Origin: Macrostomum lignano
Taxonomy: Eukaryota
Assembly (NCBI GenBank): GCA_002269645.1
Contig: NIVC01001245.1
Span: forward strand, 62,001 to 126,000
Length of the DNA stretch: 64,000 bases
Direction: 5' to 3'
Shown: piece after piece, positions 1-64,000 of the stretch
Layout of the letters: the number at the start of each line of letters is the position of its first letter
How positions within the stretch are numbered: position 1 is the stretch's first letter
Made by a program: the position numbers and the translations under genes
Notes under the pieces: generated by a model
The model's database searches: none
What the model was told of the DNA's origin: nothing
The model's input: only the letters and a program-made list of their open reading frames with translations

Positions 1-539
1 CCCCCCTCTTTTTGTCTCTCTCTGCACTATTTTCCTGCGCTGCCCCCTCTTTCTCTGCGTCTACTTACAGTATTTTGTGTGCTCACCGACCTCCCATCCC
101 TTCCCAAACTCCCAAACGGTGACGCAAGTCGTGTGACCCCTTCTTCTCCTCGATGACTCATCGATGACTCATCCCCCTCTCTTGCGCAACCTTTTCTCAT
201 GCTATTGTTCTCCTCCCCAAATTTCTCATGCGACACCCACCCCACCTCCGCTTCTATTGTTCTCGTTTTTGATTCTTTTGTTCTCTTTACCCCCACCAAT
301 TATCACCTTTTCTCCAATGTTTGCTTTTCTATTGTTCTCGATTCTCCCCAATTATCCCCGATTTCCAATTCCTTTGTTCTCGACCCCGGCCCTATTGTTC
401 TCAATGTTTGCTTGCGCAACACTTTCGCGACCACCCGCTGCGCCAATTATCCCCCCACCCCGCCTCCGGATTGCGCAATTTCCCTTTTTATCATGTTGCT
501 ATGCCGGTCTCATGTTTCTCATCATGACTCATTCTGACG

Positions 540-960
540 TCATTCGGCCGGCAGCCAATCAGAGAGAGGGAGTCATGGAAACGACCTTGGAGCGGCGGCT
601 GGGAAGGCTATAAAAGGAGGCGGTTTTCGGCATGAGAATGCTCAACTTTTGCCCACCTTCGGGCTCCTAGTCTTTCTTTAGACTTGCCGTCAGACTGAGT
701 TCTGACCCATTCGTCTATAAGACGAATCCCTGCCGGTCCGCGGTCTGATACCGCCAAGTTATCTTCAGCTCCCCAAGTGAGCTCGCCTATTGGCCAGCGG
801 TCTGACACCGCCCAGCATCATCAGCTTCGCCTGATCTACACCAGCACCTTGTCGCTTCAGCGCATCCCCGCTTCACTGTCCGCCTGACTGCAGCCTACAG
901 CCGCCCTCGGTCACTCCGTCTCTCTCTCTCTCTCTGTGCAGCTGCCGGTAAGTTCCTGTT
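540..960 (+). promoter_or_regulatory. LTR-like Pol II promoter module (CCAAT box, TATA box, downstream splice donor), probably of a decayed retroelement
   Basis: CCAAT at 555-559, TATAAAA at 609-615, GTAAGT at 948-953; same layout on the minus strand at about 16900-17260. No coding domain recognised downstream. Confidence 0.35.
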
Positions 961-2665
961 ACTGATTTGTGCTCTAATTGCCTTTGCTTATCCGGAGTTT
1001 GCCTATTTTTCCATTGTCTGATTAGAGGGCTGAGCCAGTTGTGATACCGTACCTTTTGCTGTATTTTTACTCAATAGTGAAGCCGCCTAATTGCCTGATT
1101 ATTTGCCTAAGGGCCTAATTATTAACTATTAACTAACCTCATCATTATTCACTCTTTCACCATCATCTTTCACCACCAAAGGCTTGCTAAGCCTTTCTCC
1201 CGGGGTGGCAAAGCATAGGGAAGTTTGGGTAAGCTAATGGCCTCTCCCCGTGCAAAGCTCGCCTGTGAGTGCGTGCTGCGGGGCCGTGTGTACGTGCAGT
1301 AGAGGGATTTGCGAGTCTTGGCACAGAATGGCAGTAGGAAGGTTGCAACCCCATGCTGACGCGTCCCTTCGCCCTGAGCAATCTAAACTAGAGACAGTAC
1401 ATGTTCGCCTCATACTACTCTTAGTAATCAAAGTCGCAAGTCAGCCTCGCTCACAGCCACAAAGGATCCCCTGCTGAGAAATCCTCCAGATTGAGCCCAG
1501 AGTTCCCGATCATGCCCCAAGCAGAGTCCCTGGACCATGTGGGTCCTTGGCCCTCTGGTCACGAAGCGCTACCAAAGCTACTAATCATGTGGGCGGGACA
1601 GTCTAGTGCTGGAGGTCCGTCAGGTCATTGCCCGGTCATAGGCAGCCTACGGTCATTGCCCCCTCTAGCCAAGCGTTCGTCTCTCAATAGGAGCGGACCG
1701 GCGACAAGAGCGGTTACATCACCTAATTTAACAACAATAGCAGTAACAATAATCTAAATAAGTTCCCGTAGGATGCGCACCAGAGAGCGCTCTGAGACCT
1801 GCACTTAACCATCCCATGCCGCATCGAACAGATCGAGGAGGAAAGACATTAAAATGGCGGTTTTTATCATCCACCCTTTTGATCCTGGGCGCTAAGGAGG
1901 GAATCGTAGTCTCGAATCGCTCACCAACTAAAAGACCTTCCCTCCTATGCAAAAGTTCTCGTTTCCAGCATTGACTAGACTGTCTTTGTATGCCTCGCAT
2001 AGAGTCCCTTAACCGGCCATTGCTAGTACAGTTGGGGGTTATGTTATGGACCGTGAGTTTCGACTTGTTAGTTGGAGTTTTCACCGGGTGTACTCCTGCA
2101 CAGGTGAATGATGGCGGACGCGCCTCTGGGGAGCACTTTCAAGCAACCCGGGCCCGCTGTCAAGATAATGGGATCATGGCTGCAACGTCAGCTACCTCAC
2201 TATGCAGAGGCGGACAAATTCTAGGGGGCTAGGTCTAAAGTGGCTGTACTTTTCAGCTCCAGAGCCCAGGGGTTGCACAGGTGTTTTCATGCAGCCCGGG
2301 TTACGCCATGCTTATAGGAATAATATTTATAGACGTAATCTTGCTTGTGCTTGTGTGACTCTAGCAATTAAATTGTTCATGGGATTGAATTATTTGCCAG
2401 TTTTTGCTAGAAACTGTTTAGAAAATTAATTGCCAAGACAAAAATTTTTAGAGATTTTTCTGTTTTTCCTCACATATTTTGATTCTGAATTAGCTATTTA
2501 GCCTCATAAAAACCGCAAATAAACAGCGCATCTTCGAATTTTCCAATCCTTTGACAGTCCTTTGAGCAACGGGAACAAACCAGCCAGAGGAACCGGAACA
2601 ATGACTGTAGATTGTAAGCCTACATGTAGTCTCTTACCAAAGTTTATTCTAATAATACACTCTTC

Positions 2666-5120
2666 TTAAGTTTTCTTGAGTAGCCCCAAGTCGGGAGAAT
2701 TTTTTCTAATACCAGTCGATGAGTTCAGTTCATCACAGAGTCGTTGACGCACGGACTTAAATGTCTCAACGACGTCACCAAGTCGTCGTTTCACTTCAAG
2801 CAGCTGCTGCTTCAGTGCATCCATTTCTGTTTCCAAGTCATCCGAACAATTATGAAATTCATCTGCCACTTCCTGCGATTGTTGAAGGCGTTCAGCCGAC
2901 AGCAGCAAGAGTTGGACTGCCTGTTCTAGACTATTCTGCACCTGAAACAGTTTTGTTTTCACCTCCTGTTTTCTAGAATGTGTCTCCAAGTCCTCGACCA
3001 ACAATTCACTATCCTGTTGCATAACATCATGGTTTTCGAAATTCCCCTTGTACTTTTCGGCTTAAAAGTCTGAGCAGAAGGTCCAGAATCAGTTGCATCG
3101 AAAAGCAACCCAGCTGCTTGTCGCATCCGATTCTGCGACATATGCAACTGACGTTTATTGCGTTCCAGTTGCACTTTTAATGCAATGAGTTCCTTCTCGC
3201 ATTTCTGTCTAAGACTTTGATGTTCGCAAACCTTTCCGTAAAGTTCATTCTGAATTCGCTTCGCTTCCTTCAGCCTGTTGTCCGACTCTTCAGTATGGCG
3301 GTTGAGTCTTTCATGCAGAACGGCGACTGTATCGTTCAGTTCTTGCGCCAGAGTAGTCTTTTGAACAAGGCTCTCTGTAACTTTATTCAGATCAGCCTGC
3401 AGCTCGTGGTTTCTCTGAGCCATATTTTCATTCCTGGCTTGAAGTTGCTGAACTGCTTCTTCGCTATTATAACTGCTATTATAACTTGACTGGAGCCACC
3501 GATGCATAAAACTCAACTTTTGCTTTTCTAAGCGTTCCTGCGTCATGTCTCTGTGAAGATTTTGATGCCTAACTTCCAGCTCTGCTAAAACTGAGTCCTT
3601 ATCTTTAAGCTGGCTTTCTAGCAACATTATCGACTCTTTACTTTCGTTTAGAGATCTTGTTTGAACTTCGAATTCCGTCCGTAGCGCAGCGAACCTGTTT
3701 TCCAATGCACCAGCAACCCACCGGGCCTGCATTAATTCTGCTTGAATTCTCTTCTCCATTTTTTTTTGTTCAACAAGGGCCAACGTCTTCTCCTTGACTG
3801 CAGTCTCCAGCGACTCCTTCGTTTTCTTTGCATTGTTCAGAGCCTCCTCTTGCTTTTCAAATGCAGTCAATAAACTATTGAATTTTTTCCTCAACTCTTC
3901 AAAATTCTGCTCAGAAACTTTATTCACGTCACTGAGAGTCTGCAACTGAGATTGAAGCATTTGCTTTTCCTTTCTCAGCTTCTGTGCGGTCTGCTGTAAA
4001 CTCTGTTTGGCAGTTTCCAGTTTTTCCATAGCTTGAGTCTTACAATCCAACTCTGATTCTAATGACTTCTTGGCCTGACGGCATTGATGCAGAGCCTCCT
4101 CTTGCACCTTAAGCCGCGCGACTAAGTCCATATTCCTCTTGTTTAGGGCTTGATTACTTTTGAACAGAGTCTTCTTTTCTGTTTCTCTTTCACTGCTGAG
4201 GCCTTCGAACTCTCGCCTCCGCTGCTGCTCAGAGGCTGCCTTGGCTTCCAGTTGAGTCTTGCTGAGATTCAGTGCCTCTTGCAGTGCGTCGCACAAATGC
4301 TGAGAATCTGCCAGTTTAGCATTTGATTGCTCGGTCATGGCTTGAGCTTCCTCAGCATTTTTTTCTGCTTTCTTTAAATTGGGCCGACAAGTCAGCCAGC
4401 TGCGACTTCAGTAGCTGATTTTCCTGAGTCAATTGGTTCAGCGCTTTTTCCACGTTTTGCTTTGAAGCCTGCAGGGTGGTCACATTCCAAGTTTCGCGCT
4501 TCAACATGGATTTCAGTGAGCCGTTAGTGTGTTTCAATTTTTCAAGTTCCCTCAATTCATCTTGCATTCGATTGATGCACTGCTTCAGTTCTAAGCATTG
4601 AGCCTTCAATCCGTCTCGCTCTTGTCGAATGTGTGACAGGCATTCGTGTTCTGTTGGTTCAAGTGTCTCGGTGCCCACTTCTTTCGTTGAGGGATTTAAA
4701 ATATTGATTGGTTCGTCCGCATATGGTCTAAAGAATAAAATTGAGTGAACGTTGGCAAAGACAATAGTTTTAGACTAAACTTTTTACAGTATGTCAGTTC
4801 CAAAACGAGTCTCAAACTGGTTTGACTAATGCAAAAACTTACTCTGACTCAAATGACTCAGGTGAGGAAGCCTTTGCGCTGTGCCTGAAAAAGTAAAAAA
4901 GTACATACTCGTAATAACAACTATAATTACAGAAACTTTTTATTAACAGTACGCTGACACCACCCTTATTAACTAGTATAACCAGTAAAACTCACAAGGT
5001 GCTGCCGATGCCAGGTTCTGCTGGTGCAATCTCGCCATCGAAAATCTTGACAAGCTGAATGGATAATGAGTCAATCCTGTCTAATAATTCTGATCCACAG
5101 TTTTTACAACTGGAACTCAT
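2666..5120 (-). CDS. Coiled-coil protein, paralogue A1 (about 742 aa if two homopolymer frameshifts are corrected)
   Basis: Exons 5120-4996 (MSSSCKNCGSELLDRIDSL...), 4884-4843 and 4727-2666 join in frame through GT-AG phase-2 introns. ORFs 4352-4678, 2959-4338 and 2666-3022 are separated by +1 (T7 at 4358-4364; six bases in A2 and A4) and -1 (C4 at 3044-3047) shifts. E/K/Q/L-rich heptads. Confidence 0.75.
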
Positions 5121-6409
5121 GCTGCTCGGTGTGCCGCTTAGAAAGTTTGAACAACCAAATGCACAGAAGTTTTCTACGAGATCAGAAGAAATCCATAAGA
5201 GACACAGGAACGTTGGGTTTAAAGTATTTCTTGTATGGGTTTTCTGTTTGTGGTGTACACTCTGTCATTACTGTATTGTATGCATTGTACATACCCTTGA
5301 CAACAGTTAAAACCGCTACCCCAGACTCAGTGCGCCTTTGAGTGTATTGTTGTGCAGTGAGCTGAAGTCAATCGCTTTGCAAATTCTCTATCCTGGGTGG
5401 CTGTTCTTGGATCTTGCTAAATGTACTTTTTAATGTCTCTCTACCTTAAAGCTGCAATACTGCACTGGGCTGATACTCAAGTACAGTGCCAGTAGAATCA
5501 CACGCAGTTCCAGACTGTTCAAAACTGGGGCTACTGTATTAGGTTGCTACACTTGGGCAACCGTCCCATCGATATTCTAAACGGCCAAACGTCCGCGAAA
5601 GTTGATTTCGATTACTAATGACTATCGGAGAGACAGATTTATCTCAAATTTTCTATCGTTCATTGAGGAAAACTTGGGTAAAAAGGGCAGCAAAACTGCA
5701 TTGCCACCTGAATTTCAAGATGAGCTTAAGTGACTCAACTCAGTGGTATCTGCTTATGAGTTCGCGAAAGCGGATGAAAGAACATGAAAGCAATTATGGC
5801 GCCACATGGCGTGAAGGCAAGGCTCTAACACATCTAGGTTTGCGGGATGCATGACGCTGCTAAGGCGCCTTTGCGGGACGCCATAAGAAAACACGGAGTC
5901 TGCAACCACCCCTTTCTGAGGAGGCTCATTGACATTTCCCACTAAAAACGAGGCTGGGGTCCACACTGATGACCAGGGCTGTTTGAGCCGACCACGGACT
6001 GGCCTATAGCTGAAGATGGGACTCTGCTTGGACGTTCATCTGGAGTCTGCAACGCCAAAACGGTGCTACACTAATAGAAGTTGTATATGAGGGAAGGTGA
6101 ACTCTGGTTTGCAAATGCTCAAATGCGAGAAGGGTCCTATGCGTACATGCATATATCCAGGGGTTAAGATCGTTCTGGCCATTCGAGGGAGAGGATTAGC
6201 AAGTCATTTAGAATAAATTGAGGAAAGTAAAATAAATAAAGGATCTAACGTCTCAGGCTTTAAGCAGCTTTAATGGTATTAAAAAATACTACGGTTAATT
6301 TTTCTGCCATTGAGTAAGTAAATAAAGAGGTCAATACGGAAAGCACAGACTCAAGTCCCAAGTACTAAGCAAATTGCAAATTAGGCTTCAAAGTCTGATG
6401 CCTTGACCG

Positions 6410-7070
6410 CGATGCTGGTACTGTCCTCAGCAGGACCGATGACTCGCTGACGGCGATGCTGGTACTGTCCTCAGCAGGACCGATGACTCGCTGACGGCGA
6501 TGCTGGTAGCTCGTACTGTCCTCAGCAGGACCAATAACTCGCTGACGGCGATGCTGGTAGCTCGTACTGTCCTCAGCAGGACCAATGACTCGCTGATGGC
6601 GGTGCTGGTAGCTCGTACTGTCCTCAGCAGGACCAATGACTCGCTGACGGCGATGCTGGTAGCTCGTACTGTCCTCAGCAGGACCAATGACTCGCTGATG
6701 GCGATGCTGGTAGCTCGTACTGTCCTCAGCAGGACCAATGACTCGCTGACGGCGATGCTGGTAGCTCGTACTGTCCTCAGCAGGACCAATGACTCGTTGA
6801 CGGCGATGCTGGTAGCTCGTACTGTCCTCAGCAGGACCGATGACTCGCTGACGGCGATGCTGGTAGCTCGTACTGTCCTCAGCAGGACCAATGACTCGCT
6901 GACGGTTGTGCTGGTAGCTCGTACTGTCCTCAGCAGGACCAATGACTCGCTGACGGCGGTGCTGGTAGCTCGTACTGTCCTCAGCAGGACCGATGACTCA
7001 CTGACGGCGGTGCTGGTAGCTCGTACTGTCCTCAGCAGGACCGATGACTCACTGACGGCGGTGCTGCTAC
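6410..7070. repeat. 51-bp minisatellite (about 11 copies) preceded by two 44-bp variant units
   Basis: Unit GCTGACGGCGATGCTGGTAGCTCGTACTGTCCTCAGCAGGACCAATGACTC; 17-aa periodicity in ORFs 6500-7096 and 6427-7128. Confidence 0.95.
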
Positions 7071-8444
7071 TGTTCTCAATAGAATCGATGTCGTAGCTGA
7101 TACTGTCCCTGAAGTGGACTGGACTCAAATCGGAGCCAGGAGCTGTGGATCAAAATAAAACGTGTGAGCAAAACGGGCCCCGCCCCTCGATAAAAATCAG
7201 ACGTCTGAGGATTTTTGAGCGCGGAATCCTCAGCTAAAATATAGTCCTAAAAAGGTCGGTTACGTTCCGAACTCGAATCTCGAATGTGATTGCATCATGT
7301 GTTCCTCTGTCTAATTGGCCTCCGGTCTCCTAAAGCCCGTGATCTGCTTCTAAAAGTCTGATCATCAGATGGGTCACGCGTGGGAACTGGAGGAATTGGA
7401 GGGGGTCGGGTGAATTTGTGAAGCACACAGTGTTCCGATGGCTTTCTGCTGCATTACCAGTTGTCTAGCTATAAGAAGCTGCTTCATTCTAATTCTAAGA
7501 CCTCAGTTCTTTGGGTTATTTTGGGCCACTGCAGTTGACAGTGCTCTAATTTATGGAGGTCATTTCACAAGCCCTCAATAAGTTCGAAACCTGTATAGAT
7601 ATAGTTGTGTACAAAAATCAGCAAAATTTAAGCAGTATTTTTTCAATAAAGCCTCTACTGCTGTTTAAAACTACTGTTTGAAATATTTAACAGTGAAAAG
7701 TGACAAAAATGAGTGAAATAACATTTTCAGTGTAGGTTGATATTTTTAACTGACCGAAAATCTAGAAAATGTATTTTTAAGTGTCCTAGATTGGATGAAC
7801 ATTTAGAAAAATTCTTGTGATTTGGAACATTTTGCAATAGCGAAGTTATCAACGCCATGGTCGGAGCACAAAAGAAGAGACACGAACACCAACATGAGGG
7901 GAACGAAGCGCACAAGCGATCAAAAGAAGCCCCCTGGACTTGGGGGAGTAAAAAACGATTAAAAACAGTAAAAAAGCGATGAACAGAGTTAAGGAAAAAG
8001 CGTAGAAATACGAATAAGGACAAAAGACCACAGAGGATAAAAAGACTACGCGCAAACAGACAAGGCGAGTCAGAACAACCAGAGAAGGCCTTTTATCCAG
8101 AACTGAGGGTGGCTGGGTGCGCTCGGGGCAGAAAGACGGGTGGGGGGCAAGCAACGGAGGAGTAGAAATTAAGCTTGTGTTGTACACATGGCAAGCAGAG
8201 TGGACAGAGCAAGGAACGGAGCACAAATGGGCGGTGCCCGACCGCGGTCATTGACCACGAAAGGGGCATGCTTGTGGATAATATTGTAGAAGCTGTTATA
8301 AGGAGATTTTCACATTGGCGCTTCAATAAACAAAATCTGTTAGGAACTTTTCAAATGAGTTGAGTCGTGCCATTTTAATGGTTTTAGGAACAGGACGTAT
8401 GCAACTGTTTAGTTCAGTTCAGAGTTCAGTTCATCATATAGTCG

Positions 8445-10341
8445 TTAACGCACCGATTTGAACGTCGCAACAACGTCACCAAGTCGTCGTTTGACTTCAA
8501 GCAGCTGCTGTTTCAGTGCATCCATTTCTATTTTCAAGTTATCCGAACAATGATGGAATTCATCTGCCACTTCTTGCGATTGTTGAAAGCGTTCATCTGA
8601 CAGCAGCAAGAGTTGGACAGCCTGAACTAGATTATCCTGCACCTGAAACAGTTTCAGGTCCTATTCTCTAGAATGCGTCGCTGAGCTCTCAGCCAGCGAT
8701 TCACTATAATGTTTCATGACATCATGGTTTTCGAAGTTTTCCCGCTTAAAAATCTAAGCAGAAGGTCCAGAATCAGTTGTATCCAAAAGCAACGCAGCTG
8801 CTTGTCGCATCCGATTCTGCGCCATATGCAACTGACGTTTATTGCGTTCCAGTTGCACCTTCAATGCAACAAGTTCCTTCTCGCATTTCTGTCTAAGATT
8901 CTGATGTTCGCAAACTTTTCCGTACAGCTCATTCTGAATTCGCTTCGCTTCCTTCAGCCTGTTGTCCGACTCTTCAGCATGGCGGTTGAGTCTTTCATGC
9001 AGAGCGGCGATTGTATGATTCAGTTGTCGCTCCAGAGTAGTCTTTTGAACAAGGTCTTTACTCAACTTTTCGAATTTCTGCTCAGAAACTTTTTTCGAAT
9101 TATTGAGCATCTGCAACTGAGATTGGAGCATTTGATTTTCCTGTCTCAGCTTCCGTGTGGTCTGCTGTAAACTCCGTTTGGCAGTTTCCAGTTCTTCAAT
9201 AGATTGAGTCATACGACCCAATTCTGACTCTAACGACGTCTTGGCCTGACGAAATTGACGCAGAGCCTCCTCTTGCACCTTGAGCCGCGCAACTAAGTCC
9301 GTATTCCTCTTTTTTTCGGCTTCATTATTTTTGAGTAGAGTCTTCTTTTCTCCTTCTTTTTCCCTACTGAGGTCTTCGATGGATCGCCTCAGCTGCTGTT
9401 CAGAGGCTGCCTTGGCTTCCAGTTGAGTCTTGCTGCGATTCAGTGCCTCTTGCAGTTCATCGCACAACTGCTGCCAACGTGCCAGTTTAATATTAGATTG
9501 GTCGGCCACGGCTTGAGCTTCCTCAGCATTTCTTCTGCTCTCATCACATTGGGCCGACAAGTCAGCCAGCTGCGACTTCAGTAGCTTATTTTCCTGAGTC
9601 AATTGGTTCAGCGCTTTTTCCACGTTTTGCTTTGAAGCCTGCAGGTTGGTCACTTGCCAAACTTTGCTCTCCAACTGGGATTCCAATGAGCCGTTGATGT
9701 GCTTCACTTTTTCAAGTTCCCTCAATTCATCTTGCAATAGATTATTGCACTGCTCCATTTCTAGGCATTGAGCCTTCAATCCGTCTCGCTCTTGTCGAAT
9801 TCGTGACAGGCATTCGTGTTCTGTTGATCCAACTGTCTCGGTGGCCACTTCTTCTGTGGATGGAATTGAAATGTCGATTGGTTCCTCCTCAGATCGCCTG
9901 AGAATGAGTCGACGTTGTTAAAAGACAATCATTTTACGAGTAAAATAGTTGCGCTAATTCAGCTGCAGAATAGGCTACAAACCAGGTAGACTAATGCAAA
10001 ACCCTGGGGATATAATTGGGACGTTTCTTCGGCGAAATTGTTTGCTGGAAACGGACTAAAACAGACCAATATTCTATTGTCTCCGCCCTGCACACTTACT
10101 CAGAATTCGATGGCAATAATTTTAAGTAGTACATATTAACAGAATTAATTGCAAAACACTTCTTTTACATAAAAAAGACGCAAACTTTACTTGTAACTAG
10201 TAGAACCAGTAAAACTCACAAGGTGCCGATGCCAGGTTCTGCCGGTGCTGTCTCGCCATCAAAAAGTTTCACGAGCTGAATGGTTAATGATTCAATCCTG
10301 TCCAATAATTCTGATTCATAATTGGCACAGCTGGAATTCAT
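8445..10341 (-). pseudogene. Coiled-coil paralogue A2, truncated or decaying (421 aa to the first stop)
   Basis: Exon 1 10341-10220 (MNSSCANYESELLDRIESL...) joins exon 3 at 9897 in frame. Exon 2 is reduced to a stub near 10100-10115. A1-homologous tail continues in frame past TAG at 8754 and a second TAG, ending at TAA 8445. Internal deletion of roughly 160 codons relative to A1. Confidence 0.7.
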
Positions 10342-11029
10342 TCTACTCAATGTGTGGCTTTGAATCAAAGAACCACTGCACAAAATTTTAATGCAACTCT
10401 TTTTACAGTTTTTTCACGATGGCGATGAGACAGAAGAAGGCAAGGAGAGTTCGAGGGAGAGATAGATAGACAGGGGCACACTTGATTTGAGGTAGTTCGT
10501 GTATATGAGTTTTCTCTTTGTGTTGTTTACTCTGGATCCACTCTTAGTGTATGCACTGTACATATATACCGTCTTGTTAATTTCTCTCTACGTTATAGCG
10601 TAAATGCAGTACTGCTCTGCACTGAGTCTCGAGTACAGATACACACGTATTTAATCAGACGCAATTTCAGATCGACTGTGCATTCCATATTAAAACATTG
10701 CATTATGGAATCCACAGAATGAATTTAAATTTAATTTGAATAAATTTACTTTCTTATCAAATGGCATATTTTTATTCACAATATACTAAAATCTCTAAAA
10801 ATCTGTCTTTTAGAAACTAAATCCTAAGCTAATGCTTACAAATTGCGCTTTCTGTCCTACCTATCGATAAAGAGTTCAAAACAGAGGGTCAATGATTGTT
10901 TGGAAATGTCGTCTCTGGTTAAAGAATTCAAGTTAAGCAAACCACCACTACTACTACTACTAAAACGAAAAACGAAAAAATTAAATGCAAATGCGTGCGA
11001 CCTCCAATCTTAGAAAAAGTGAAGGAAAA

Positions 11030-11327
<298 letters not shown>

Positions 11328-11599
11328 TTTTCCTGCGTCGCTTTGCTTTAAATGGCTCGGCCACAGTCTGTACATTTAATCATAATCTGGCAATTGTAGC
11401 GCTTCATCACCTTTGCTGTATCAGGTCATCTAGCAGCGATAACAGGCACTGGCTCTCTTGTCTCAGCTAATAAAGTTCTATTCCAACCTTTGATTTAGTC
11501 TCGACAGACGCTCATGGGTCGTACTGAGCTCGATTTGCCAGCTGTTCTTCCAACGATCGGTTCGATTGCTCAACCTGTTCAAGTCTTCTCTCGACTCCT

Positions 11600-11830
11600 C
11601 TGTAAGTTGATTTTCTCTCAGCGTGCCAATAGGGACAATTTTCATAGATTCTTTTAAAGAATTTACAAAGTACATCCGAATATGCTTATTGCACTTTTCG
11701 GGCAAAATTTCATTGAAACGTCTCAGGCCGACTCCTTTAGCATTTGCGCAAGATCAGAGACAACGGCGTGCAAAAGCGATACGTATCTGAAGCTCGATGC
11801 TGTGCCTACAGTTTTTCTTAATGCGCCAAA
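11600..11830 (+). pseudogene. Degenerate THAP zinc-finger domain remnant
   Basis: KYIRICLLHF (about 11668-11697) followed, after a frameshift, by YLKLDAVPTVF (about 11784-11816); matches the THAP C..HF and AVPT motifs. N-terminal CxxxxC not recovered. Confidence 0.5.
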
Positions 11831-12988
11831 GGTCCTGTCAACGACTCGAAAACCCGCAGCAAGCGTCAGCAACATCTTCCACTCGACTCAACAGACAAGA
11901 TGCGTCTTCAGAGCGAGATTGTCCAATTTTTGTTGAAGACTCAATTGTTGATTGAATAAATTAATCAGAGAGATTCTTAATATACATGAATAAATGATCT
12001 ATTATCGAAAAAAATAGACAAAATCGAATATATTTTATTGAGAAATCGCATAAATTATTATTCACTAGTATGCATTATTTTAAAATACGCCCATATTGTA
12101 CAATCATTAAAACCAGGCTCATCCTAAAAGGGGTAAAAAATCCTGCAAGGAGTGAGTTTGTTAGGCAAGCAGTATCCCATTTTGAGACCACAAGACAACA
12201 AGTTATGGGTAGTATCGCACTGTAAACAACAATGCTCTCGTTTATGAAGGTAGCTTCAAAGCCCTTTCAATGAGTAACGAGTAGCAGAGAAGCCATAAAT
12301 TACCTATATTGTCGTGTACCGAAATGAATAGAATATATATTAGTTAAACCGCAGTGGCTGTTAGGTATAATCAGACAAAAAATAATTTACACAGTGATGG
12401 CTAAATAAAATGAGGAAAATGACATTCAAAGTGCGCGCGGCGCCGAAAATAGAGATATTTTTTATTGGTCATAGTACTTTGAATACATGTACAAATTTAG
12501 AAAATTCTTGAAAATCGGAACATTTCCACAGACTTGTAAATCTGTGATGGCAAAATCCAACTTCAATAGCATCAAACTTCGGTTGTGAAGAAGGGCTTTT
12601 CATATTAACAATTCCAGACCCAAAATATTTTCAGAACTTTTAATGACATTTTTTCTTTCTTTCAGAATGGGTTTCATAGCTGTGGTTGTTACTCTAATTT
12701 GAAAAATCAAAGATATACAGTGTAGTTATAGGATTAGGGATTTTACACCATCGTTTTAATTGTGGTTAAACTGTATTTTATTCTAACAGTCTCTTCAGCT
12801 TGTCACAAATGAATAAATTAAGATCTAATACAAGTTTTCTTATAGCTGCACCTTCACTGCAACAAGTTCTAGAATCTTTTGTTGAGTCTTTCATGCAAAT
12901 TGTAGAACGGCGATTGTATGATTCAGGTTTCGCTCCAGAGCGGCCTTGATCAAGGTCCTGCGTGACTTTATTCAGATCAGTCTGCAGC

Positions 12989-14545
12989 TCATGGTTTTCT
13001 TAGCCATAAAATGACTAGTATAAATAGTATCAATAGCATAAAACTTAAAGTTCGCCTTTTCTGCATCAACTCATCCTGAAGAGTTTGACGCTCAGTTTCC
13101 CACTTTGCCAAGACTGAGTCCTTACCTTTAAGTTGGGTTGTTAACGACATTGTCGACTCTTTACTTTGGTTTAAAGATCTAGTTTGAGCTTCGAATTCCC
13201 TCGATAGCGCAGTGAACCTGTTTTCCAATTTTGCAGCAACCAACCGCGCCTCCGTTAATTCTGCTTGAGTCCTCTTCTCAGAATTTTTTAGCTCAACAAG
13301 GGCCAACGTCTTTTCCTTGACATCGGTCTCCAGCGATTTTTTCAGCTTCTTCGCATTATGAAGAGCCTCATCTTGCTTTTCGAAGTCAGTTAATACACTC
13401 TTAATTTTTTTCCTCATCTCTTCGAAATTCTGATCAGAAAATGTTTTCGAGCTATTGAGAGTCTGCAACTGAGACTGGAGCATTTGATTTTCCTTTCTCA
13501 GCTTCCGTGCGGTCTCCTGTAAACTCTGTTTGGCAGTTTCCTGTTCTTCCATAGCTTGAGTCATGCGATCCACCTCTGATTCCAATGACCTATTGGCCTG
13601 ACAATATTGATACAGAAGCTCCTCTTGCGCCCTGAGCCGTGCAAATAAGACCATATGACTCTTTTCTTCGATGTCTCGCCTCAGCTGCTGCTCAGAGGCT
13701 GCCTTGGCTTCCAGTTGAGCCTTGTTGTAGTTCAGAGCCTCTTGCAGTGCATCGCAGAAGTGCTGCAAATCTGCTAGTTTGGTATTTGATTGCTCGGCCA
13801 TGGCTTGAGCTTCCTCAGTATTTTTTCTGCTCTCATCACATTGGACTGACAAGTCAGCCAGCTTCGACTTCAGTAGCTGATTTTCCTGAGACGACTGTTT
13901 CAACTGTTTTTCCAAGCTTTGCTTTGAATCCTGCAGGTTGGTCACTTGCCAAGTTTCGCGCTTCAACATGGATTTCAGTGAGCCGTTGATGTGTTTTAAT
14001 TTTTCTAGTTCCCTCAACTCATCTTGCATTCGATTGATGCACTGCTTCATTTCTAAGTATTGAGCCTTCAATCCGTCTCGCTCTTGTCGAATGTGTGACA
14101 GGCATTCGTGTTCTGTTGATCCAACGATTTTCGTTGATGGAGAAGACCTGAAAATCAGCCAACGTTAGTGAAAAACTATAATTTAAGAATGAAAATTGGA
14201 GCGCAAATGAAGTTGTGGAAAGAGCTTTAAACAAGGTTGACTAATGCAAATAACCTACATGTACTCTGAATCCGATGGCTCAGATGAAGAGGCGCTGCCG
14301 CTGGGTCTGGAAAATAAAAATTACGAGCGTACATACGAGTATTGACAGCAGTAATAAAGAAAAGAACTCATTACCAGTAGGCCGACTTAATCCTTACTAA
14401 CTAATGTAAACTATAAAACTTACAAGGTTCCAATGCCAGGTTCTGCCTGAACTAGATCGCCATAGAAAACCTTCACAAGCTGTATGGATAATGAGTCAAT
14501 CCTGTCTAATAATTCTGATCCGCTGTTGTTACAGCTAGAACTCAT
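12989..14545 (-). CDS. Coiled-coil paralogue A3 with C-terminal transmembrane tail (440 aa)
   Basis: Exons 14545-14424, 14306-14265 and 14147-12989 join in frame (1323 nt, phase-2 introns). Ends RRTLSFMLLILFILVILWLRKP*. Confidence 0.85.
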
Positions 14546-15069
14546 GCTACTCGATATGCCGCTCAGAAAATTTTAAGAACTTCACTACGAAAGATAAGAA
14601 AGCAAGGAGAGAGAGAAACAGGGACGTTACGTGTGAAGTACTCACACGAGCGTATTAGTAGTTAGTGTATATGAGTTTTCGCTTTGTGGTGCTCACTCTG
14701 GGACCACTGTATAGTGTATGGATTGCACTCGTACAGACAGTCAGCAACAGACAAAACTGCCACCCGAAACTCAGTCCGCCTTGCAGTGTATTGCAGTATA
14801 GTGAGTTGAAGTCAATCGCTCTGCCAATTCTTTATCTAGGGTGGCGGCGGTTTTAACTCTTCCTCTGTGTATATACTGTACTTACCGTAAAGCTGCAGTA
14901 CTGCACTGGGCTAAGACTCAAGTACAGAGACAGTAGAATCCAGTAGACTGTGCAAAACTGGGCATGGGCTACTGTATTAGGTTTGCTACCCTAGGGCAAC
15001 CGTCTGGTCGATATTCTAAACGGCCTGACGTCTGCGAAAGTTGACCTGATCAGTCGTCACAATATATAT

Positions 15070-15580
15070 TACGAGGGGTGTCCGGAAATTTCTGACACTT
15101 TAAATCCCAAAACAAAAACAGTAGCAGCTGCAAGCACTAATTTGATGTCATTTTAAAGCGGCACGTTTCTTCTTTCCAATGAATAAAGTCGCGTGTATTT
15201 GAGTCATTTCTTTAAAAAATTGATGTGTGAAAAACCATCGCAATGTCACAGACAGTCTTACAGTAAAAGTTGAAGTTCATAACAAGTACGAGTACATCTT
15301 CATGAGTGTGCAATCTAAAGTAGGCCAAAGACACGGAATACTTATACCTTGAAGCATCGGAAATAAGGGTGCAGGGATCCATTCCCATTTGACATCAATT
15401 CATGGGTTAGATGCAGTGAGACGTTTTACTGTCTACCACTAGGATCATTTGGAAGACAAGGTTCGGCGCATTCTCTCCCATGATCTTTTAAGAAAATGCT
15501 ACTCTAGTGCGATTGACGGAATGCTCAAGCGATGGGGAAAAAGTGTGTTGCTACAGATAGAGACAATGTTGAGAAGGCTG
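15070..15580 (+). mobile_element. Internally deleted mariner/Tc1 transposon remnant
   Basis: Begins with mariner-type TIR TACGAGGGGTGTCCGGAAA. Ends with transposase C-terminus YSSAIDGMLKRW-(fs)-EKCVATDRDNVEK (RWxKC..G.Y.E motif). 3' TIR not found. Confidence 0.7.
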
Positions 15581-16899
15581 CCTTGAAGGTTGATGATTAT
15601 GATGAATGACTAAATCGTACAATTCGTTTCTTTGAGGACAGAACAGAACACTTGTGGCATGGCGATGGTTTTTCACACATAAATTTTGTATAAATTCACT
15701 GGAATGGGCGTTCCTTGCGGTTTGGGCTACTGGTTTTCTATTCGCTAAGGATTTTTTGGTGGATTTTACTTGCTATTGTTTGAGGTTTGGTAGGTTTGCT
15801 GCCACCAGGCTTCCTGCTTCCCTATTCCTATTAATTTAGTGATAAGGAGTGACACAGGAAAACCAAATATTTTGATGGGTTTCGGCCTTTCGGCCCCCTT
15901 GTGGGGAAGCCTTCGGGCCTCAGGTCTCAGAAATAAATCAATTAGAGTCCTGGCCCCCAACTCCTGTCAGATGGTCAGCCCCATGTTGGTAGCTTGATCG
16001 TGTGGCGAGCGGTCTAGGTCCTATAGCTAAGAGAGGGACAGCGAGAGACGAGCAGGGAGAATTTTGAAAGTAGAAATTAGCTAATCCGCAGATCAACTAA
16101 CTTGCTGCCACCAGCCCGTGCGCCCTGGCTCACCACACCGGGACTCTCGAAATCGGGCTTCCGACTAGAAGGGGCTTTGCACTTACCTGCCAACTAGTGT
16201 CTTTTTGCTGTCAATCTCGAAGTCATAGCCGATGATAAGGGACTCTGCTGGGACTTGATCGCATTGGCCATGCAAGTACAGAGGGGACTTGTGCAGGGGA
16301 TTCTTGCAGTGGCGAGTCTATGGGGTAGCTACATGTACTATTAAATTGCTAAATACGAAGAATTGTACTTTTGGCCTTCAACGCGCCAACTAGCCTCTCC
16401 TAGCGCTGATGATAGACTAACTCGAACTTCAGAGACCGCATGATTCTTTACCCGAGCCGCTTGGCGAACCTAGAGTGCACAAAGTACATCTCTGGCGCCG
16501 ATTTTGCACTATTGGCAATTTTGCTCACTGATTTGATAGATTGATCGACTGAGAACTGCCTTGCCATTGGTCCACTGTGACCGGCGCCTACTAGCTTAGC
16601 TACTCATCTGAGCCATCGGCGAACAAAGAAATAAAACCGATAAAAATAACTGTTAGATTTAGCCTTCTCCTTAGATCACTTCACACTTCAGATTGAATTG
16701 GAGTCTTAGACTACTAGTAGTATTATTGAATGACTTCTGCCTCAGCAACAGCACTACTGAACAAAGTGAGCAAAAGTGTGCGCCTAATCCAGCTACTGAA
16801 ACAGGGGACAGATAAGGGATCACCCAATCAAGCAAGTCTAGGTAGCCTCTCACCCAACCAATCAGAAACTCAACAGCCGGAGACCAGGAAATCCACAGT

Positions 16900-17260
16900 G
16901 ACCGAATCGGCTTGATGCTTCGCAGCTGTAGACTCGGGATGATGCTGACACAATCTTCGCTGATAGCCAGCAGGTGATGATCTTAACTTTGATGTTCGCT
17001 GCTGGTGACCGGGGGACTCGTCCCTGATGATGAGGGGGAAGTCGCAATCCGGGGATCAAGAAACGACGGTCGGGCTCCGGGAACCAAAAATGTCGGGAAG
17101 GTTCCTCCGCGGGAGAGCCGGTTGAGATCCGAGCGGGCCAAAAACACCGGTTTAAATAGCCGCCAACTGGACCACAGTTTGTTATAATGGAACACGTCGA
17201 TTCTGATTGGCTGAGCCGTTTTTTTAAAATGAGCGCCGAATTTTCTGATTGGCTAAGCTT
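16900..17260 (-). promoter_or_regulatory. Second LTR-like promoter module (two CCAAT boxes + TATA-like)
   Basis: ATTGG at 17206-17210 and 17248-17252; TATTTAAA (minus) at 17151-17158; shares GCCAATCAGA with the module at 540-960. Confidence 0.3.
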
Positions 17261-18267
17261 GTTGCTACCCAGAATCACATGACCGGGAGATCCTATCAGT
17301 TCCCACAGGGTCGTAAAAAATGACAGGTGCGGTCATGAATCAATCAAAATCGCAACAAATTTATTTATGACTTTTCGCGTAGGATTGACAGAAATTAATG
17401 AAAAAATATACATTAGAAAGCTCTTATTAAATAGAAAGTGAAGATAATGAAAAGAAATCACTAATCGCTAATCCCAAAGTACGAGTACTTTTAGGGGTAA
17501 AACGCATAGCTGTCAAAGCTGTCACACGCTTGAGTGAACACGAACAATAGGCTCTGACCTCATAAATCTTGATGGCCTGTCAAAATGATGAGAAAAAAGC
17601 TACCGCCCGCATCCTCTCAGACCATCTGGCGTCCGCCTCAACACTGAGTGAGGCGCAGGTGGCTGTCAGACCAGCTTCGAAAGCGATGATTTATGACCCA
17701 AAAAGCTGCGCCTATGTTATTATGACTACTAGTATGACCAAACATTATATCTAGTATAGATTCTATGACAATTCGCAGAAAAAGGATAAAAATGCCCATA
17801 GCCTGCTGTTAGTAGGCTAGTAAGTTTAGAGCCCATGTGCTAGCGCGGGATTTGGAAAAAAGTGCGTCCTCATCAATTTAACAAAACTTTATTACTTCAA
17901 AAAAAGAGAAAATCAGCAGGCAATGGTTATTGTTACTTTACTTGTGCGACAAGCTAGGCATTGTCTTTGGCATTGACTACCTCCAACAGTTTTACGTATT
18001 TCCCAATATTTTCCCCGCCTCTTACCTATTCCTAATTTCTGAGACTTCCCGCGGCACGCGTCTGCTTTTCCACGCCCTAAACTAAACTAAAATAAGTAAA
18101 TCTGGCGCCTCAGCCATTGAACAGGCGCTTACGCCACTAGTGAAATAAGGTTTCCAGGTTGGGAGTGTACTGATGTACACTTAAATCCTAATTGGAACTA
18201 AGAGGACTGTACATCGAGCCGGGCAAGCGGCGCCAGTCAGGCCGAGAGCGGGCCGTACCCCCGGGAC

Positions 18268-18670
18268 GCTTTCATAAGACCTAAATTTCATATCGCCTAA
18301 ATTTCACATCGCCTAAATTTCACAACGCCTAAAATCTTTGCTTCTCTACTTCACATTCAGTTTTAGGTGTTATGAAATTTAGGCGATATGAAGTTTAGGT
18401 GATATGAAAGAGCATGCAGTTTTTAGGCGTTGTGAAATTTAGGCGATATGAAGTAGGATGCATTTTCGTTTTTAAGCGCTATGAAATTTAGGCGATATGA
18501 AATTTAGGCGATATGAAGGAGCGTGCAGAAATTTAGGCGTTGTGAAATTTAGGCGTTGTGAAGGAGGCTGCATTTTCGATTTTAGGCGTTGTGAAATTTA
18601 GGCGTTATGAAATTTAGGTGATGTGAAGTCATGTGCTTTAGGCGTTGTGAAATTTAGGTCTTATGAAGCG
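18268..18670. mobile_element. Foldback-type element made of inverted 16-bp tandem subrepeats
   Basis: TTCATAAGACCTAAATTTCA (18271-18290) is the reverse complement of 18648-18667. About 3 units of CCTAAATTTCATATCG face more than 12 units of the opposite orientation. Confidence 0.75.
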
Positions 18671-19276
18671 CCCCCCTACCCCCGACCCTCAGAGCGTACG
18701 CCTACCCCAAACCCAATTGGCTTATCTAAACCTCCCCGGGGACAGCGAGGATTCGACGTACCAGTCAGGAAGCCCGTGCCCAAAAAGCTTTTCCACGCCC
18801 CAAAACTGCAAAGGTCAAGCAAAGTTTTCAACGTGAAGAAATTGTTATCATTTTTAGAGAAAAAACTGACTGACTGGCATATACATGTACTCGTAAGCAG
18901 CTGTATAGTGTAGCAGAAGATCCTGCGGCTATCTTTTTTGCTATTGAGTAAATCAAAAGGTGAATACAACAAGCGCGGACTCTATATAGTCTCGATACTA
19001 TTAAGAAAAAGTGCAACTAAGCTCCAAAGTGAGCAACTGCGAACTACACGGTGGCGATACTGAGAGATAACGGCGCGACCCTGGAAACGCCGGTAACCCG
19101 CACGGTCTCTGGATAGCTAGGACTGGACTCAAATCGGAGTCAAAAGCGATACGCTCTGTCGTTGATCAAAATCAAATGTAGAAGCAAAACGGGCCCGCGT
19201 TTTAAAGTGGACGTCTGAGAATTTTTTGAGCGCAGAATCCTCAGCTTAAATATATAAGTGACAATGGTAGATTGAC

Positions 19277-19438
19277 GTGTATATGGTTTTGGAGGTAGAC
19301 AATGATAAATTTTTCACGAGTGGCGACTCACATGTGTAGTTTAAGATTATTATTCTACTTTGCACTTCTCCCATAGCGGCTTAGCAGACGCCACTCGTGA
19401 AATATTTATCATTTGTCTACCTCCAAAACCATATACAC
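19277..19438. mobile_element. Small MITE/hairpin (about 49-bp arms)
   Basis: 19277-19325 pairs with 19389-19438; absent from the homologous segment near 7240-7270. Confidence 0.7.
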
Positions 19439-21634
19439 AAACACATTGTCTCATGAATGTATTTTTAGAAGCCTTAATTAAATAATGATTCCTAAGCGTT
19501 GAATAATGAGCGTACAGCGTGGGACAATGTCAGTCTCGACTCGTGCCGCACTTCAAGTGTCGTGTCTTCCTCTGTCTAATTGGCCTCCTGTCTCCTAACG
19601 TCATTGATCTATTTATAAAAATAGGATCATAACATGGGGTAACGCGCGTTGGGAACTGGTTGAATTGGAGAGGTGGGGTGGGTTTGTTAATTAATCACCC
19701 AGTGTTCCAGTTGCTTCGGCTGCATATGGCCAGTGGTCTAGCAAAAAATCTGTATCATAATAATTTCGAGGTCTCAAGACTACGGGTTTTTTATTAGCTA
19801 TCACTATACGTGTGATAAAAAATCATTCGTGATTTCTTTCGTAAAGTCGCGAATAAAAAATAACATAGTAACGAAGAATGAGTAAAATAACTCTCGAAGA
19901 GTAAGTTGCTGCTTTTATATCAGTCCGAAAAGAATGAAAATTTATTTTGAAGTATCACAATAAGTTTGATTTCATTTAAAGATTTTTTTTTATTTGGAAC
20001 ATTTTCTAATTGTAAATACAATTTATTGTCGTAGGGGAAACTACTGTCCTTTCTAATAATATTTCACCGTGCCACCAAGTTGTTGTAGTGATATTAAATT
20101 ATTCTACCAATGCCACCAAGTTGTTTAAAATCTCTATTACTTTTTTATACTACTTCAGTCATTTGCTGTTTCTAAGAACATTAACTCCAGAATATTAGTT
20201 TAAGGACTCCTTGAAATTAAACAAGTAGCTCTGGTAGCAGTGTCGAGCGGCAAACACTGATCTAATTCATTGAATACTGTCTAATTTCTACTTCTAATTT
20301 AAGTCCTAAAGCGGCGACCCTGGGATGGAGTTGCCCAACTAGCCGACCGCTTACTTCCCCCTTCACTGGCTTCTCACAGCTTTTTTCTTCTTTATTCTCC
20401 TGGCTTCTCACAGCTTTTCTCTCCTTTATGCTTTCCAAGTAACTGAGCCAACACGATTTGCTTTCTTAACCGAATCGGAGAAACGGCGGGCGAAGAAAAA
20501 GTTGCCCGAAAACGCTTGTATTTATAGGTTTTACTAGGGGAGGATGGGTGCGCGGGTCTGTGAATAACAAATTTCTTTTATCGACTGAAACAAAATATTT
20601 TTCCTAAATATAAAATCATTCGTTAAAACAAATACATCATTTAAACAAAAATACGTAGTTAGGCATTTTTTTGGCGTAGATTTAAAATAGAATATTGTAG
20701 CCGCGTATTCTTGAGTTTGAATTTCCGGGGACTTCTTTAGCCGGAGAACTCTTGATTTATTTGCGTTCCAGCTTGCTTGATTATATAGACTGACCACGAT
20801 GGGGGAGGGAAGGGTGAAAAACGCAGCTTAGAAAATCCTAACCAATCGGATTTCGCCGACAGGGTAGGCACTAAGCACTCTATTGGTTGGGGCTCGTTAT
20901 TCACGCGTTTACAGCCAATCAGAAACGAAAAGAAATTTCGCGAAAGGCTATACGCAGGGGTGGGGTGACGCAGAAAGAAATACGGAGAAAACAACCGAAA
21001 ACACTAGAAGTGCACGCGCACTCAAATTGAGCACTATTACAATATACATAAATAAGTATTATAAAACTAGCGAGCCTGCCTCATTATGATAAAAAAATCA
21101 ATTTATTAACACTTAAAAACTTTATCATAGCGGCTCTTTATATTGGACATTCAAGAATCTAAAATCTGTTCGAAATTTTTCGTTTCGCTCTGATTATTTC
21201 TTAACAAAAGTACGCTCGTATATGTATATGGATTTTAATGCTTTTCCAGACTCTGATTCTGGAGTGAATACTAATGAAAAGCCTCATAAAAAACCGCAGA
21301 TAGACAGCTTCGCTTGTAACTTCGAATTTTAAATCGAAATGGTCGATATTAAAAGAATCCGGAATAAACTAGCCGGAAGAACCTGTACATGATTTTAAGG
21401 GATTTTAAGCGCCTATAGTTTCATGACAAAGTTTATCTTAATACAAGTTTTCTTTGTTGCACCTTTACTGCAAGAAGTTCTTGAGTGTTTCGTTGAGTCT
21501 TTTATGCAGAACGGGCGATTGTATAATACAGTTGTCGCTCAAGAGCAGCCTTGATCAAGGTCCTGTGTAACTTTATTCAGATCAGTCTGTAGCTCATAGT
21601 AATTTTTTAACCATACTGTCAACATTGGCTTGAA

Positions 21635-23060
21635 TTAAGTTGCTCGATTTTTCTTCTCCATTGTGGTCTCTTGACTGGAGCTTCCTAAATTGCGATAGAA
21701 TACATAGAATAAAGAGCTAGCTAGTACGAGTATACATGGTACAAATAGCATACAACTTGAAAATTGTTTTTCCTCCGTCAAGTCTTTCTTAAGCTTTTGA
21801 CGCTCAGTTTCCAGCTCTGCCAAAGCTGAGTCCTTATCTTGAAGCTGGGTTTCTAGCAACATTATTGTCTTTTCACTATTATCTAGGGATTTAGTTTGAG
21901 CTTCAAAATTCCTTAATAGCGCAATCAGCCTGTTTTTCATTTCGGCAGAAACCGACCGTGCCTCATTCAACTGAGATTGGAGCATTTGATTTTTCTCTGT
22001 GAGCTTCTGTGCGGTCTGCTGTAAGCTCTGATTGGCAGTTTCCTGCTCTTCCATAGCTTGAGTCTTGTGAAGCAGGGCCTCCTGTTTCATATTTAGCCGT
22101 GCAACTAAGTCCGTAGTTCTCTTTTTTTCGGCTTCAGTACTTTCGAGTAGAGTCTTCTTTTCTGTTTCTCTTTCCCTGCAGAGGTCTTCGATGTTTCGCC
22201 TCAGCTGCTGCTCAGAGGCTGCCTTGGCTTCCAGTTGAGTCTTGTTGTGGTTCAGAGCCTCTTGCAGTGCATCGCAGAATTGCTGCGAATCTGCCAGTTT
22301 AGCATTTGTTTTCTCGGCCATGGCTTGAGCTTGCTCAGCATTTTTTCTGCTCTCGTCAAATTGGGCGGACAAGTCAGCCAGCTGCGACTTCAGTAGCTGA
22401 TTTTCCTGAGACGACTGTTTCAACTGTTTTTCTAAGCTTTGCTTTGAAGCCTGCAGGTTGGTCACTTGCCAAGCTTTGCTCTCCAACTGGGATTCCAGTG
22501 AGCCGTTGATGTGCTTCACTTTTTCAAGTTCCCTCAATTCATCTTGCATTCGATTGATGCACTGCTCCATTCCTAAGCATTGAGCCTTCAATCCGTCTCG
22601 CTCTTGACGAATGTGTGACAGGCATTCGTGTTCTGTTGGTTCAAGTGTCTCGGTGCCCACTTCTTTCATTGATGGAATTGAAATATCGATTTGTCCGTCT
22701 GAAGATCGACTAAAAATGAGGCAACAACATTAGTAGAGAATAAAAATTTTAAAAGTTAAATTAGTTGCACAAATTCAGCTTCAAAAGAAGCTACAGGTGG
22801 ACTCGTGCAAAAAACTTACTCAGAATCCGATGGCTCAGATGAGGAAGCGCTGCCGGTGAGCCTGGAAAAGTAAAAAGTTCATATTGACAGCAGTAATTAG
22901 GCCGACAACCTATACTAGCTAATATAAGAAATGAAACTCACAAGGTGCCGATGTCAGTTTCTGCCTGAACTATGTCGCCATCAAAAACCTTTTCAAGCTG
23001 AATGGTTAATATTTCGATACTGTCAAGTTCTGATCCATGATTTGCACAGCTGGAACTCAT
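21635..23060 (-). CDS. Coiled-coil paralogue A4 with near-C-terminal hydrophobic segment (411 aa)
   Basis: Exons 23060-22942, 22861-22820 and 22709-21635 join in frame (1236 nt, phase-2 introns). Hydrophobic stretch CMLFVPCILVLASSLFYVFY. Confidence 0.85.
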
Positions 23061-23834
23061 TCTACTCAGTGTGCCGCTTTGAATGCTGGAAGAACCAACT
23101 GCACTAAATTCTTAATGAGATTCTTTTTTACCATTTTATCGCGATGAGACAGAAGAAAGCAAGGAGAGACAGACAGGAGCATTGTGTTTGAGGTAGTATG
23201 TGTATACAAGCTAAGAGTTTTCGCTTTGTGTTGTACACTCTGGGACCACTCTAGTGCTGTACATATATTATACGTTTTAATGTCCCTCTAACTTTGAACT
23301 GCAGTACTGTAACTGAGCTGCGACTCAAGTACAGAGCCAGTATAGTCACACGCAATTGCAGACAGGGAATTCCGTAAAAAAAATTACTAAGGACTGTTGG
23401 AGGAACACATGCAGGATAGCTTTCGCATTATTTCCCCAAGTGGATCCTTGAAACCGTCGATTAGAGAGTGCACTCACCTCTGCTCTAAAAAGCAGTCGGA
23501 GATCGACACTAAAATCGGAAATGCAAACTTGTATTTCTTGAACTCAACTATCGACGGAACATCTGTAATTGAAAAAAAATTAGTAACACTTCTGGGTGCT
23601 AAATACAAAAATTGTTTGAAACGATTTCTATGATAGGACAAATTGTTCTTGCGGGAAAATTTGTAAATATTATTTTAATCGACAGGCAAAATGAAAAAAA
23701 GTTAAAGCACAAGAAAACTTTGAAGAATCCTTTTTGCGGAGTCAAAACTTACTGTACTAAGATAGGCATAGCTTCTACGCAGATACAAAGTTAGTTTTTC
23801 TTCTTGCACTTCATACTTGATTTAGTTGCGTCTC

Positions 23835-24578
23835 TCAGTCAAAGGGAGACCAGCATTCGCACAGGACGGCTCGCGGGGTAGCAGAGACCTCACTGAAGTC
23901 AGACAGCTTGTTGTGAGCGTACCACCTTCCGATAGCATTCTGCGGATCCTCGGGCTCGCCGATGCCCCACAGGGTGGCGTCAACGGAGATGTTGCAGCCG
24001 ACACAGTACCAGCCGCCTGCTGGCTCCGGGCTGCCAGCCGGCTGAAGGCCGCCCAGCCAGAACGAGGTGCCGCCCGCCCGGCTGTCGTAGATCGAGTCCA
24101 CGTGGCTCATCTCGGAGGCGTCCACAACGTCGGCCATGATCACCAGACCGCTCTCCGACTCGCACAGGCGTCTGCTCGGCCACCAGAAATCGACGTTAAA
24201 GTGCAGCTCGTACTTTACTCTGCACAGGTCGTCTCTGTAGCCAGACGGACACAGCGCGCCCGCCTCGAGTCCCGGCTGCTGCTTCTCAAACACCCGGCCT
24301 CTCCTGGAGCAGCCGCAGTCCCTCACCGACTTGCTGCACTTGTCGAACACGAACAGCTGGCACGGACCGTCAGCCAGGCTGAACGCCTGACAACGCGGAT
24401 TGCGGCTGCACAGAGTGGCGCACCCGATCTCAGAGTTCGAGTCACCTGGAATTTCAATGAAGTCGCTCCTGATGCACAGGTAGCCGGTGATCAGGTTGTA
24501 GGCGTCCTGCATCGCAGCTGGAGCTTGCAGAGCCAGCAGAATGATTGCCAGTTTGACGTGAGCTCCGGAGCTGAGCAT
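23835..24578 (-). CDS. Secreted PAN/Apple + C-type lectin domain protein (247 aa, intronless)
   Basis: Signal-like KLAIILLALQAPAA; PAN pattern CATLC-x4-RCQAF-x6-CQL; CTLD pattern CPSGY...W...C...FWLG...W...EP...LCE. Confidence 0.8.
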   Translation of the reverse strand: MLSSGAHVKLAIILLALQAPAAMQDAYNLITGYLCIRSDFIEIPGDSNSEIGCATLCSRNPRCQAFSLADGPCQLFVFDKCSKSVRDCGCSRRGRVFEKQQPGLEAGALCPSGYRDDLCRVKYELHFNVDFWWPSRRLCESESGLVIMADVVDASEMSHVDSIYDSRAGGTSFWLGGLQPAGSPEPAGGWYCVGCNISVDATLWGIGEPEDPQNAIGRWYAHNKLSDFSEVSATPRAVLCECWSPFD

Positions 24579-26183
24579 CTTGAAGTTAATCGCTTTGTAA
24601 TGTATCGTAAAAAACTTCTATTACCCTCTAGTCTTTCTGGGGGCAAGGAAAGGGTAATATTCCCCTAACTGGCCAATGCTAGATTAAAATATCGCTTGAG
24701 GATGGTCCATTGCTACCATGACAAACAGTCAAAACATTTAGCTTGCAACGCCCCCCCCCGCCATGCAGCACAGGTGGTGCATGAGTCACAAGCCATTCCT
24801 TAATATACTACGAGGGGTAGCCGTTTTCATCCTGCTCATCATTAAAGCTATGATTCCTGTCTGTCTTTTCACCCCGTAAAGTTTAATGTGTCCTACTCCA
24901 CTGTTGATGGAGCTCGTTGATTTATGAATTATGCATGCAATATCCAATAATTTGTCGACCCAGTACCCACATGGGCCATTCATAATTATATTTAGCTTTA
25001 GCGAACGACGCCGAGGAAGGAAGGCGAAGGCACGTCACGGGCGAGGGAGACGAACCCGGGCGGAACAGGCGCCCTTGTGATTGGTCGAATATAGATTAAT
25101 GAGCTGAGTACGAAGGCGATTTAAAGACAAATGTGCCTTTAAAAGGGGGGAAAAGAATAAAAAATTGAGCAGGGTAGCTGTGCCAGAGCAGCCCCGCGCG
25201 GCCTAAAAAACCCCCAAAGGGCCGGGTGGGGGACTCAAGCCCCCACCACCCCGCCAGACAGAGCACGCGCAACGGAGAGCCCACACAGGCCCGGGGGCGC
25301 CCCCCCCCCTGGGACGTGTTCGCTAACTCAGAGTAGCTACGCTACTCACAACCACCTAAATTTAGCAGCAATGCCGGTCAGACGAAAGTTACATCTATTG
25401 CTGTACCTGAGCAGGCGTCCTGCTGATACCCACCAATTAAAATGCTTTTAATCGTGTGGTCGGCGCTATCGCTAAAGTACGAGCTTACTTCTTGTACTTC
25501 TGGCGCTAAATTACAACCACTAGGCTTCGCTCTCTAGGACTATCCACCTCAGCCTGCGACAGGCAATGTTTCAACGGAGTACGCGGTTAAATTGGCGCTA
25601 AAATACGCAAATCTGCTACAATAACACGCGCATGCAAATTAAGTGCGCTTCTGCTGTTTTGAATACAAAATAGTGCATTCAGTTTATTTGCGGATGCAAG
25701 AATGAACTTGGTATGAACCTTTGTGTCACTTCCCCATCTGCAGCAAATAACTGTAATCAAAAGAGCAAGTATACTCAACAACATTAAAAAGTCACCACTT
25801 TGAGAGAGCGCAGTAAATTCTAGCTCAGTATTGACTTTTGAGTGACGCAACTTGCGCCACGCGACGCAGAGCTGGGCTGGGTGAGGAGGGATTGGGAAGA
25901 GCGGAGGGCGAAGATGGATGGATTGAAGCTTCCGCCCGGTTTTCATAGTTTTTTTTCTAGCATTTTTTAGTATCAAAATGGTTGACCAGGTGATAGAGGC
26001 TCTCAAGCTAGCTCAGATTGGGATCGCAAACGAATTAGGTTCGGCGGAAGGAGTCACCAGGGAACTCGATTCCGTGCGCGTGGCCATATTCATTTGGGGC
26101 TTGTGCACGAGCAATTCGACAGTTGATTGCCATGCGATTCGCATCCATTGAGGGCCAACCTCCAAGTGTACATATCTGACGAT

Positions 26184-27260
26184 TGTTGTGTCTTGTGTGC
26201 TAGTAATAATATTTACTCTCGCAGTTTCGTGTACTTCTGTGTACACTTCCCACACCCCTTCCATGTACAGTGGAGTCTAAGAGTTTTCGTAGCTAATTGC
26301 AACTATCATGACTTGGCTTATTTCATAACATGGCGTCGCAAGTCTAAACTACCTACCTATCCAGTCTGGCAAGCATGGATTGAGGCCGCCAGAGCCTATG
26401 GTTTTTGACACCAAAGGGCGGACAACTGGAGAAGGTGGATCAAATCGTTCGATTTTTATATGAAAGCTACGAAAAGAACTGAAAAAAGCAACGATGTGAA
26501 GATTGCCATTCTGATAACCGCCCTGGGATCCGACAGTCAAGATATCTTCTCCAGGTTTCCTGCAGACAAGGTAGCTATATTTACGACAAAGTAGTCGAGG
26601 CATTCAAAGACTACTGTGAGCCTCCGTCGCGCCATCCAGATGGGTCGAACATCCGAGACTTCGAAGCCGCAGGCTCGGACCCTGGCCACTGAGCAGATTA
26701 GCCGAGCGGCGCCTGCACCCGCGCCAGCGTCTGTCGATGCCGTGCAAAACCAAGCCAAGGCGACAGTCAGCCACGCCAGATCGGCTCGAAGCTGCGGATT
26801 CTGCGGACAGCAGCATGAGCGGCGCAAGTGCCCGGCCTTCGGGAAGACCTGCAATAACTGTGGTCGCACGAATCATTTTGCGTCCGTGAGCCGCTCAGCG
26901 AATGTCACGAGCTGGTGGAGGACTCCAAGGCCGACTGTGCTGGCGACGCTCCGACAGCAGCTATCATGACGGTGGAGAAGCCGAATGCTCGCCAGCCCAA
27001 GCTGCAGACTGATGCCTCGGCTATGATGGTTTGCCAGTCACGGACTCTGGAAGAAAAATGCACTTCAAGGTACGAGTAAAACTGGGGCGGATGTCAATGT
27101 GATTCCTCTGAGACAGCTGACCCAGTGTCATCGCCCTGCCGTAAGAATGTCAGACTTCAGTTTTTAGTCATTGGCGAGAACTCTACACCGATTATCGGCT
27201 GGAAATCAGCAAACAAGGAGCTTCAGTTGGTCAAGAAACTATTTGTTGAGCAAAGCCAGA
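26184..27260 (+). mobile_element. Ty3/Gypsy LTR retrotransposon remnant (LTR end, PBS, gag, protease)
   Basis: ...TAACA|TGGCG junction at 26330/26331. Gag motif NWRRWIKSFDFYMKAT...KIAILITALG; knuckle CGFCGQQH...CPAFGKTCNNCGRTNHFA; protease TGADVNVIP and LQFLVI...PIIGW. Multiple frameshifts. LTR start at 26184 is tentative. Confidence 0.85.
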
Positions 27261-28187
27261 GCAGCAGCATCAGCAAAGTGCAAAAAGTAGTTCCCCCCGC
27301 GGGGCCCCCGGACAACGGACACCCGGACAATCCGTCGATGAAGTGTCGCACCCAACCAGAATCCTGCGAAACTGGGTGCCGGCCCACTGCGGCGTGCCCG
27401 GCAACGAAGCCGCGGACCAGCAAGTCTGTATATCAACCCATTCGAAAGCTAAGGTGCCGGGCCGCTGAAAGGGACCACGGAGGTTGCCTTTATCCGAAGA
27501 TAGGACTCTGCTTGGGTGTTCATCGAGAGTCTACTGCACCAACCCGAGGACTTCTCAGCAGAGATCTATTGTGAATGTGACTGACGAAATGCTTGGGTGA
27601 AAAAACTACTAACAGTGCGAGAAGGTTCCCATATGTAACCAGGGGTTGTGATACTTCCAGCCTTCCAATGCTAACTGCTGATCTCTCAAACTCAAACTCA
27701 CAGCAGGTTTACAGAAATTACAGCCTTCCGATGCTAACAGCTTGGCAAGTGAAAAAAAAGAATTATCTTTAGTGAATAACTTTGTCTCTGTACAATACTT
27801 ATTCACTGCTACGGATTTGGAAATATAATTTTAGCATTTTCGTTCTTCGTTTCAACAAATTGTCTAGTTATGCCTGGGCCCACAATTTCAACCCTCGCTG
27901 TTTTTTGTGAGCAATTCGTCAAGACTAAAATAAAAAGCAAAATGGCTGCACAGCAGTGTGCATGATTTTGTCAACTCCTTAACCCTCTAAGATAAGGTAG
28001 CTGACAATACGTTTACATAGGTTGTACAGTCTTGCCCAGTACAGTTGAAAATAGCCTTATAACTATGAAGCTTGTGCAGCACCATATCATGGCTCATTGC
28101 TAACGCAGACAAGAATTTAAGACAATCACAATTGCTTTTGCTGAATTTTCAAGAACATCAAACCGGGACCAGTGTTGAGTACTTCAA

Positions 28188-30546
28188 ATGGCGGACGATA
28201 ACAACGAACTGCATAGGCAATCGCTTGAAGAAAAGACTAAAGAGTGCGAGAAATTAAGGGAAAAAAGTCGAAAGCTCAAGTTTAAAGTGTCGCAGCTGGA
28301 AATTCGGCTAAAGGAAGCGGAGAGCCAGCCATATCGTTCTCAATCGCTTCCAAGGCAGAGAAGGAATGGACTGGAGAGTGCAGATCTGCAGAAAGTCAAG
28401 GATCAAGCCATGGTGGAGGCTACGGAGAAGCTTCAAGCCAAATTTGATGAAGAACTGGCTGCGGCAGTTGCAGCAGAACGAGCGAAATGGGAGCAAGAAA
28501 TGGAGGCAACGCAAAAGCAGTTCGAGGACAAAATTCGAGATCAGGATTCGGCGCTTGTTGAAGCCAGAGAAGAGCTTGAAAGACTCAAGGCTACACAAGA
28601 AGGAGAGAATAACCGACTAAGTGTACCCAATCAGCCTAAAGGAGGCCTAGACTCATCATCATCGGAGTCTGAGCTGCAGAAGATGGCCCAGCAGATCAGC
28701 CAGGTGAGCCAGCAGCAGGCCAGCCTGCACGACAGCCTGAGAGACAACAGCGGAAGTATCGAGCAGATTCGCAACCTGATGCGGGAACGACAAGCCGAGA
28801 TGAAGAAGAAGCTGGCAGACAAGGATGCTGAGCTGGGAGAAAAGACTGAGCAGTGCGAGACTCTGCTAGGCAGCAGTGAGCAGATGAAGACCGAGTTGGC
28901 GAGGCTGCGCACCCGAGAGGAGGAGTGGCAGCAGACCAGCGCAGACTACCAGAAACTGAAGAACCAGTACAACCTGCTGACCAACACCAAGGAGCGCCTG
29001 GAGTCTGAGAAGGCCGACCTGCAGCGCAGCAGAGATGAGACGCTGGCGGCTGAGACGCAGAAGCTGCAGGCCAAGTTTGATGAAGAACGAAGCGCTGCGG
29101 TGGAGGCTGAGCGAGACAAGTGGCAACAGGAGTTGGCTGAGCTGCAGGCCAATCACGCTGCTGAGGTCAAAGCGCTACAACTGGAGCTGACAGGTGCAAA
29201 GAAGGAAAATGAAGGCAACTTGCAGGCTGCTCAGGCTGAGAATGAGCGGGCGCTGACCTCAGAGCGGGAGAGATGTCGAGCAGAGGCTGACAGACTTGTT
29301 GCTGAGCACGCGAGCGCTATTGAAGCGATGAGGAAGGAGTTTGAGGAGAAAATCCGAGAGCAGGAGAGGCTGACCGAGGAAGCCAGGCGGGAACTGCAGG
29401 AGCTCAGCGAGAAGCACGAGGCAGAGAAGGCCGAGATGTTTGAGTTGGTTAAGCAGTTTGGTTTGAGTAGCTTCTCAACCGATAACTTCAGAAGCAACGA
29501 TGCTGGCACGATGACCGACTCCTCTGCCGAGACGCTTAAGCTTGCCGAGCGCATTAGCTTAGGCTCCAGTGGCGCAAGGGCTGGTCAAGGAGCGGAAACG
29601 AGCACGGAAGCTCAAAGCCAACCAGCCAGCATTGACAGCTTTTGTTTTCTGTCACAGAGCGATGTTCTACTTGACAGGTTGGCTTTAAAACAATCCTTAC
29701 ATAACCATAGTTCTATAAGGAGGTTGTAGCCCAGTGGTTAGAGCGCGTCTGACTCACGACTGAAAGGTCAGGGGTTCGATTCCTGATTCCATAGGAACAA
29801 TTTGTGTTCTTGAGCAAGACACTTAACTCTGCATTGCTGTAAAACGGATGCCAGCATTTGCTGGGGTAATTAAGGATTTGTGTGGCTACCCTTGTTGTTC
29901 TTGGACTGAACAGCCATATTCAGCCTTCAGATGCCCCGCGCAATAGCTGCGGCTGAGCTGTCGGTTGCATAATCTTTCTATTAGGGCAGGTGTAATCAAT
30001 TTTTTTCAATAGTTCACAAGATTCAAATTTGATTTCAGCGTAAAACTCCGCAAGAAAGCCAGCTCGATGGCCAAGGAGCTCCTGGAGGCGAGGTCCCAGC
30101 TGCAACAGTCAAGCGAATACGCCGAGAACTTTCAGCGCTGCTCTCATCAAGTTGACGCAGCCAACTGCGACCTCTACAAGGAAATTGAGGGGCATAAAAA
30201 GCAGATAAGCACGGTCAGCCAAGTGGCCGAAGAGATGCGAGAGAAGTTCATATCGGAGGCGCGACGCGTGGCAAAGTTGGAGACGAAGTTGGCCAGCCTG
30301 AGGCAGGAAAACTCGGAGCTGCAGTGCAGAGACGCGACGCTAAGACTGGCTCAGGTCAATGACGCCTCCGAGATCGCCAGCCTCAACCGACGCCTGGACG
30401 AAGCCAAGAGAGGCCTGGCACAGGCTGCGGAGACTGCAGACTTGGCCAATAAGAAACTGGAAGAGACCAGACTCGAGATGGTGAAGCTCAAAGCCAAATA
30501 CCAATCAGTGAAGCAGGAGCTTCTGAAGGCTCAAAGAGGAACCTGA
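28188..30546 (+). CDS. Coiled-coil protein B1 (665 aa, 2 exons)
   Basis: join(28188..29677, 30039..30546); phase-2 intron GTTGGC...TTTCAG containing a SINE. In-frame TGA upstream of the ATG. Last exon homologous to the A and B3 C-termini. A possible 48-nt in-frame intron near 29447-29490 is unresolved. Confidence 0.8.
29721..29947 (+). mobile_element. tRNA-derived SINE family 1 with CORE-like central domain, copy 1
   Basis: A-box TAGCCCAGTGG, B-box GGTTCGATTCC, then CTTGAGCAAGACACTTAA...CTGTAAAA; close to copies at 60255 and 61037. Confidence 0.85.
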
Positions 30547-30921
30547 GGATGGTTGTGTGACTCAACAGTTTTTTATGATAACCTTTAACGCGTAATATTT
30601 GTCGAATTCAATTTTTTGTCGTATTACGAGTAGCTAGTGAAGCTTCAAAACTTCTAAACAGGGATCTAAGGGTTGAGATGTGTTCTGTTTTCATATGCGA
30701 ATCTATATATATTCCAGAATGCTTATAAATTTTGTACAGCAATTTTTCACGCAGTTCGTCGTTTAAAGAGCAACTCAATTTGCAATAAGCTTGTCTAATA
30801 TTTTGTTTTCAAATCGATCCAAATACTCGTAATTACGATTCTGCTGTAAACAATGTAAAAACTCAGCTTATCTTAATATTAGCATCCATGCTTCCTTTTA
30901 GGCTCACTACCAGATTAAGAA

Positions 30922-30922
<1 letters not shown>

Positions 30923-30975
<53 letters not shown>

Positions 30976-30990
30976 CAGTAGTAGTAGTAG
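30923..30990. repeat. (TAG)n microsatellite
   Basis: About 22 units, one interruption. Confidence 0.95.
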
Positions 30991-31271
30991 ATGTAAAAAG
31001 CAACACAGCGTCCTCCTGGATACTAGAGGAATAGCTTATAATATCAATTCACTATAGAGGCTACGGCACTTGCAGAAGGTTTGAACATCTGGCATTTACT
31101 AGTAGGATAGAAGTTGGAAAATAAGCTCAAAATGAGTACTCAATGCTAGCTTTCGACTGTACTCGAACTGGAAAAATAGCTCTCAGCGCTACTTTCTTTA
31201 TTTCGGCAGTTGGTACCTTGTTACGAGTGTGCTTAGCGTTGCTTACATAAAAATATGTATTTTGCGATCAG

Positions 31272-32422
31272 TGGACTGGGTGGCAACCGTTGGAGATCGA
31301 GAATTGAGGCTTTCCGAGCGTAGAGTCATTGTGACTTCTCGAAACTACAAAGTTCGCAGGCCTGGATTTCAAAGCACCAGTTCTGAAAAGCGAGCTGCAC
31401 AAGGGACTGCTGACACAGGCTCTCAGTTCGGTATGGATTTCCGTGATTCCTATACTCAGGTAAACTATGTGTAAAAGTTTGAAATGATCGATTTATATTT
31501 TACCTGAGACACAACAGAGTACTTAAACTCTATTGTGGGTATCAAATCCATTTCAGACTGAAGAAATAGATTTCACTGATTCTTACTTTCGGTTATCTAC
31601 TCGAGATACTGCCATTCAGTGCCTGCCGATCGAGCTCAGTAATGCCGGGATCCTATTCGAGCCATTATGTCAAGAAAATTGTGCTCAAGTAAACTATGCG
31701 TCAAAGTTTGAAATATGCTGCGATAGATCATATTTTATCTGAGATATAGCATAGTATGATGAGTACTTGAACTATTGTATCAAATCTATTTCAGACGCTT
31801 GAGCTTGACACTGATGACTGTTGTGTTCAAACTGATCCTGATGACAATGCGTTTGATATTGAGACTCAACAGTATTCCATGCTACTAAAGAAACTGAACG
31901 AGAAGCAAGCTGAGTTAGACAAACTGCTTAAGGACTTAAAAGAATCACGAAACAAAGTCAAAGAGCTCAATGAGATACTCAATGTGTACAAGAACGATAC
32001 AGTGAGTAATTTAAATATCAATTTCTAGTTTTCTTTTCGAGAGTGCCTCTTTCACAGGTGACACTTCTTGCAGGAAGACGAAGCCCGAAGTTCAAACGAG
32101 ACAAGTCGAGGCTTCACAGCTCTCGTACGCCACGGATTTAAAGCGGTACTCAGAAAGCATTGAAGCTGTCAACGACAGGCTGCACCGAAGACTGCAGGAG
32201 AGCAACCGTCAGCGGGACTCGGTGATTGAAGTGGCCGAAGAGTTGCGCAACAGACTGCTGGCTGAGTCGCGGCAGCTCACCGAGGTCAGGCAGGAGTACG
32301 CGGAGCTGCAGGCCGACAATGCCACTCTGAGACTGGCTCAGGCCAGAGACTGCAGCCACTGCGCCAGTCTGCAGAAGCAACTGGACGAGGCAGAGAAGGA
32401 ATTGGCTGAGACTAGACTCTAG
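31272..32422 (+). pseudogene. Coiled-coil paralogue B2, partial and probably disrupted
   Basis: Candidate exons 31272-31459, 31557-31688, 31795-32001 and 32074-32422. The third carries the B3 module (KLNEKQAELDKLLKDLKESRNKVKELNE); the last is close to B3's last exon (VIEVAEELRNRLLAESRQL). The final junction is out of phase. Confidence 0.6.
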
Positions 32423-33019
32423 ACTGGGAGGCCCTCTAATTCCTAGTGTGTCGGGCGATGAGACTTGGCCAGTGGCATTTGAAGGTCACTGTGAAACATT
32501 CTACTTTAAGGACGTTATTGCGAATAAGCACGTCGACTAGGCTTTGAAAACAATAATTTGGCAGATGGCGAATTACGAGCTACTCGTAAATAATTCCAAT
32601 TTAGAGAAAAACATTTTCTTTTGCTAAGGAATAAAACGTCTCACTAGAAGTTCCCACTCAATATTTTATTGAATAATAAATGCCATGACTTTTAGCAACC
32701 CTAAATATTGTAAAAAATAAAATCAATAAGATACAAAACTACGTAAACTTTGTCAGAAAGAACTAATAGTTTTGTATTTCTCGGCTTTTTAATCCTTAAT
32801 TGTATTGAAAAGTGGACGTGACTGCGAATTTCCGCCCTCTGGAAGTTTTCGTGCTATAACGCACTTAAACAAGAATGAAGTCAACAGCGCTCCAGGACTT
32901 CATTATTTAATGCAAAGTTCCAGGGGTCGGCAGACTCTGACCTGCGAAGCCTCTCTATCCAGCCCTTGGGTCCTTTGAGACCTTCACAATAGCAATCGGG
33001 CCTGCTCAAAGTTTTTGTC

Positions 33020-33362
33020 ACTTCTCAGCTCTCTTTTTTCATCTCCTCTTCTCTCCCCTTTTTTACACTTATCCCCCATCTCCGCTCTCTCCCCTCTCTC
33101 TTTCTTTCTCTCCTTTCTCCCCTCTTCTCTCTCCGCTCTTCTCTCCTCTCTCCCCTCCTCTCTCCCATTCTCTCCTCTCTCCCCTTCTCTCCTCTCTCCC
33201 TTTCTCTTCTCTCTCCAATCCTCTTTTCTCCCCTCTTCTTCCCTCTCTTCATTCTCCTCTCTTCCTTCCTTCCCCCTACTTTCTACCCTCTCCTCTCTCC
33301 CCTCTTCTAATCTCTCCTCTCTCATCTCCCCTCTTTCGTCTCTCTTCTCTCTTCTCCTCTCT
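33020..33362. repeat. Polypyrimidine/polypurine low-complexity tract
   Basis: Almost pure C/T on the plus strand. Confidence 0.9.
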
Positions 33363-33842
33363 TTGGCCTGCAGTCATACGCACTCTGGCTGCTAGATTCT
33401 ATATCTGGCTTTTATGAGCGTAAGTTAAAAAAAATTGCAGACAATCGCTTTATACGCCCGTACAATCAAAAGTGTACATTTGTAGTGTACATTTATAAAT
33501 TTGCAAAGGCAACGTACGTTTCGCAAGGTGGCGATCAGTACACGCGCAAAGGCCTAGAAACTCGAGTACAAGCGTAGCTCTCACTCCTGGCTGAACATCC
33601 AAAGTAGGCTATGTATAGTTTCTCTTCAGTTCTCTGCCTCTTTTAGTACCTTGTTCAACAAAATAGATAGATAAGTGCATGGTACGCTCGTATTATATTT
33701 TACTTTAATTAATTTTAAATGGCACTATCGTAAGAATATGTACAACCAGCGTGAGTTGTTAGCCCAAACATTACGAGCGCATGTTAAATGAAAAAGACAT
33801 CGTTGCAATTCATTTAAACAGTTTTTGATTTTCAAATTGCCT

Positions 33843-36800
33843 CATCATTGTCGGAGTCTGACCTGCAGAAGATGGAGCAGAGTAGTCAGGTGAGTCAGAT
33901 GCAGGCCAATCTGAATGACTACAAAAGATGAAGCGGTATTCGAAAATGCTCAAAGCATCCAAGAGTATGTGTCGAGGTAGTGAACAAAAAACTGTCATTA
34001 ATAATTTTAGCCCGCTAGGAAATTCAAGCATTATGGGAATCGAGGAATGAGGCCAGCGATGCAAGGCGAGACGGTCGGCGAGAACTCTGATGCTCAAAAA
34101 GATAAAACAATCCGGGAGCTGCGTAAACAGCTGGAGGAGAAGCAGATGGACCTGGACAGTTTGCTTCAAGACTTTGATGAGACTCGACACACGGTCTACC
34201 AGCTCAACGAGAAGGTCAAGGAGTACAAGAGTCGGTAAGCGATGTTTGATTTACAGAGTGGAGAAAACATTTACGAGACCACTGTTTGAGCATTCAAGTT
34301 GTAAGTGAACAAATTTTTCATGGGTTTAGAAGTTTTGGAAGTTTGGGTCGAAAGACAGACCTAGACAACTTAAGTAGAACGACACAAAATATGTGCGAAC
34401 TTGGGGCTCATTTTGAAGCGATAAGTCATAGAACAGAACCAACGCTAAAAATTCAGTCTCTAAAAAGAAAATCAAAAGCCTTCATTGACTACATGTATCT
34501 TGTATCAAGAGGCTTCCCCAGCGGTGATAATTGGGGATAGAGGGGAAAGAGGATTTCATGTGTACTTAGAAGCTTTTCAAATTATCTTCGAACTGCTGTG
34601 GGCCGCGTCAACTTGTCTGTCCCCAGCGGATCTCGATGCTGTAAAGCAGGACGGTCTCGACCACCTCCCAGAGGAACGCTGTCCTCCGGCGATCAGGTAG
34701 GGCGTCAGACTGCAGGACCGCCTTCACAGAATAGAGGGGCAAGGCAACCAGACTGCTGAGGTAGACGATTTTTTACTTCGCGGAAGTTGTGCACGCTGCA
34801 CGCAATGTACCACCATTGGGAGCATGGCTCTGACAACCAAGTTGAATGCCTTTTGAAATCTATGAAGACAACAATCAGGATCAACTGTCGTATTTCCCGC
34901 CTTCTCAATGTCTTGGCGAAAAACTAAAATCTGCAACCACTGTGCCGCAATGGGGCTGGAACACGTTCTCAGAAAATAGCGACGATGTGTGCCGTAGTAC
35001 ATTTGTTAGGCGCCGCCTCACCGAAGAGTAAGCGTTTCATCACTAGAAGACCTTACTGGCCACACAGGGGATGCGCAATGCTTTGATGGGCACCTCGTCT
35101 GTTTTCCAGCCCGGTGACTTGTCTGCAGAGCGTCACAACGTCGGCTATGCTGACTGGTGCTAAGCTGAATTTCTCATCTTGCGGATTGAGTAGCAGGGGC
35201 GGCAGCGCGTTTGCGAAGGCAGAAAAAACTCACACAGCTCGTTTCAGTTAACCAGTTTAAACTCCAAAGCTAGATGGGTTTCGTCCCGTCTGAGCGAAAT
35301 AGGAAAAGTTGAAATTTAGTCAGAACTTTGCTTGCACAATTCACACATACGCACGAAAAACCTGCATGATTTGGAATTCGGTAGTCCAGAAGGTGAGACA
35401 TTGGTCTTCCAATGCAAAAAAGGAAACTTCCTGTTTCGCATATGCATTTGATATTAACCTGCTGCTCTCCAACAAGTGGATTCCCTTATTGTGCAAACGT
35501 ACTATAATCATTAGACTTTATTAGTCAGTGAGTTTCTACGGGAGCTGACGAAACCCGCCAATCTCCAGAGCGGAGCAGTGGGCTCAGCTGGCCAGCAGTC
35601 GCGCATCTGGCGACCGCGGAGACGCCACCGCCACCGGCAGGCTGGAGAAGCTGCTGGCAGAGAAGCAGGTGGAGCTGGACAGCGTGCTCGAAGATTTTGA
35701 CGAGACTCGACACAAAGTCTACGAGCTCAACGAGAAGATTAAGGACTACGAGAGACGGTAAACCTTTTGCTATACTTTCCATATATTCACATCCGGGTTC
35801 GTCGCTTCATTATAACAAATTTATTTGTTTTTCCAAATTCCAGAAGCGACCGTCGCGACAACGTCGCCAACGTTCGAGCCGACGGAGACGTCAGCAAGCT
35901 GCAGACTCAGCTGACTAAAAATCAGGAAGAGCTGGACAGGTTGACTGAAGATCTGGACGAGATTAGGCATAAAGTGTACGAACTGAATGAGAAGGTCAAG
36001 GACTACGAGAATCGGTGAGCTTAGGATAGAAATCCTTTGAGTCGTCGTGATCCTTCTGGTGGCATCTGGTGCCCTTCCCTGATCATTCAGGTGGCATCTG
36101 GTGCCCCCTCCCTGATCCTTCAGGTGGCATATGGTGCCCCTCTCTGAACCTTCAGGTGACATCTGGTGTCGCCTCTCTGAACCTTCAGGTGGCCTCTGCT
36201 GTCCCCTCCCTGGTCCTTCAGGTGGCATCTGGTGACCCTCCCTGATCCTTCAGGTGGCATCTGGTGCCCCCTCCCTGATTCTTCAGGTGGCATCTGGTGC
36301 CCCCTCCCTGATTCTTCAGGTGGCATCTGGTGCCCCCTCCCTGAACCTTCAGGTGACATATGGTGCCCCTCCCTGATCTTTCAGGTGCATCTGGTGCCCC
36401 CTCCCTGAACCTTCCAGCGGCCTCTGCTGTCCCTTCCTTGATCATTCCGGTGGTCCTATTACCCTCTAATCACCCAGATCCCCTGCTACCCCCTACGAAG
36501 CAAGGGAGAGAGAGATAAGAATAACAAGATTGAGCTAGACAGAGAGAGAGAGAGAGAGATAACAGTAAACAGAGACAAGTGAAGGTGAACTAAAGAAAGG
36601 ACTAGAAAAGTCGCGACAACCTCCTTCAGGTTGCTGTGTCCACTCCCTTCCTTCAGACATCTTACAGAATCTCTCCCTACCGATTTTGTAAAGCTTGGCC
36701 AGGAGATCTGAACAAACTAATAAGCTTAAAAAAGTTTTTAATTACTATTTCCGATGAATTTTATAGCGGCTTGCATGCCAGTCCAGGCCAGACAGGAGTC

Positions 36801-38188
36801 AAGAACGGCGGTGCTGAAGCCAACAGCATGCAGCAAGCTGATGAGGCGGCCAAGCTGCAAAAGCAGCTGGAGCAGAAGCAGAGTGAGCTGGACAGTGTGC
36901 TCGAAGATTTTGATGAGACTCGACACAAAGTATACGAACTGAATGAGAAAATAAAAACTCTGGAGAGCGGGTAAGCATACGGGTCTTAAACTCTTTTATT
37001 AGCGGCTTTTGTTAGCGCAAGCAATGACTCCCGACCTCCTCTCGGCTTTTCAGCTCTGCTCAAGGCAACTCGCAGACAGAAAAACTGCAGCAGGAGATCA
37101 GGGAATTGAAGAGCCAGGCTGAAATTGACAAGAATTTGGCGAAGTAAGTTGATTATCCAATTTTCAGTTGTCATACTCCATCACACTCCGTGCATTCATT
37201 TCCATTTTCAGTCAGCTGCACATGGAAATTGAATCAGCGTGTAATGAAAAATCTTTCAAAGCCAAGAAGCTTCAGGCCGCAGAGACTGAAGTTGCAAAGC
37301 TGAAGGAAGAGCTTCACAGGATGAAGGAGTTGGAGGATGAACTCAGAAAGCAGTGCCGAGAGAGCGACGAGACTGTTCGACAGGTTCTTGCCAAGTCAGA
37401 TGAGAGCGAGAAAGAGCTCAGAAGACTGAGACAGGACTGCGAAGCACAGCGAGAGGCTTTGGAGCAGCACAGAAATCTGATTGAGCAGAAGGCTAATTTG
37501 GAGTCTCAGCTGAGGGAAACCATTGATGAGCTGAATAAGAGAAACGAGTCTCATGCCGAGGAGAGCGAGAAGAAGCTGGAGGAAAAGCAGAGTGAGCTGG
37601 ACAGCGTGCTCGAGGACTTTGATGAGACTCGGCACAAGGTCTACGAGCTCAATGAGAAGATTAAGAACTGCGAGACACGGTGAGAAAACGCAATTATTTA
37701 TTAGTTTTAGAAGCCTTGAAAACAAGATACGCACTTTATTTTTTAAACAATTCAGACTCCGACTACATGCTCCGGCTCCAGACTACGAATCTGACTTGCA
37801 ACAATACTCAGAGGACATCGAAGCCGTCAACGATGGACTGCTCAAGCAGCTGCAGGAATGCAACCGTCAGCGGGACTCGGTGATTGAAGTGGCCGAAGAG
37901 TTGCGAAATAGACTACTGGCTGAGTCGCGGCAACTCACCGAACTCAGACAGGAGCACTCGGAGCTTCAGGCGGACCATGCCACCTTGAGACTGGCTCAGG
38001 CCAGGGACCGCGGCCACTGCGCCAGTCTGCAGAGGCAACTGGACGAGGCACAGAGAAGTCTGAGGCGAGCCATGCAATCTGCTGAATTGCCTCAAACAGA
38101 GTTTACTGATCAGGCTGAGAGCAAAGATGAGACGTCCTCCGAATGCGACCTGTTTGCGAAGCATCGGGCCAGAGGAAGGCAGGAGTAG
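33843..38188 (+). CDS. Modular coiled-coil protein B3 (more than 590 aa, at least 8 exons; 5' end unresolved)
   Basis: Exons about 33843-33964, 34019-34234, 35569-35757, 35844-36014, 36767-36970, 37054-37143, 37212-37679 and 37756-38188. All introns GT-AG phase 2; internal lengths 216/189/171/204/90/468 are all multiples of 3. First exon matches B1 (SESDLQKM..SQVSQ.QA.L.D) but has one extra A at 33923-33926. Confidence 0.85.
34600..35210 (-). mobile_element. Decayed RT fragment of the same RTE-like LINE family as 41912-45538, in an intron of B3
   Basis: 35087-35180 aligns by eye to about 43385-43480; VFIDF(Q)KAFN motif near 34845-34875. Confidence 0.75.
36055..36420. repeat. 33-bp minisatellite, about 11 copies, intronic in B3
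   Basis: Unit CCTGATCCTTCAGGTGGCATCTGGTGCCCCCTC; 11-aa periodicity in minus-strand ORFs. Confidence 0.92.
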
Positions 38189-39267
38189 ATTGAGTTTGAT
38201 ACATGCAATAATTAACGTTCATTAACCGCAAAGTCTTATGCCAGCGAATTAACCGATCTTAATCTCAAAATTATTTACTATTTTTTTATACAAAATTTCG
38301 AAAGGTGTGCCCGCTTTGCGCCTCGTCAGTTTATTTACCGGGCCGTTCTGAGCAAAAAGACAGATAAATCATTGTAACTTTTTGTCTTGATTGCCAATTC
38401 CTTACGATGGGTTGTAAATAAAAGTATGATAAAAGTGATTTTTTGTTATATTAAATTTTGCAGTCGCGTTCACGGAAATCTCCATATTGAAATATGGTTA
38501 TACATATAAAAATCGTTTTCTGTACTCCCGGGCAATCTTGATTTCGGATAAATTCAATGAACACTACTAATAGTAGCCAGCCGGATATGCATAGATTTCC
38601 TTGTATTAACTGTATCAAACAACCAGCGAAATCTTTTACCTGTTTTTTTTTCTTTGCAAGATTCAACCTACTTAGTTACTTCAATTTAAAGATGATTTCT
38701 ATTAATAAAAGAGTAGAAGAGCTACAATTCAATCCTACCTCCTCTAACGTTTTTGGTCAGTCAGACAGACAGGCATACACGGTAGCTAGCTAGCTGAAGA
38801 GAAAAATCTAGCATCAAAAAAGAACAAACGAACAAGTGTGGAAAGAGATTTAAAAGGCACGCACTGAGAGCCGCTATGGCCTATGGCGGAGTCCCCACCC
38901 TGCTTGAAGCCACCGCTAGCTCCTAGTCGCCGTTTCCAGAGTTACGAAAGCACCGAGGGAGAGAGAGAGATGTTCTGCGGCCTGAGTATTTCTCTTATTT
39001 CTAACCCAAGGCTGTCTGCAGCTCAGGCCAGCTCTCCCTATACTCTTGAGTCTTTTTGTCTGCGCTTCAAACTCCGACTCACTCCAGTGCCGCAGCTAAC
39101 TGAGACACAGCGGCAGACAACAGGGCAGGTAAAAAATAAAATTCTGAGCACCTAAAGAAGACAACAGCTGCTAAACATCTGCTGTCGCCTCTACTTTTAA
39201 AGCACCCGTTGACAAGCTTTTTCTCCCTCTGTCTTCTGCATCCTTAGCTACGCTAGCATACACTGAC

Positions 39268-40008
39268 ATGCAACAACTCGAGACTGGGACCCAGACGGAA
39301 GACGTTCCTGCAAGTGTCGAGCCGGTCGAACCGCCAAAGACGCCACAACAGCGGCCCGTATCGTCAGGCAGCTGTGCGAAGCCCACTACTCCGAAGACAC
39401 CTCAACAGCAGCAAGAGCAGCAGCGTCCCATCTCCTCTAGAAGCTCTCCAAAGACGCCTCAGCAACAGACGCAACAACGTCCTGCAACAGCAGCTGCGTC
39501 GGCATCATCTCAGCGGCTGTTATCCGCTCGCCCGAAGACTGCCGTGTCCGGTGCGCAGGCACCGCAGGCTACAACGCTTTCGAAGCCGCAGCAGCAGCAG
39601 AAACGCCAGCAAAGGGCTAAGCAGCCACTTCTAGTAGATCGAACACCAATGGTGTTCAGCTTCAACCCGGATCCGCGACTCCGAAGCTGGCAACGTCTCG
39701 AGCACATGCGGCTGCACCAGATGGGCTTGAGCAGCAAACTGTCCAGACGTTACAACGTCTGCCGGGTGCTGGACTTTCAACCGGTAGGTCAGCGACTGCC
39801 GGAGCCCACGCCGCTTGGCGCTCTGCTGCCCTCCCTGGAAGGCAGCAGCTTCTTCACGGAGAACGAGCGCAAGAAGAACGACGTTGCTCCGTTCCGGACC
39901 TTCCAGAAGCCCACATGCGGCGTATTCTTCAGTCGCGACACCGAAAACAAGAAATTGAAACACGATCTGGAAGCTACAGATATTATCAAGTGGCGTTATT
40001 TCCTGTGA
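39268..40008 (+). CDS. Hypothetical protein: Q/P/T/S-rich disordered N-half plus globular-looking C-terminal domain; 5' exons unresolved
   Basis: 246-codon ORF with GC-rich codon pattern, acceptor-like TCCTTAG at 39241-39247; AT-rich sequence after the stop. Confidence 0.6.
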   Translation: MQQLETGTQTEDVPASVEPVEPPKTPQQRPVSSGSCAKPTTPKTPQQQQEQQRPISSRSSPKTPQQQTQQRPATAAASASSQRLLSARPKTAVSGAQAPQATTLSKPQQQQKRQQRAKQPLLVDRTPMVFSFNPDPRLRSWQRLEHMRLHQMGLSSKLSRRYNVCRVLDFQPVGQRLPEPTPLGALLPSLEGSSFFTENERKKNDVAPFRTFQKPTCGVFFSRDTENKKLKHDLEATDIIKWRYFL

Positions 40009-41004
40009 GGTCAGCTGATAAAATTTAATTTGCAAAGCTGTTTTGAACAGGCAACTGAGCTTGCGTACATAGATTGTTACTTTCTATTTTCCATAATGAA
40101 ATTTTATTACTAATTTGCGCCATGGTTTCTTCAGATAGTTCTTTTTAAAATACTACAAAGAGAGCATCGCTTAGACGCCTATACCAGTTCAGTGTCTAGA
40201 AGAAATCTAATTAATAAGATTTCGCTTCTGCAAACTTTTTTGCTCTATTTTTCCTATACTAAGACCGTATTACACTTTTGCCACAAATACAAATACTTAT
40301 ATACGAGTATGCGAGCGTACTTTTATGTTAATACAAAAACCATGGTTTGAACTTTGAACTTTGTACTGTTGTACTTTTTTAGTAAAAGAACATAATAGAC
40401 TCGGGGTGCGCGCGGGGGAGGAGTTTCTAGATCCTTACCATAATTGGCATACGCGAAGAGCGAAGAAAAATTCTAGAATACATAGTTTTATACGAAACAT
40501 ATAGCGGCACGACAATCCCAGTGGGACTTTTCCGTCCGCCCCGATGTCCGCCCGCGCCTCCGCCCTTTTTTGGGCGACGGCCGCCCCATGGAGCTACGTG
40601 ACCTCCGCCCCGGCGTCCGGGGCGGCGCCGCCGGGCGGAGCCTGATGAAATTTGCTCATAAGCCTACTATTAGTAGTAGAATTAGCACAAATTTCTTTCT
40701 TGCTGCATTCACTCAGCATTTTTTTCACGATTTTTCTGCTCTTTGGATTTTTCGATTTTGGGATATTAGCGATCACTGGCTTCGTAATTAAGGCTATTAG
40801 AATGATTAAAAGACTTGTTCGCTTCGTTTTGTTCCTACTGGTGCAGGCAACTCCGTAATGTATATTTAAGTCATAGGTAGTTCGTGTATTTGAATTATTT
40901 GCAAGTATTTTAAGGCATTAAAACATTTTATAAATAAGCGCAATAATTCTTTTAAAAAGAAATTACAAATGAATATTAGCAAAATCAGAAGTGAAGCGAG
41001 TCGG

Positions 41005-41235
41005 CAGGGGCGGATTTAGGGGGGGGCATTAGGGCGGCCGCCCCCTATCAAAATAGCTTGATAAAAAATATTGTTTTTTACCTGAGTTTAAAAACCTAAG
41101 TTTTTTGTGCCTAGCTTAATTTTTTACTTTTAACACACTTTTTGCGCCCCCCCTAGCTTAAAAATGGCGCCCCTCATACTCTTGTTGGCGCCCCCACACT
41201 GGGACCCCCGAAATGAAATTCCAGATCCGACACTT
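41005..41235. mobile_element. hAT-type MITE
   Basis: Starts CAGGGGCGGATT, ends AGATCCGACACTT; flanked by 8-bp near-duplication CGAGTCGG (40997-41004) / CGAGTCAG (41236-41243). Confidence 0.7.
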
Positions 41236-41501
41236 CGAGTCAGTTGTTAACTTTCCTCCACTTCAGCCAGCAACAGTAGCGGCCCGTGCAACGATCAGAA
41301 GTTTTTAATCAAATAGGGGAACAAATGAACAAATGAACGATGTGAGGTCCCCCACCCTATTTTACCGACTTGAAACCCCGGACCTATGCGTATCTATGCA
41401 TAACTAAGCAGCAACTCTTCTAAGCTCAATATCTTACAAAAGCACCTTAATTAGCCTATAGGCTTTCACATTTCTGATACTACTTTAACTATATTACGCA
41501 T

Positions 41502-44500
41502 TTAATCGTCACTGTAGTCGGAAGGACACCGAAACTCATCGTCACTCGACCCCATCAAATCATCCATTTCTCGAACAGCTCTGTTTACATTCGCACTGCG
41601 GCGCTTTGCTGCCCTCTGCTGCTGAGTAGGAGCTGGCCGCTTCTGGGCCCGCTGCGGCGTAGCAGATGTGGTGGCCTGCGAAAGCCCGCTGGCTTGTGGA
41701 GTCGAGGCTGCGCTTCTTGCGCTGGTTGAATTTGAAGGCGTCATGGCACCGATTGTGTTGCGGCGATGCGACCGCCCCGAGATTCGGTCAGCTCCGTGCC
41801 TCAGGTACTGCCGCACTTGGCTAGCGACCAGATCCTGAGACGGCCTGCCGTCCTCCGCTCTGGTGCCGTAAATTGCTGAGACGGCATCTGCAATTCCAAC
41901 AAGGGATGCAACAACAACAACAACAGAGTACGCTGCCGGGTCGTAAAAAGCAACGTCAGATGGCACGCTTCGAAGCTTGGGCGCGAACAAAGGCCGCACC
42001 GCCGGCAGAGTCCGGGGCGCCGGCGTCAGCCAGCAGACAGTCGACGTAGCGCCGTGTCCTCGCTTGTCCCCGCCGGTAGGGTGCCTGCAACGTAAGTAGC
42101 AGCACCTCCTGCACCGGCTCCGGACAGTAGGCCTCGGCGCGGATGACGTGGCCTGCCAGCTGGAGTCGCCGACGGCGCAGCAGATCGCTAGGACGGGCCA
42201 GGCCGGCGCGATGGTAGAGCGCCGTGTTGGTGACTCGCTCGTTGCCGATCTTGAAGGCGGCGCGCAGCAGGCCAGCGTGCGCCGCGTCGACTTGAGCCTC
42301 GAGCGAGTCTGTCAGCGTCCAGGTCTCGGCGTTGTATAACAGGACGGTTTCGATCACCGCCTGGAACAGCGCCGCCCTCTGGCGGTCCGGTAGGGCCTCG
42401 GACTGCAGGACTGACCTTATAGAACGAAAGGCAGCCCAGGCAAGTCCTCGGCGACGCCGCAGATCCTCGCGAACGTCGGGAACCAGACCGCCGAGGTAGA
42501 CGAACTGCTGACATCTTGGAAGCTCACTCGCCTGTCCGTCAGCGCCTCGGCAGAAGATTGCAGCCTCGGTGTCGTCCGGCACGCATAGCACGACGGTCTT
42601 CTGCGTGTTGACCACCAGGCCGACGCTCGCCGCAACGGCAACCAGCCTATCCAGCTGTCGTTGGGCGCCCTCGACGGTCGAGGACAGCAGGGCGAGGTCA
42701 TCGGCGTAGCCAAGCACGCTGAGCCGTCTCTCCGGTTGGCGTCGACCCACGCGTCGCCGCAGCAGGAAGCCGTCGTCGTTGGAAGGCAGAGCAGTCCGTA
42801 GCACCCAGTCAAGCACCAGAATAAATAGGAACGGCGCTAGCGTATCTCCCTGGAGCACCCCGGAGGATGTCTCGAAGAAATCCGATAGGCCGTCCGGTGT
42901 TGAGACAGCAGCCGTCGTGCCGTGGTACAGCGCCATGACAGCAGAAATCAGCAGCTCTGGCACGTTGTACGCACGGAGCACCTCTGGGAGCGCGTCCCTC
43001 ACGACCGAGTCGAAGGCCTTCCTGAAATCGACGAAGATCAGGATGAGGGTCAACTGGCGGATGCGCGCCTCCTCGATGACTCGCCGAAGAGCCAGGATCT
43101 GCGTCACTGTGCCGCGATGGGGCCGGAATCCGTTCTGCTCAGGCCGCAAGTACGGGTCCAGCACAGGCTGTAGCCGCGATAGCAGCATGCGGTTGAACAG
43201 CTTCGCGGCGCAGGACTGTAGGCAGATGCCTCGATGCTCCTCGAGCTTGGTGGTGCCCGGCTTCTTTGGAATGGCGACGATGTGCGCCGTGGTCCATTCG
43301 TTTGGCGCCACCTCACCGGAAAGCACGCGGTTCATCACTCTGGCGACCTCAGTGGCCACGCAGTGGATCCGCAGCGCCTCGGTGGGCACCTCGTCCGGAC
43401 CAAGCGCTTTGCCGCCCGGCGACTGCCGAGCGAACTTCACAACGTCGGCTGTGCTGACTGGGGCAACGTTGAAACTCTCCTCCGCCGGCAACGGCGTCTC
43501 CGGCGGCAGCCTCAGATTTTCTGGAAGCGGAGGGGGCGGCGCGTTGACAATGGCGGCGAAGAACTCGCGCAGCTCGTTCCTGCGCTCATCCGGAGTGTCG
43601 CCTGCCAGGTTGAGCGCAATGCGCCGCTTTCGCCCCGTCAGAGTGTTGATGACGGACCAGGCCACGCGCCCTCTGGCATCGGGCCCTGCGGCAGAGACGG
43701 CTTGGATGGCGTCATCGACAGCGGACTGCTGCCGCTGCAGGTAGACAGCCGCCAGAGCCTCCTCCGCCTCGCGAGTTTGCCGCCCACTCAGACGGAGCCT
43801 CTCCAGATCTTCCCTCGCTTCGTCGATCGCGGGGTCGTCCTGCCAGACCGGCTGCCCGCGCTGGGCCGGTCGCATCAGCGGGACTGCTTGCTCCGCAGCG
43901 GCTCGAACTGCAGCGCTCACCTCCGCGTACTCGGCTCCTCCACGCTTGTCGCCCAGCGCAGTGACAAAGGCACCGGCAAAGCGACGTCGCGTCTCGGCGT
44001 CCCTGAGCGCGCGGTAGTAGCGCCGCGGTGGCCGCTTTGGCGGACGGTAGAGCGGGTCCCGAAGCCGAAGGTCGCAGATGAGCAGTCGATGGTCGGACCG
44101 CAGAGCCAGCGGTGTAATGGTGCGGCAGTTGGTGACGCGGCGGCGCTCACGAAAGCGCACAAGCACGTGGTCGAGCTGTGCCAGCCTCCGCGTAGCGTTC
44201 CGGCCGCGCGCGTTCCGCCGCCTCCGCTTGCAGCCCACGAAGGTCGCGAGCCTGCCCGGTGACTTGCGGAATCTGGTGTTGGCCGACACCATGTCCTGTC
44301 TCTCCAGGAAGTCCTCTAGCGCTCCGGTGTTGCCGTTCTCGCGCGCTGTCACGAAAAGCGATCGCTCGGACCTACGCAGAACTGCGTTCAGGTCTCCGAG
44401 AATGACCACTGTGTCACGTTGCGCCATCTCCTCCACCCGCACCGAGAGTTGCTCGAAGAAGGCCTGAGCCTCATCGGAGCGGGTAGCAGGCGGCGCGTAC

Positions 44501-45889
44501 GCGCAGAACAAACGGGCGTTCCGGCCGCGAAGCCGGACGTCGACCCGAAGCAGCCGAGAAGACAGGGAGACGCAGCGACAGCTCTGCTGCAGCCTCGGTC
44601 CGATCAGTGCTCCAACTCCTCCACGGCCTCGCTCATCCGCTGAGGTGTACCAGAGTGTCCAACCGGCGCCCAGGTCCTCACAGTGAAGTCCGGGGTCGGC
44701 TCTGATAGACACCTCCTGTAGTGCGATGACATCACAGCTGAGGTCGAGCGCTAGCCTCGCCAGCAGCCCTCTCCGCCATGTGGCCTTGAGAGTGCGGCAG
44801 TTCAGCGTCCCGACCCGAAGCGTGCCCTCTGGTACGGCTGGGGCTCGATGCTGGTGAGCCTCATGGTCCCCGGCGCCACCCGGAAGATCCAGTTGGGCCA
44901 GCGCAGCAGCAGCTCGGCGGGCGGCGCCACGTTGCCGACCTCGCCAGTTTCGCTCGCGACGACGTTCGACTCGCCGACGCGCGCTCCGCTGCCCTCGCTT
45001 GGTCCTGCCGCATTTGGCCGCCGCAGCAGTTAAGCGCGGCTCTCCGCTCTTACCACGAGGAGGTAGCGGCATTTATCTGCACCGTGGTGCAAATAAATTA
45101 AGACTGCAAATAAATTAAGACTGCAAATAAATTAAGACTGCAAATAAATTAAGACTGCAAATAAATTAAGACTGCAAATAAATTAAGACTGCAAATAAAT
45201 TAAGACTGCAAATAAATTAAGACTGCAAATAAATTAAGACTGCAAATAAATTAAGACTGCAAATAAATTAAGACTGCAAATAAATTAAGACTGCAAATAA
45301 ATTAAGACTGCAAATAAATTAAGACTGCAAATAAATTAAGACTGCAAATAAATTAAGACTGCAAATAAATTAAGACTGCAAATAAATTAAGACTGCAAAT
45401 AAATTAAGACTGCAAATAAATTAAGACTGCAAATAAATTAAGACTGCAAATAAATTAAGACTGCAAATAAATTAAGACTGCAAATAAATTAAGACTGCAA
45501 ATAAATTAAGACTGCAAATAAATTAAGACTGCAAATAAATGCAAAATAGGTCGATAACTATACAAGAGTGTGGTATAAAATGACTATGTCCGTGTAAAAT
45601 AAGCATTATAATTATAATTGTTTTTATGGGTTACAGATTGCAAGAAGGGTTAGCTGCATTTAGCTTAATAACAGAATATCGTACCTTGGATGTAGCCCAA
45701 AAACTTGGATTGAAACGCGAGCTCCCGATCGGATAGCTCCGTGGCTGCACCAGACTGGCACACCCTGTTCCGCATGCCCTGTCCATTGAAATTGACAAGT
45801 GCTTGCAGTCGGGGCGTCAGGATGACATTGACCATGTCGGTGACTGCAGTTGCCCAATCTCCGCGCCGGCATAGACGGAGATGATTAAT
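41502..45889 (-). CDS. DUF4806-like protein (partial, 2 exons, 196 aa) whose intron contains the LINE
   Basis: Exon 45889-45685 (INHLRLCRRGDWATAVTDMVNVILTPRLQALVNFNGQG...FQSKFLGYIQ), donor G|GTACGA, joins in phase 1 to acceptor TTGCAG|AT at 41887 (DAVSAIYG...QVRQYLRHGADRISGRSHRR). Family name recalled from the motif pattern, not searched. Confidence 0.7.
41912..45538 (-). mobile_element. Full-length non-LTR retrotransposon, RTE-like, single ORF
   Basis: Intact 1038-aa ORF; short 3' UTR then (GTT)n tail at 41911-41924; 17-bp repeat array at the 5' end; candidate TSD ATGCAA at 41906-41911 and 45539-45544. Confidence 0.9.
41956..45072 (-). CDS. LINE polyprotein: AP endonuclease + reverse transcriptase
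   Basis: APE motifs GTLNCRTL, ALQE, GDLNA, LDHVL, SDHR. RT motifs EQNGFR, FVDFRKAFDSV, GVLQGDTLAPFLF, GYADDLAL, FVYLG. Arg-rich N-terminal extension. Confidence 0.97.
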   Translation of the reverse strand: MPLPPRGKSGEPRLTAAAAKCGRTKRGQRSARRRVERRRERNWRGRQRGAARRAAAALAQLDLPGGAGDHEAHQHRAPAVPEGTLRVGTLNCRTLKATWRRGLLARLALDLSCDVIALQEVSIRADPGLHCEDLGAGWTLWYTSADERGRGGVGALIGPRLQQSCRCVSLSSRLLRVDVRLRGRNARLFCAYAPPATRSDEAQAFFEQLSVRVEEMAQRDTVVILGDLNAVLRRSERSLFVTARENGNTGALEDFLERQDMVSANTRFRKSPGRLATFVGCKRRRRNARGRNATRRLAQLDHVLVRFRERRRVTNCRTITPLALRSDHRLLICDLRLRDPLYRPPKRPPRRYYRALRDAETRRRFAGAFVTALGDKRGGAEYAEVSAAVRAAAEQAVPLMRPAQRGQPVWQDDPAIDEAREDLERLRLSGRQTREAEEALAAVYLQRQQSAVDDAIQAVSAAGPDARGRVAWSVINTLTGRKRRIALNLAGDTPDERRNELREFFAAIVNAPPPPLPENLRLPPETPLPAEESFNVAPVSTADVVKFARQSPGGKALGPDEVPTEALRIHCVATEVARVMNRVLSGEVAPNEWTTAHIVAIPKKPGTTKLEEHRGICLQSCAAKLFNRMLLSRLQPVLDPYLRPEQNGFRPHRGTVTQILALRRVIEEARIRQLTLILIFVDFRKAFDSVVRDALPEVLRAYNVPELLISAVMALYHGTTAAVSTPDGLSDFFETSSGVLQGDTLAPFLFILVLDWVLRTALPSNDDGFLLRRRVGRRQPERRLSVLGYADDLALLSSTVEGAQRQLDRLVAVAASVGLVVNTQKTVVLCVPDDTEAAIFCRGADGQASELPRCQQFVYLGGLVPDVREDLRRRRGLAWAAFRSIRSVLQSEALPDRQRAALFQAVIETVLLYNAETWTLTDSLEAQVDAAHAGLLRAAFKIGNERVTNTALYHRAGLARPSDLLRRRRLQLAGHVIRAEAYCPEPVQEVLLLTLQAPYRRGQARTRRYVDCLLADAGAPDSAGGAAFVRAQASKRAI
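45089..45540. repeat. 17-bp tandem array, 26 identical units + 10-bp partial
   Basis: Unit GCAAATAAATTAAGACT; (45531-45089)/17 = 26. Confidence 0.97.
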
Positions 45890-45994
45890 CTGAGGGAAGT
45901 GAAAGTAAGTTGGGTTCCAGCTTAATTTCGATTAATATAGAAACGAAACTACTTTTACTACTTACTCCTCAGAGGCAGTAGCAAAAATATCCCA

Positions 45995-46672
45995 GGACGA
46001 CTTAAGTAAAGACAAGAAACCTCTTTCCTGGAAATTTTTTGAAGGCAGGCTTTTCCGAAAAAATACACTTACGGAGATAGGAAGTTTTCATTTTTTTCAG
46101 CACAAAAATTGTAGTTGCTTTTGATAGGAGGCAGATCCAGTGTTCATCTTTTGATATGTTGTGCCTTTCTTATTGCTCCATCGATATTCATAAAGATTTT
46201 TGTTTAGAAACTTCGGATTCTATATCAATTTTTTATTCTACGTACATTTCCTGTACCTAAAAATCATAAAAATGCATTGCGCAGCTCCAATCCTTGATTT
46301 TATTTATCTATTTTATCATTTCTGCTACGCATATTTGTTACTCAGACAGCTAAGAATAATAAAATATTTTCATAAAACCAAAGAGCTGGGCCGTGCCATT
46401 TTAATGATTTTTAGGCACAAGACACGTGCAAATGTACGTAGAATAAAAATTAACATAGAATCCTAATTTTCTAAACGACAAGCTTTATGAAAATCGATAG
46501 AGCAATAAGAAAGGCACAACATGAACACTGGATCTGCCTCCTATCAAAAGCAACTACAATTTTTGTGCTGAAAAAAATGAAAACTTTTTATCTCCGTAGT
46601 GTATTTTTTCGGGAAAACCTGCCTTGTAAATTTTCTAAGAAACGAGGTTTTCCGTAGTTACTTAAGTAGTCC
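45995..46672. mobile_element. MITE/foldback with about 250-bp terminal inverted repeats
   Basis: 45995-46250 is an imperfect reverse complement of 46430-46672 (for example GATAGGAGGCAGATCCAGTGTTCAT versus ATGAACACTGGATCTGCCTCCTATC). Confidence 0.85.
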
Positions 46673-47327
46673 TTGCAATATACATGTAGCTACGTTTGTA
46701 TGCGGTATTTTTGTTTTAGAGAGTATAATTAGCTTGTACAGCTGATTAATTCAACCGTTTTACCTATGAAATGTGTCCAGTCTTGTATTTGAATGGTCAA
46801 CAAGGCATTGCTCAATAGTAAGCTGACTGAGACTGCAACACTGGCACACTACGCTCAAGTTTATTTACGAAGCATATTTTAATTGAAGACTTTCACCAAG
46901 AAGTAATGATTTATCATGTGCAGACACAATTCATGATTTGTGATTGGCTGGTACAGTGTACTGTGTTTGTCTCGCCACGTATCAGTTTATTGAGGTTGTA
47001 CAGTGTCAAATAATTAGAAGGGCTGAGCTGAGACGGTAGGCAGAGCGTTGGTATGTACGTTAGGTAGGCTCCAACTAAAGTGCATGCTTGATTCAACCAA
47101 TTGAAACATTCAAGTTACACTGGCCAATGCACAGAGCCATGGAAAAAGGTGTACAAGTTGTGTCGAAACGAAGTTTATCCCTTTTAGATAATGACTGATG
47201 GCGATGTGATGCCAAGGCTGTGAAGTCTGTGAAACTTGAACCAATCAACTTAACTGACGGGTCTACGAGCTCTAGTGCTGGATCGGAGTTCTGACCTTGC
47301 AAACAGAACAGAGATCAAAGCGAGCAA

Positions 47328-48783
47328 ATGTACAACCCCTTACTGCAGGACACTTTACCCAATACTTCATCGCCTATCGTGGCCTTGAGCTCAGATGCTG
47401 CCGATGCAGAACCGTCGCAGTCTTCGCCTATCATCAGTGACAATAACAACCCTGAGTATCAAATCAGCTCGAACAACAGCGACCGGCGATTCCGCCAGCA
47501 GCTCGTGCAGTCTCAAGCCAGCGGCACACCGGCAGCAGTTTTCATTGGCAGCAGCTTTTCCAGTCCGCACTGTCGCTACTGCCTCGGCGGCCGGTCGCTG
47601 TCCTTGAACTGCAGCGACCAAGCGGACGATCATCGGGTCGGCGAGTCGCTCGTCGGTCCCTGCCTCTGCAAAGGCACGATGGGCCTGGTGCACCCCGGCT
47701 GTTTAACTCGCTGGCTGCAGCTCAGCCGCAAGCACAGGTGCGAACTGTGCGGCTTTGATCTGCGTCAGTGCGACCAGCAGCTGATGCCGGAGCTGGCGCA
47801 GGCGGCCGCCGATGCCGCCGCAGCTGCCGCCGCCGCCAGGAGCGAAGCCGCAGCAGAGGCTGCCACCACAGCCGCGCAGGGCGAAGCATCCGCTGATGGG
47901 TCGACTGTGGCACCGAACTGGTGTACATGGCTGCGACAACCGGACCAGGTGAAAATTGCACTTTTTTGCTTTACTTTAAATGATTTTATTCTTTTTAGGT
48001 GGCGGTTTGAGCAAAGGAAGATCTAAGGTCAGCTGGTCTCAACTCAGCAGAAAACGTACTGAGTACTTGCGTAACGTCTAGGCTATTGTAATCCGTACTA
48101 TTATAAATCACTAGTTTTAAGAAGCTGTCGCAGTATACGACCGTACAAGGAATTAGCGGCATAGCAACTAGTGAGGATTTACAAAAAGACAGTTTCAGAA
48201 GCTGTAAAAGCTTTGCCAGATGCTCAAGATGCTCAATAAGCGCGAGCGACTCGACCCGTGATATTTGAAATTTTGAAATTCAAGCTTTTCTTTCCTACTT
48301 TTCTTAGAACTGCAGTTCATCACAATTAAAAAATGGGATGACACGACGCAACAGTAAACTGCCTGACAGTGAGTTATTCAGGGTAGCTGTACGTCACAAA
48401 TTGACCCCGTGTGAAGCTACAGAATGAGATGCTCAACTTTTTCAACAATGAGTTTCAATAAGTTGAAAAGTTTTGCTTTTTTGACTGAATTTTTTCGTCA
48501 GGTCTGCTGTCTGGCTGTCACAATATGCTGCTTGGCCGTGGCGGTTCCGCTAATCGGTGTGCTCATCTTTTTTATCGCCGATCTACGCCAGGAAGAGACG
48601 AAGCAGAGCAACGGCTATCAGCTGGTGCTCTTCGAACTGCTGACGGGCTTCGTCAGCGTTGGCGTCATCATCTGGATTGTCTACGGAGCCGCCACCTGCT
48701 GGCGCCGATACCAGAGCTGGCGAATGGAGCTGACTGTTCAGCGCGAGATGACTGTCATTGTGGCACTGGAAGAGGGATCCTGA
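47328..48783 (+). CDS. MARCH-family (RING-CH/RINGv) membrane E3 ubiquitin ligase, 300 aa, 2 exons
   Basis: join(47328..47948, 48502..48783), phase 0. C4HC3 pattern CRYC...PCLCKGTMGLVHPGCLTRWLQLSRKHRCELCG, followed by two hydrophobic helices. Confidence 0.9.
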
Positions 48784-49509
48784 GGGAGAGAGTGCGTGTG
48801 TTTGTGCGTGACCGATGACTCAGCAGACTTCGATGACTTTATTAAACTCGATTGCATTGATTAGTGAAGCTTTCTGACTTGATTCTTTAGCCAAATAACA
48901 GTACATGACGTTGCTAATGTACTCTTGACGTCTGTCATACTGGTACGCTCATGGCGGATTTTAGTTTTAATCTTCTTCACTTAATCGCTAGACTAGAAAA
49001 CTATTTAGAATATTGTTTCTTTAGAAATTACTGTTGCAGAAATTCTAACAATACTACTCCAAACTGTTTTTAAAAGTAGAGAGTCTCGAAAAAAATAAGT
49101 AAAACTCTTTGCAGAAGATTTGCTTTTGACTTTTGAACTCCTCGTTATAACAAGCTCAAGGTAGTGATTTCATGTATCTTAGCTTGCTCTGTGGATTTTA
49201 AAGGCTTATATTTACATTTAAATCCGTCGCTTCTATTATAAAATCGTTTCTTAATATACCTGCAGAATTTTCGGCGTGACTCTTGTGTGCTGGCTTCTTA
49301 AACTTCTACTTCCAACGATTAGCCTAGCTCAATTTTGCGTCACATGCGTAATTTTGATTACGAACGAAATCATAGCAAAAACTTTGCGACAGACCTTCCC
49401 CTTCTCGCCAAATATATTTAGCAACGATGATATTATTTACAGACATCGATTTCTTAAGAAGTTAAAGCTAAATCAAAGAGATAATTTTTGTTGCTTTTTA
49501 TTTACTATT

Positions 49510-51660
49510 GCTTTTGCAGCCTATTTGGGCTTACGCGCATTTAATTTAATTTAAGATACGTTTGCCAATGTAGTGGAGCTTTTGTCTATGGTAGCAAGGC
49601 TGCATTTACTTTGATCCAACAAACATCAATTTGGTCCATAGCTTCAATTGCAACTGCTGTGGAGGAGCAAGATCAGCCCCAGAATTGTGGATCATATGCT
49701 GGGCTGTCGAACGAATGCCCCATTGGCTTGTGATCGAAGCAATCGACAGAAGTGAACACCCAAATGACATTGCAAGGTTTCTGAATGTAAAATATGGTTT
49801 ACAGCATCCAGCAGCGCTTTGAAACCACTGGCAGCAGAGATCGCCTGCGAAGGGGTGGCAATCGCCAAGGCAAGTTGCTCGAGAGCCTCAGATCCAACTC
49901 GATGCAGTTGAGACGAACCCTTTGTTGATACTGCAGAAAATGCAGCAGAAGTTGAAGGAAAAGTTCCAGTTGGTTATCAGATTTCGACCAGGAGCAGAGC
50001 TCTGGAAAAGTGACTGAAAAGTGTTGCTAGAGACGCTGACATTCCAGCAGTACGAAACAACCTGCAGACAGTTGCAAGAGGGTAAGAGTTTGTCCAATGG
50101 CTAACGAGCGTTTTGGACCAAATTGATACTTGTTGGACCAAATGAAATGCCGCTGTGCCAGCCTTGCTACTATAGACAAAAGGCTCCGTTACATTGCTAT
50201 GCACTTTTGGTGACAATAACACGCGCGTGGGATGCGTGTTAATGTCATTTTGGACATTAACACGCAACGGCAATTTAAACAATAACAAAGGGTAAATTTT
50301 AATTTTTTATGTTAGAAAAACATCAAAAACTGTTCAACAAAGAAATCGTATGTTAATCAGTTAATACCAGGCCTACACAGAAACGTCACTCAAAAAGAAT
50401 ATCGATCAGATTGCGACTGCCGCCAATGGTCACTTCCATCTTCTTTGACGGAGCAGCCTGCACACGTAGTGCGCCGTCGGTCTGGACAGGCTCTTGATAA
50501 ACATCCGCACATTCCTCCAACGTAGCCTCGCTTATTGTGATTGGATTTTGGACGAGCTAGCTTAACGATCTTATTGACATTAGTTTCAGAAACTGTATGA
50601 TTCAGCGCCTGATCCACAGCCAGAGATTATACAAACTGCGATCACGACGCCTCGATAAATAGCGCTTAACAGTTCGCTCACACTTTCGCCCAGTGATGAG
50701 CAAGATCTCCTGGATAGTCTGGCCACAGGCATCCAGGTGGCACGCTCTAGTTACTCTGCAGTTTAAGAAAATTTGGCAACTGATTTGTCAAATTCAGATT
50801 CAAATGTGTTCACAGAGACACATGAATATGGTTGGGCAAAAGTACAGGTCAAACTATCTACCAAATGCAGCGGTCGGTGTACACCTTAGTAAGGCGTGCT
50901 TTCTCACTGACGTTCTTCATAAACCCAAGAAGATAGCGAAAGCCTCTAGCAGCTTTTCTCGGAGAATCTATAGCGGTTCGCTGCATCTTGACTGTCTAAT
51001 GACCTTGGGCATGATCGAATGACGTGCAAATCAAGTCGAATTCACCGGATGTTACTTCTGAAATCTCACCATTCGGCATGGCTCCGTAGTTAAATAGAGG
51101 AGGCAGAACTTCTGCCACTGTAGTTGGCTCTGCGTCAGCCATGGCGATTTCGTTTGCATAAATGAAAGATGCAAGCAATCAAATCTGCTGTCTTTCTACT
51201 CAACTCTCTTAAACCTTCTGTCTCCCTCTTTATGGGATCAAAAAACTACAGTGCATATTAATGTTATGCATAACATAACATTGCTATGCGCTTTCGTCTA
51301 TGGCATTAGTTGGCGCCGGAAGGAGTCGAGGAGGGGGGAGAGTGAGAATGGGGGTGTGGGGGCGAAGCCCCCACTTTCTACAATGAAATTTAAATAAATT
51401 TTAGTCTATGGCCCACATCGACATTAATATGCACTGTAGTTTTTTGATCCCATAAAGAGGGAGACAGAAGGTTTAAGAGAGCTGAGTAGAAAGACAGCAG
51501 ATTTGATTGCTTGCATCTTTCATTTACGTAAACGAAATCGCCATGGCTGACGCAGAGCCAACTACAGTGGCACTCAAAAATAGTGCAGTAGAATATATCA
51601 TTGGCAAACGTATCTTGGATTAAATTGAATGCGCGAAGGCCCAAATGGGCTGCAAAAAGC
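49510..51660. repeat. Nested inverted-repeat complex
   Basis: Three arm pairs: 49510-49570/51600-51660, 49575-49640/50105-50195 and 51113-51268/51419-51572. Confidence 0.8.
49710..50090 (+). mobile_element. Tc1/IS630-like transposase N-terminal HTH remnant
   Basis: VIEAIDRSEHPNDIARFLNV-(fs)-MVYSIQQRFETTGSRDRLRRGGNR-(fs)-AVETNPLLILQKMQQKLKEKF; frameshifts and a stop. Confidence 0.55.
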
Positions 51661-54545
51661 TATTTTACTTGCGTGTCCAAAAGACTTGTAAATGTTTAAA
51701 GAGAGGTATGTTTACACCACAGATACTCGAATAACTAGTAGATACTCGTATAGTTATTCTGTTATCTGTGGTTGACAGCTTTTTATATTGACTGTAGATA
51801 ATTAAACTATAACATGTGCTACATGCTTTTGTGACCGTGACTAATTAATGGGAATAATTATTTAACAATAGTAGGATTTGCTGAGGAAATTTCTCCCTGA
51901 CATTCTTTGCTGTCTTCTAACGGATGAAATTCGAGAACACGGACTAACTTTTTGTTGCGCACCTTCTTAAACAAGAACCAAGTCACCAGACCTCCGGACC
52001 GTCAAGAAATTCAACGATTCTGTTAAAAGGTCGGATTTTTTCCGTAATCGCTTGTGTATTCAGTCAAGGACTTCTAGACTAGACTAGAAGTCCTTGTATT
52101 CAGTACTCCCCTGTGCGCCTTGCCTCAGTGCAGCCTTGCCAAGCCTCCAAATTTCATCAGCACGTCGACCACATGGTCTGCATCAACTGTAACTTCGTTG
52201 ATCACTAGCCTTCACCCAGGCGGAGCTTCTGGACCTTCATCAGGTGGACTACGAGTATATAGGACCTTGGAACCATATTACGAATTTCCTCTGATGTCCC
52301 TGATCTGCTAGGTCAGCTACGTAATCCTCAACTAGTTTCTCAAGCATTCGGTCGGGCGGAAAAATAGTTTAGGATTCCTACCGTTAAAATATGTTACTTT
52401 CTCGGCTGTACACAGAAATAGCATAGGCAACCTAAAATGAAGCATAGGAGCTTTCATGCGAACAATTTTGGTACGAGAGTAAAGGTGGAAAATTTTCTTA
52501 TCGTAGCTGGCACTCAAAGAAAAGCTGCAATTCATATTTGACTTTTGCTCAAAGAAGTCGCCGGTATGGAACGGACTGTTCTGAACTAATTGAAAAGGAC
52601 TGCTGCTGGCTTCTGATTGCTAATTGCATCGCCGTACAGTAATATCAGGGACCAAGTTCTTTTCGGTGTAAGAGACTACTAGTTTTGCAGTAATGCAGTG
52701 AACATTAATCGATCAAATTTTAAGCTTGAAAGCTTTAGAAAATTATATGGAAAATTCCAAACAACTTGGCCAGTTAGCAGTTTACCCCCCACTGTCAAGA
52801 TGAATTCGGTAATTAATCATGCATAAACGGTCTGACTGACTCCCGGTGCGCGGCGAGGACATGTAAACATCCGCGATGGGATCTGATGGCATCTGCTGGT
52901 GACTTGAATCATTCTTCAACGCAGGGTCAAGTGCGGTTCGGTCTTTGACTACCCCAGTTACCCATCAGCCCCGGCAGCTACCCCAGACCCGCAGACCGAA
53001 TGCAACTATTGTGTATCCAACAAAACTATACCCGAATTCCTATTTGGAAAAGTTTTGTCACGTGATTGAAAGAAAATTTTTGCGTCGCTTGGCTTTCGCT
53101 GGCTCGGAGCCATGGAGATCTATAACAACAGAATCTGGAGAGCCAACTTAAAATTAAATAACGATATGGTTAGCAAAATGAATTCTCATTTAGTCTCAAA
53201 TCGTACGTAGTCTATTCTGATTTTCATGGATGTAGCCTGAGATACAACAATAGGAATAATGGGATTCCGTGTGACAGAGTAACACTTTTTTACACTACAA
53301 CTTTAAGTCAAAACACAAGGAATAGGTTTTTCATAATTTCAATCTGACTGAGTTACTAAAAAATTGGTTTATCCAAGAAATTATGAAAAATTGCCGCCCC
53401 TCTGTTAATGAAATTAATGATTCGAAAATTTTAGCACTCCAGATATTTGTTTTTAAGATCGCCTTGACAGAGATCGTGGAAAGATACCGGATGGGGGGTC
53501 GACCAGCCTGCAGGTTTAACAATCCAGCATTTGGGACTCTCTCAATTATCTGCAGGGCACGGGGGACACGGGACTGGCCTGTGTGCGTATAGCGCCCACT
53601 GCAGACAGTTGTTGTCGTCCAGTAAAAATAGTTAGGAGTAAATTTTTTTAATTTTCATACCAGCCATTCGGCTGCTTTCGGCGGCGCGTCAGCGCTCGTA
53701 AAAATTAGTCCGACATGACGCGAGAAACCTTTTCGTTTCGCGGAAAAAAGCGCCGTCGAAACGCTTCCATCTGTAAAATATGCTATTTTTGGAGAGTTTA
53801 TGCTATGGGCGATCGGCACAGGGCCTAGAGGTCCAACAATAGTTCTGCTATTGTCAAAACCGCTGCAGACCAAGAGTTTGACAGCTATTGTAAAGCAGAC
53901 TTTAATAGTTTCTGCGATGGCAGCCAATTCTATAATTAATTAAAGCTGGTCACTAACTGATCGCTTTATGACTGGATGCTTAGAACTAATTATGAACAAT
54001 TCGGGCCCTAAGCCCTAAATTCGAACGATTCAAAAACATTCAAGCTAAGTGCTGATTCAAGTATATGCAAGTCTATATAATTTTATTGCGTCATGCACAC
54101 GGACTGCTGCAATTAGATTGGAGGTAATAAAAAAAGAGAAAAAACTTGCGAGGTAATTAACACAATTGTTAAACATGACTCAGCCAGTGCTTTGAAATTT
54201 TTAGACAACTGGAGAGTTAATCGTTGCTTAAGATGGGGAGTAGATATAATAGTGGGATAAGCCGATGAGGCAAGACTGCAGTGCCAGTGTGAGTTGCGTT
54301 CACCTTTAAAAAATTAACATGAGTACATCAAAGCAAATAGTGATCAGGGAATTACAAGGAAACAAGAGATAGATGACAACTTATTTCCTACACTAATTTT
54401 TAGCAAAAAATGATCAAAAGTCTGGTTTAACTGACTGCTGCTATTGCTATTCGAAAGAGTCTTTAAAGAACTTATCAGAAAAACTTTAAATATGAACCCT
54501 TATGAGTTGGACGTCCGTAGCGAATCAATAATAGATTCAAAGCAT

Positions 54546-55769
54546 TTACATCCGATACTTGGCAACTGGCATTATGACCATACAGACGCACACGTTGGTG
54601 AGCGTGAGACCGATGTACAGCGTCATGAAGAAGCAGTCCTGCCGCTGTAGTCCCTTATGCCGGCTGCTGCGAAGCCGACGCTCCTTTACCTTGGTCACCA
54701 TCCCGTTGGTGTCCTCTGTATAGTAGGTGTTCGGCGTGTTGCCGCCAGTGAAATTGTTTCTGATAGCCAAAAATGTGAACAAAATCAGCAGTCCCATTTG
54801 GACCATGATGTAAATGCCTAGCAGCGGGATTGTCTGCATGGACTTCGGCGCACTCGAACTGGTGATCATCACGTAGAGAGTCATGGTGAGCAGAATGGCA
54901 ATCGACATGCTCACCCGATCTCCGGCTTCGTCAGCCAGAAACATGAGGCACACCATGAACGACAGCATGAAGAAGGGCACGACAATCACGAATATGTAAT
55001 AGTACGGCTTGCGTCTGACTTCAATCTTCACCTCGAAGTAGTCCCACATCTGGTTGACATTGTCGTCGAAGAAGTTTTTCTCCTCGATGCTGAAGCTGAT
55101 GATGTCCCATTCGCTGACGAACTTTGATATATTGGCCATGCGAATGTTACTTTTGGGCAGGTGGATGCGGTAGCTACCGCGGTAGCTGGTCCACGGTCCG
55201 AATTGAAAGTCGCATTTTTGTGAGTCGAACGGAAAGAACATGACGTCAATGGGGCAGGCGACTGTTGTTACCAGATGGTAATATATGTAAACGGTTCCGT
55301 TGGGATACACAAGAGCTTCTACCGCCTTCAGCAGTCGAAAATCGAACTGGTTCTCTTTCTTGGTGTTGCTCAAACCGACATCCGGTATCCAGATGTAGTC
55401 GGCGGGTACTTTGATCACGTTCAGGTTGCCATACTCGCTCGCATTCCACACCAGGCGCGGGTCGAACCACAAAAAGGCCGTCCAGACTCCGATCTCTAGG
55501 ATCTCCTTTTCGTCAAGTCCATAGAAGTGCAATATCTGGAAGCTCATGTTTACCTGACTGGTGTTGCTGCCAATGGCCGGATAAACGTAGCGTCCATTCT
55601 GGCCGAAGTTGGCCAGCAGTTTAGTAATAAGTCCAGCAATCCGGTCCTCCATGTCGAAGTTGTGCCTCTCAGCAACTGCTGCAGAGACTGTCGTCGACTG
55701 TTGCACAGACGTTACAAACAGACACAGCAGCAGAAATGGTGCACCAGCAACTACGGACAAATTCAGCAT
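54546..55769 (-). CDS. Cys-loop ligand-gated ion channel subunit, nAChR-like, non-alpha type (407 aa, intronless)
   Basis: Signal peptide from the Met at 55769; WIPD loop A; Cys-loop CPIDVMFFPFDSQKC; RRKPYY pre-M1; four TM helices; no vicinal CC in loop C. Confidence 0.93.
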   Translation of the reverse strand: MLNLSVVAGAPFLLLCLFVTSVQQSTTVSAAVAERHNFDMEDRIAGLITKLLANFGQNGRYVYPAIGSNTSQVNMSFQILHFYGLDEKEILEIGVWTAFLWFDPRLVWNASEYGNLNVIKVPADYIWIPDVGLSNTKKENQFDFRLLKAVEALVYPNGTVYIYYHLVTTVACPIDVMFFPFDSQKCDFQFGPWTSYRGSYRIHLPKSNIRMANISKFVSEWDIISFSIEEKNFFDDNVNQMWDYFEVKIEVRRKPYYYIFVIVVPFFMLSFMVCLMFLADEAGDRVSMSIAILLTMTLYVMITSSSAPKSMQTIPLLGIYIMVQMGLLILFTFLAIRNNFTGGNTPNTYYTEDTNGMVTKVKERRLRSSRHKGLQRQDCFFMTLYIGLTLTNVCVCMVIMPVAKYRM

Positions 55770-56849
55770 TTTCGATTCGATATCTAAGGGTGCATTCAAA
55801 GAGTTCGACAGAGACTGGCCTGACGCGTCACTTAACAGTAAATCAGATCGGTGTGAGACTTGCCAGCTGAATTGAAAGTCGCTTCCCTCCGGCCGAGATC
55901 TGAGAGCCAACAGCAGAAGCCTCTCCTTATTTCAATCCGCTATATTCTCTATTTCCACTTCTCTCCCAGGCCTTCTCTTTGTTCCCCTCTCACTGGCGCC
56001 CTAATTTCGCCTGGCCCACTGCAGCGATGCGGAACAAATCAAAAGTTTCTGCCTCTCGTCTCTCCCCCTTTCTGCCGACCGCGTCGTCCACACTGCAGCG
56101 AAATGGCTTTTCTCGTCTTACTGCTTCACATTCGCTAGGGGCAGAGGCGCCGGCTGCCTGCGAGTGCATTGAGCTCGATGGCAAATGCGCAGCCCACTTA
56201 CAGCTGTTCCTCTGCAGCCTAGTTTACGCGTTTGTTGCCACCAAGTGCAAAGATGAACAAAGTGCCGAAATATGTCATTCAATTGGATTGCTGTCTTACA
56301 ACGCCACCGAAGCCTTCAAGCAAGCAAGTTTCCGTTCCTCAACTCTGAGAACGTGTCTTAATAGTTCAACGCATATTATTTAAGCTGTCGATAGCCTAGC
56401 GAGAGACTGTAGGGCTTTGTTTGTCATTCATTGATCTAACGAAAAACTCCATACTGACTCGTGTTTGCCAAGACAAGAGCGGGGGAACAAGAGAGGGGAA
56501 ACAGAAGCTTTTTAGGCGATAACATGGCGCTGAGAATGACTGAGCATGTAGGAGAGCTAAAGGAATGCTTTTGCTGCTGAGAGAAAGTGGACCGTTGAGG
56601 GACACGATTGGGAGCAGCTGGTTGGAGCAACCAGAGATTCCCAAAGTATGCAAGGCATGCACATGCTGCAGTTCCCAAATAAGTAGTTTGATATACATTC
56701 TTCACTGTTTACAACAAATTCGGTTAGTTTCTTTGCAACGCTGAATAACTACTCGATGCCGGACTCATGCCTGATCCGAACAAAGTCGTTTACGAGAGAT
56801 CTTTTATAGGATAAATTTACTAATTCGATGCCTAAAGTTACGTTGTTTA

Positions 56850-57131
<282 letters not shown>

Positions 57132-57492
57132 TTTTTTTTTATTAGAGGCAGGGGGTTGTGTGCACCCTGGCGCATTTTAAGCGACATAGGCACACAACCG
57201 GCGAGAGGCATTACTGCCCATTCCGCCGACTCCCCTGAGCAGGCATACAAGCGCGCGGATACGTACGCAGGCACACACTCACACAGGAGTGTACAGCGGC
57301 CCTAACTTTATTTTATCGTTAGGCATGCACACTTCATTGCGCCTTGGGGGGTTGGCTCTCAAGGCTGTTAATTGCACGAGCAGAGCCAAGCCGAGATTCC
57401 AATTCAGCCCCAAATTAATGTGACTGCACTTGGAATCGAGCCTGGGTCGCTGGCACACCAGAGCCTGCGCTACCGCTGGGCTACGGCCCCCC
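57132..57492 (-). mobile_element. tRNA-derived SINE family 2 embedded in the (GAT)n tract
   Basis: Minus strand starts GGGGGCCGTAGCCCAGCGGTAG...GGCTCGATTCC and ends in an A-rich tail; body homologous to 61350-61500. Confidence 0.75.
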
Positions 57493-57535
<43 letters not shown>

Positions 57536-57560
57536 AATGATGATGATGATTATTATTACT
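57493..57560. repeat. (GAT)n microsatellite, right arm
   Basis: About 20 units grading into (TAT). Confidence 0.95.
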
Positions 57561-58153
57561 ATTGTTTTTATCCTTTTTATATTATTAAGAATTGATACTA
57601 TTTTTGTCGGTATTGTTAGTAAAAATAATTGTCTAAACAAACACAGAATGAAACAAAATTGTCAAATTTAATGTGCCCGTTCGTGTCTTTCCTACGGACT
57701 TGAAACCTCACTAATTAAGTCACTGCTTTGTCACTCAAGGTCTGCGAAAGACTACTCAAAAATACCCGGTACCTCATTCTACTAAAAGCAAGCATTCAAA
57801 TCTGTTGAAGAACTCTGATCCGCCATTGTCCGTGACCCATCGCTGCCGGTTCACTTTTGAAGTCAGTTGCAATTTTAATTCTGCAATAATTGATGACAGT
57901 ATTGTCCAAGTAACCATTTTCGATTTGAGACAATCGTGTCCATTGTTCTCAAGCCATACAGCGGTTAATGGATTGTGAAGGAGATTTCCAATTAATTCTT
58001 TGTTAAAATCGATTTTAACGCATTTCAAACTGGTAGTCTAGAAGTTTAATTAGTTGCAGAGTTTGTTAAAAGTACATTATATTTATGCACTAGAAAAGCG
58101 TTAAATTAAGTCACTGTATCCTTGTCTTGTTCAGTGACCTTTCTTTAAACAAA

Positions 58154-59306
58154 TTTTACCCAAGAGAATTTTACCCAACAGAATCTTAACCAAAAGAATT
58201 TCACCCCAGAAAAAATCTTGCCAAAGAGAATCTTATGAAGCTTACCAAAGAGAATCTTACCCAAGAGAATCTTACCCAAGAGAATCTTACCCAACAGAAT
58301 CTTACCCAACAGAATCTTACCCAACAGAATCTTACCCAACAGAATCTTACCCAACAGAATCTTACCCAACAGAATCTTACCCAACAGAATCTTACCCAAC
58401 AGAATCTTACCCAACAGAATCTTACCCAACAGAATCTTACCCAACAGAATCTTACCCAACAGAATCTTACCCAACAGAATCTTACCCAACAGAATCTTAC
58501 CCAACAGAATCTTACCCAACAGAATCTTACCCAACAGAATCTTACCCAACAGAATCTTACCCAACAGAATCTTACCCAACAGAATCTTACCCAACAGAAT
58601 CTTACCCAACAGAATCTTATGAATCTTACCCAAGAGAATCTTACCCAACAGAATCTTATGAATCTTACCCAAGAGAATCTTACCCAACAGAATCTTATGA
58701 ATCTTACCCAACAGAATCTTATGAATCTTACCCAAGAGAATCTTACCCAAGAGAATCTTACCCAACAGAATCTTACCCAAGAGAATCTTACCCAAGAGAA
58801 TCTTACCCAAGAGAATCTTACCCAAGAGAATCTTACCCAAGAGAATCTTACCCAAAAGAATCTTACCCAACAGAATCTTACCCAACAGAATCTTACCCAA
58901 CAGAATCTTACCCAACAGAATCTTACCCAAGAGAATCTTACCCAAAATAATCTTACCCAACAGAATCTTACCCAACAGAATCTTACCCAACAGAATCTTA
59001 CCCAACAGAATCTTACCCAACAGAATCTTACCCAACAGAATCTTACCCAACAGAATCTTAGCCAACAGAATCTTACCCAACAGAATCTTACCCAAGAGAA
59101 TCTTACCCAAGAGAATCTTACCCAAGAGAATCTTACCCAAGAGAATCTTACCCAAGAGAATCTTACCCAAGAGAATCTTACCCAAGAGAATCTTACCCAA
59201 GAGAATCTTACCCAAGAGAATCTTACCCAAGAGAATCTTACCCAAGAGAATCTTACCCAAGAGAATCTTACCCAAGAGAATCTTACCCAAGAGAATCTTA
59301 CCCAAA
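58154..59306. repeat. 15-bp satellite, about 75 units
   Basis: Unit CCCAA(C/G)AGAATCTTA; four 24-bp variants with extra TGAATCTTA between 58619 and 58730. Confidence 0.97.
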
Positions 59307-60254
59307 TCCACTGCGCTCTCCCCGCTCTCCAGGTGCGGATATCAATTGCACTTCAAATTTCCCACTCTGAGCACACCATGCCAGCTTACGCAGGCGACGG
59401 AATCCGAAATTGAAAAGCTTCCCTGGGTTTTGTTTTATTAATTAATATTTCGAGTATCTTGAGACTCTTCACACTCAGAGTAAGCCCTGCCAAAGTGTAC
59501 AAAGATACGGAGAATGAGGTTGGCAAGAGTAGGCAGTCTGTGTTTGCAAAGCGCCACTCAGAGATCGTATATATGATGCTCGGTGGGCTGTACTGATCAA
59601 CTTTCTGGCAGGGTGCAAAGAGGAACCTCTTTTTTGTTTGTACGACATGATTTATACTCTTGACATTTACCTAGACTTTAGTTATGATATGCTATGAGCA
59701 ATGGAAGACACCGTCTTGGAACTGAAGTTCAAGAGGACAAACCAATTCAGCCACTAAGGTAAACAGGCTGATTTTTAGTATTGCAGGCTAAAAGAAATGC
59801 AGGCTTACCTAAAAAACAAAATAAAACATAATTTGAAATGGCAAGCAAGAAAATTCTAAGGGTACTACTGTAGCGTATAAGTAGAACAATAGAAATATTT
59901 TGAAGTACTTTTCTAACTTTTGAAAAAGACAAATACGGAAATAAAGGAAACTTATATAGAAACGTTGTTGTTTGTGCTAGATTTCATCAGACTTTCATTG
60001 AGTTTAACTCGCATTTAACTGACAATCAATTTGGCAAAAAAAATTTTACAGCTTAAGATTCATAACATAAGTGTTTAAAATGAAATCAATAATTAATAAA
60101 CAGGTATTATTTTGCAATTTTATTTCAAATCGGAACATTTTTACACTACCTTATAGGTCAGTTTGGTACGAGCTGTGAGAGAAATTAAACAAATGTGTTA
60201 TATGTTCAACTATGTTTTCGATAAGGCCTTCATTCCACAAGCCTTTCTGAGGCT

Positions 60255-60503
60255 ATCAGTGGGGGTTGTAGCCTAGTGGTTGGAGCGTGGTACTCACGAC
60301 TTGAAGGTCGTGGGTTCGATTCCCGATCCCACTGGAACAATTTGTGCCCTTGAGCAAGACACTTAGCTCTTCATTTTTTTTCAGTTCACCCAGCTGTAAA
60401 ATGGGTGCCAGCATCAGCTGGGGTAATTGAGGGTGTGTGTGGCGACCCCCCAGTCCTTGGACTGAACAGCCGTACGCAGCCTTCAGATGCGCCGCGCAAT
60501 AGC
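60255..60503 (+). mobile_element. SINE family 1, copy 2
   Basis: tRNA-like head with A/B boxes, CCTTGAGCAAGACACTTA...CTGTAAAATGGG core, tail CAGCCTTCAGATGCGCCGCGCAATAGC shared with copy 1. Confidence 0.88.
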
Positions 60504-60557
60504 ATATCTATCGAGCCCGAGTCCAATGTACACCTCTTATAGTTTCATTCTCAATAC

Positions 60558-62751
60558 TTTCGACTTCTCTCAGGCGCGGAATGCCGCTTCATCTCGTCCA
60601 GCTGCTTTGTCAGGTCTCGAATTTGGTCGCGCAGTCGCAGCTCGGCTCTCGCCTTCTCCTTCATCTTGTCGGCATAGTCGCTAATGGCCTCCTTTTGGTC
60701 GGCTAGCAGGCGGTTTCGCTCAGTCATAAGCTGATATTTGACCTTTTCAGACTCGGCAATCACTTCGTTGACAATTCTATTGCACTCGCTGCAGCGGTCT
60801 GATAGTTCCTTTTCGCTCTGTTTTAACTGGCCAATTTCCTGTTTCAGCTGTTGGATCTCGCGGTCTTTGTCGTGTTCTGGACCTTGTCGACCTTCGATTG
60901 CTTGTGGCTTCTGCTGCTGCTGCTGCTGTTGATGTTGTTCTGCAGGGCTGCGGGTGGAGCATTACCCAACAGAATTAATTCTGTGTCTGAACACTTAGGC
61001 ATTCAAAATGGCTATACAGACTGTAGCTTGTGATTTATCAGTGGGGTTTTTAGCCTAGTGGTTAGAGCGTCGGACTCACGACTTGAAGGTCGGGGGTTCG
61101 ATTCCTGATCCCACTGGAACAATTTGTGTCCTTAAGCAAGACACTTAAATCTGCATTGCTTCAGTTCACCCAGCTGTAAAATGGGTGCCAGCATTAGCTG
61201 GGGTAATTGAGGATGTGTGTGGCGACCCCCCAGTCCTTGGACTGAACAGCCGTTCTCAATCATTAAGGTGTACTCCTGCACCTGACTCTCGCGCCACGAC
61301 CCTTTGATTTGAACTTTGGATTTGTGCGCGAAAACTGGCCGGAATTTTGTGCGATTCAAAACCCCCCAAGGCACAGAGAGTGTACATGCCTGACGATTAG
61401 ACAGTCAGGGCCGTTGTACACCCCGTGTGAGCGTGTACGTCAGTGCGTGCCTGCGTACAGCATTGACGCGCTTATGTGTACTCAGGAGTCAGCAGAATGA
61501 TGTTGCCGAAGGCGTTGCGATAGAGGGATTTAGGAATTAAGCGTATAGATCAGTGGCTTTGCCTTTCTGACCTGTTGTCTGACAAGACACCTCACCTGAC
61601 ACCTCTAACTCCGCCATTTCCGATCGTCATAGAACTTAGCTGCTCTCGCAGGCTCTGGTGCCTCTCGAGCAAAGCCAGATGTTTGACTGCCATTGCATTG
61701 AATTTTCTGAACGGTTTAATATCATGCATGATGAATTTAATTTACTCTAGCAAACTTTAATTATACCCAATTTTTTTCGTTCCCTTACTCTGTGGTCTCG
61801 TTGCTGATGGTAGTTTTCAATTCTTCAAGCGTTCTCTCCAGTTCAGCCTTTTCCTTTTCTGCTTGTTCTCGACTGTAAAGATAGAAGTGAGGAATTTCAT
61901 TTCGTTGCCAAACTCAAATTCAAGGAGATTGATGTTGGGGTTGAAGGGGTGGTTAGAAATGGTTGAGGGTGATGGGGTTACAAGGGTAGAGAATGGTGGG
62001 GTTAGAAGGGGCAGAGAGTGGTGGGGTTGGAAGGGGCAGAGAGTGGTGGGGTTAGAAGGGGTAGAAAGTGGTGGGGTTAGAAGGGGCAGAGAGTGGTGGG
62101 TTAGAAGGGGCAGAGAGCGGTGGGGTTAGAAGGGGCAGAGAGTGATGGGGTTAGAAGGGGCAGAGAGCGGTGGGGTTAGAAGGGGCAGAGAGCGGTGGGG
62201 TTAGAAGGGGCAGAGAGTGATGGGGTTAGAAGGGGCAGAGAGTGGTGGGGTTAGAAGGGGTAGAGAGCGGTGGGGTTAGAAGGGGCAGAGAGCGGTGGGG
62301 TTAGAAGGGGTAGAGAGCGGTGGGGTTAGAAGGGGCAGAGGGTGTAGTGAGGATGAAAGTGGCAGAGTGGTTTAGGGCTAGGACAGACAGTGAGACATTA
62401 ATAGGATAGCAAGGTGCAAAATATGGTGCATAAAGCTACCCAGTATTAGCCTGATCCAGCTGCAGCTCCAGCTCCCGAGCCCTGTCTCGAGCCTGCTGTG
62501 CTGCCTCTCTCTCCTGTTCAATTTCAACCGTCAGCTTGGCGAGTTCCTCCAAAGCTGTGTCTGAAACTCGTTTTCTGCCTTCATCTTGGCGTATCAGCTT
62601 CTTCTGCAACTGATTAAGCTGTTCGAATCGGTCTAAAAAGCTCGCCCTCTCTTTTTCGACCGCAACAGCGTGTCGACGCTGCAGATCGCTTATTTGAGCT
62701 TGGTGCCGGGCTCGCTCAATCTCTCGAGGAACGACAGTCCGTTCGACGTCG
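60558..62751 (-). CDS. Coiled-coil protein C (partial; four resolved exons)
   Basis: Exons 62751-62440 (312), 61872-61789 (84), 61706-61596 (111) and 60947-60558 (390), all stop-free and phase 2 at both ends. Possible last exon 59604-59475 (weak). Confidence 0.8.
61037..61252 (+). mobile_element. SINE family 1, copy 3 (3'-truncated)
   Basis: Same head and core; stops after GGACTGAACAGCCG. Confidence 0.88.
61260..61510 (+). mobile_element. SINE family 2 body fragment
   Basis: AACCCCCCAAGGC...GTGTACATGCCTGACGAT...AGGGCCGTTGTACAC matches the reverse complement of 57220-57360. Confidence 0.65.
61999..62342. repeat. 25-bp G-rich minisatellite, about 14 copies
   Basis: Unit GGGGTTAGAAGGGGCAGAGAG(T/C)GGT. 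Confidence 0.95.
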
Positions 62752-63234
62752 CTAAATTTGCAAGATGTTGATTATCGCATATTATTGATAATTTTTGACC
62801 GGTTTGCCTAGCCGACTTGCACGGCGTGGACAAACCCCGGCGTTTGCGATTGGCTGGGAGGGGGGTACGTGTTTGGCTCCACCTCTGGGGGGTAGATCTG
62901 TGGCGTTGGGGTGGGTGGCAGTGCGCTGTGCCTTTTTAGGCCTTGCCTTGAACTGAGAACGCTGTTCTCACGGCGTTGAATTGTTTTTGTTTGTAATAAA
63001 AAAATATATAAATTGAAGGCTCGGGCCTCGATTGCGCCACCTGTGTTATTACTCGTACCAAGCGCTTTTCGTTGCTGTCTCCCTTCCTGTCATACAGCTA
63101 AAGCTGGAGTTTACAACAAGGATAAGCTTCCAAGGTATTTGGCCTTAAAAGAGCTTACAGGAAGCTTACTGCCAGCGATCCGCCTATGTTCGAAAAAGTT
63201 ATAAAGAAGCTTTACAAGCTTAGTAAAACATGCT

Positions 63235-64000
63235 TAGCAAACGTCAATAAATGGGTGTAGCAGACGTCAAATGGGTAGCAAACGTCAATAAATAGGTGTA
63301 GCAGACGTCAAATGGGTAGCAAACGTCAAATGGGTGTATCAAACGTCAAATGGGTAGCAAACGTCAAATGGGTGTATCAAACGTCAAATGGGTAGCAAAC
63401 GTCAAATGGGTAGCAAACGTCAAATGGGTAGCAAACGTCAATAAATAGGTGTAGCAGACGTCAAATGGGTAGCAAACGTCAAATGGGTGTATCAAACGTC
63501 AAATGGGTAGCAAACGTCAAATGGGTGTATCAAACGTCAAATGGGTAGCAAACGTCAAATGGGTGTATCAAACGTCAAATGGGTAGCAAACGTCAAATGG
63601 GTGTATCAAACGTCAAATGGGTAGCAAACGTCAAATGGGTGTATCAAACGTCAAATGGGTAGCAAACGTCAAATGGGTGTATCAAACTTCAAATGGGTAG
63701 CAAACGTCAAATGGGTGTATCAAACGTCAAATGGGTAGCAAACGTCAAATGGGTGTATCAAACGTCAAATGGGTAGCAAACGTCAAATGGGTGTATCAAA
63801 CGTCAAATGGGTAGCAAACGTCAAATGGGTGTATCAAACGTCAAATGGGTAGCAAACGTCAAATGGGTGTATCAAACGTCAAATGGGTAGCAAACGTCAA
63901 ATGGGTGTATCAAACGTCAAATGGGTAGCAAACGTCAAATGGGTAGCAAACGTCAAATGGGTGTATCAAACGTCAAATGGGTAGCAAACGTCAAATGGGT
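63235..64000. repeat. Satellite of 18- and 20-bp monomers, mostly as a 38-bp dimer; runs off the window
   Basis: CAAACGTCAAATGGGTAG alternating with CAAACGTCAAATGGGTGTAT. Confidence 0.97.

Follow-up and report, generated by a model that had tools for sequence, protein, structure and literature searches.

B3, a gene on the forward strand of a 64,000-nt stretch of the Macrostomum lignano genome (contig NIVC01001245.1, positions 62,001 to 126,000; hereafter the window), is probably best explained overall as a lineage-restricted coiled-coil gene built by old exon duplication, in which module number varies at the genomic level and constitutive inclusion of the exons is most likely.

Gene model and module exons of B3

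B3 corresponds to the Macrostomum lignano hypothetical protein BOX15_Mlig004492g1 in GenBank (598 aa), and its sequence PAA70373.1 was reproduced exactly by joining eight exons, from 33872-33889 through 37756-38188, as follows.

33872..33889, + strand: exon 1, encoding MEQSSQ, phase 0 donor
34011..34234, + strand: exon 2, linker and module M1 (34113-34234), 224 nt, phase 0 to 2
35569..35757, + strand: exon 3, linker and module M2 (35636-35757), 189 nt, phase 2-2
35844..36014, + strand: exon 4, linker and module M3 (35893-36014), 171 nt, phase 2-2
36767..36970, + strand: exon 5, linker and module M4 (36849-36970), 204 nt, phase 2-2
37054..37143, + strand: exon 6, spacer exon without a module, 90 nt, phase 2-2
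37212..37679, + strand: exon 7, continuous coiled coil of ~115 residues and module M5 (37558-37679), 468 nt, phase 2-2
37756..38188, + strand: last exon, C-terminal helical domain followed by the stop codon

The original prediction had started exon 2 at 34019 and had counted six symmetric internal exons of phase 2-2. In the GenBank model PAA70373.1 exon 2 starts at 34011, and the start at 34019 was rejected since SSQ/PARKF is the reading across this junction in GenBank and in two older, independent models; an acceptor at 34019 would preserve the frame only if the first exon were a different, unannotated one (33915-33976). Exon 2 has phase 0-2, leaving five symmetric exons and reducing the in-frame combinations from the 64 that had been claimed to 32. 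The exon 1 sequence was identical in loci L001 and L006.

Frame +1 translation of the five module-bearing exons gave a 3' end of ...KQLEEKQ.ELDSVLEDFDETRHKVYELNEKIK.YE.R in each, with AG/GT borders. When the 64-kb window was searched by tblastn with the module, exactly the five places proposed for B3 were recovered (E values of 8e-15, 1e-17, 1e-12, 4e-17 and 1e-18), as was the predicted sixth copy in the neighboring gene B2 (31891-31992, E 4e-9), and the next best match after these six had an E value of 0.018. A repeat finder independently reported a DNA family, D6, with six copies of 121 nt at the same places. The module is ~40 residues long and comprises five heptads, and the exon parts upstream of it could not be aligned to one another, in keeping with the different linkers noted earlier.

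Tandem exon duplication produced the B3 module exons, a claim of the original prediction which is supported by the six DNA-level copies and by a B3 intron position that is constant at the closing Arg/Gly codon. For M1 to M5 the donor lies after the second base of this codon (CGN or GGN). The five exons were similar at tblastn E values of 1e-12 to 1e-18, and exons 3, 4, 5 and 7, together with spacer exon 6, were all of phase 2-2; the 0-2 phase of exon 2 is attributed to later 5' truncation. Tandem exon duplication arrays with symmetric phase are reportedly a general phenomenon, and the B3 module array is ordinary exon duplication: as in known arrays, neighboring exons are similar, have lengths divisible by three and share intron phase and position. 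The 2-2 phase of B3 differs from that of shuffled extracellular modules, which are typically 1-1. B3 differs further in that conservation is confined to the last ~120 nt at the 3' end of each exon; the flanking introns are unalignable, and the similarity beyond the donor site that would mark a recent event is absent.

Among the B3 modules pS was 0.36-0.73, pN was 0.06-0.23 and dN/dS was 0.02-0.32. Synonymous sites were nearly saturated between modules, while introns and linkers were unalignable. Since similarity is lost at the donor site, the flanking introns no longer align and pS has reached these values, the duplications are old. Given the same pS range and longest module-to-module exact DNA matches of at most 20 nt, recent exchange among the modules by gene conversion or NAHR was rejected. 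As judged from dN/dS, the modules are under purifying selection. Present-day constraint on them was not demonstrated, because between two ~96% identical loci module pN/pS was ~0.46 from only 12 substitutions.

Paralogues and origin of B3

The window holds two further members of the family upstream of B3, and a remnant of parental coding sequence was found at the 5' end of B3.

28188..30546, + strand: gene A (BOX15_Mlig010584g1), 665 aa, module-less paralogue
31795..32001, + strand: B2 module exon, with the sixth and most divergent module (31876-32001), phase 0-0
32078..32422, + strand: B2 last exon, encoding a paralogue of the B3 C-terminal domain
33840..33925, + strand: parental coding remnant at the B3 5' end, repeat family D13, 88% over 40 nt

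Gene A consists of a long N-terminal coiled coil and the C-terminal helical domain common to gene A, B2, B3 and a longer paralogue, type C. The last exon of B3 belongs to repeat family D7 and matched B2 (32126-32396) at 83%. In B2, which is absent from the NCBI annotation as a separate gene, the intron after the module sits 4 nt downstream of the B3 position. Type C is represented by loci L002, L004 and L005, in which modules M0 to M4 lie downstream of a gene-A-like N-terminus, with no intron between M0 and M1 and no M5. The number of modules per gene copy is 0 in gene A, 1 in B2, 5 in B3 and 5 (M0-M4) in type C.

From sequence comparison, B3 is a 5'-truncated chimeric derivative of type C. 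The three type C loci were 89-96% identical to B3 from 34019, the exact start of the homology, to ~37570, where the homology stops at the beginning of M5. The opening residues of B3 exon 2, KFKHY, are the tail of the lost module M0. The 5' remnant has its homologue inside gene A and type C (SSSSESELQKMAQQISQVSQQQASLHD); the B3 start codon is an internal Met codon in the parent, and the exon 1 donor, CAG/GTGAGT, occupies the former parental codons Q-V-S.

A B3 of this structure, 5'-truncated and chimeric, might also be a redundant and decaying duplicate in a partly polyploid genome, with module conservation inherited from its type C parent and no longer maintained in B3, although we do not consider this a likely account. 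Between B3 and its duplicate locus pN/pS was 0.40 overall and 0.67 in the long coiled-coil exon, a third B3 copy is decaying, with a stop in M4 and with M5 and its donor site lost, and some type C models are frameshifted too. The DV1 line assembly moreover contains 180 Mb of duplicated blocks that are at least 95% identical (PMC5730564). Two long intact open reading frames (598 and 586 aa) in which all 14 of 14 splice sites are conserved, a pN/pS of 0.07 in the C-terminal exon and a transcript-based gene model at both loci nevertheless speak against decay of B3 itself. M5, which type C lacks, is yet the copy nearest the consensus at the protein level.

A very improbable alternative is a shared transcription unit for gene A, B2 and B3, whether a read-through or polycistronic precursor or a gene with three alternative 3'-terminal exons; gene A would then have the modules as optional extensions at its C-terminus. 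Two older UniProt models, P0003 and P0012, do join A, B2 and B3 in frame; both, however, are in ab initio style and come from an earlier assembly, and one jumps implausibly from the B2 C-terminal exon to M5. Tandem paralogues are often fused by gene predictors, and gene A and B3 are separate in the annotation based on RNA-seq and TBONE. A shared unit would be consistent with the lack of AATAAA or ATTAAA within 750 nt past the gene A stop, whereas B2 and B3 each have such a signal (AATAAA at 38417 downstream of the B3 stop), and with the missing NCBI annotation of B2. It would also be consistent with a genome in which ~7% of transcripts start as precursors spanning several genes that trans-splicing separates (PMC5730564).

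Our preferred reading is that B3 is an expressed gene restricted to Macrostomum lignano, within a small coiled-coil family (A, B2, B3 and type C) that grew by tandem and segmental gene duplication. Old tandem exon duplication generated an exon array, each exon having a fast-evolving linker and a conserved module and ending at a phase-2 intron. Segmental duplication of a type-C-like parent provided B3 modules M1 to M4, while the N-terminus of the parent and the greater part of M0 were lost; in the same event an internal Met codon became the start codon and coding CAGGTGAGC a splice donor. B3 additionally has its fifth module and the C-terminal exon of the family. Purifying selection kept the modules while linkers and introns diverged. 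Differences in module number among the gene copies would stem from gains, losses and decay in the genome.

Inclusion of the module exons

Whichever of the five phase 2-2 exons are included, the frame is kept and no stop arises (32 of 32 combinations), the split codons being CGN, GGN or AAN. Taken at face value, this would allow the symmetric module exons to act as cassettes, with combinatorial skipping giving up to 32 isoforms with 0-5 modules, a reading which we regard as unlikely. The pyrimidine tract of the exon 3 acceptor is weak (0.55), and the exon 5 acceptors in the models of the two loci lie 15 nt apart (the duplicate locus's model uses the in-frame acceptor at 36782), both AGs being present in both loci, so some splice-site flexibility may exist. 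Equal phase, however, is the automatic outcome of exon duplication: symmetric phase is a precondition of tolerated exon duplication and is uninformative on skipping. Exon 2, which carries M1, is not skippable, as a transcript without it has a premature stop. The older independent models P0003 and P0006 likewise contain consecutive modules.

RNA-seq data underlie the GenBank annotation, which retained alternative transcripts whose coding sequences differ (PMC5730564). At the two intact loci it contained no transcript without individual repeat exons and a single all-exon coding sequence per locus, although short-read assembly over three near-identical loci with internal repeats may miss minor skipped isoforms. 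This indirect result speaks against the length tuning by alternative splicing that had been proposed at the outset, and combinatorial splicing of the module exons is unsupported. Differing module numbers were seen at the genomic level only, between paralogues and in the one decaying copy.

Tau/MAP exon 10 (3R/4R), titin PEVK and nebulin repeats are documented cases of cassette-exon isoforms. B3 resembles them in having one repeat per symmetric exon, so that skipping would alter valency or length without a frameshift. It differs from them in that no isoforms are annotated or were seen, and the B3 repeat is a coiled-coil heptad segment, unlike the microtubule-binding and PEVK motif repeats of tau and titin.

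Protein architecture, relationships and other elements of the locus

The coiled-coil architecture that had been predicted for the B3 modules is supported by heptad pattern and structural modeling. Across the modules hydrophobic residues filled 35/35 heptad positions 'a' and 22/35 positions 'd', while at b, c, e, f and g only 1-7 of 35-42 residues were hydrophobic, in keeping with the 3-4 hydrophobic periodicity over at least four heptads that defines a canonical coiled coil. Six polar residues of the module were invariant (Q, D, D, E, R, E). AlphaFold2 predicted all modules to be helical (pLDDT ~70-85), interrupted only at the linkers, where low-confidence breaks fell at residues 89-97, 147-158, 203-218 and 267-295; this model is of a monomer, from a five-sequence alignment with a pTM of 0.30, and is silent on pairing. 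That the modules are multivalent is plausible, given the invariant polar non-core positions and dN/dS of 0.02-0.32.

The B3 protein would be a segmented coiled coil, probably dimeric. Its five zipper-like modules, each presenting a conserved polar face and set on flexible spacers, may be repeated units for pairing or for binding a partner, and the conserved C-terminal helical domain may serve as an anchor. GCN4-type leucine zippers are dimeric and ~33 residues long, and golgins are segmented coiled-coil tethers. Like the former, the B3 module is built of heptads, five in number, around a hydrophobic a/d core; like the latter, B3 alternates helical segments with flexible breaks and has a conserved C-terminal domain as a possible anchor. 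No Pfam, PDB or sequence relationship was found to link B3 with bZIP, golgin/GRIP, TMF, BicD or intermediate-filament proteins. It is conceivable, although quite unlikely, that five near-identical zippers on flexible linkers constitute a taxon-restricted sticker-and-spacer scaffold, in which out-of-register interchain pairing would lead to a network or condensate. Valency in such a scaffold would be set by paralogue (0, 1 or 5), possibly tuned by skipping of the five symmetric exons. Macrostomum would in that case have evolved a new structural material, for instance in sperm, cilia or adhesive organs.

Homologues outside M. lignano were not found by word-index searches with B3 and gene A, by phmmer run exhaustively against 1.84 billion representatives, or with a profile of the C-terminal domain, which gave zero matches. 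Apart from M. lignano paralogues, these searches returned one match to a phage-like repeat protein, P0008, which was rejected as spurious. A phmmer search of the PDB gave nothing. Sub-threshold Pfam matches to CCDC113, Fez1, PUMA_CC and COG3_N were generic to coiled coils and were rejected as compositional. The paralogous models carry UniRef names that are mutually inconsistent despite close paralogy, namely 'Protein bicaudal D' (P0003), 'IF rod domain-containing' (P0006), 'TMF_TATA_bd domain-containing' (P0007) and 'GRIP domain-containing' (P0012). They share with the proteins so named a long, alpha-helical, coiled-coil character. No Pfam match to BicD, GRIP, TMF_TATA_bd or Filament at E <= 0.1 was obtained with P0001-P0005, P0007, P0009 and P0012 (P0006 being covered through P0003, which contains its sequence), nor was BICD found by phmmer among PDB chains or in the exhaustive search. 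A full-text locus-tag search and the supplements of M. lignano papers, one of them incomplete, yielded no expression or tissue data.

The locus is a clear and datable case of lineage-restricted gene family construction: old exon duplication yielded a selected 40-residue module, segmental duplication a chimeric, 5'-truncated copy, and the copies later decayed at unequal rates in a partly polyploid genome. For those working with M. lignano, the misleading automatic names (bicaudal D, GRIP, TMF, IF rod) are corrected, and the unannotated gene B2 and a pseudogene copy are flagged. A wider question would be touched only if the modules were a new multivalent assembly unit or were truly combinatorially spliced.

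No RNA elements were found with Rfam (27000-40000), and no tRNA with ARAGORN. Introns 2 and 4 of B3 contain the following elements.

34631..35178, - strand: non-LTR retrotransposon fragment inside B3 intron 2, repeat families D9-D12
36048..36453, no strand: 33-nt minisatellite of 12.5 copies in B3 intron 4

The intron 2 fragment is related to a 1038-aa endonuclease/reverse-transcriptase open reading frame at 41956-45072 (- strand). The type C intron matching B3 intron 2 is ~126 nt, and L001 also has the retrotransposon insertion. The minisatellite array of intron 4 is shorter at the type C loci.

Gene model and module repeat of B3

Nuclear DNA from the free-living flatworm Macrostomum lignano (assembly Mlig_3_7, contig NIVC01001245.1) was analyzed; GenBank annotation of this species derives from a genome-guided RNA-seq assembly (PMC5730564). 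The hand-built translation of gene B3 was 100% identical to PAA70373.1 ("hypothetical protein BOX15_Mlig004492g1", 598 aa), and this protein was exactly reproduced by joining eight exons.

Exons of B3 (forward strand)
33872-33889, exon 1
34011-34234, exon 2, 224 nt, phase 0 to 2, carrying the first module
35569-35757, exon 3, phase 2-2
35844-36014, exon 4, phase 2-2
36767-36970, exon 5, phase 2-2
37054-37143, exon 6, spacer, phase 2-2
37212-37679, exon 7, long, with module M5 at its end, phase 2-2
37756-38188, last exon

As first noticed, the module ...KQLEEKQ.ELDSVLEDFDETRHKVYELNEKIK.YE.R closed all five exons said to carry it, with AG/GT borders. A tblastn search with the module recovered these five exons (E 1e-12 to 1e-18) and a sixth copy in the upstream paralogue B2 (31891-31992, E 4e-9), the best unrelated match having an E of 0.018, while a repeat finder independently returned a 121-nt DNA family of six copies. 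DNA alignment of the module exons demonstrated similarity over the last 105-120 nt only, ending at the donor, with no alignment among linkers or introns; the presence of a different linker before each module was thereby borne out, and exon duplication is supported. Two corrections were required. The first module exon does carry the module but its annotated acceptor is 34011 rather than 34019; its phase is 0 to 2, and skipping of this exon leads to a premature stop. Symmetric 2-2 phase was thus observed for five internal exons and not six and, because only these five are phase 2-2, the number of skippable combinations is 32, not 64. All 32 subsets remain in frame without a stop, and no B3 exon junction can create one because every split codon is CGN, GGN or AAN. 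In B2 the module exon (31795-32001) has phase 0-0 and its intron is displaced by 4 nt. With these corrections the module repeat is confirmed as real and far exceeds chance.

The proportion of synonymous differences among B3 modules was 0.36-0.73, near saturation, against a non-synonymous proportion of 0.06-0.23 (dN/dS 0.02-0.32; M4 versus M5, pN 0.06 and pS 0.73), and the longest exact DNA match of any module pair was 20 nt. With pS this high and matches this short, the duplications are old and recent gene conversion between modules is ruled out, and the low pN against near-saturated pS shows that the peptide has been maintained by purifying selection.

The coiled-coil architecture was also upheld. 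Within the heptad register of the module, position 'a' was hydrophobic in 35 of 35 cases and 'd' in 22 of 35, and the polar non-core positions Q, D, D, E, R and E were unchanged in seven distinct module copies. AlphaFold2 was run on P0001 with an alignment of five paralogue sequences (mean pLDDT 66, pTM 0.30) and gave helices at pLDDT 70-85, with low-confidence breaks between modules at residues 89-97, 147-158, 203-218 and 267-295. The predicted picture is of five zipper-length helical units with flexible spacers, then a continuous helix of ~165 residues ending in M5, followed by a helical C-terminal domain of ~100 residues. From selection on the polar positions, it is reasonable to infer that the module array may be multivalent.

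Exon skipping and module number

The combinatorial splicing proposed for B3 found no support. In the RNA-seq-based GenBank annotation each intact locus had a single CDS with every exon included, although minor isoforms could escape short-read assembly over near-identical loci. Alternative transcripts were dropped from that assembly only where the CDS was identical (PMC5730564), and consecutive modules were also present in older independent gene models. Equal phase in the B3 exons is a requirement of exon duplication and so not in itself a sign of skipping. The sole isoform-like difference was a 15-nt in-frame shift of the exon-5 acceptor between the models of two loci; both AGs (36767 and 36782) are present in both loci, the window model using the first and its 96% duplicate the second, which may be a case of tandem alternative 3' splicing.

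The DV1 line has a partly polyploid genome, with 180 Mb of the assembly in duplicated blocks at least 95% identical (PMC5730564). Three copies of the cluster formed by gene A, B2 and B3 were found, namely the window, L001 and L006. The window and L001 were ~96% identical, each with five intact modules and with 14 of 14 splice sites kept; pN/pS between their B3 genes was 0.40 overall and 0.07 in the C-terminal exon, and ~0.46 for the modules on 12 substitutions only. At L006 (NIVC01000419.1, 17842-18811), B3 has a stop in M4, 12-nt and 42-nt in-frame linker deletions, and a 114-nt deletion taking out the donor site along with most of M5; it is an unannotated pseudogene copy. The module count is 0 in gene A, 1 in B2, and 5 each in B3 and type C, where the sets differ. 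The count thus changes from gene to gene and also through decay of a redundant copy, and both kinds of variation are genomic.

At L004, a locus of the longer type C paralogue, the protein model PAA83445.1 (P0009) lacks eight linker residues, SADRGTAA, encoded at its own locus (about 12540-12590); a transcript from a different allele or paralogue probably served as its source. This linker is GCC-rich and prone to insertions and deletions.

Gene family and origin of B3

Paralogues upstream of B3
28188-30546, gene A, BOX15_Mlig010584g1, without the module
31433-32422, B2, unannotated at NCBI, one module

A C-terminal domain is common to gene A, B2 and B3, with 83% DNA identity between the final exons of B2 and B3. 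Three loci were found to carry type C (L002, L004 and L005): behind a gene-A-like N-terminus and an acidic Ser-rich linker come M0 to M4 (M0 and M1 in one exon), then the spacer exon, the long exon without M5 and, last, a divergent C-terminal domain. B3 and type C share 89-96% identity over a stretch that begins exactly at 34019 and runs to about 37570; in its first residues, KFKHY, the tail of M0 is preserved. Homology to coding sequence from within gene A and type C was observed for the 5' end of B3 (33840-33925): the B3 ATG is a Met codon from the interior of the parent, and the exon-1 donor, CAG|GTGAGT, corresponds to the former codons Q-V-S. B3 is therefore a 5'-truncated chimeric derivative in which a type-C-like module array is joined with M5 and a terminal exon like that of B2. 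A non-LTR retrotransposon fragment, which type C lacks, was later gained by intron 2.

No homologue beyond M. lignano was found, either by word-index searches or in an exhaustive phmmer run over 1.84 billion representatives. Pfam scans gave no domain above its cut-off, and a PDB sequence search gave no relative with a solved structure. The UniRef names of paralogous models (bicaudal D, IF rod, TMF_TATA_bd, GRIP) were mutually contradictory and none was reproduced. Among known systems, B3 comes closest to a tandem exon-duplication array encoding coiled-coil repeats; functional analogy to the cassette exons of tau, titin PEVK and nebulin is purely formal.

The B2 ORF is intact, with four exons, all introns in phase 0 and AATAAA signals present; its first two introns are alike, which suggests another small internal duplication. 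No AATAAA or ATTAAA was observed within 750 nt of the gene A stop (30546-31300). In older UniProt models (A0A1I8G439, A0A1I8GM67) gene A is joined in frame to B2 and on to B3, which could be a read-through or polycistronic precursor or a gene-prediction artefact. Gene A also has an internal repeat (28400-29400), KLQAKFDEE..AAV.AER.KW.QE then FE.KIR.Q...EAR.EL, present twice.

Neighbouring elements

Other features of the window
29720-29800, tRNA-like, SINE-like stretch in a gene A intron; no tRNA called by ARAGORN
30923-30990, (AGT)n microsatellite after gene A, 22.7 units
33079-33364, CT-rich low-complexity tract between B2 and B3, 285 nt
34631-35178, B3 intron 2, fragment 75-83% identical to the element at 41956-45072
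36048-36453, B3 intron 4, 33-nt minisatellite, 12.5 copies, 85% matches, CAGGTG in every unit; array in type C loci about half this length
39268-40008, neighbour gene, CIMIP3 homologue (ciliary microtubule inner protein 3)
41956-45072, minus strand, intact-looking 1038-aa non-LTR retrotransposon ORF (Exo_endo_phos and RVT_1) in a 66% GC block
45088-45540, perfect 17-nt tandem array (TGCAAATAAATTAAGAC), 26.6 copies, 100% matches, adjoining the retrotransposon ORF
47328-48026, neighbour gene, RING-variant domain protein
54546-55910, neighbour gene, Cys-loop ligand-gated ion channel

Coiled-coil ORFs at 2714-4338, 8787-9848, 13199-14071 and 21578-22669, all on the minus strand, had 24-36% similarity to the type C tail. 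Pfam gave nothing better than sub-threshold matches for ORFs 8754-9848 and 12989-14071 (IFT57, KASH_CCD) and no match for ORFs 2959-4338 and 21635-22669. The ORFs may be a second, more distant family or mere compositional matches.
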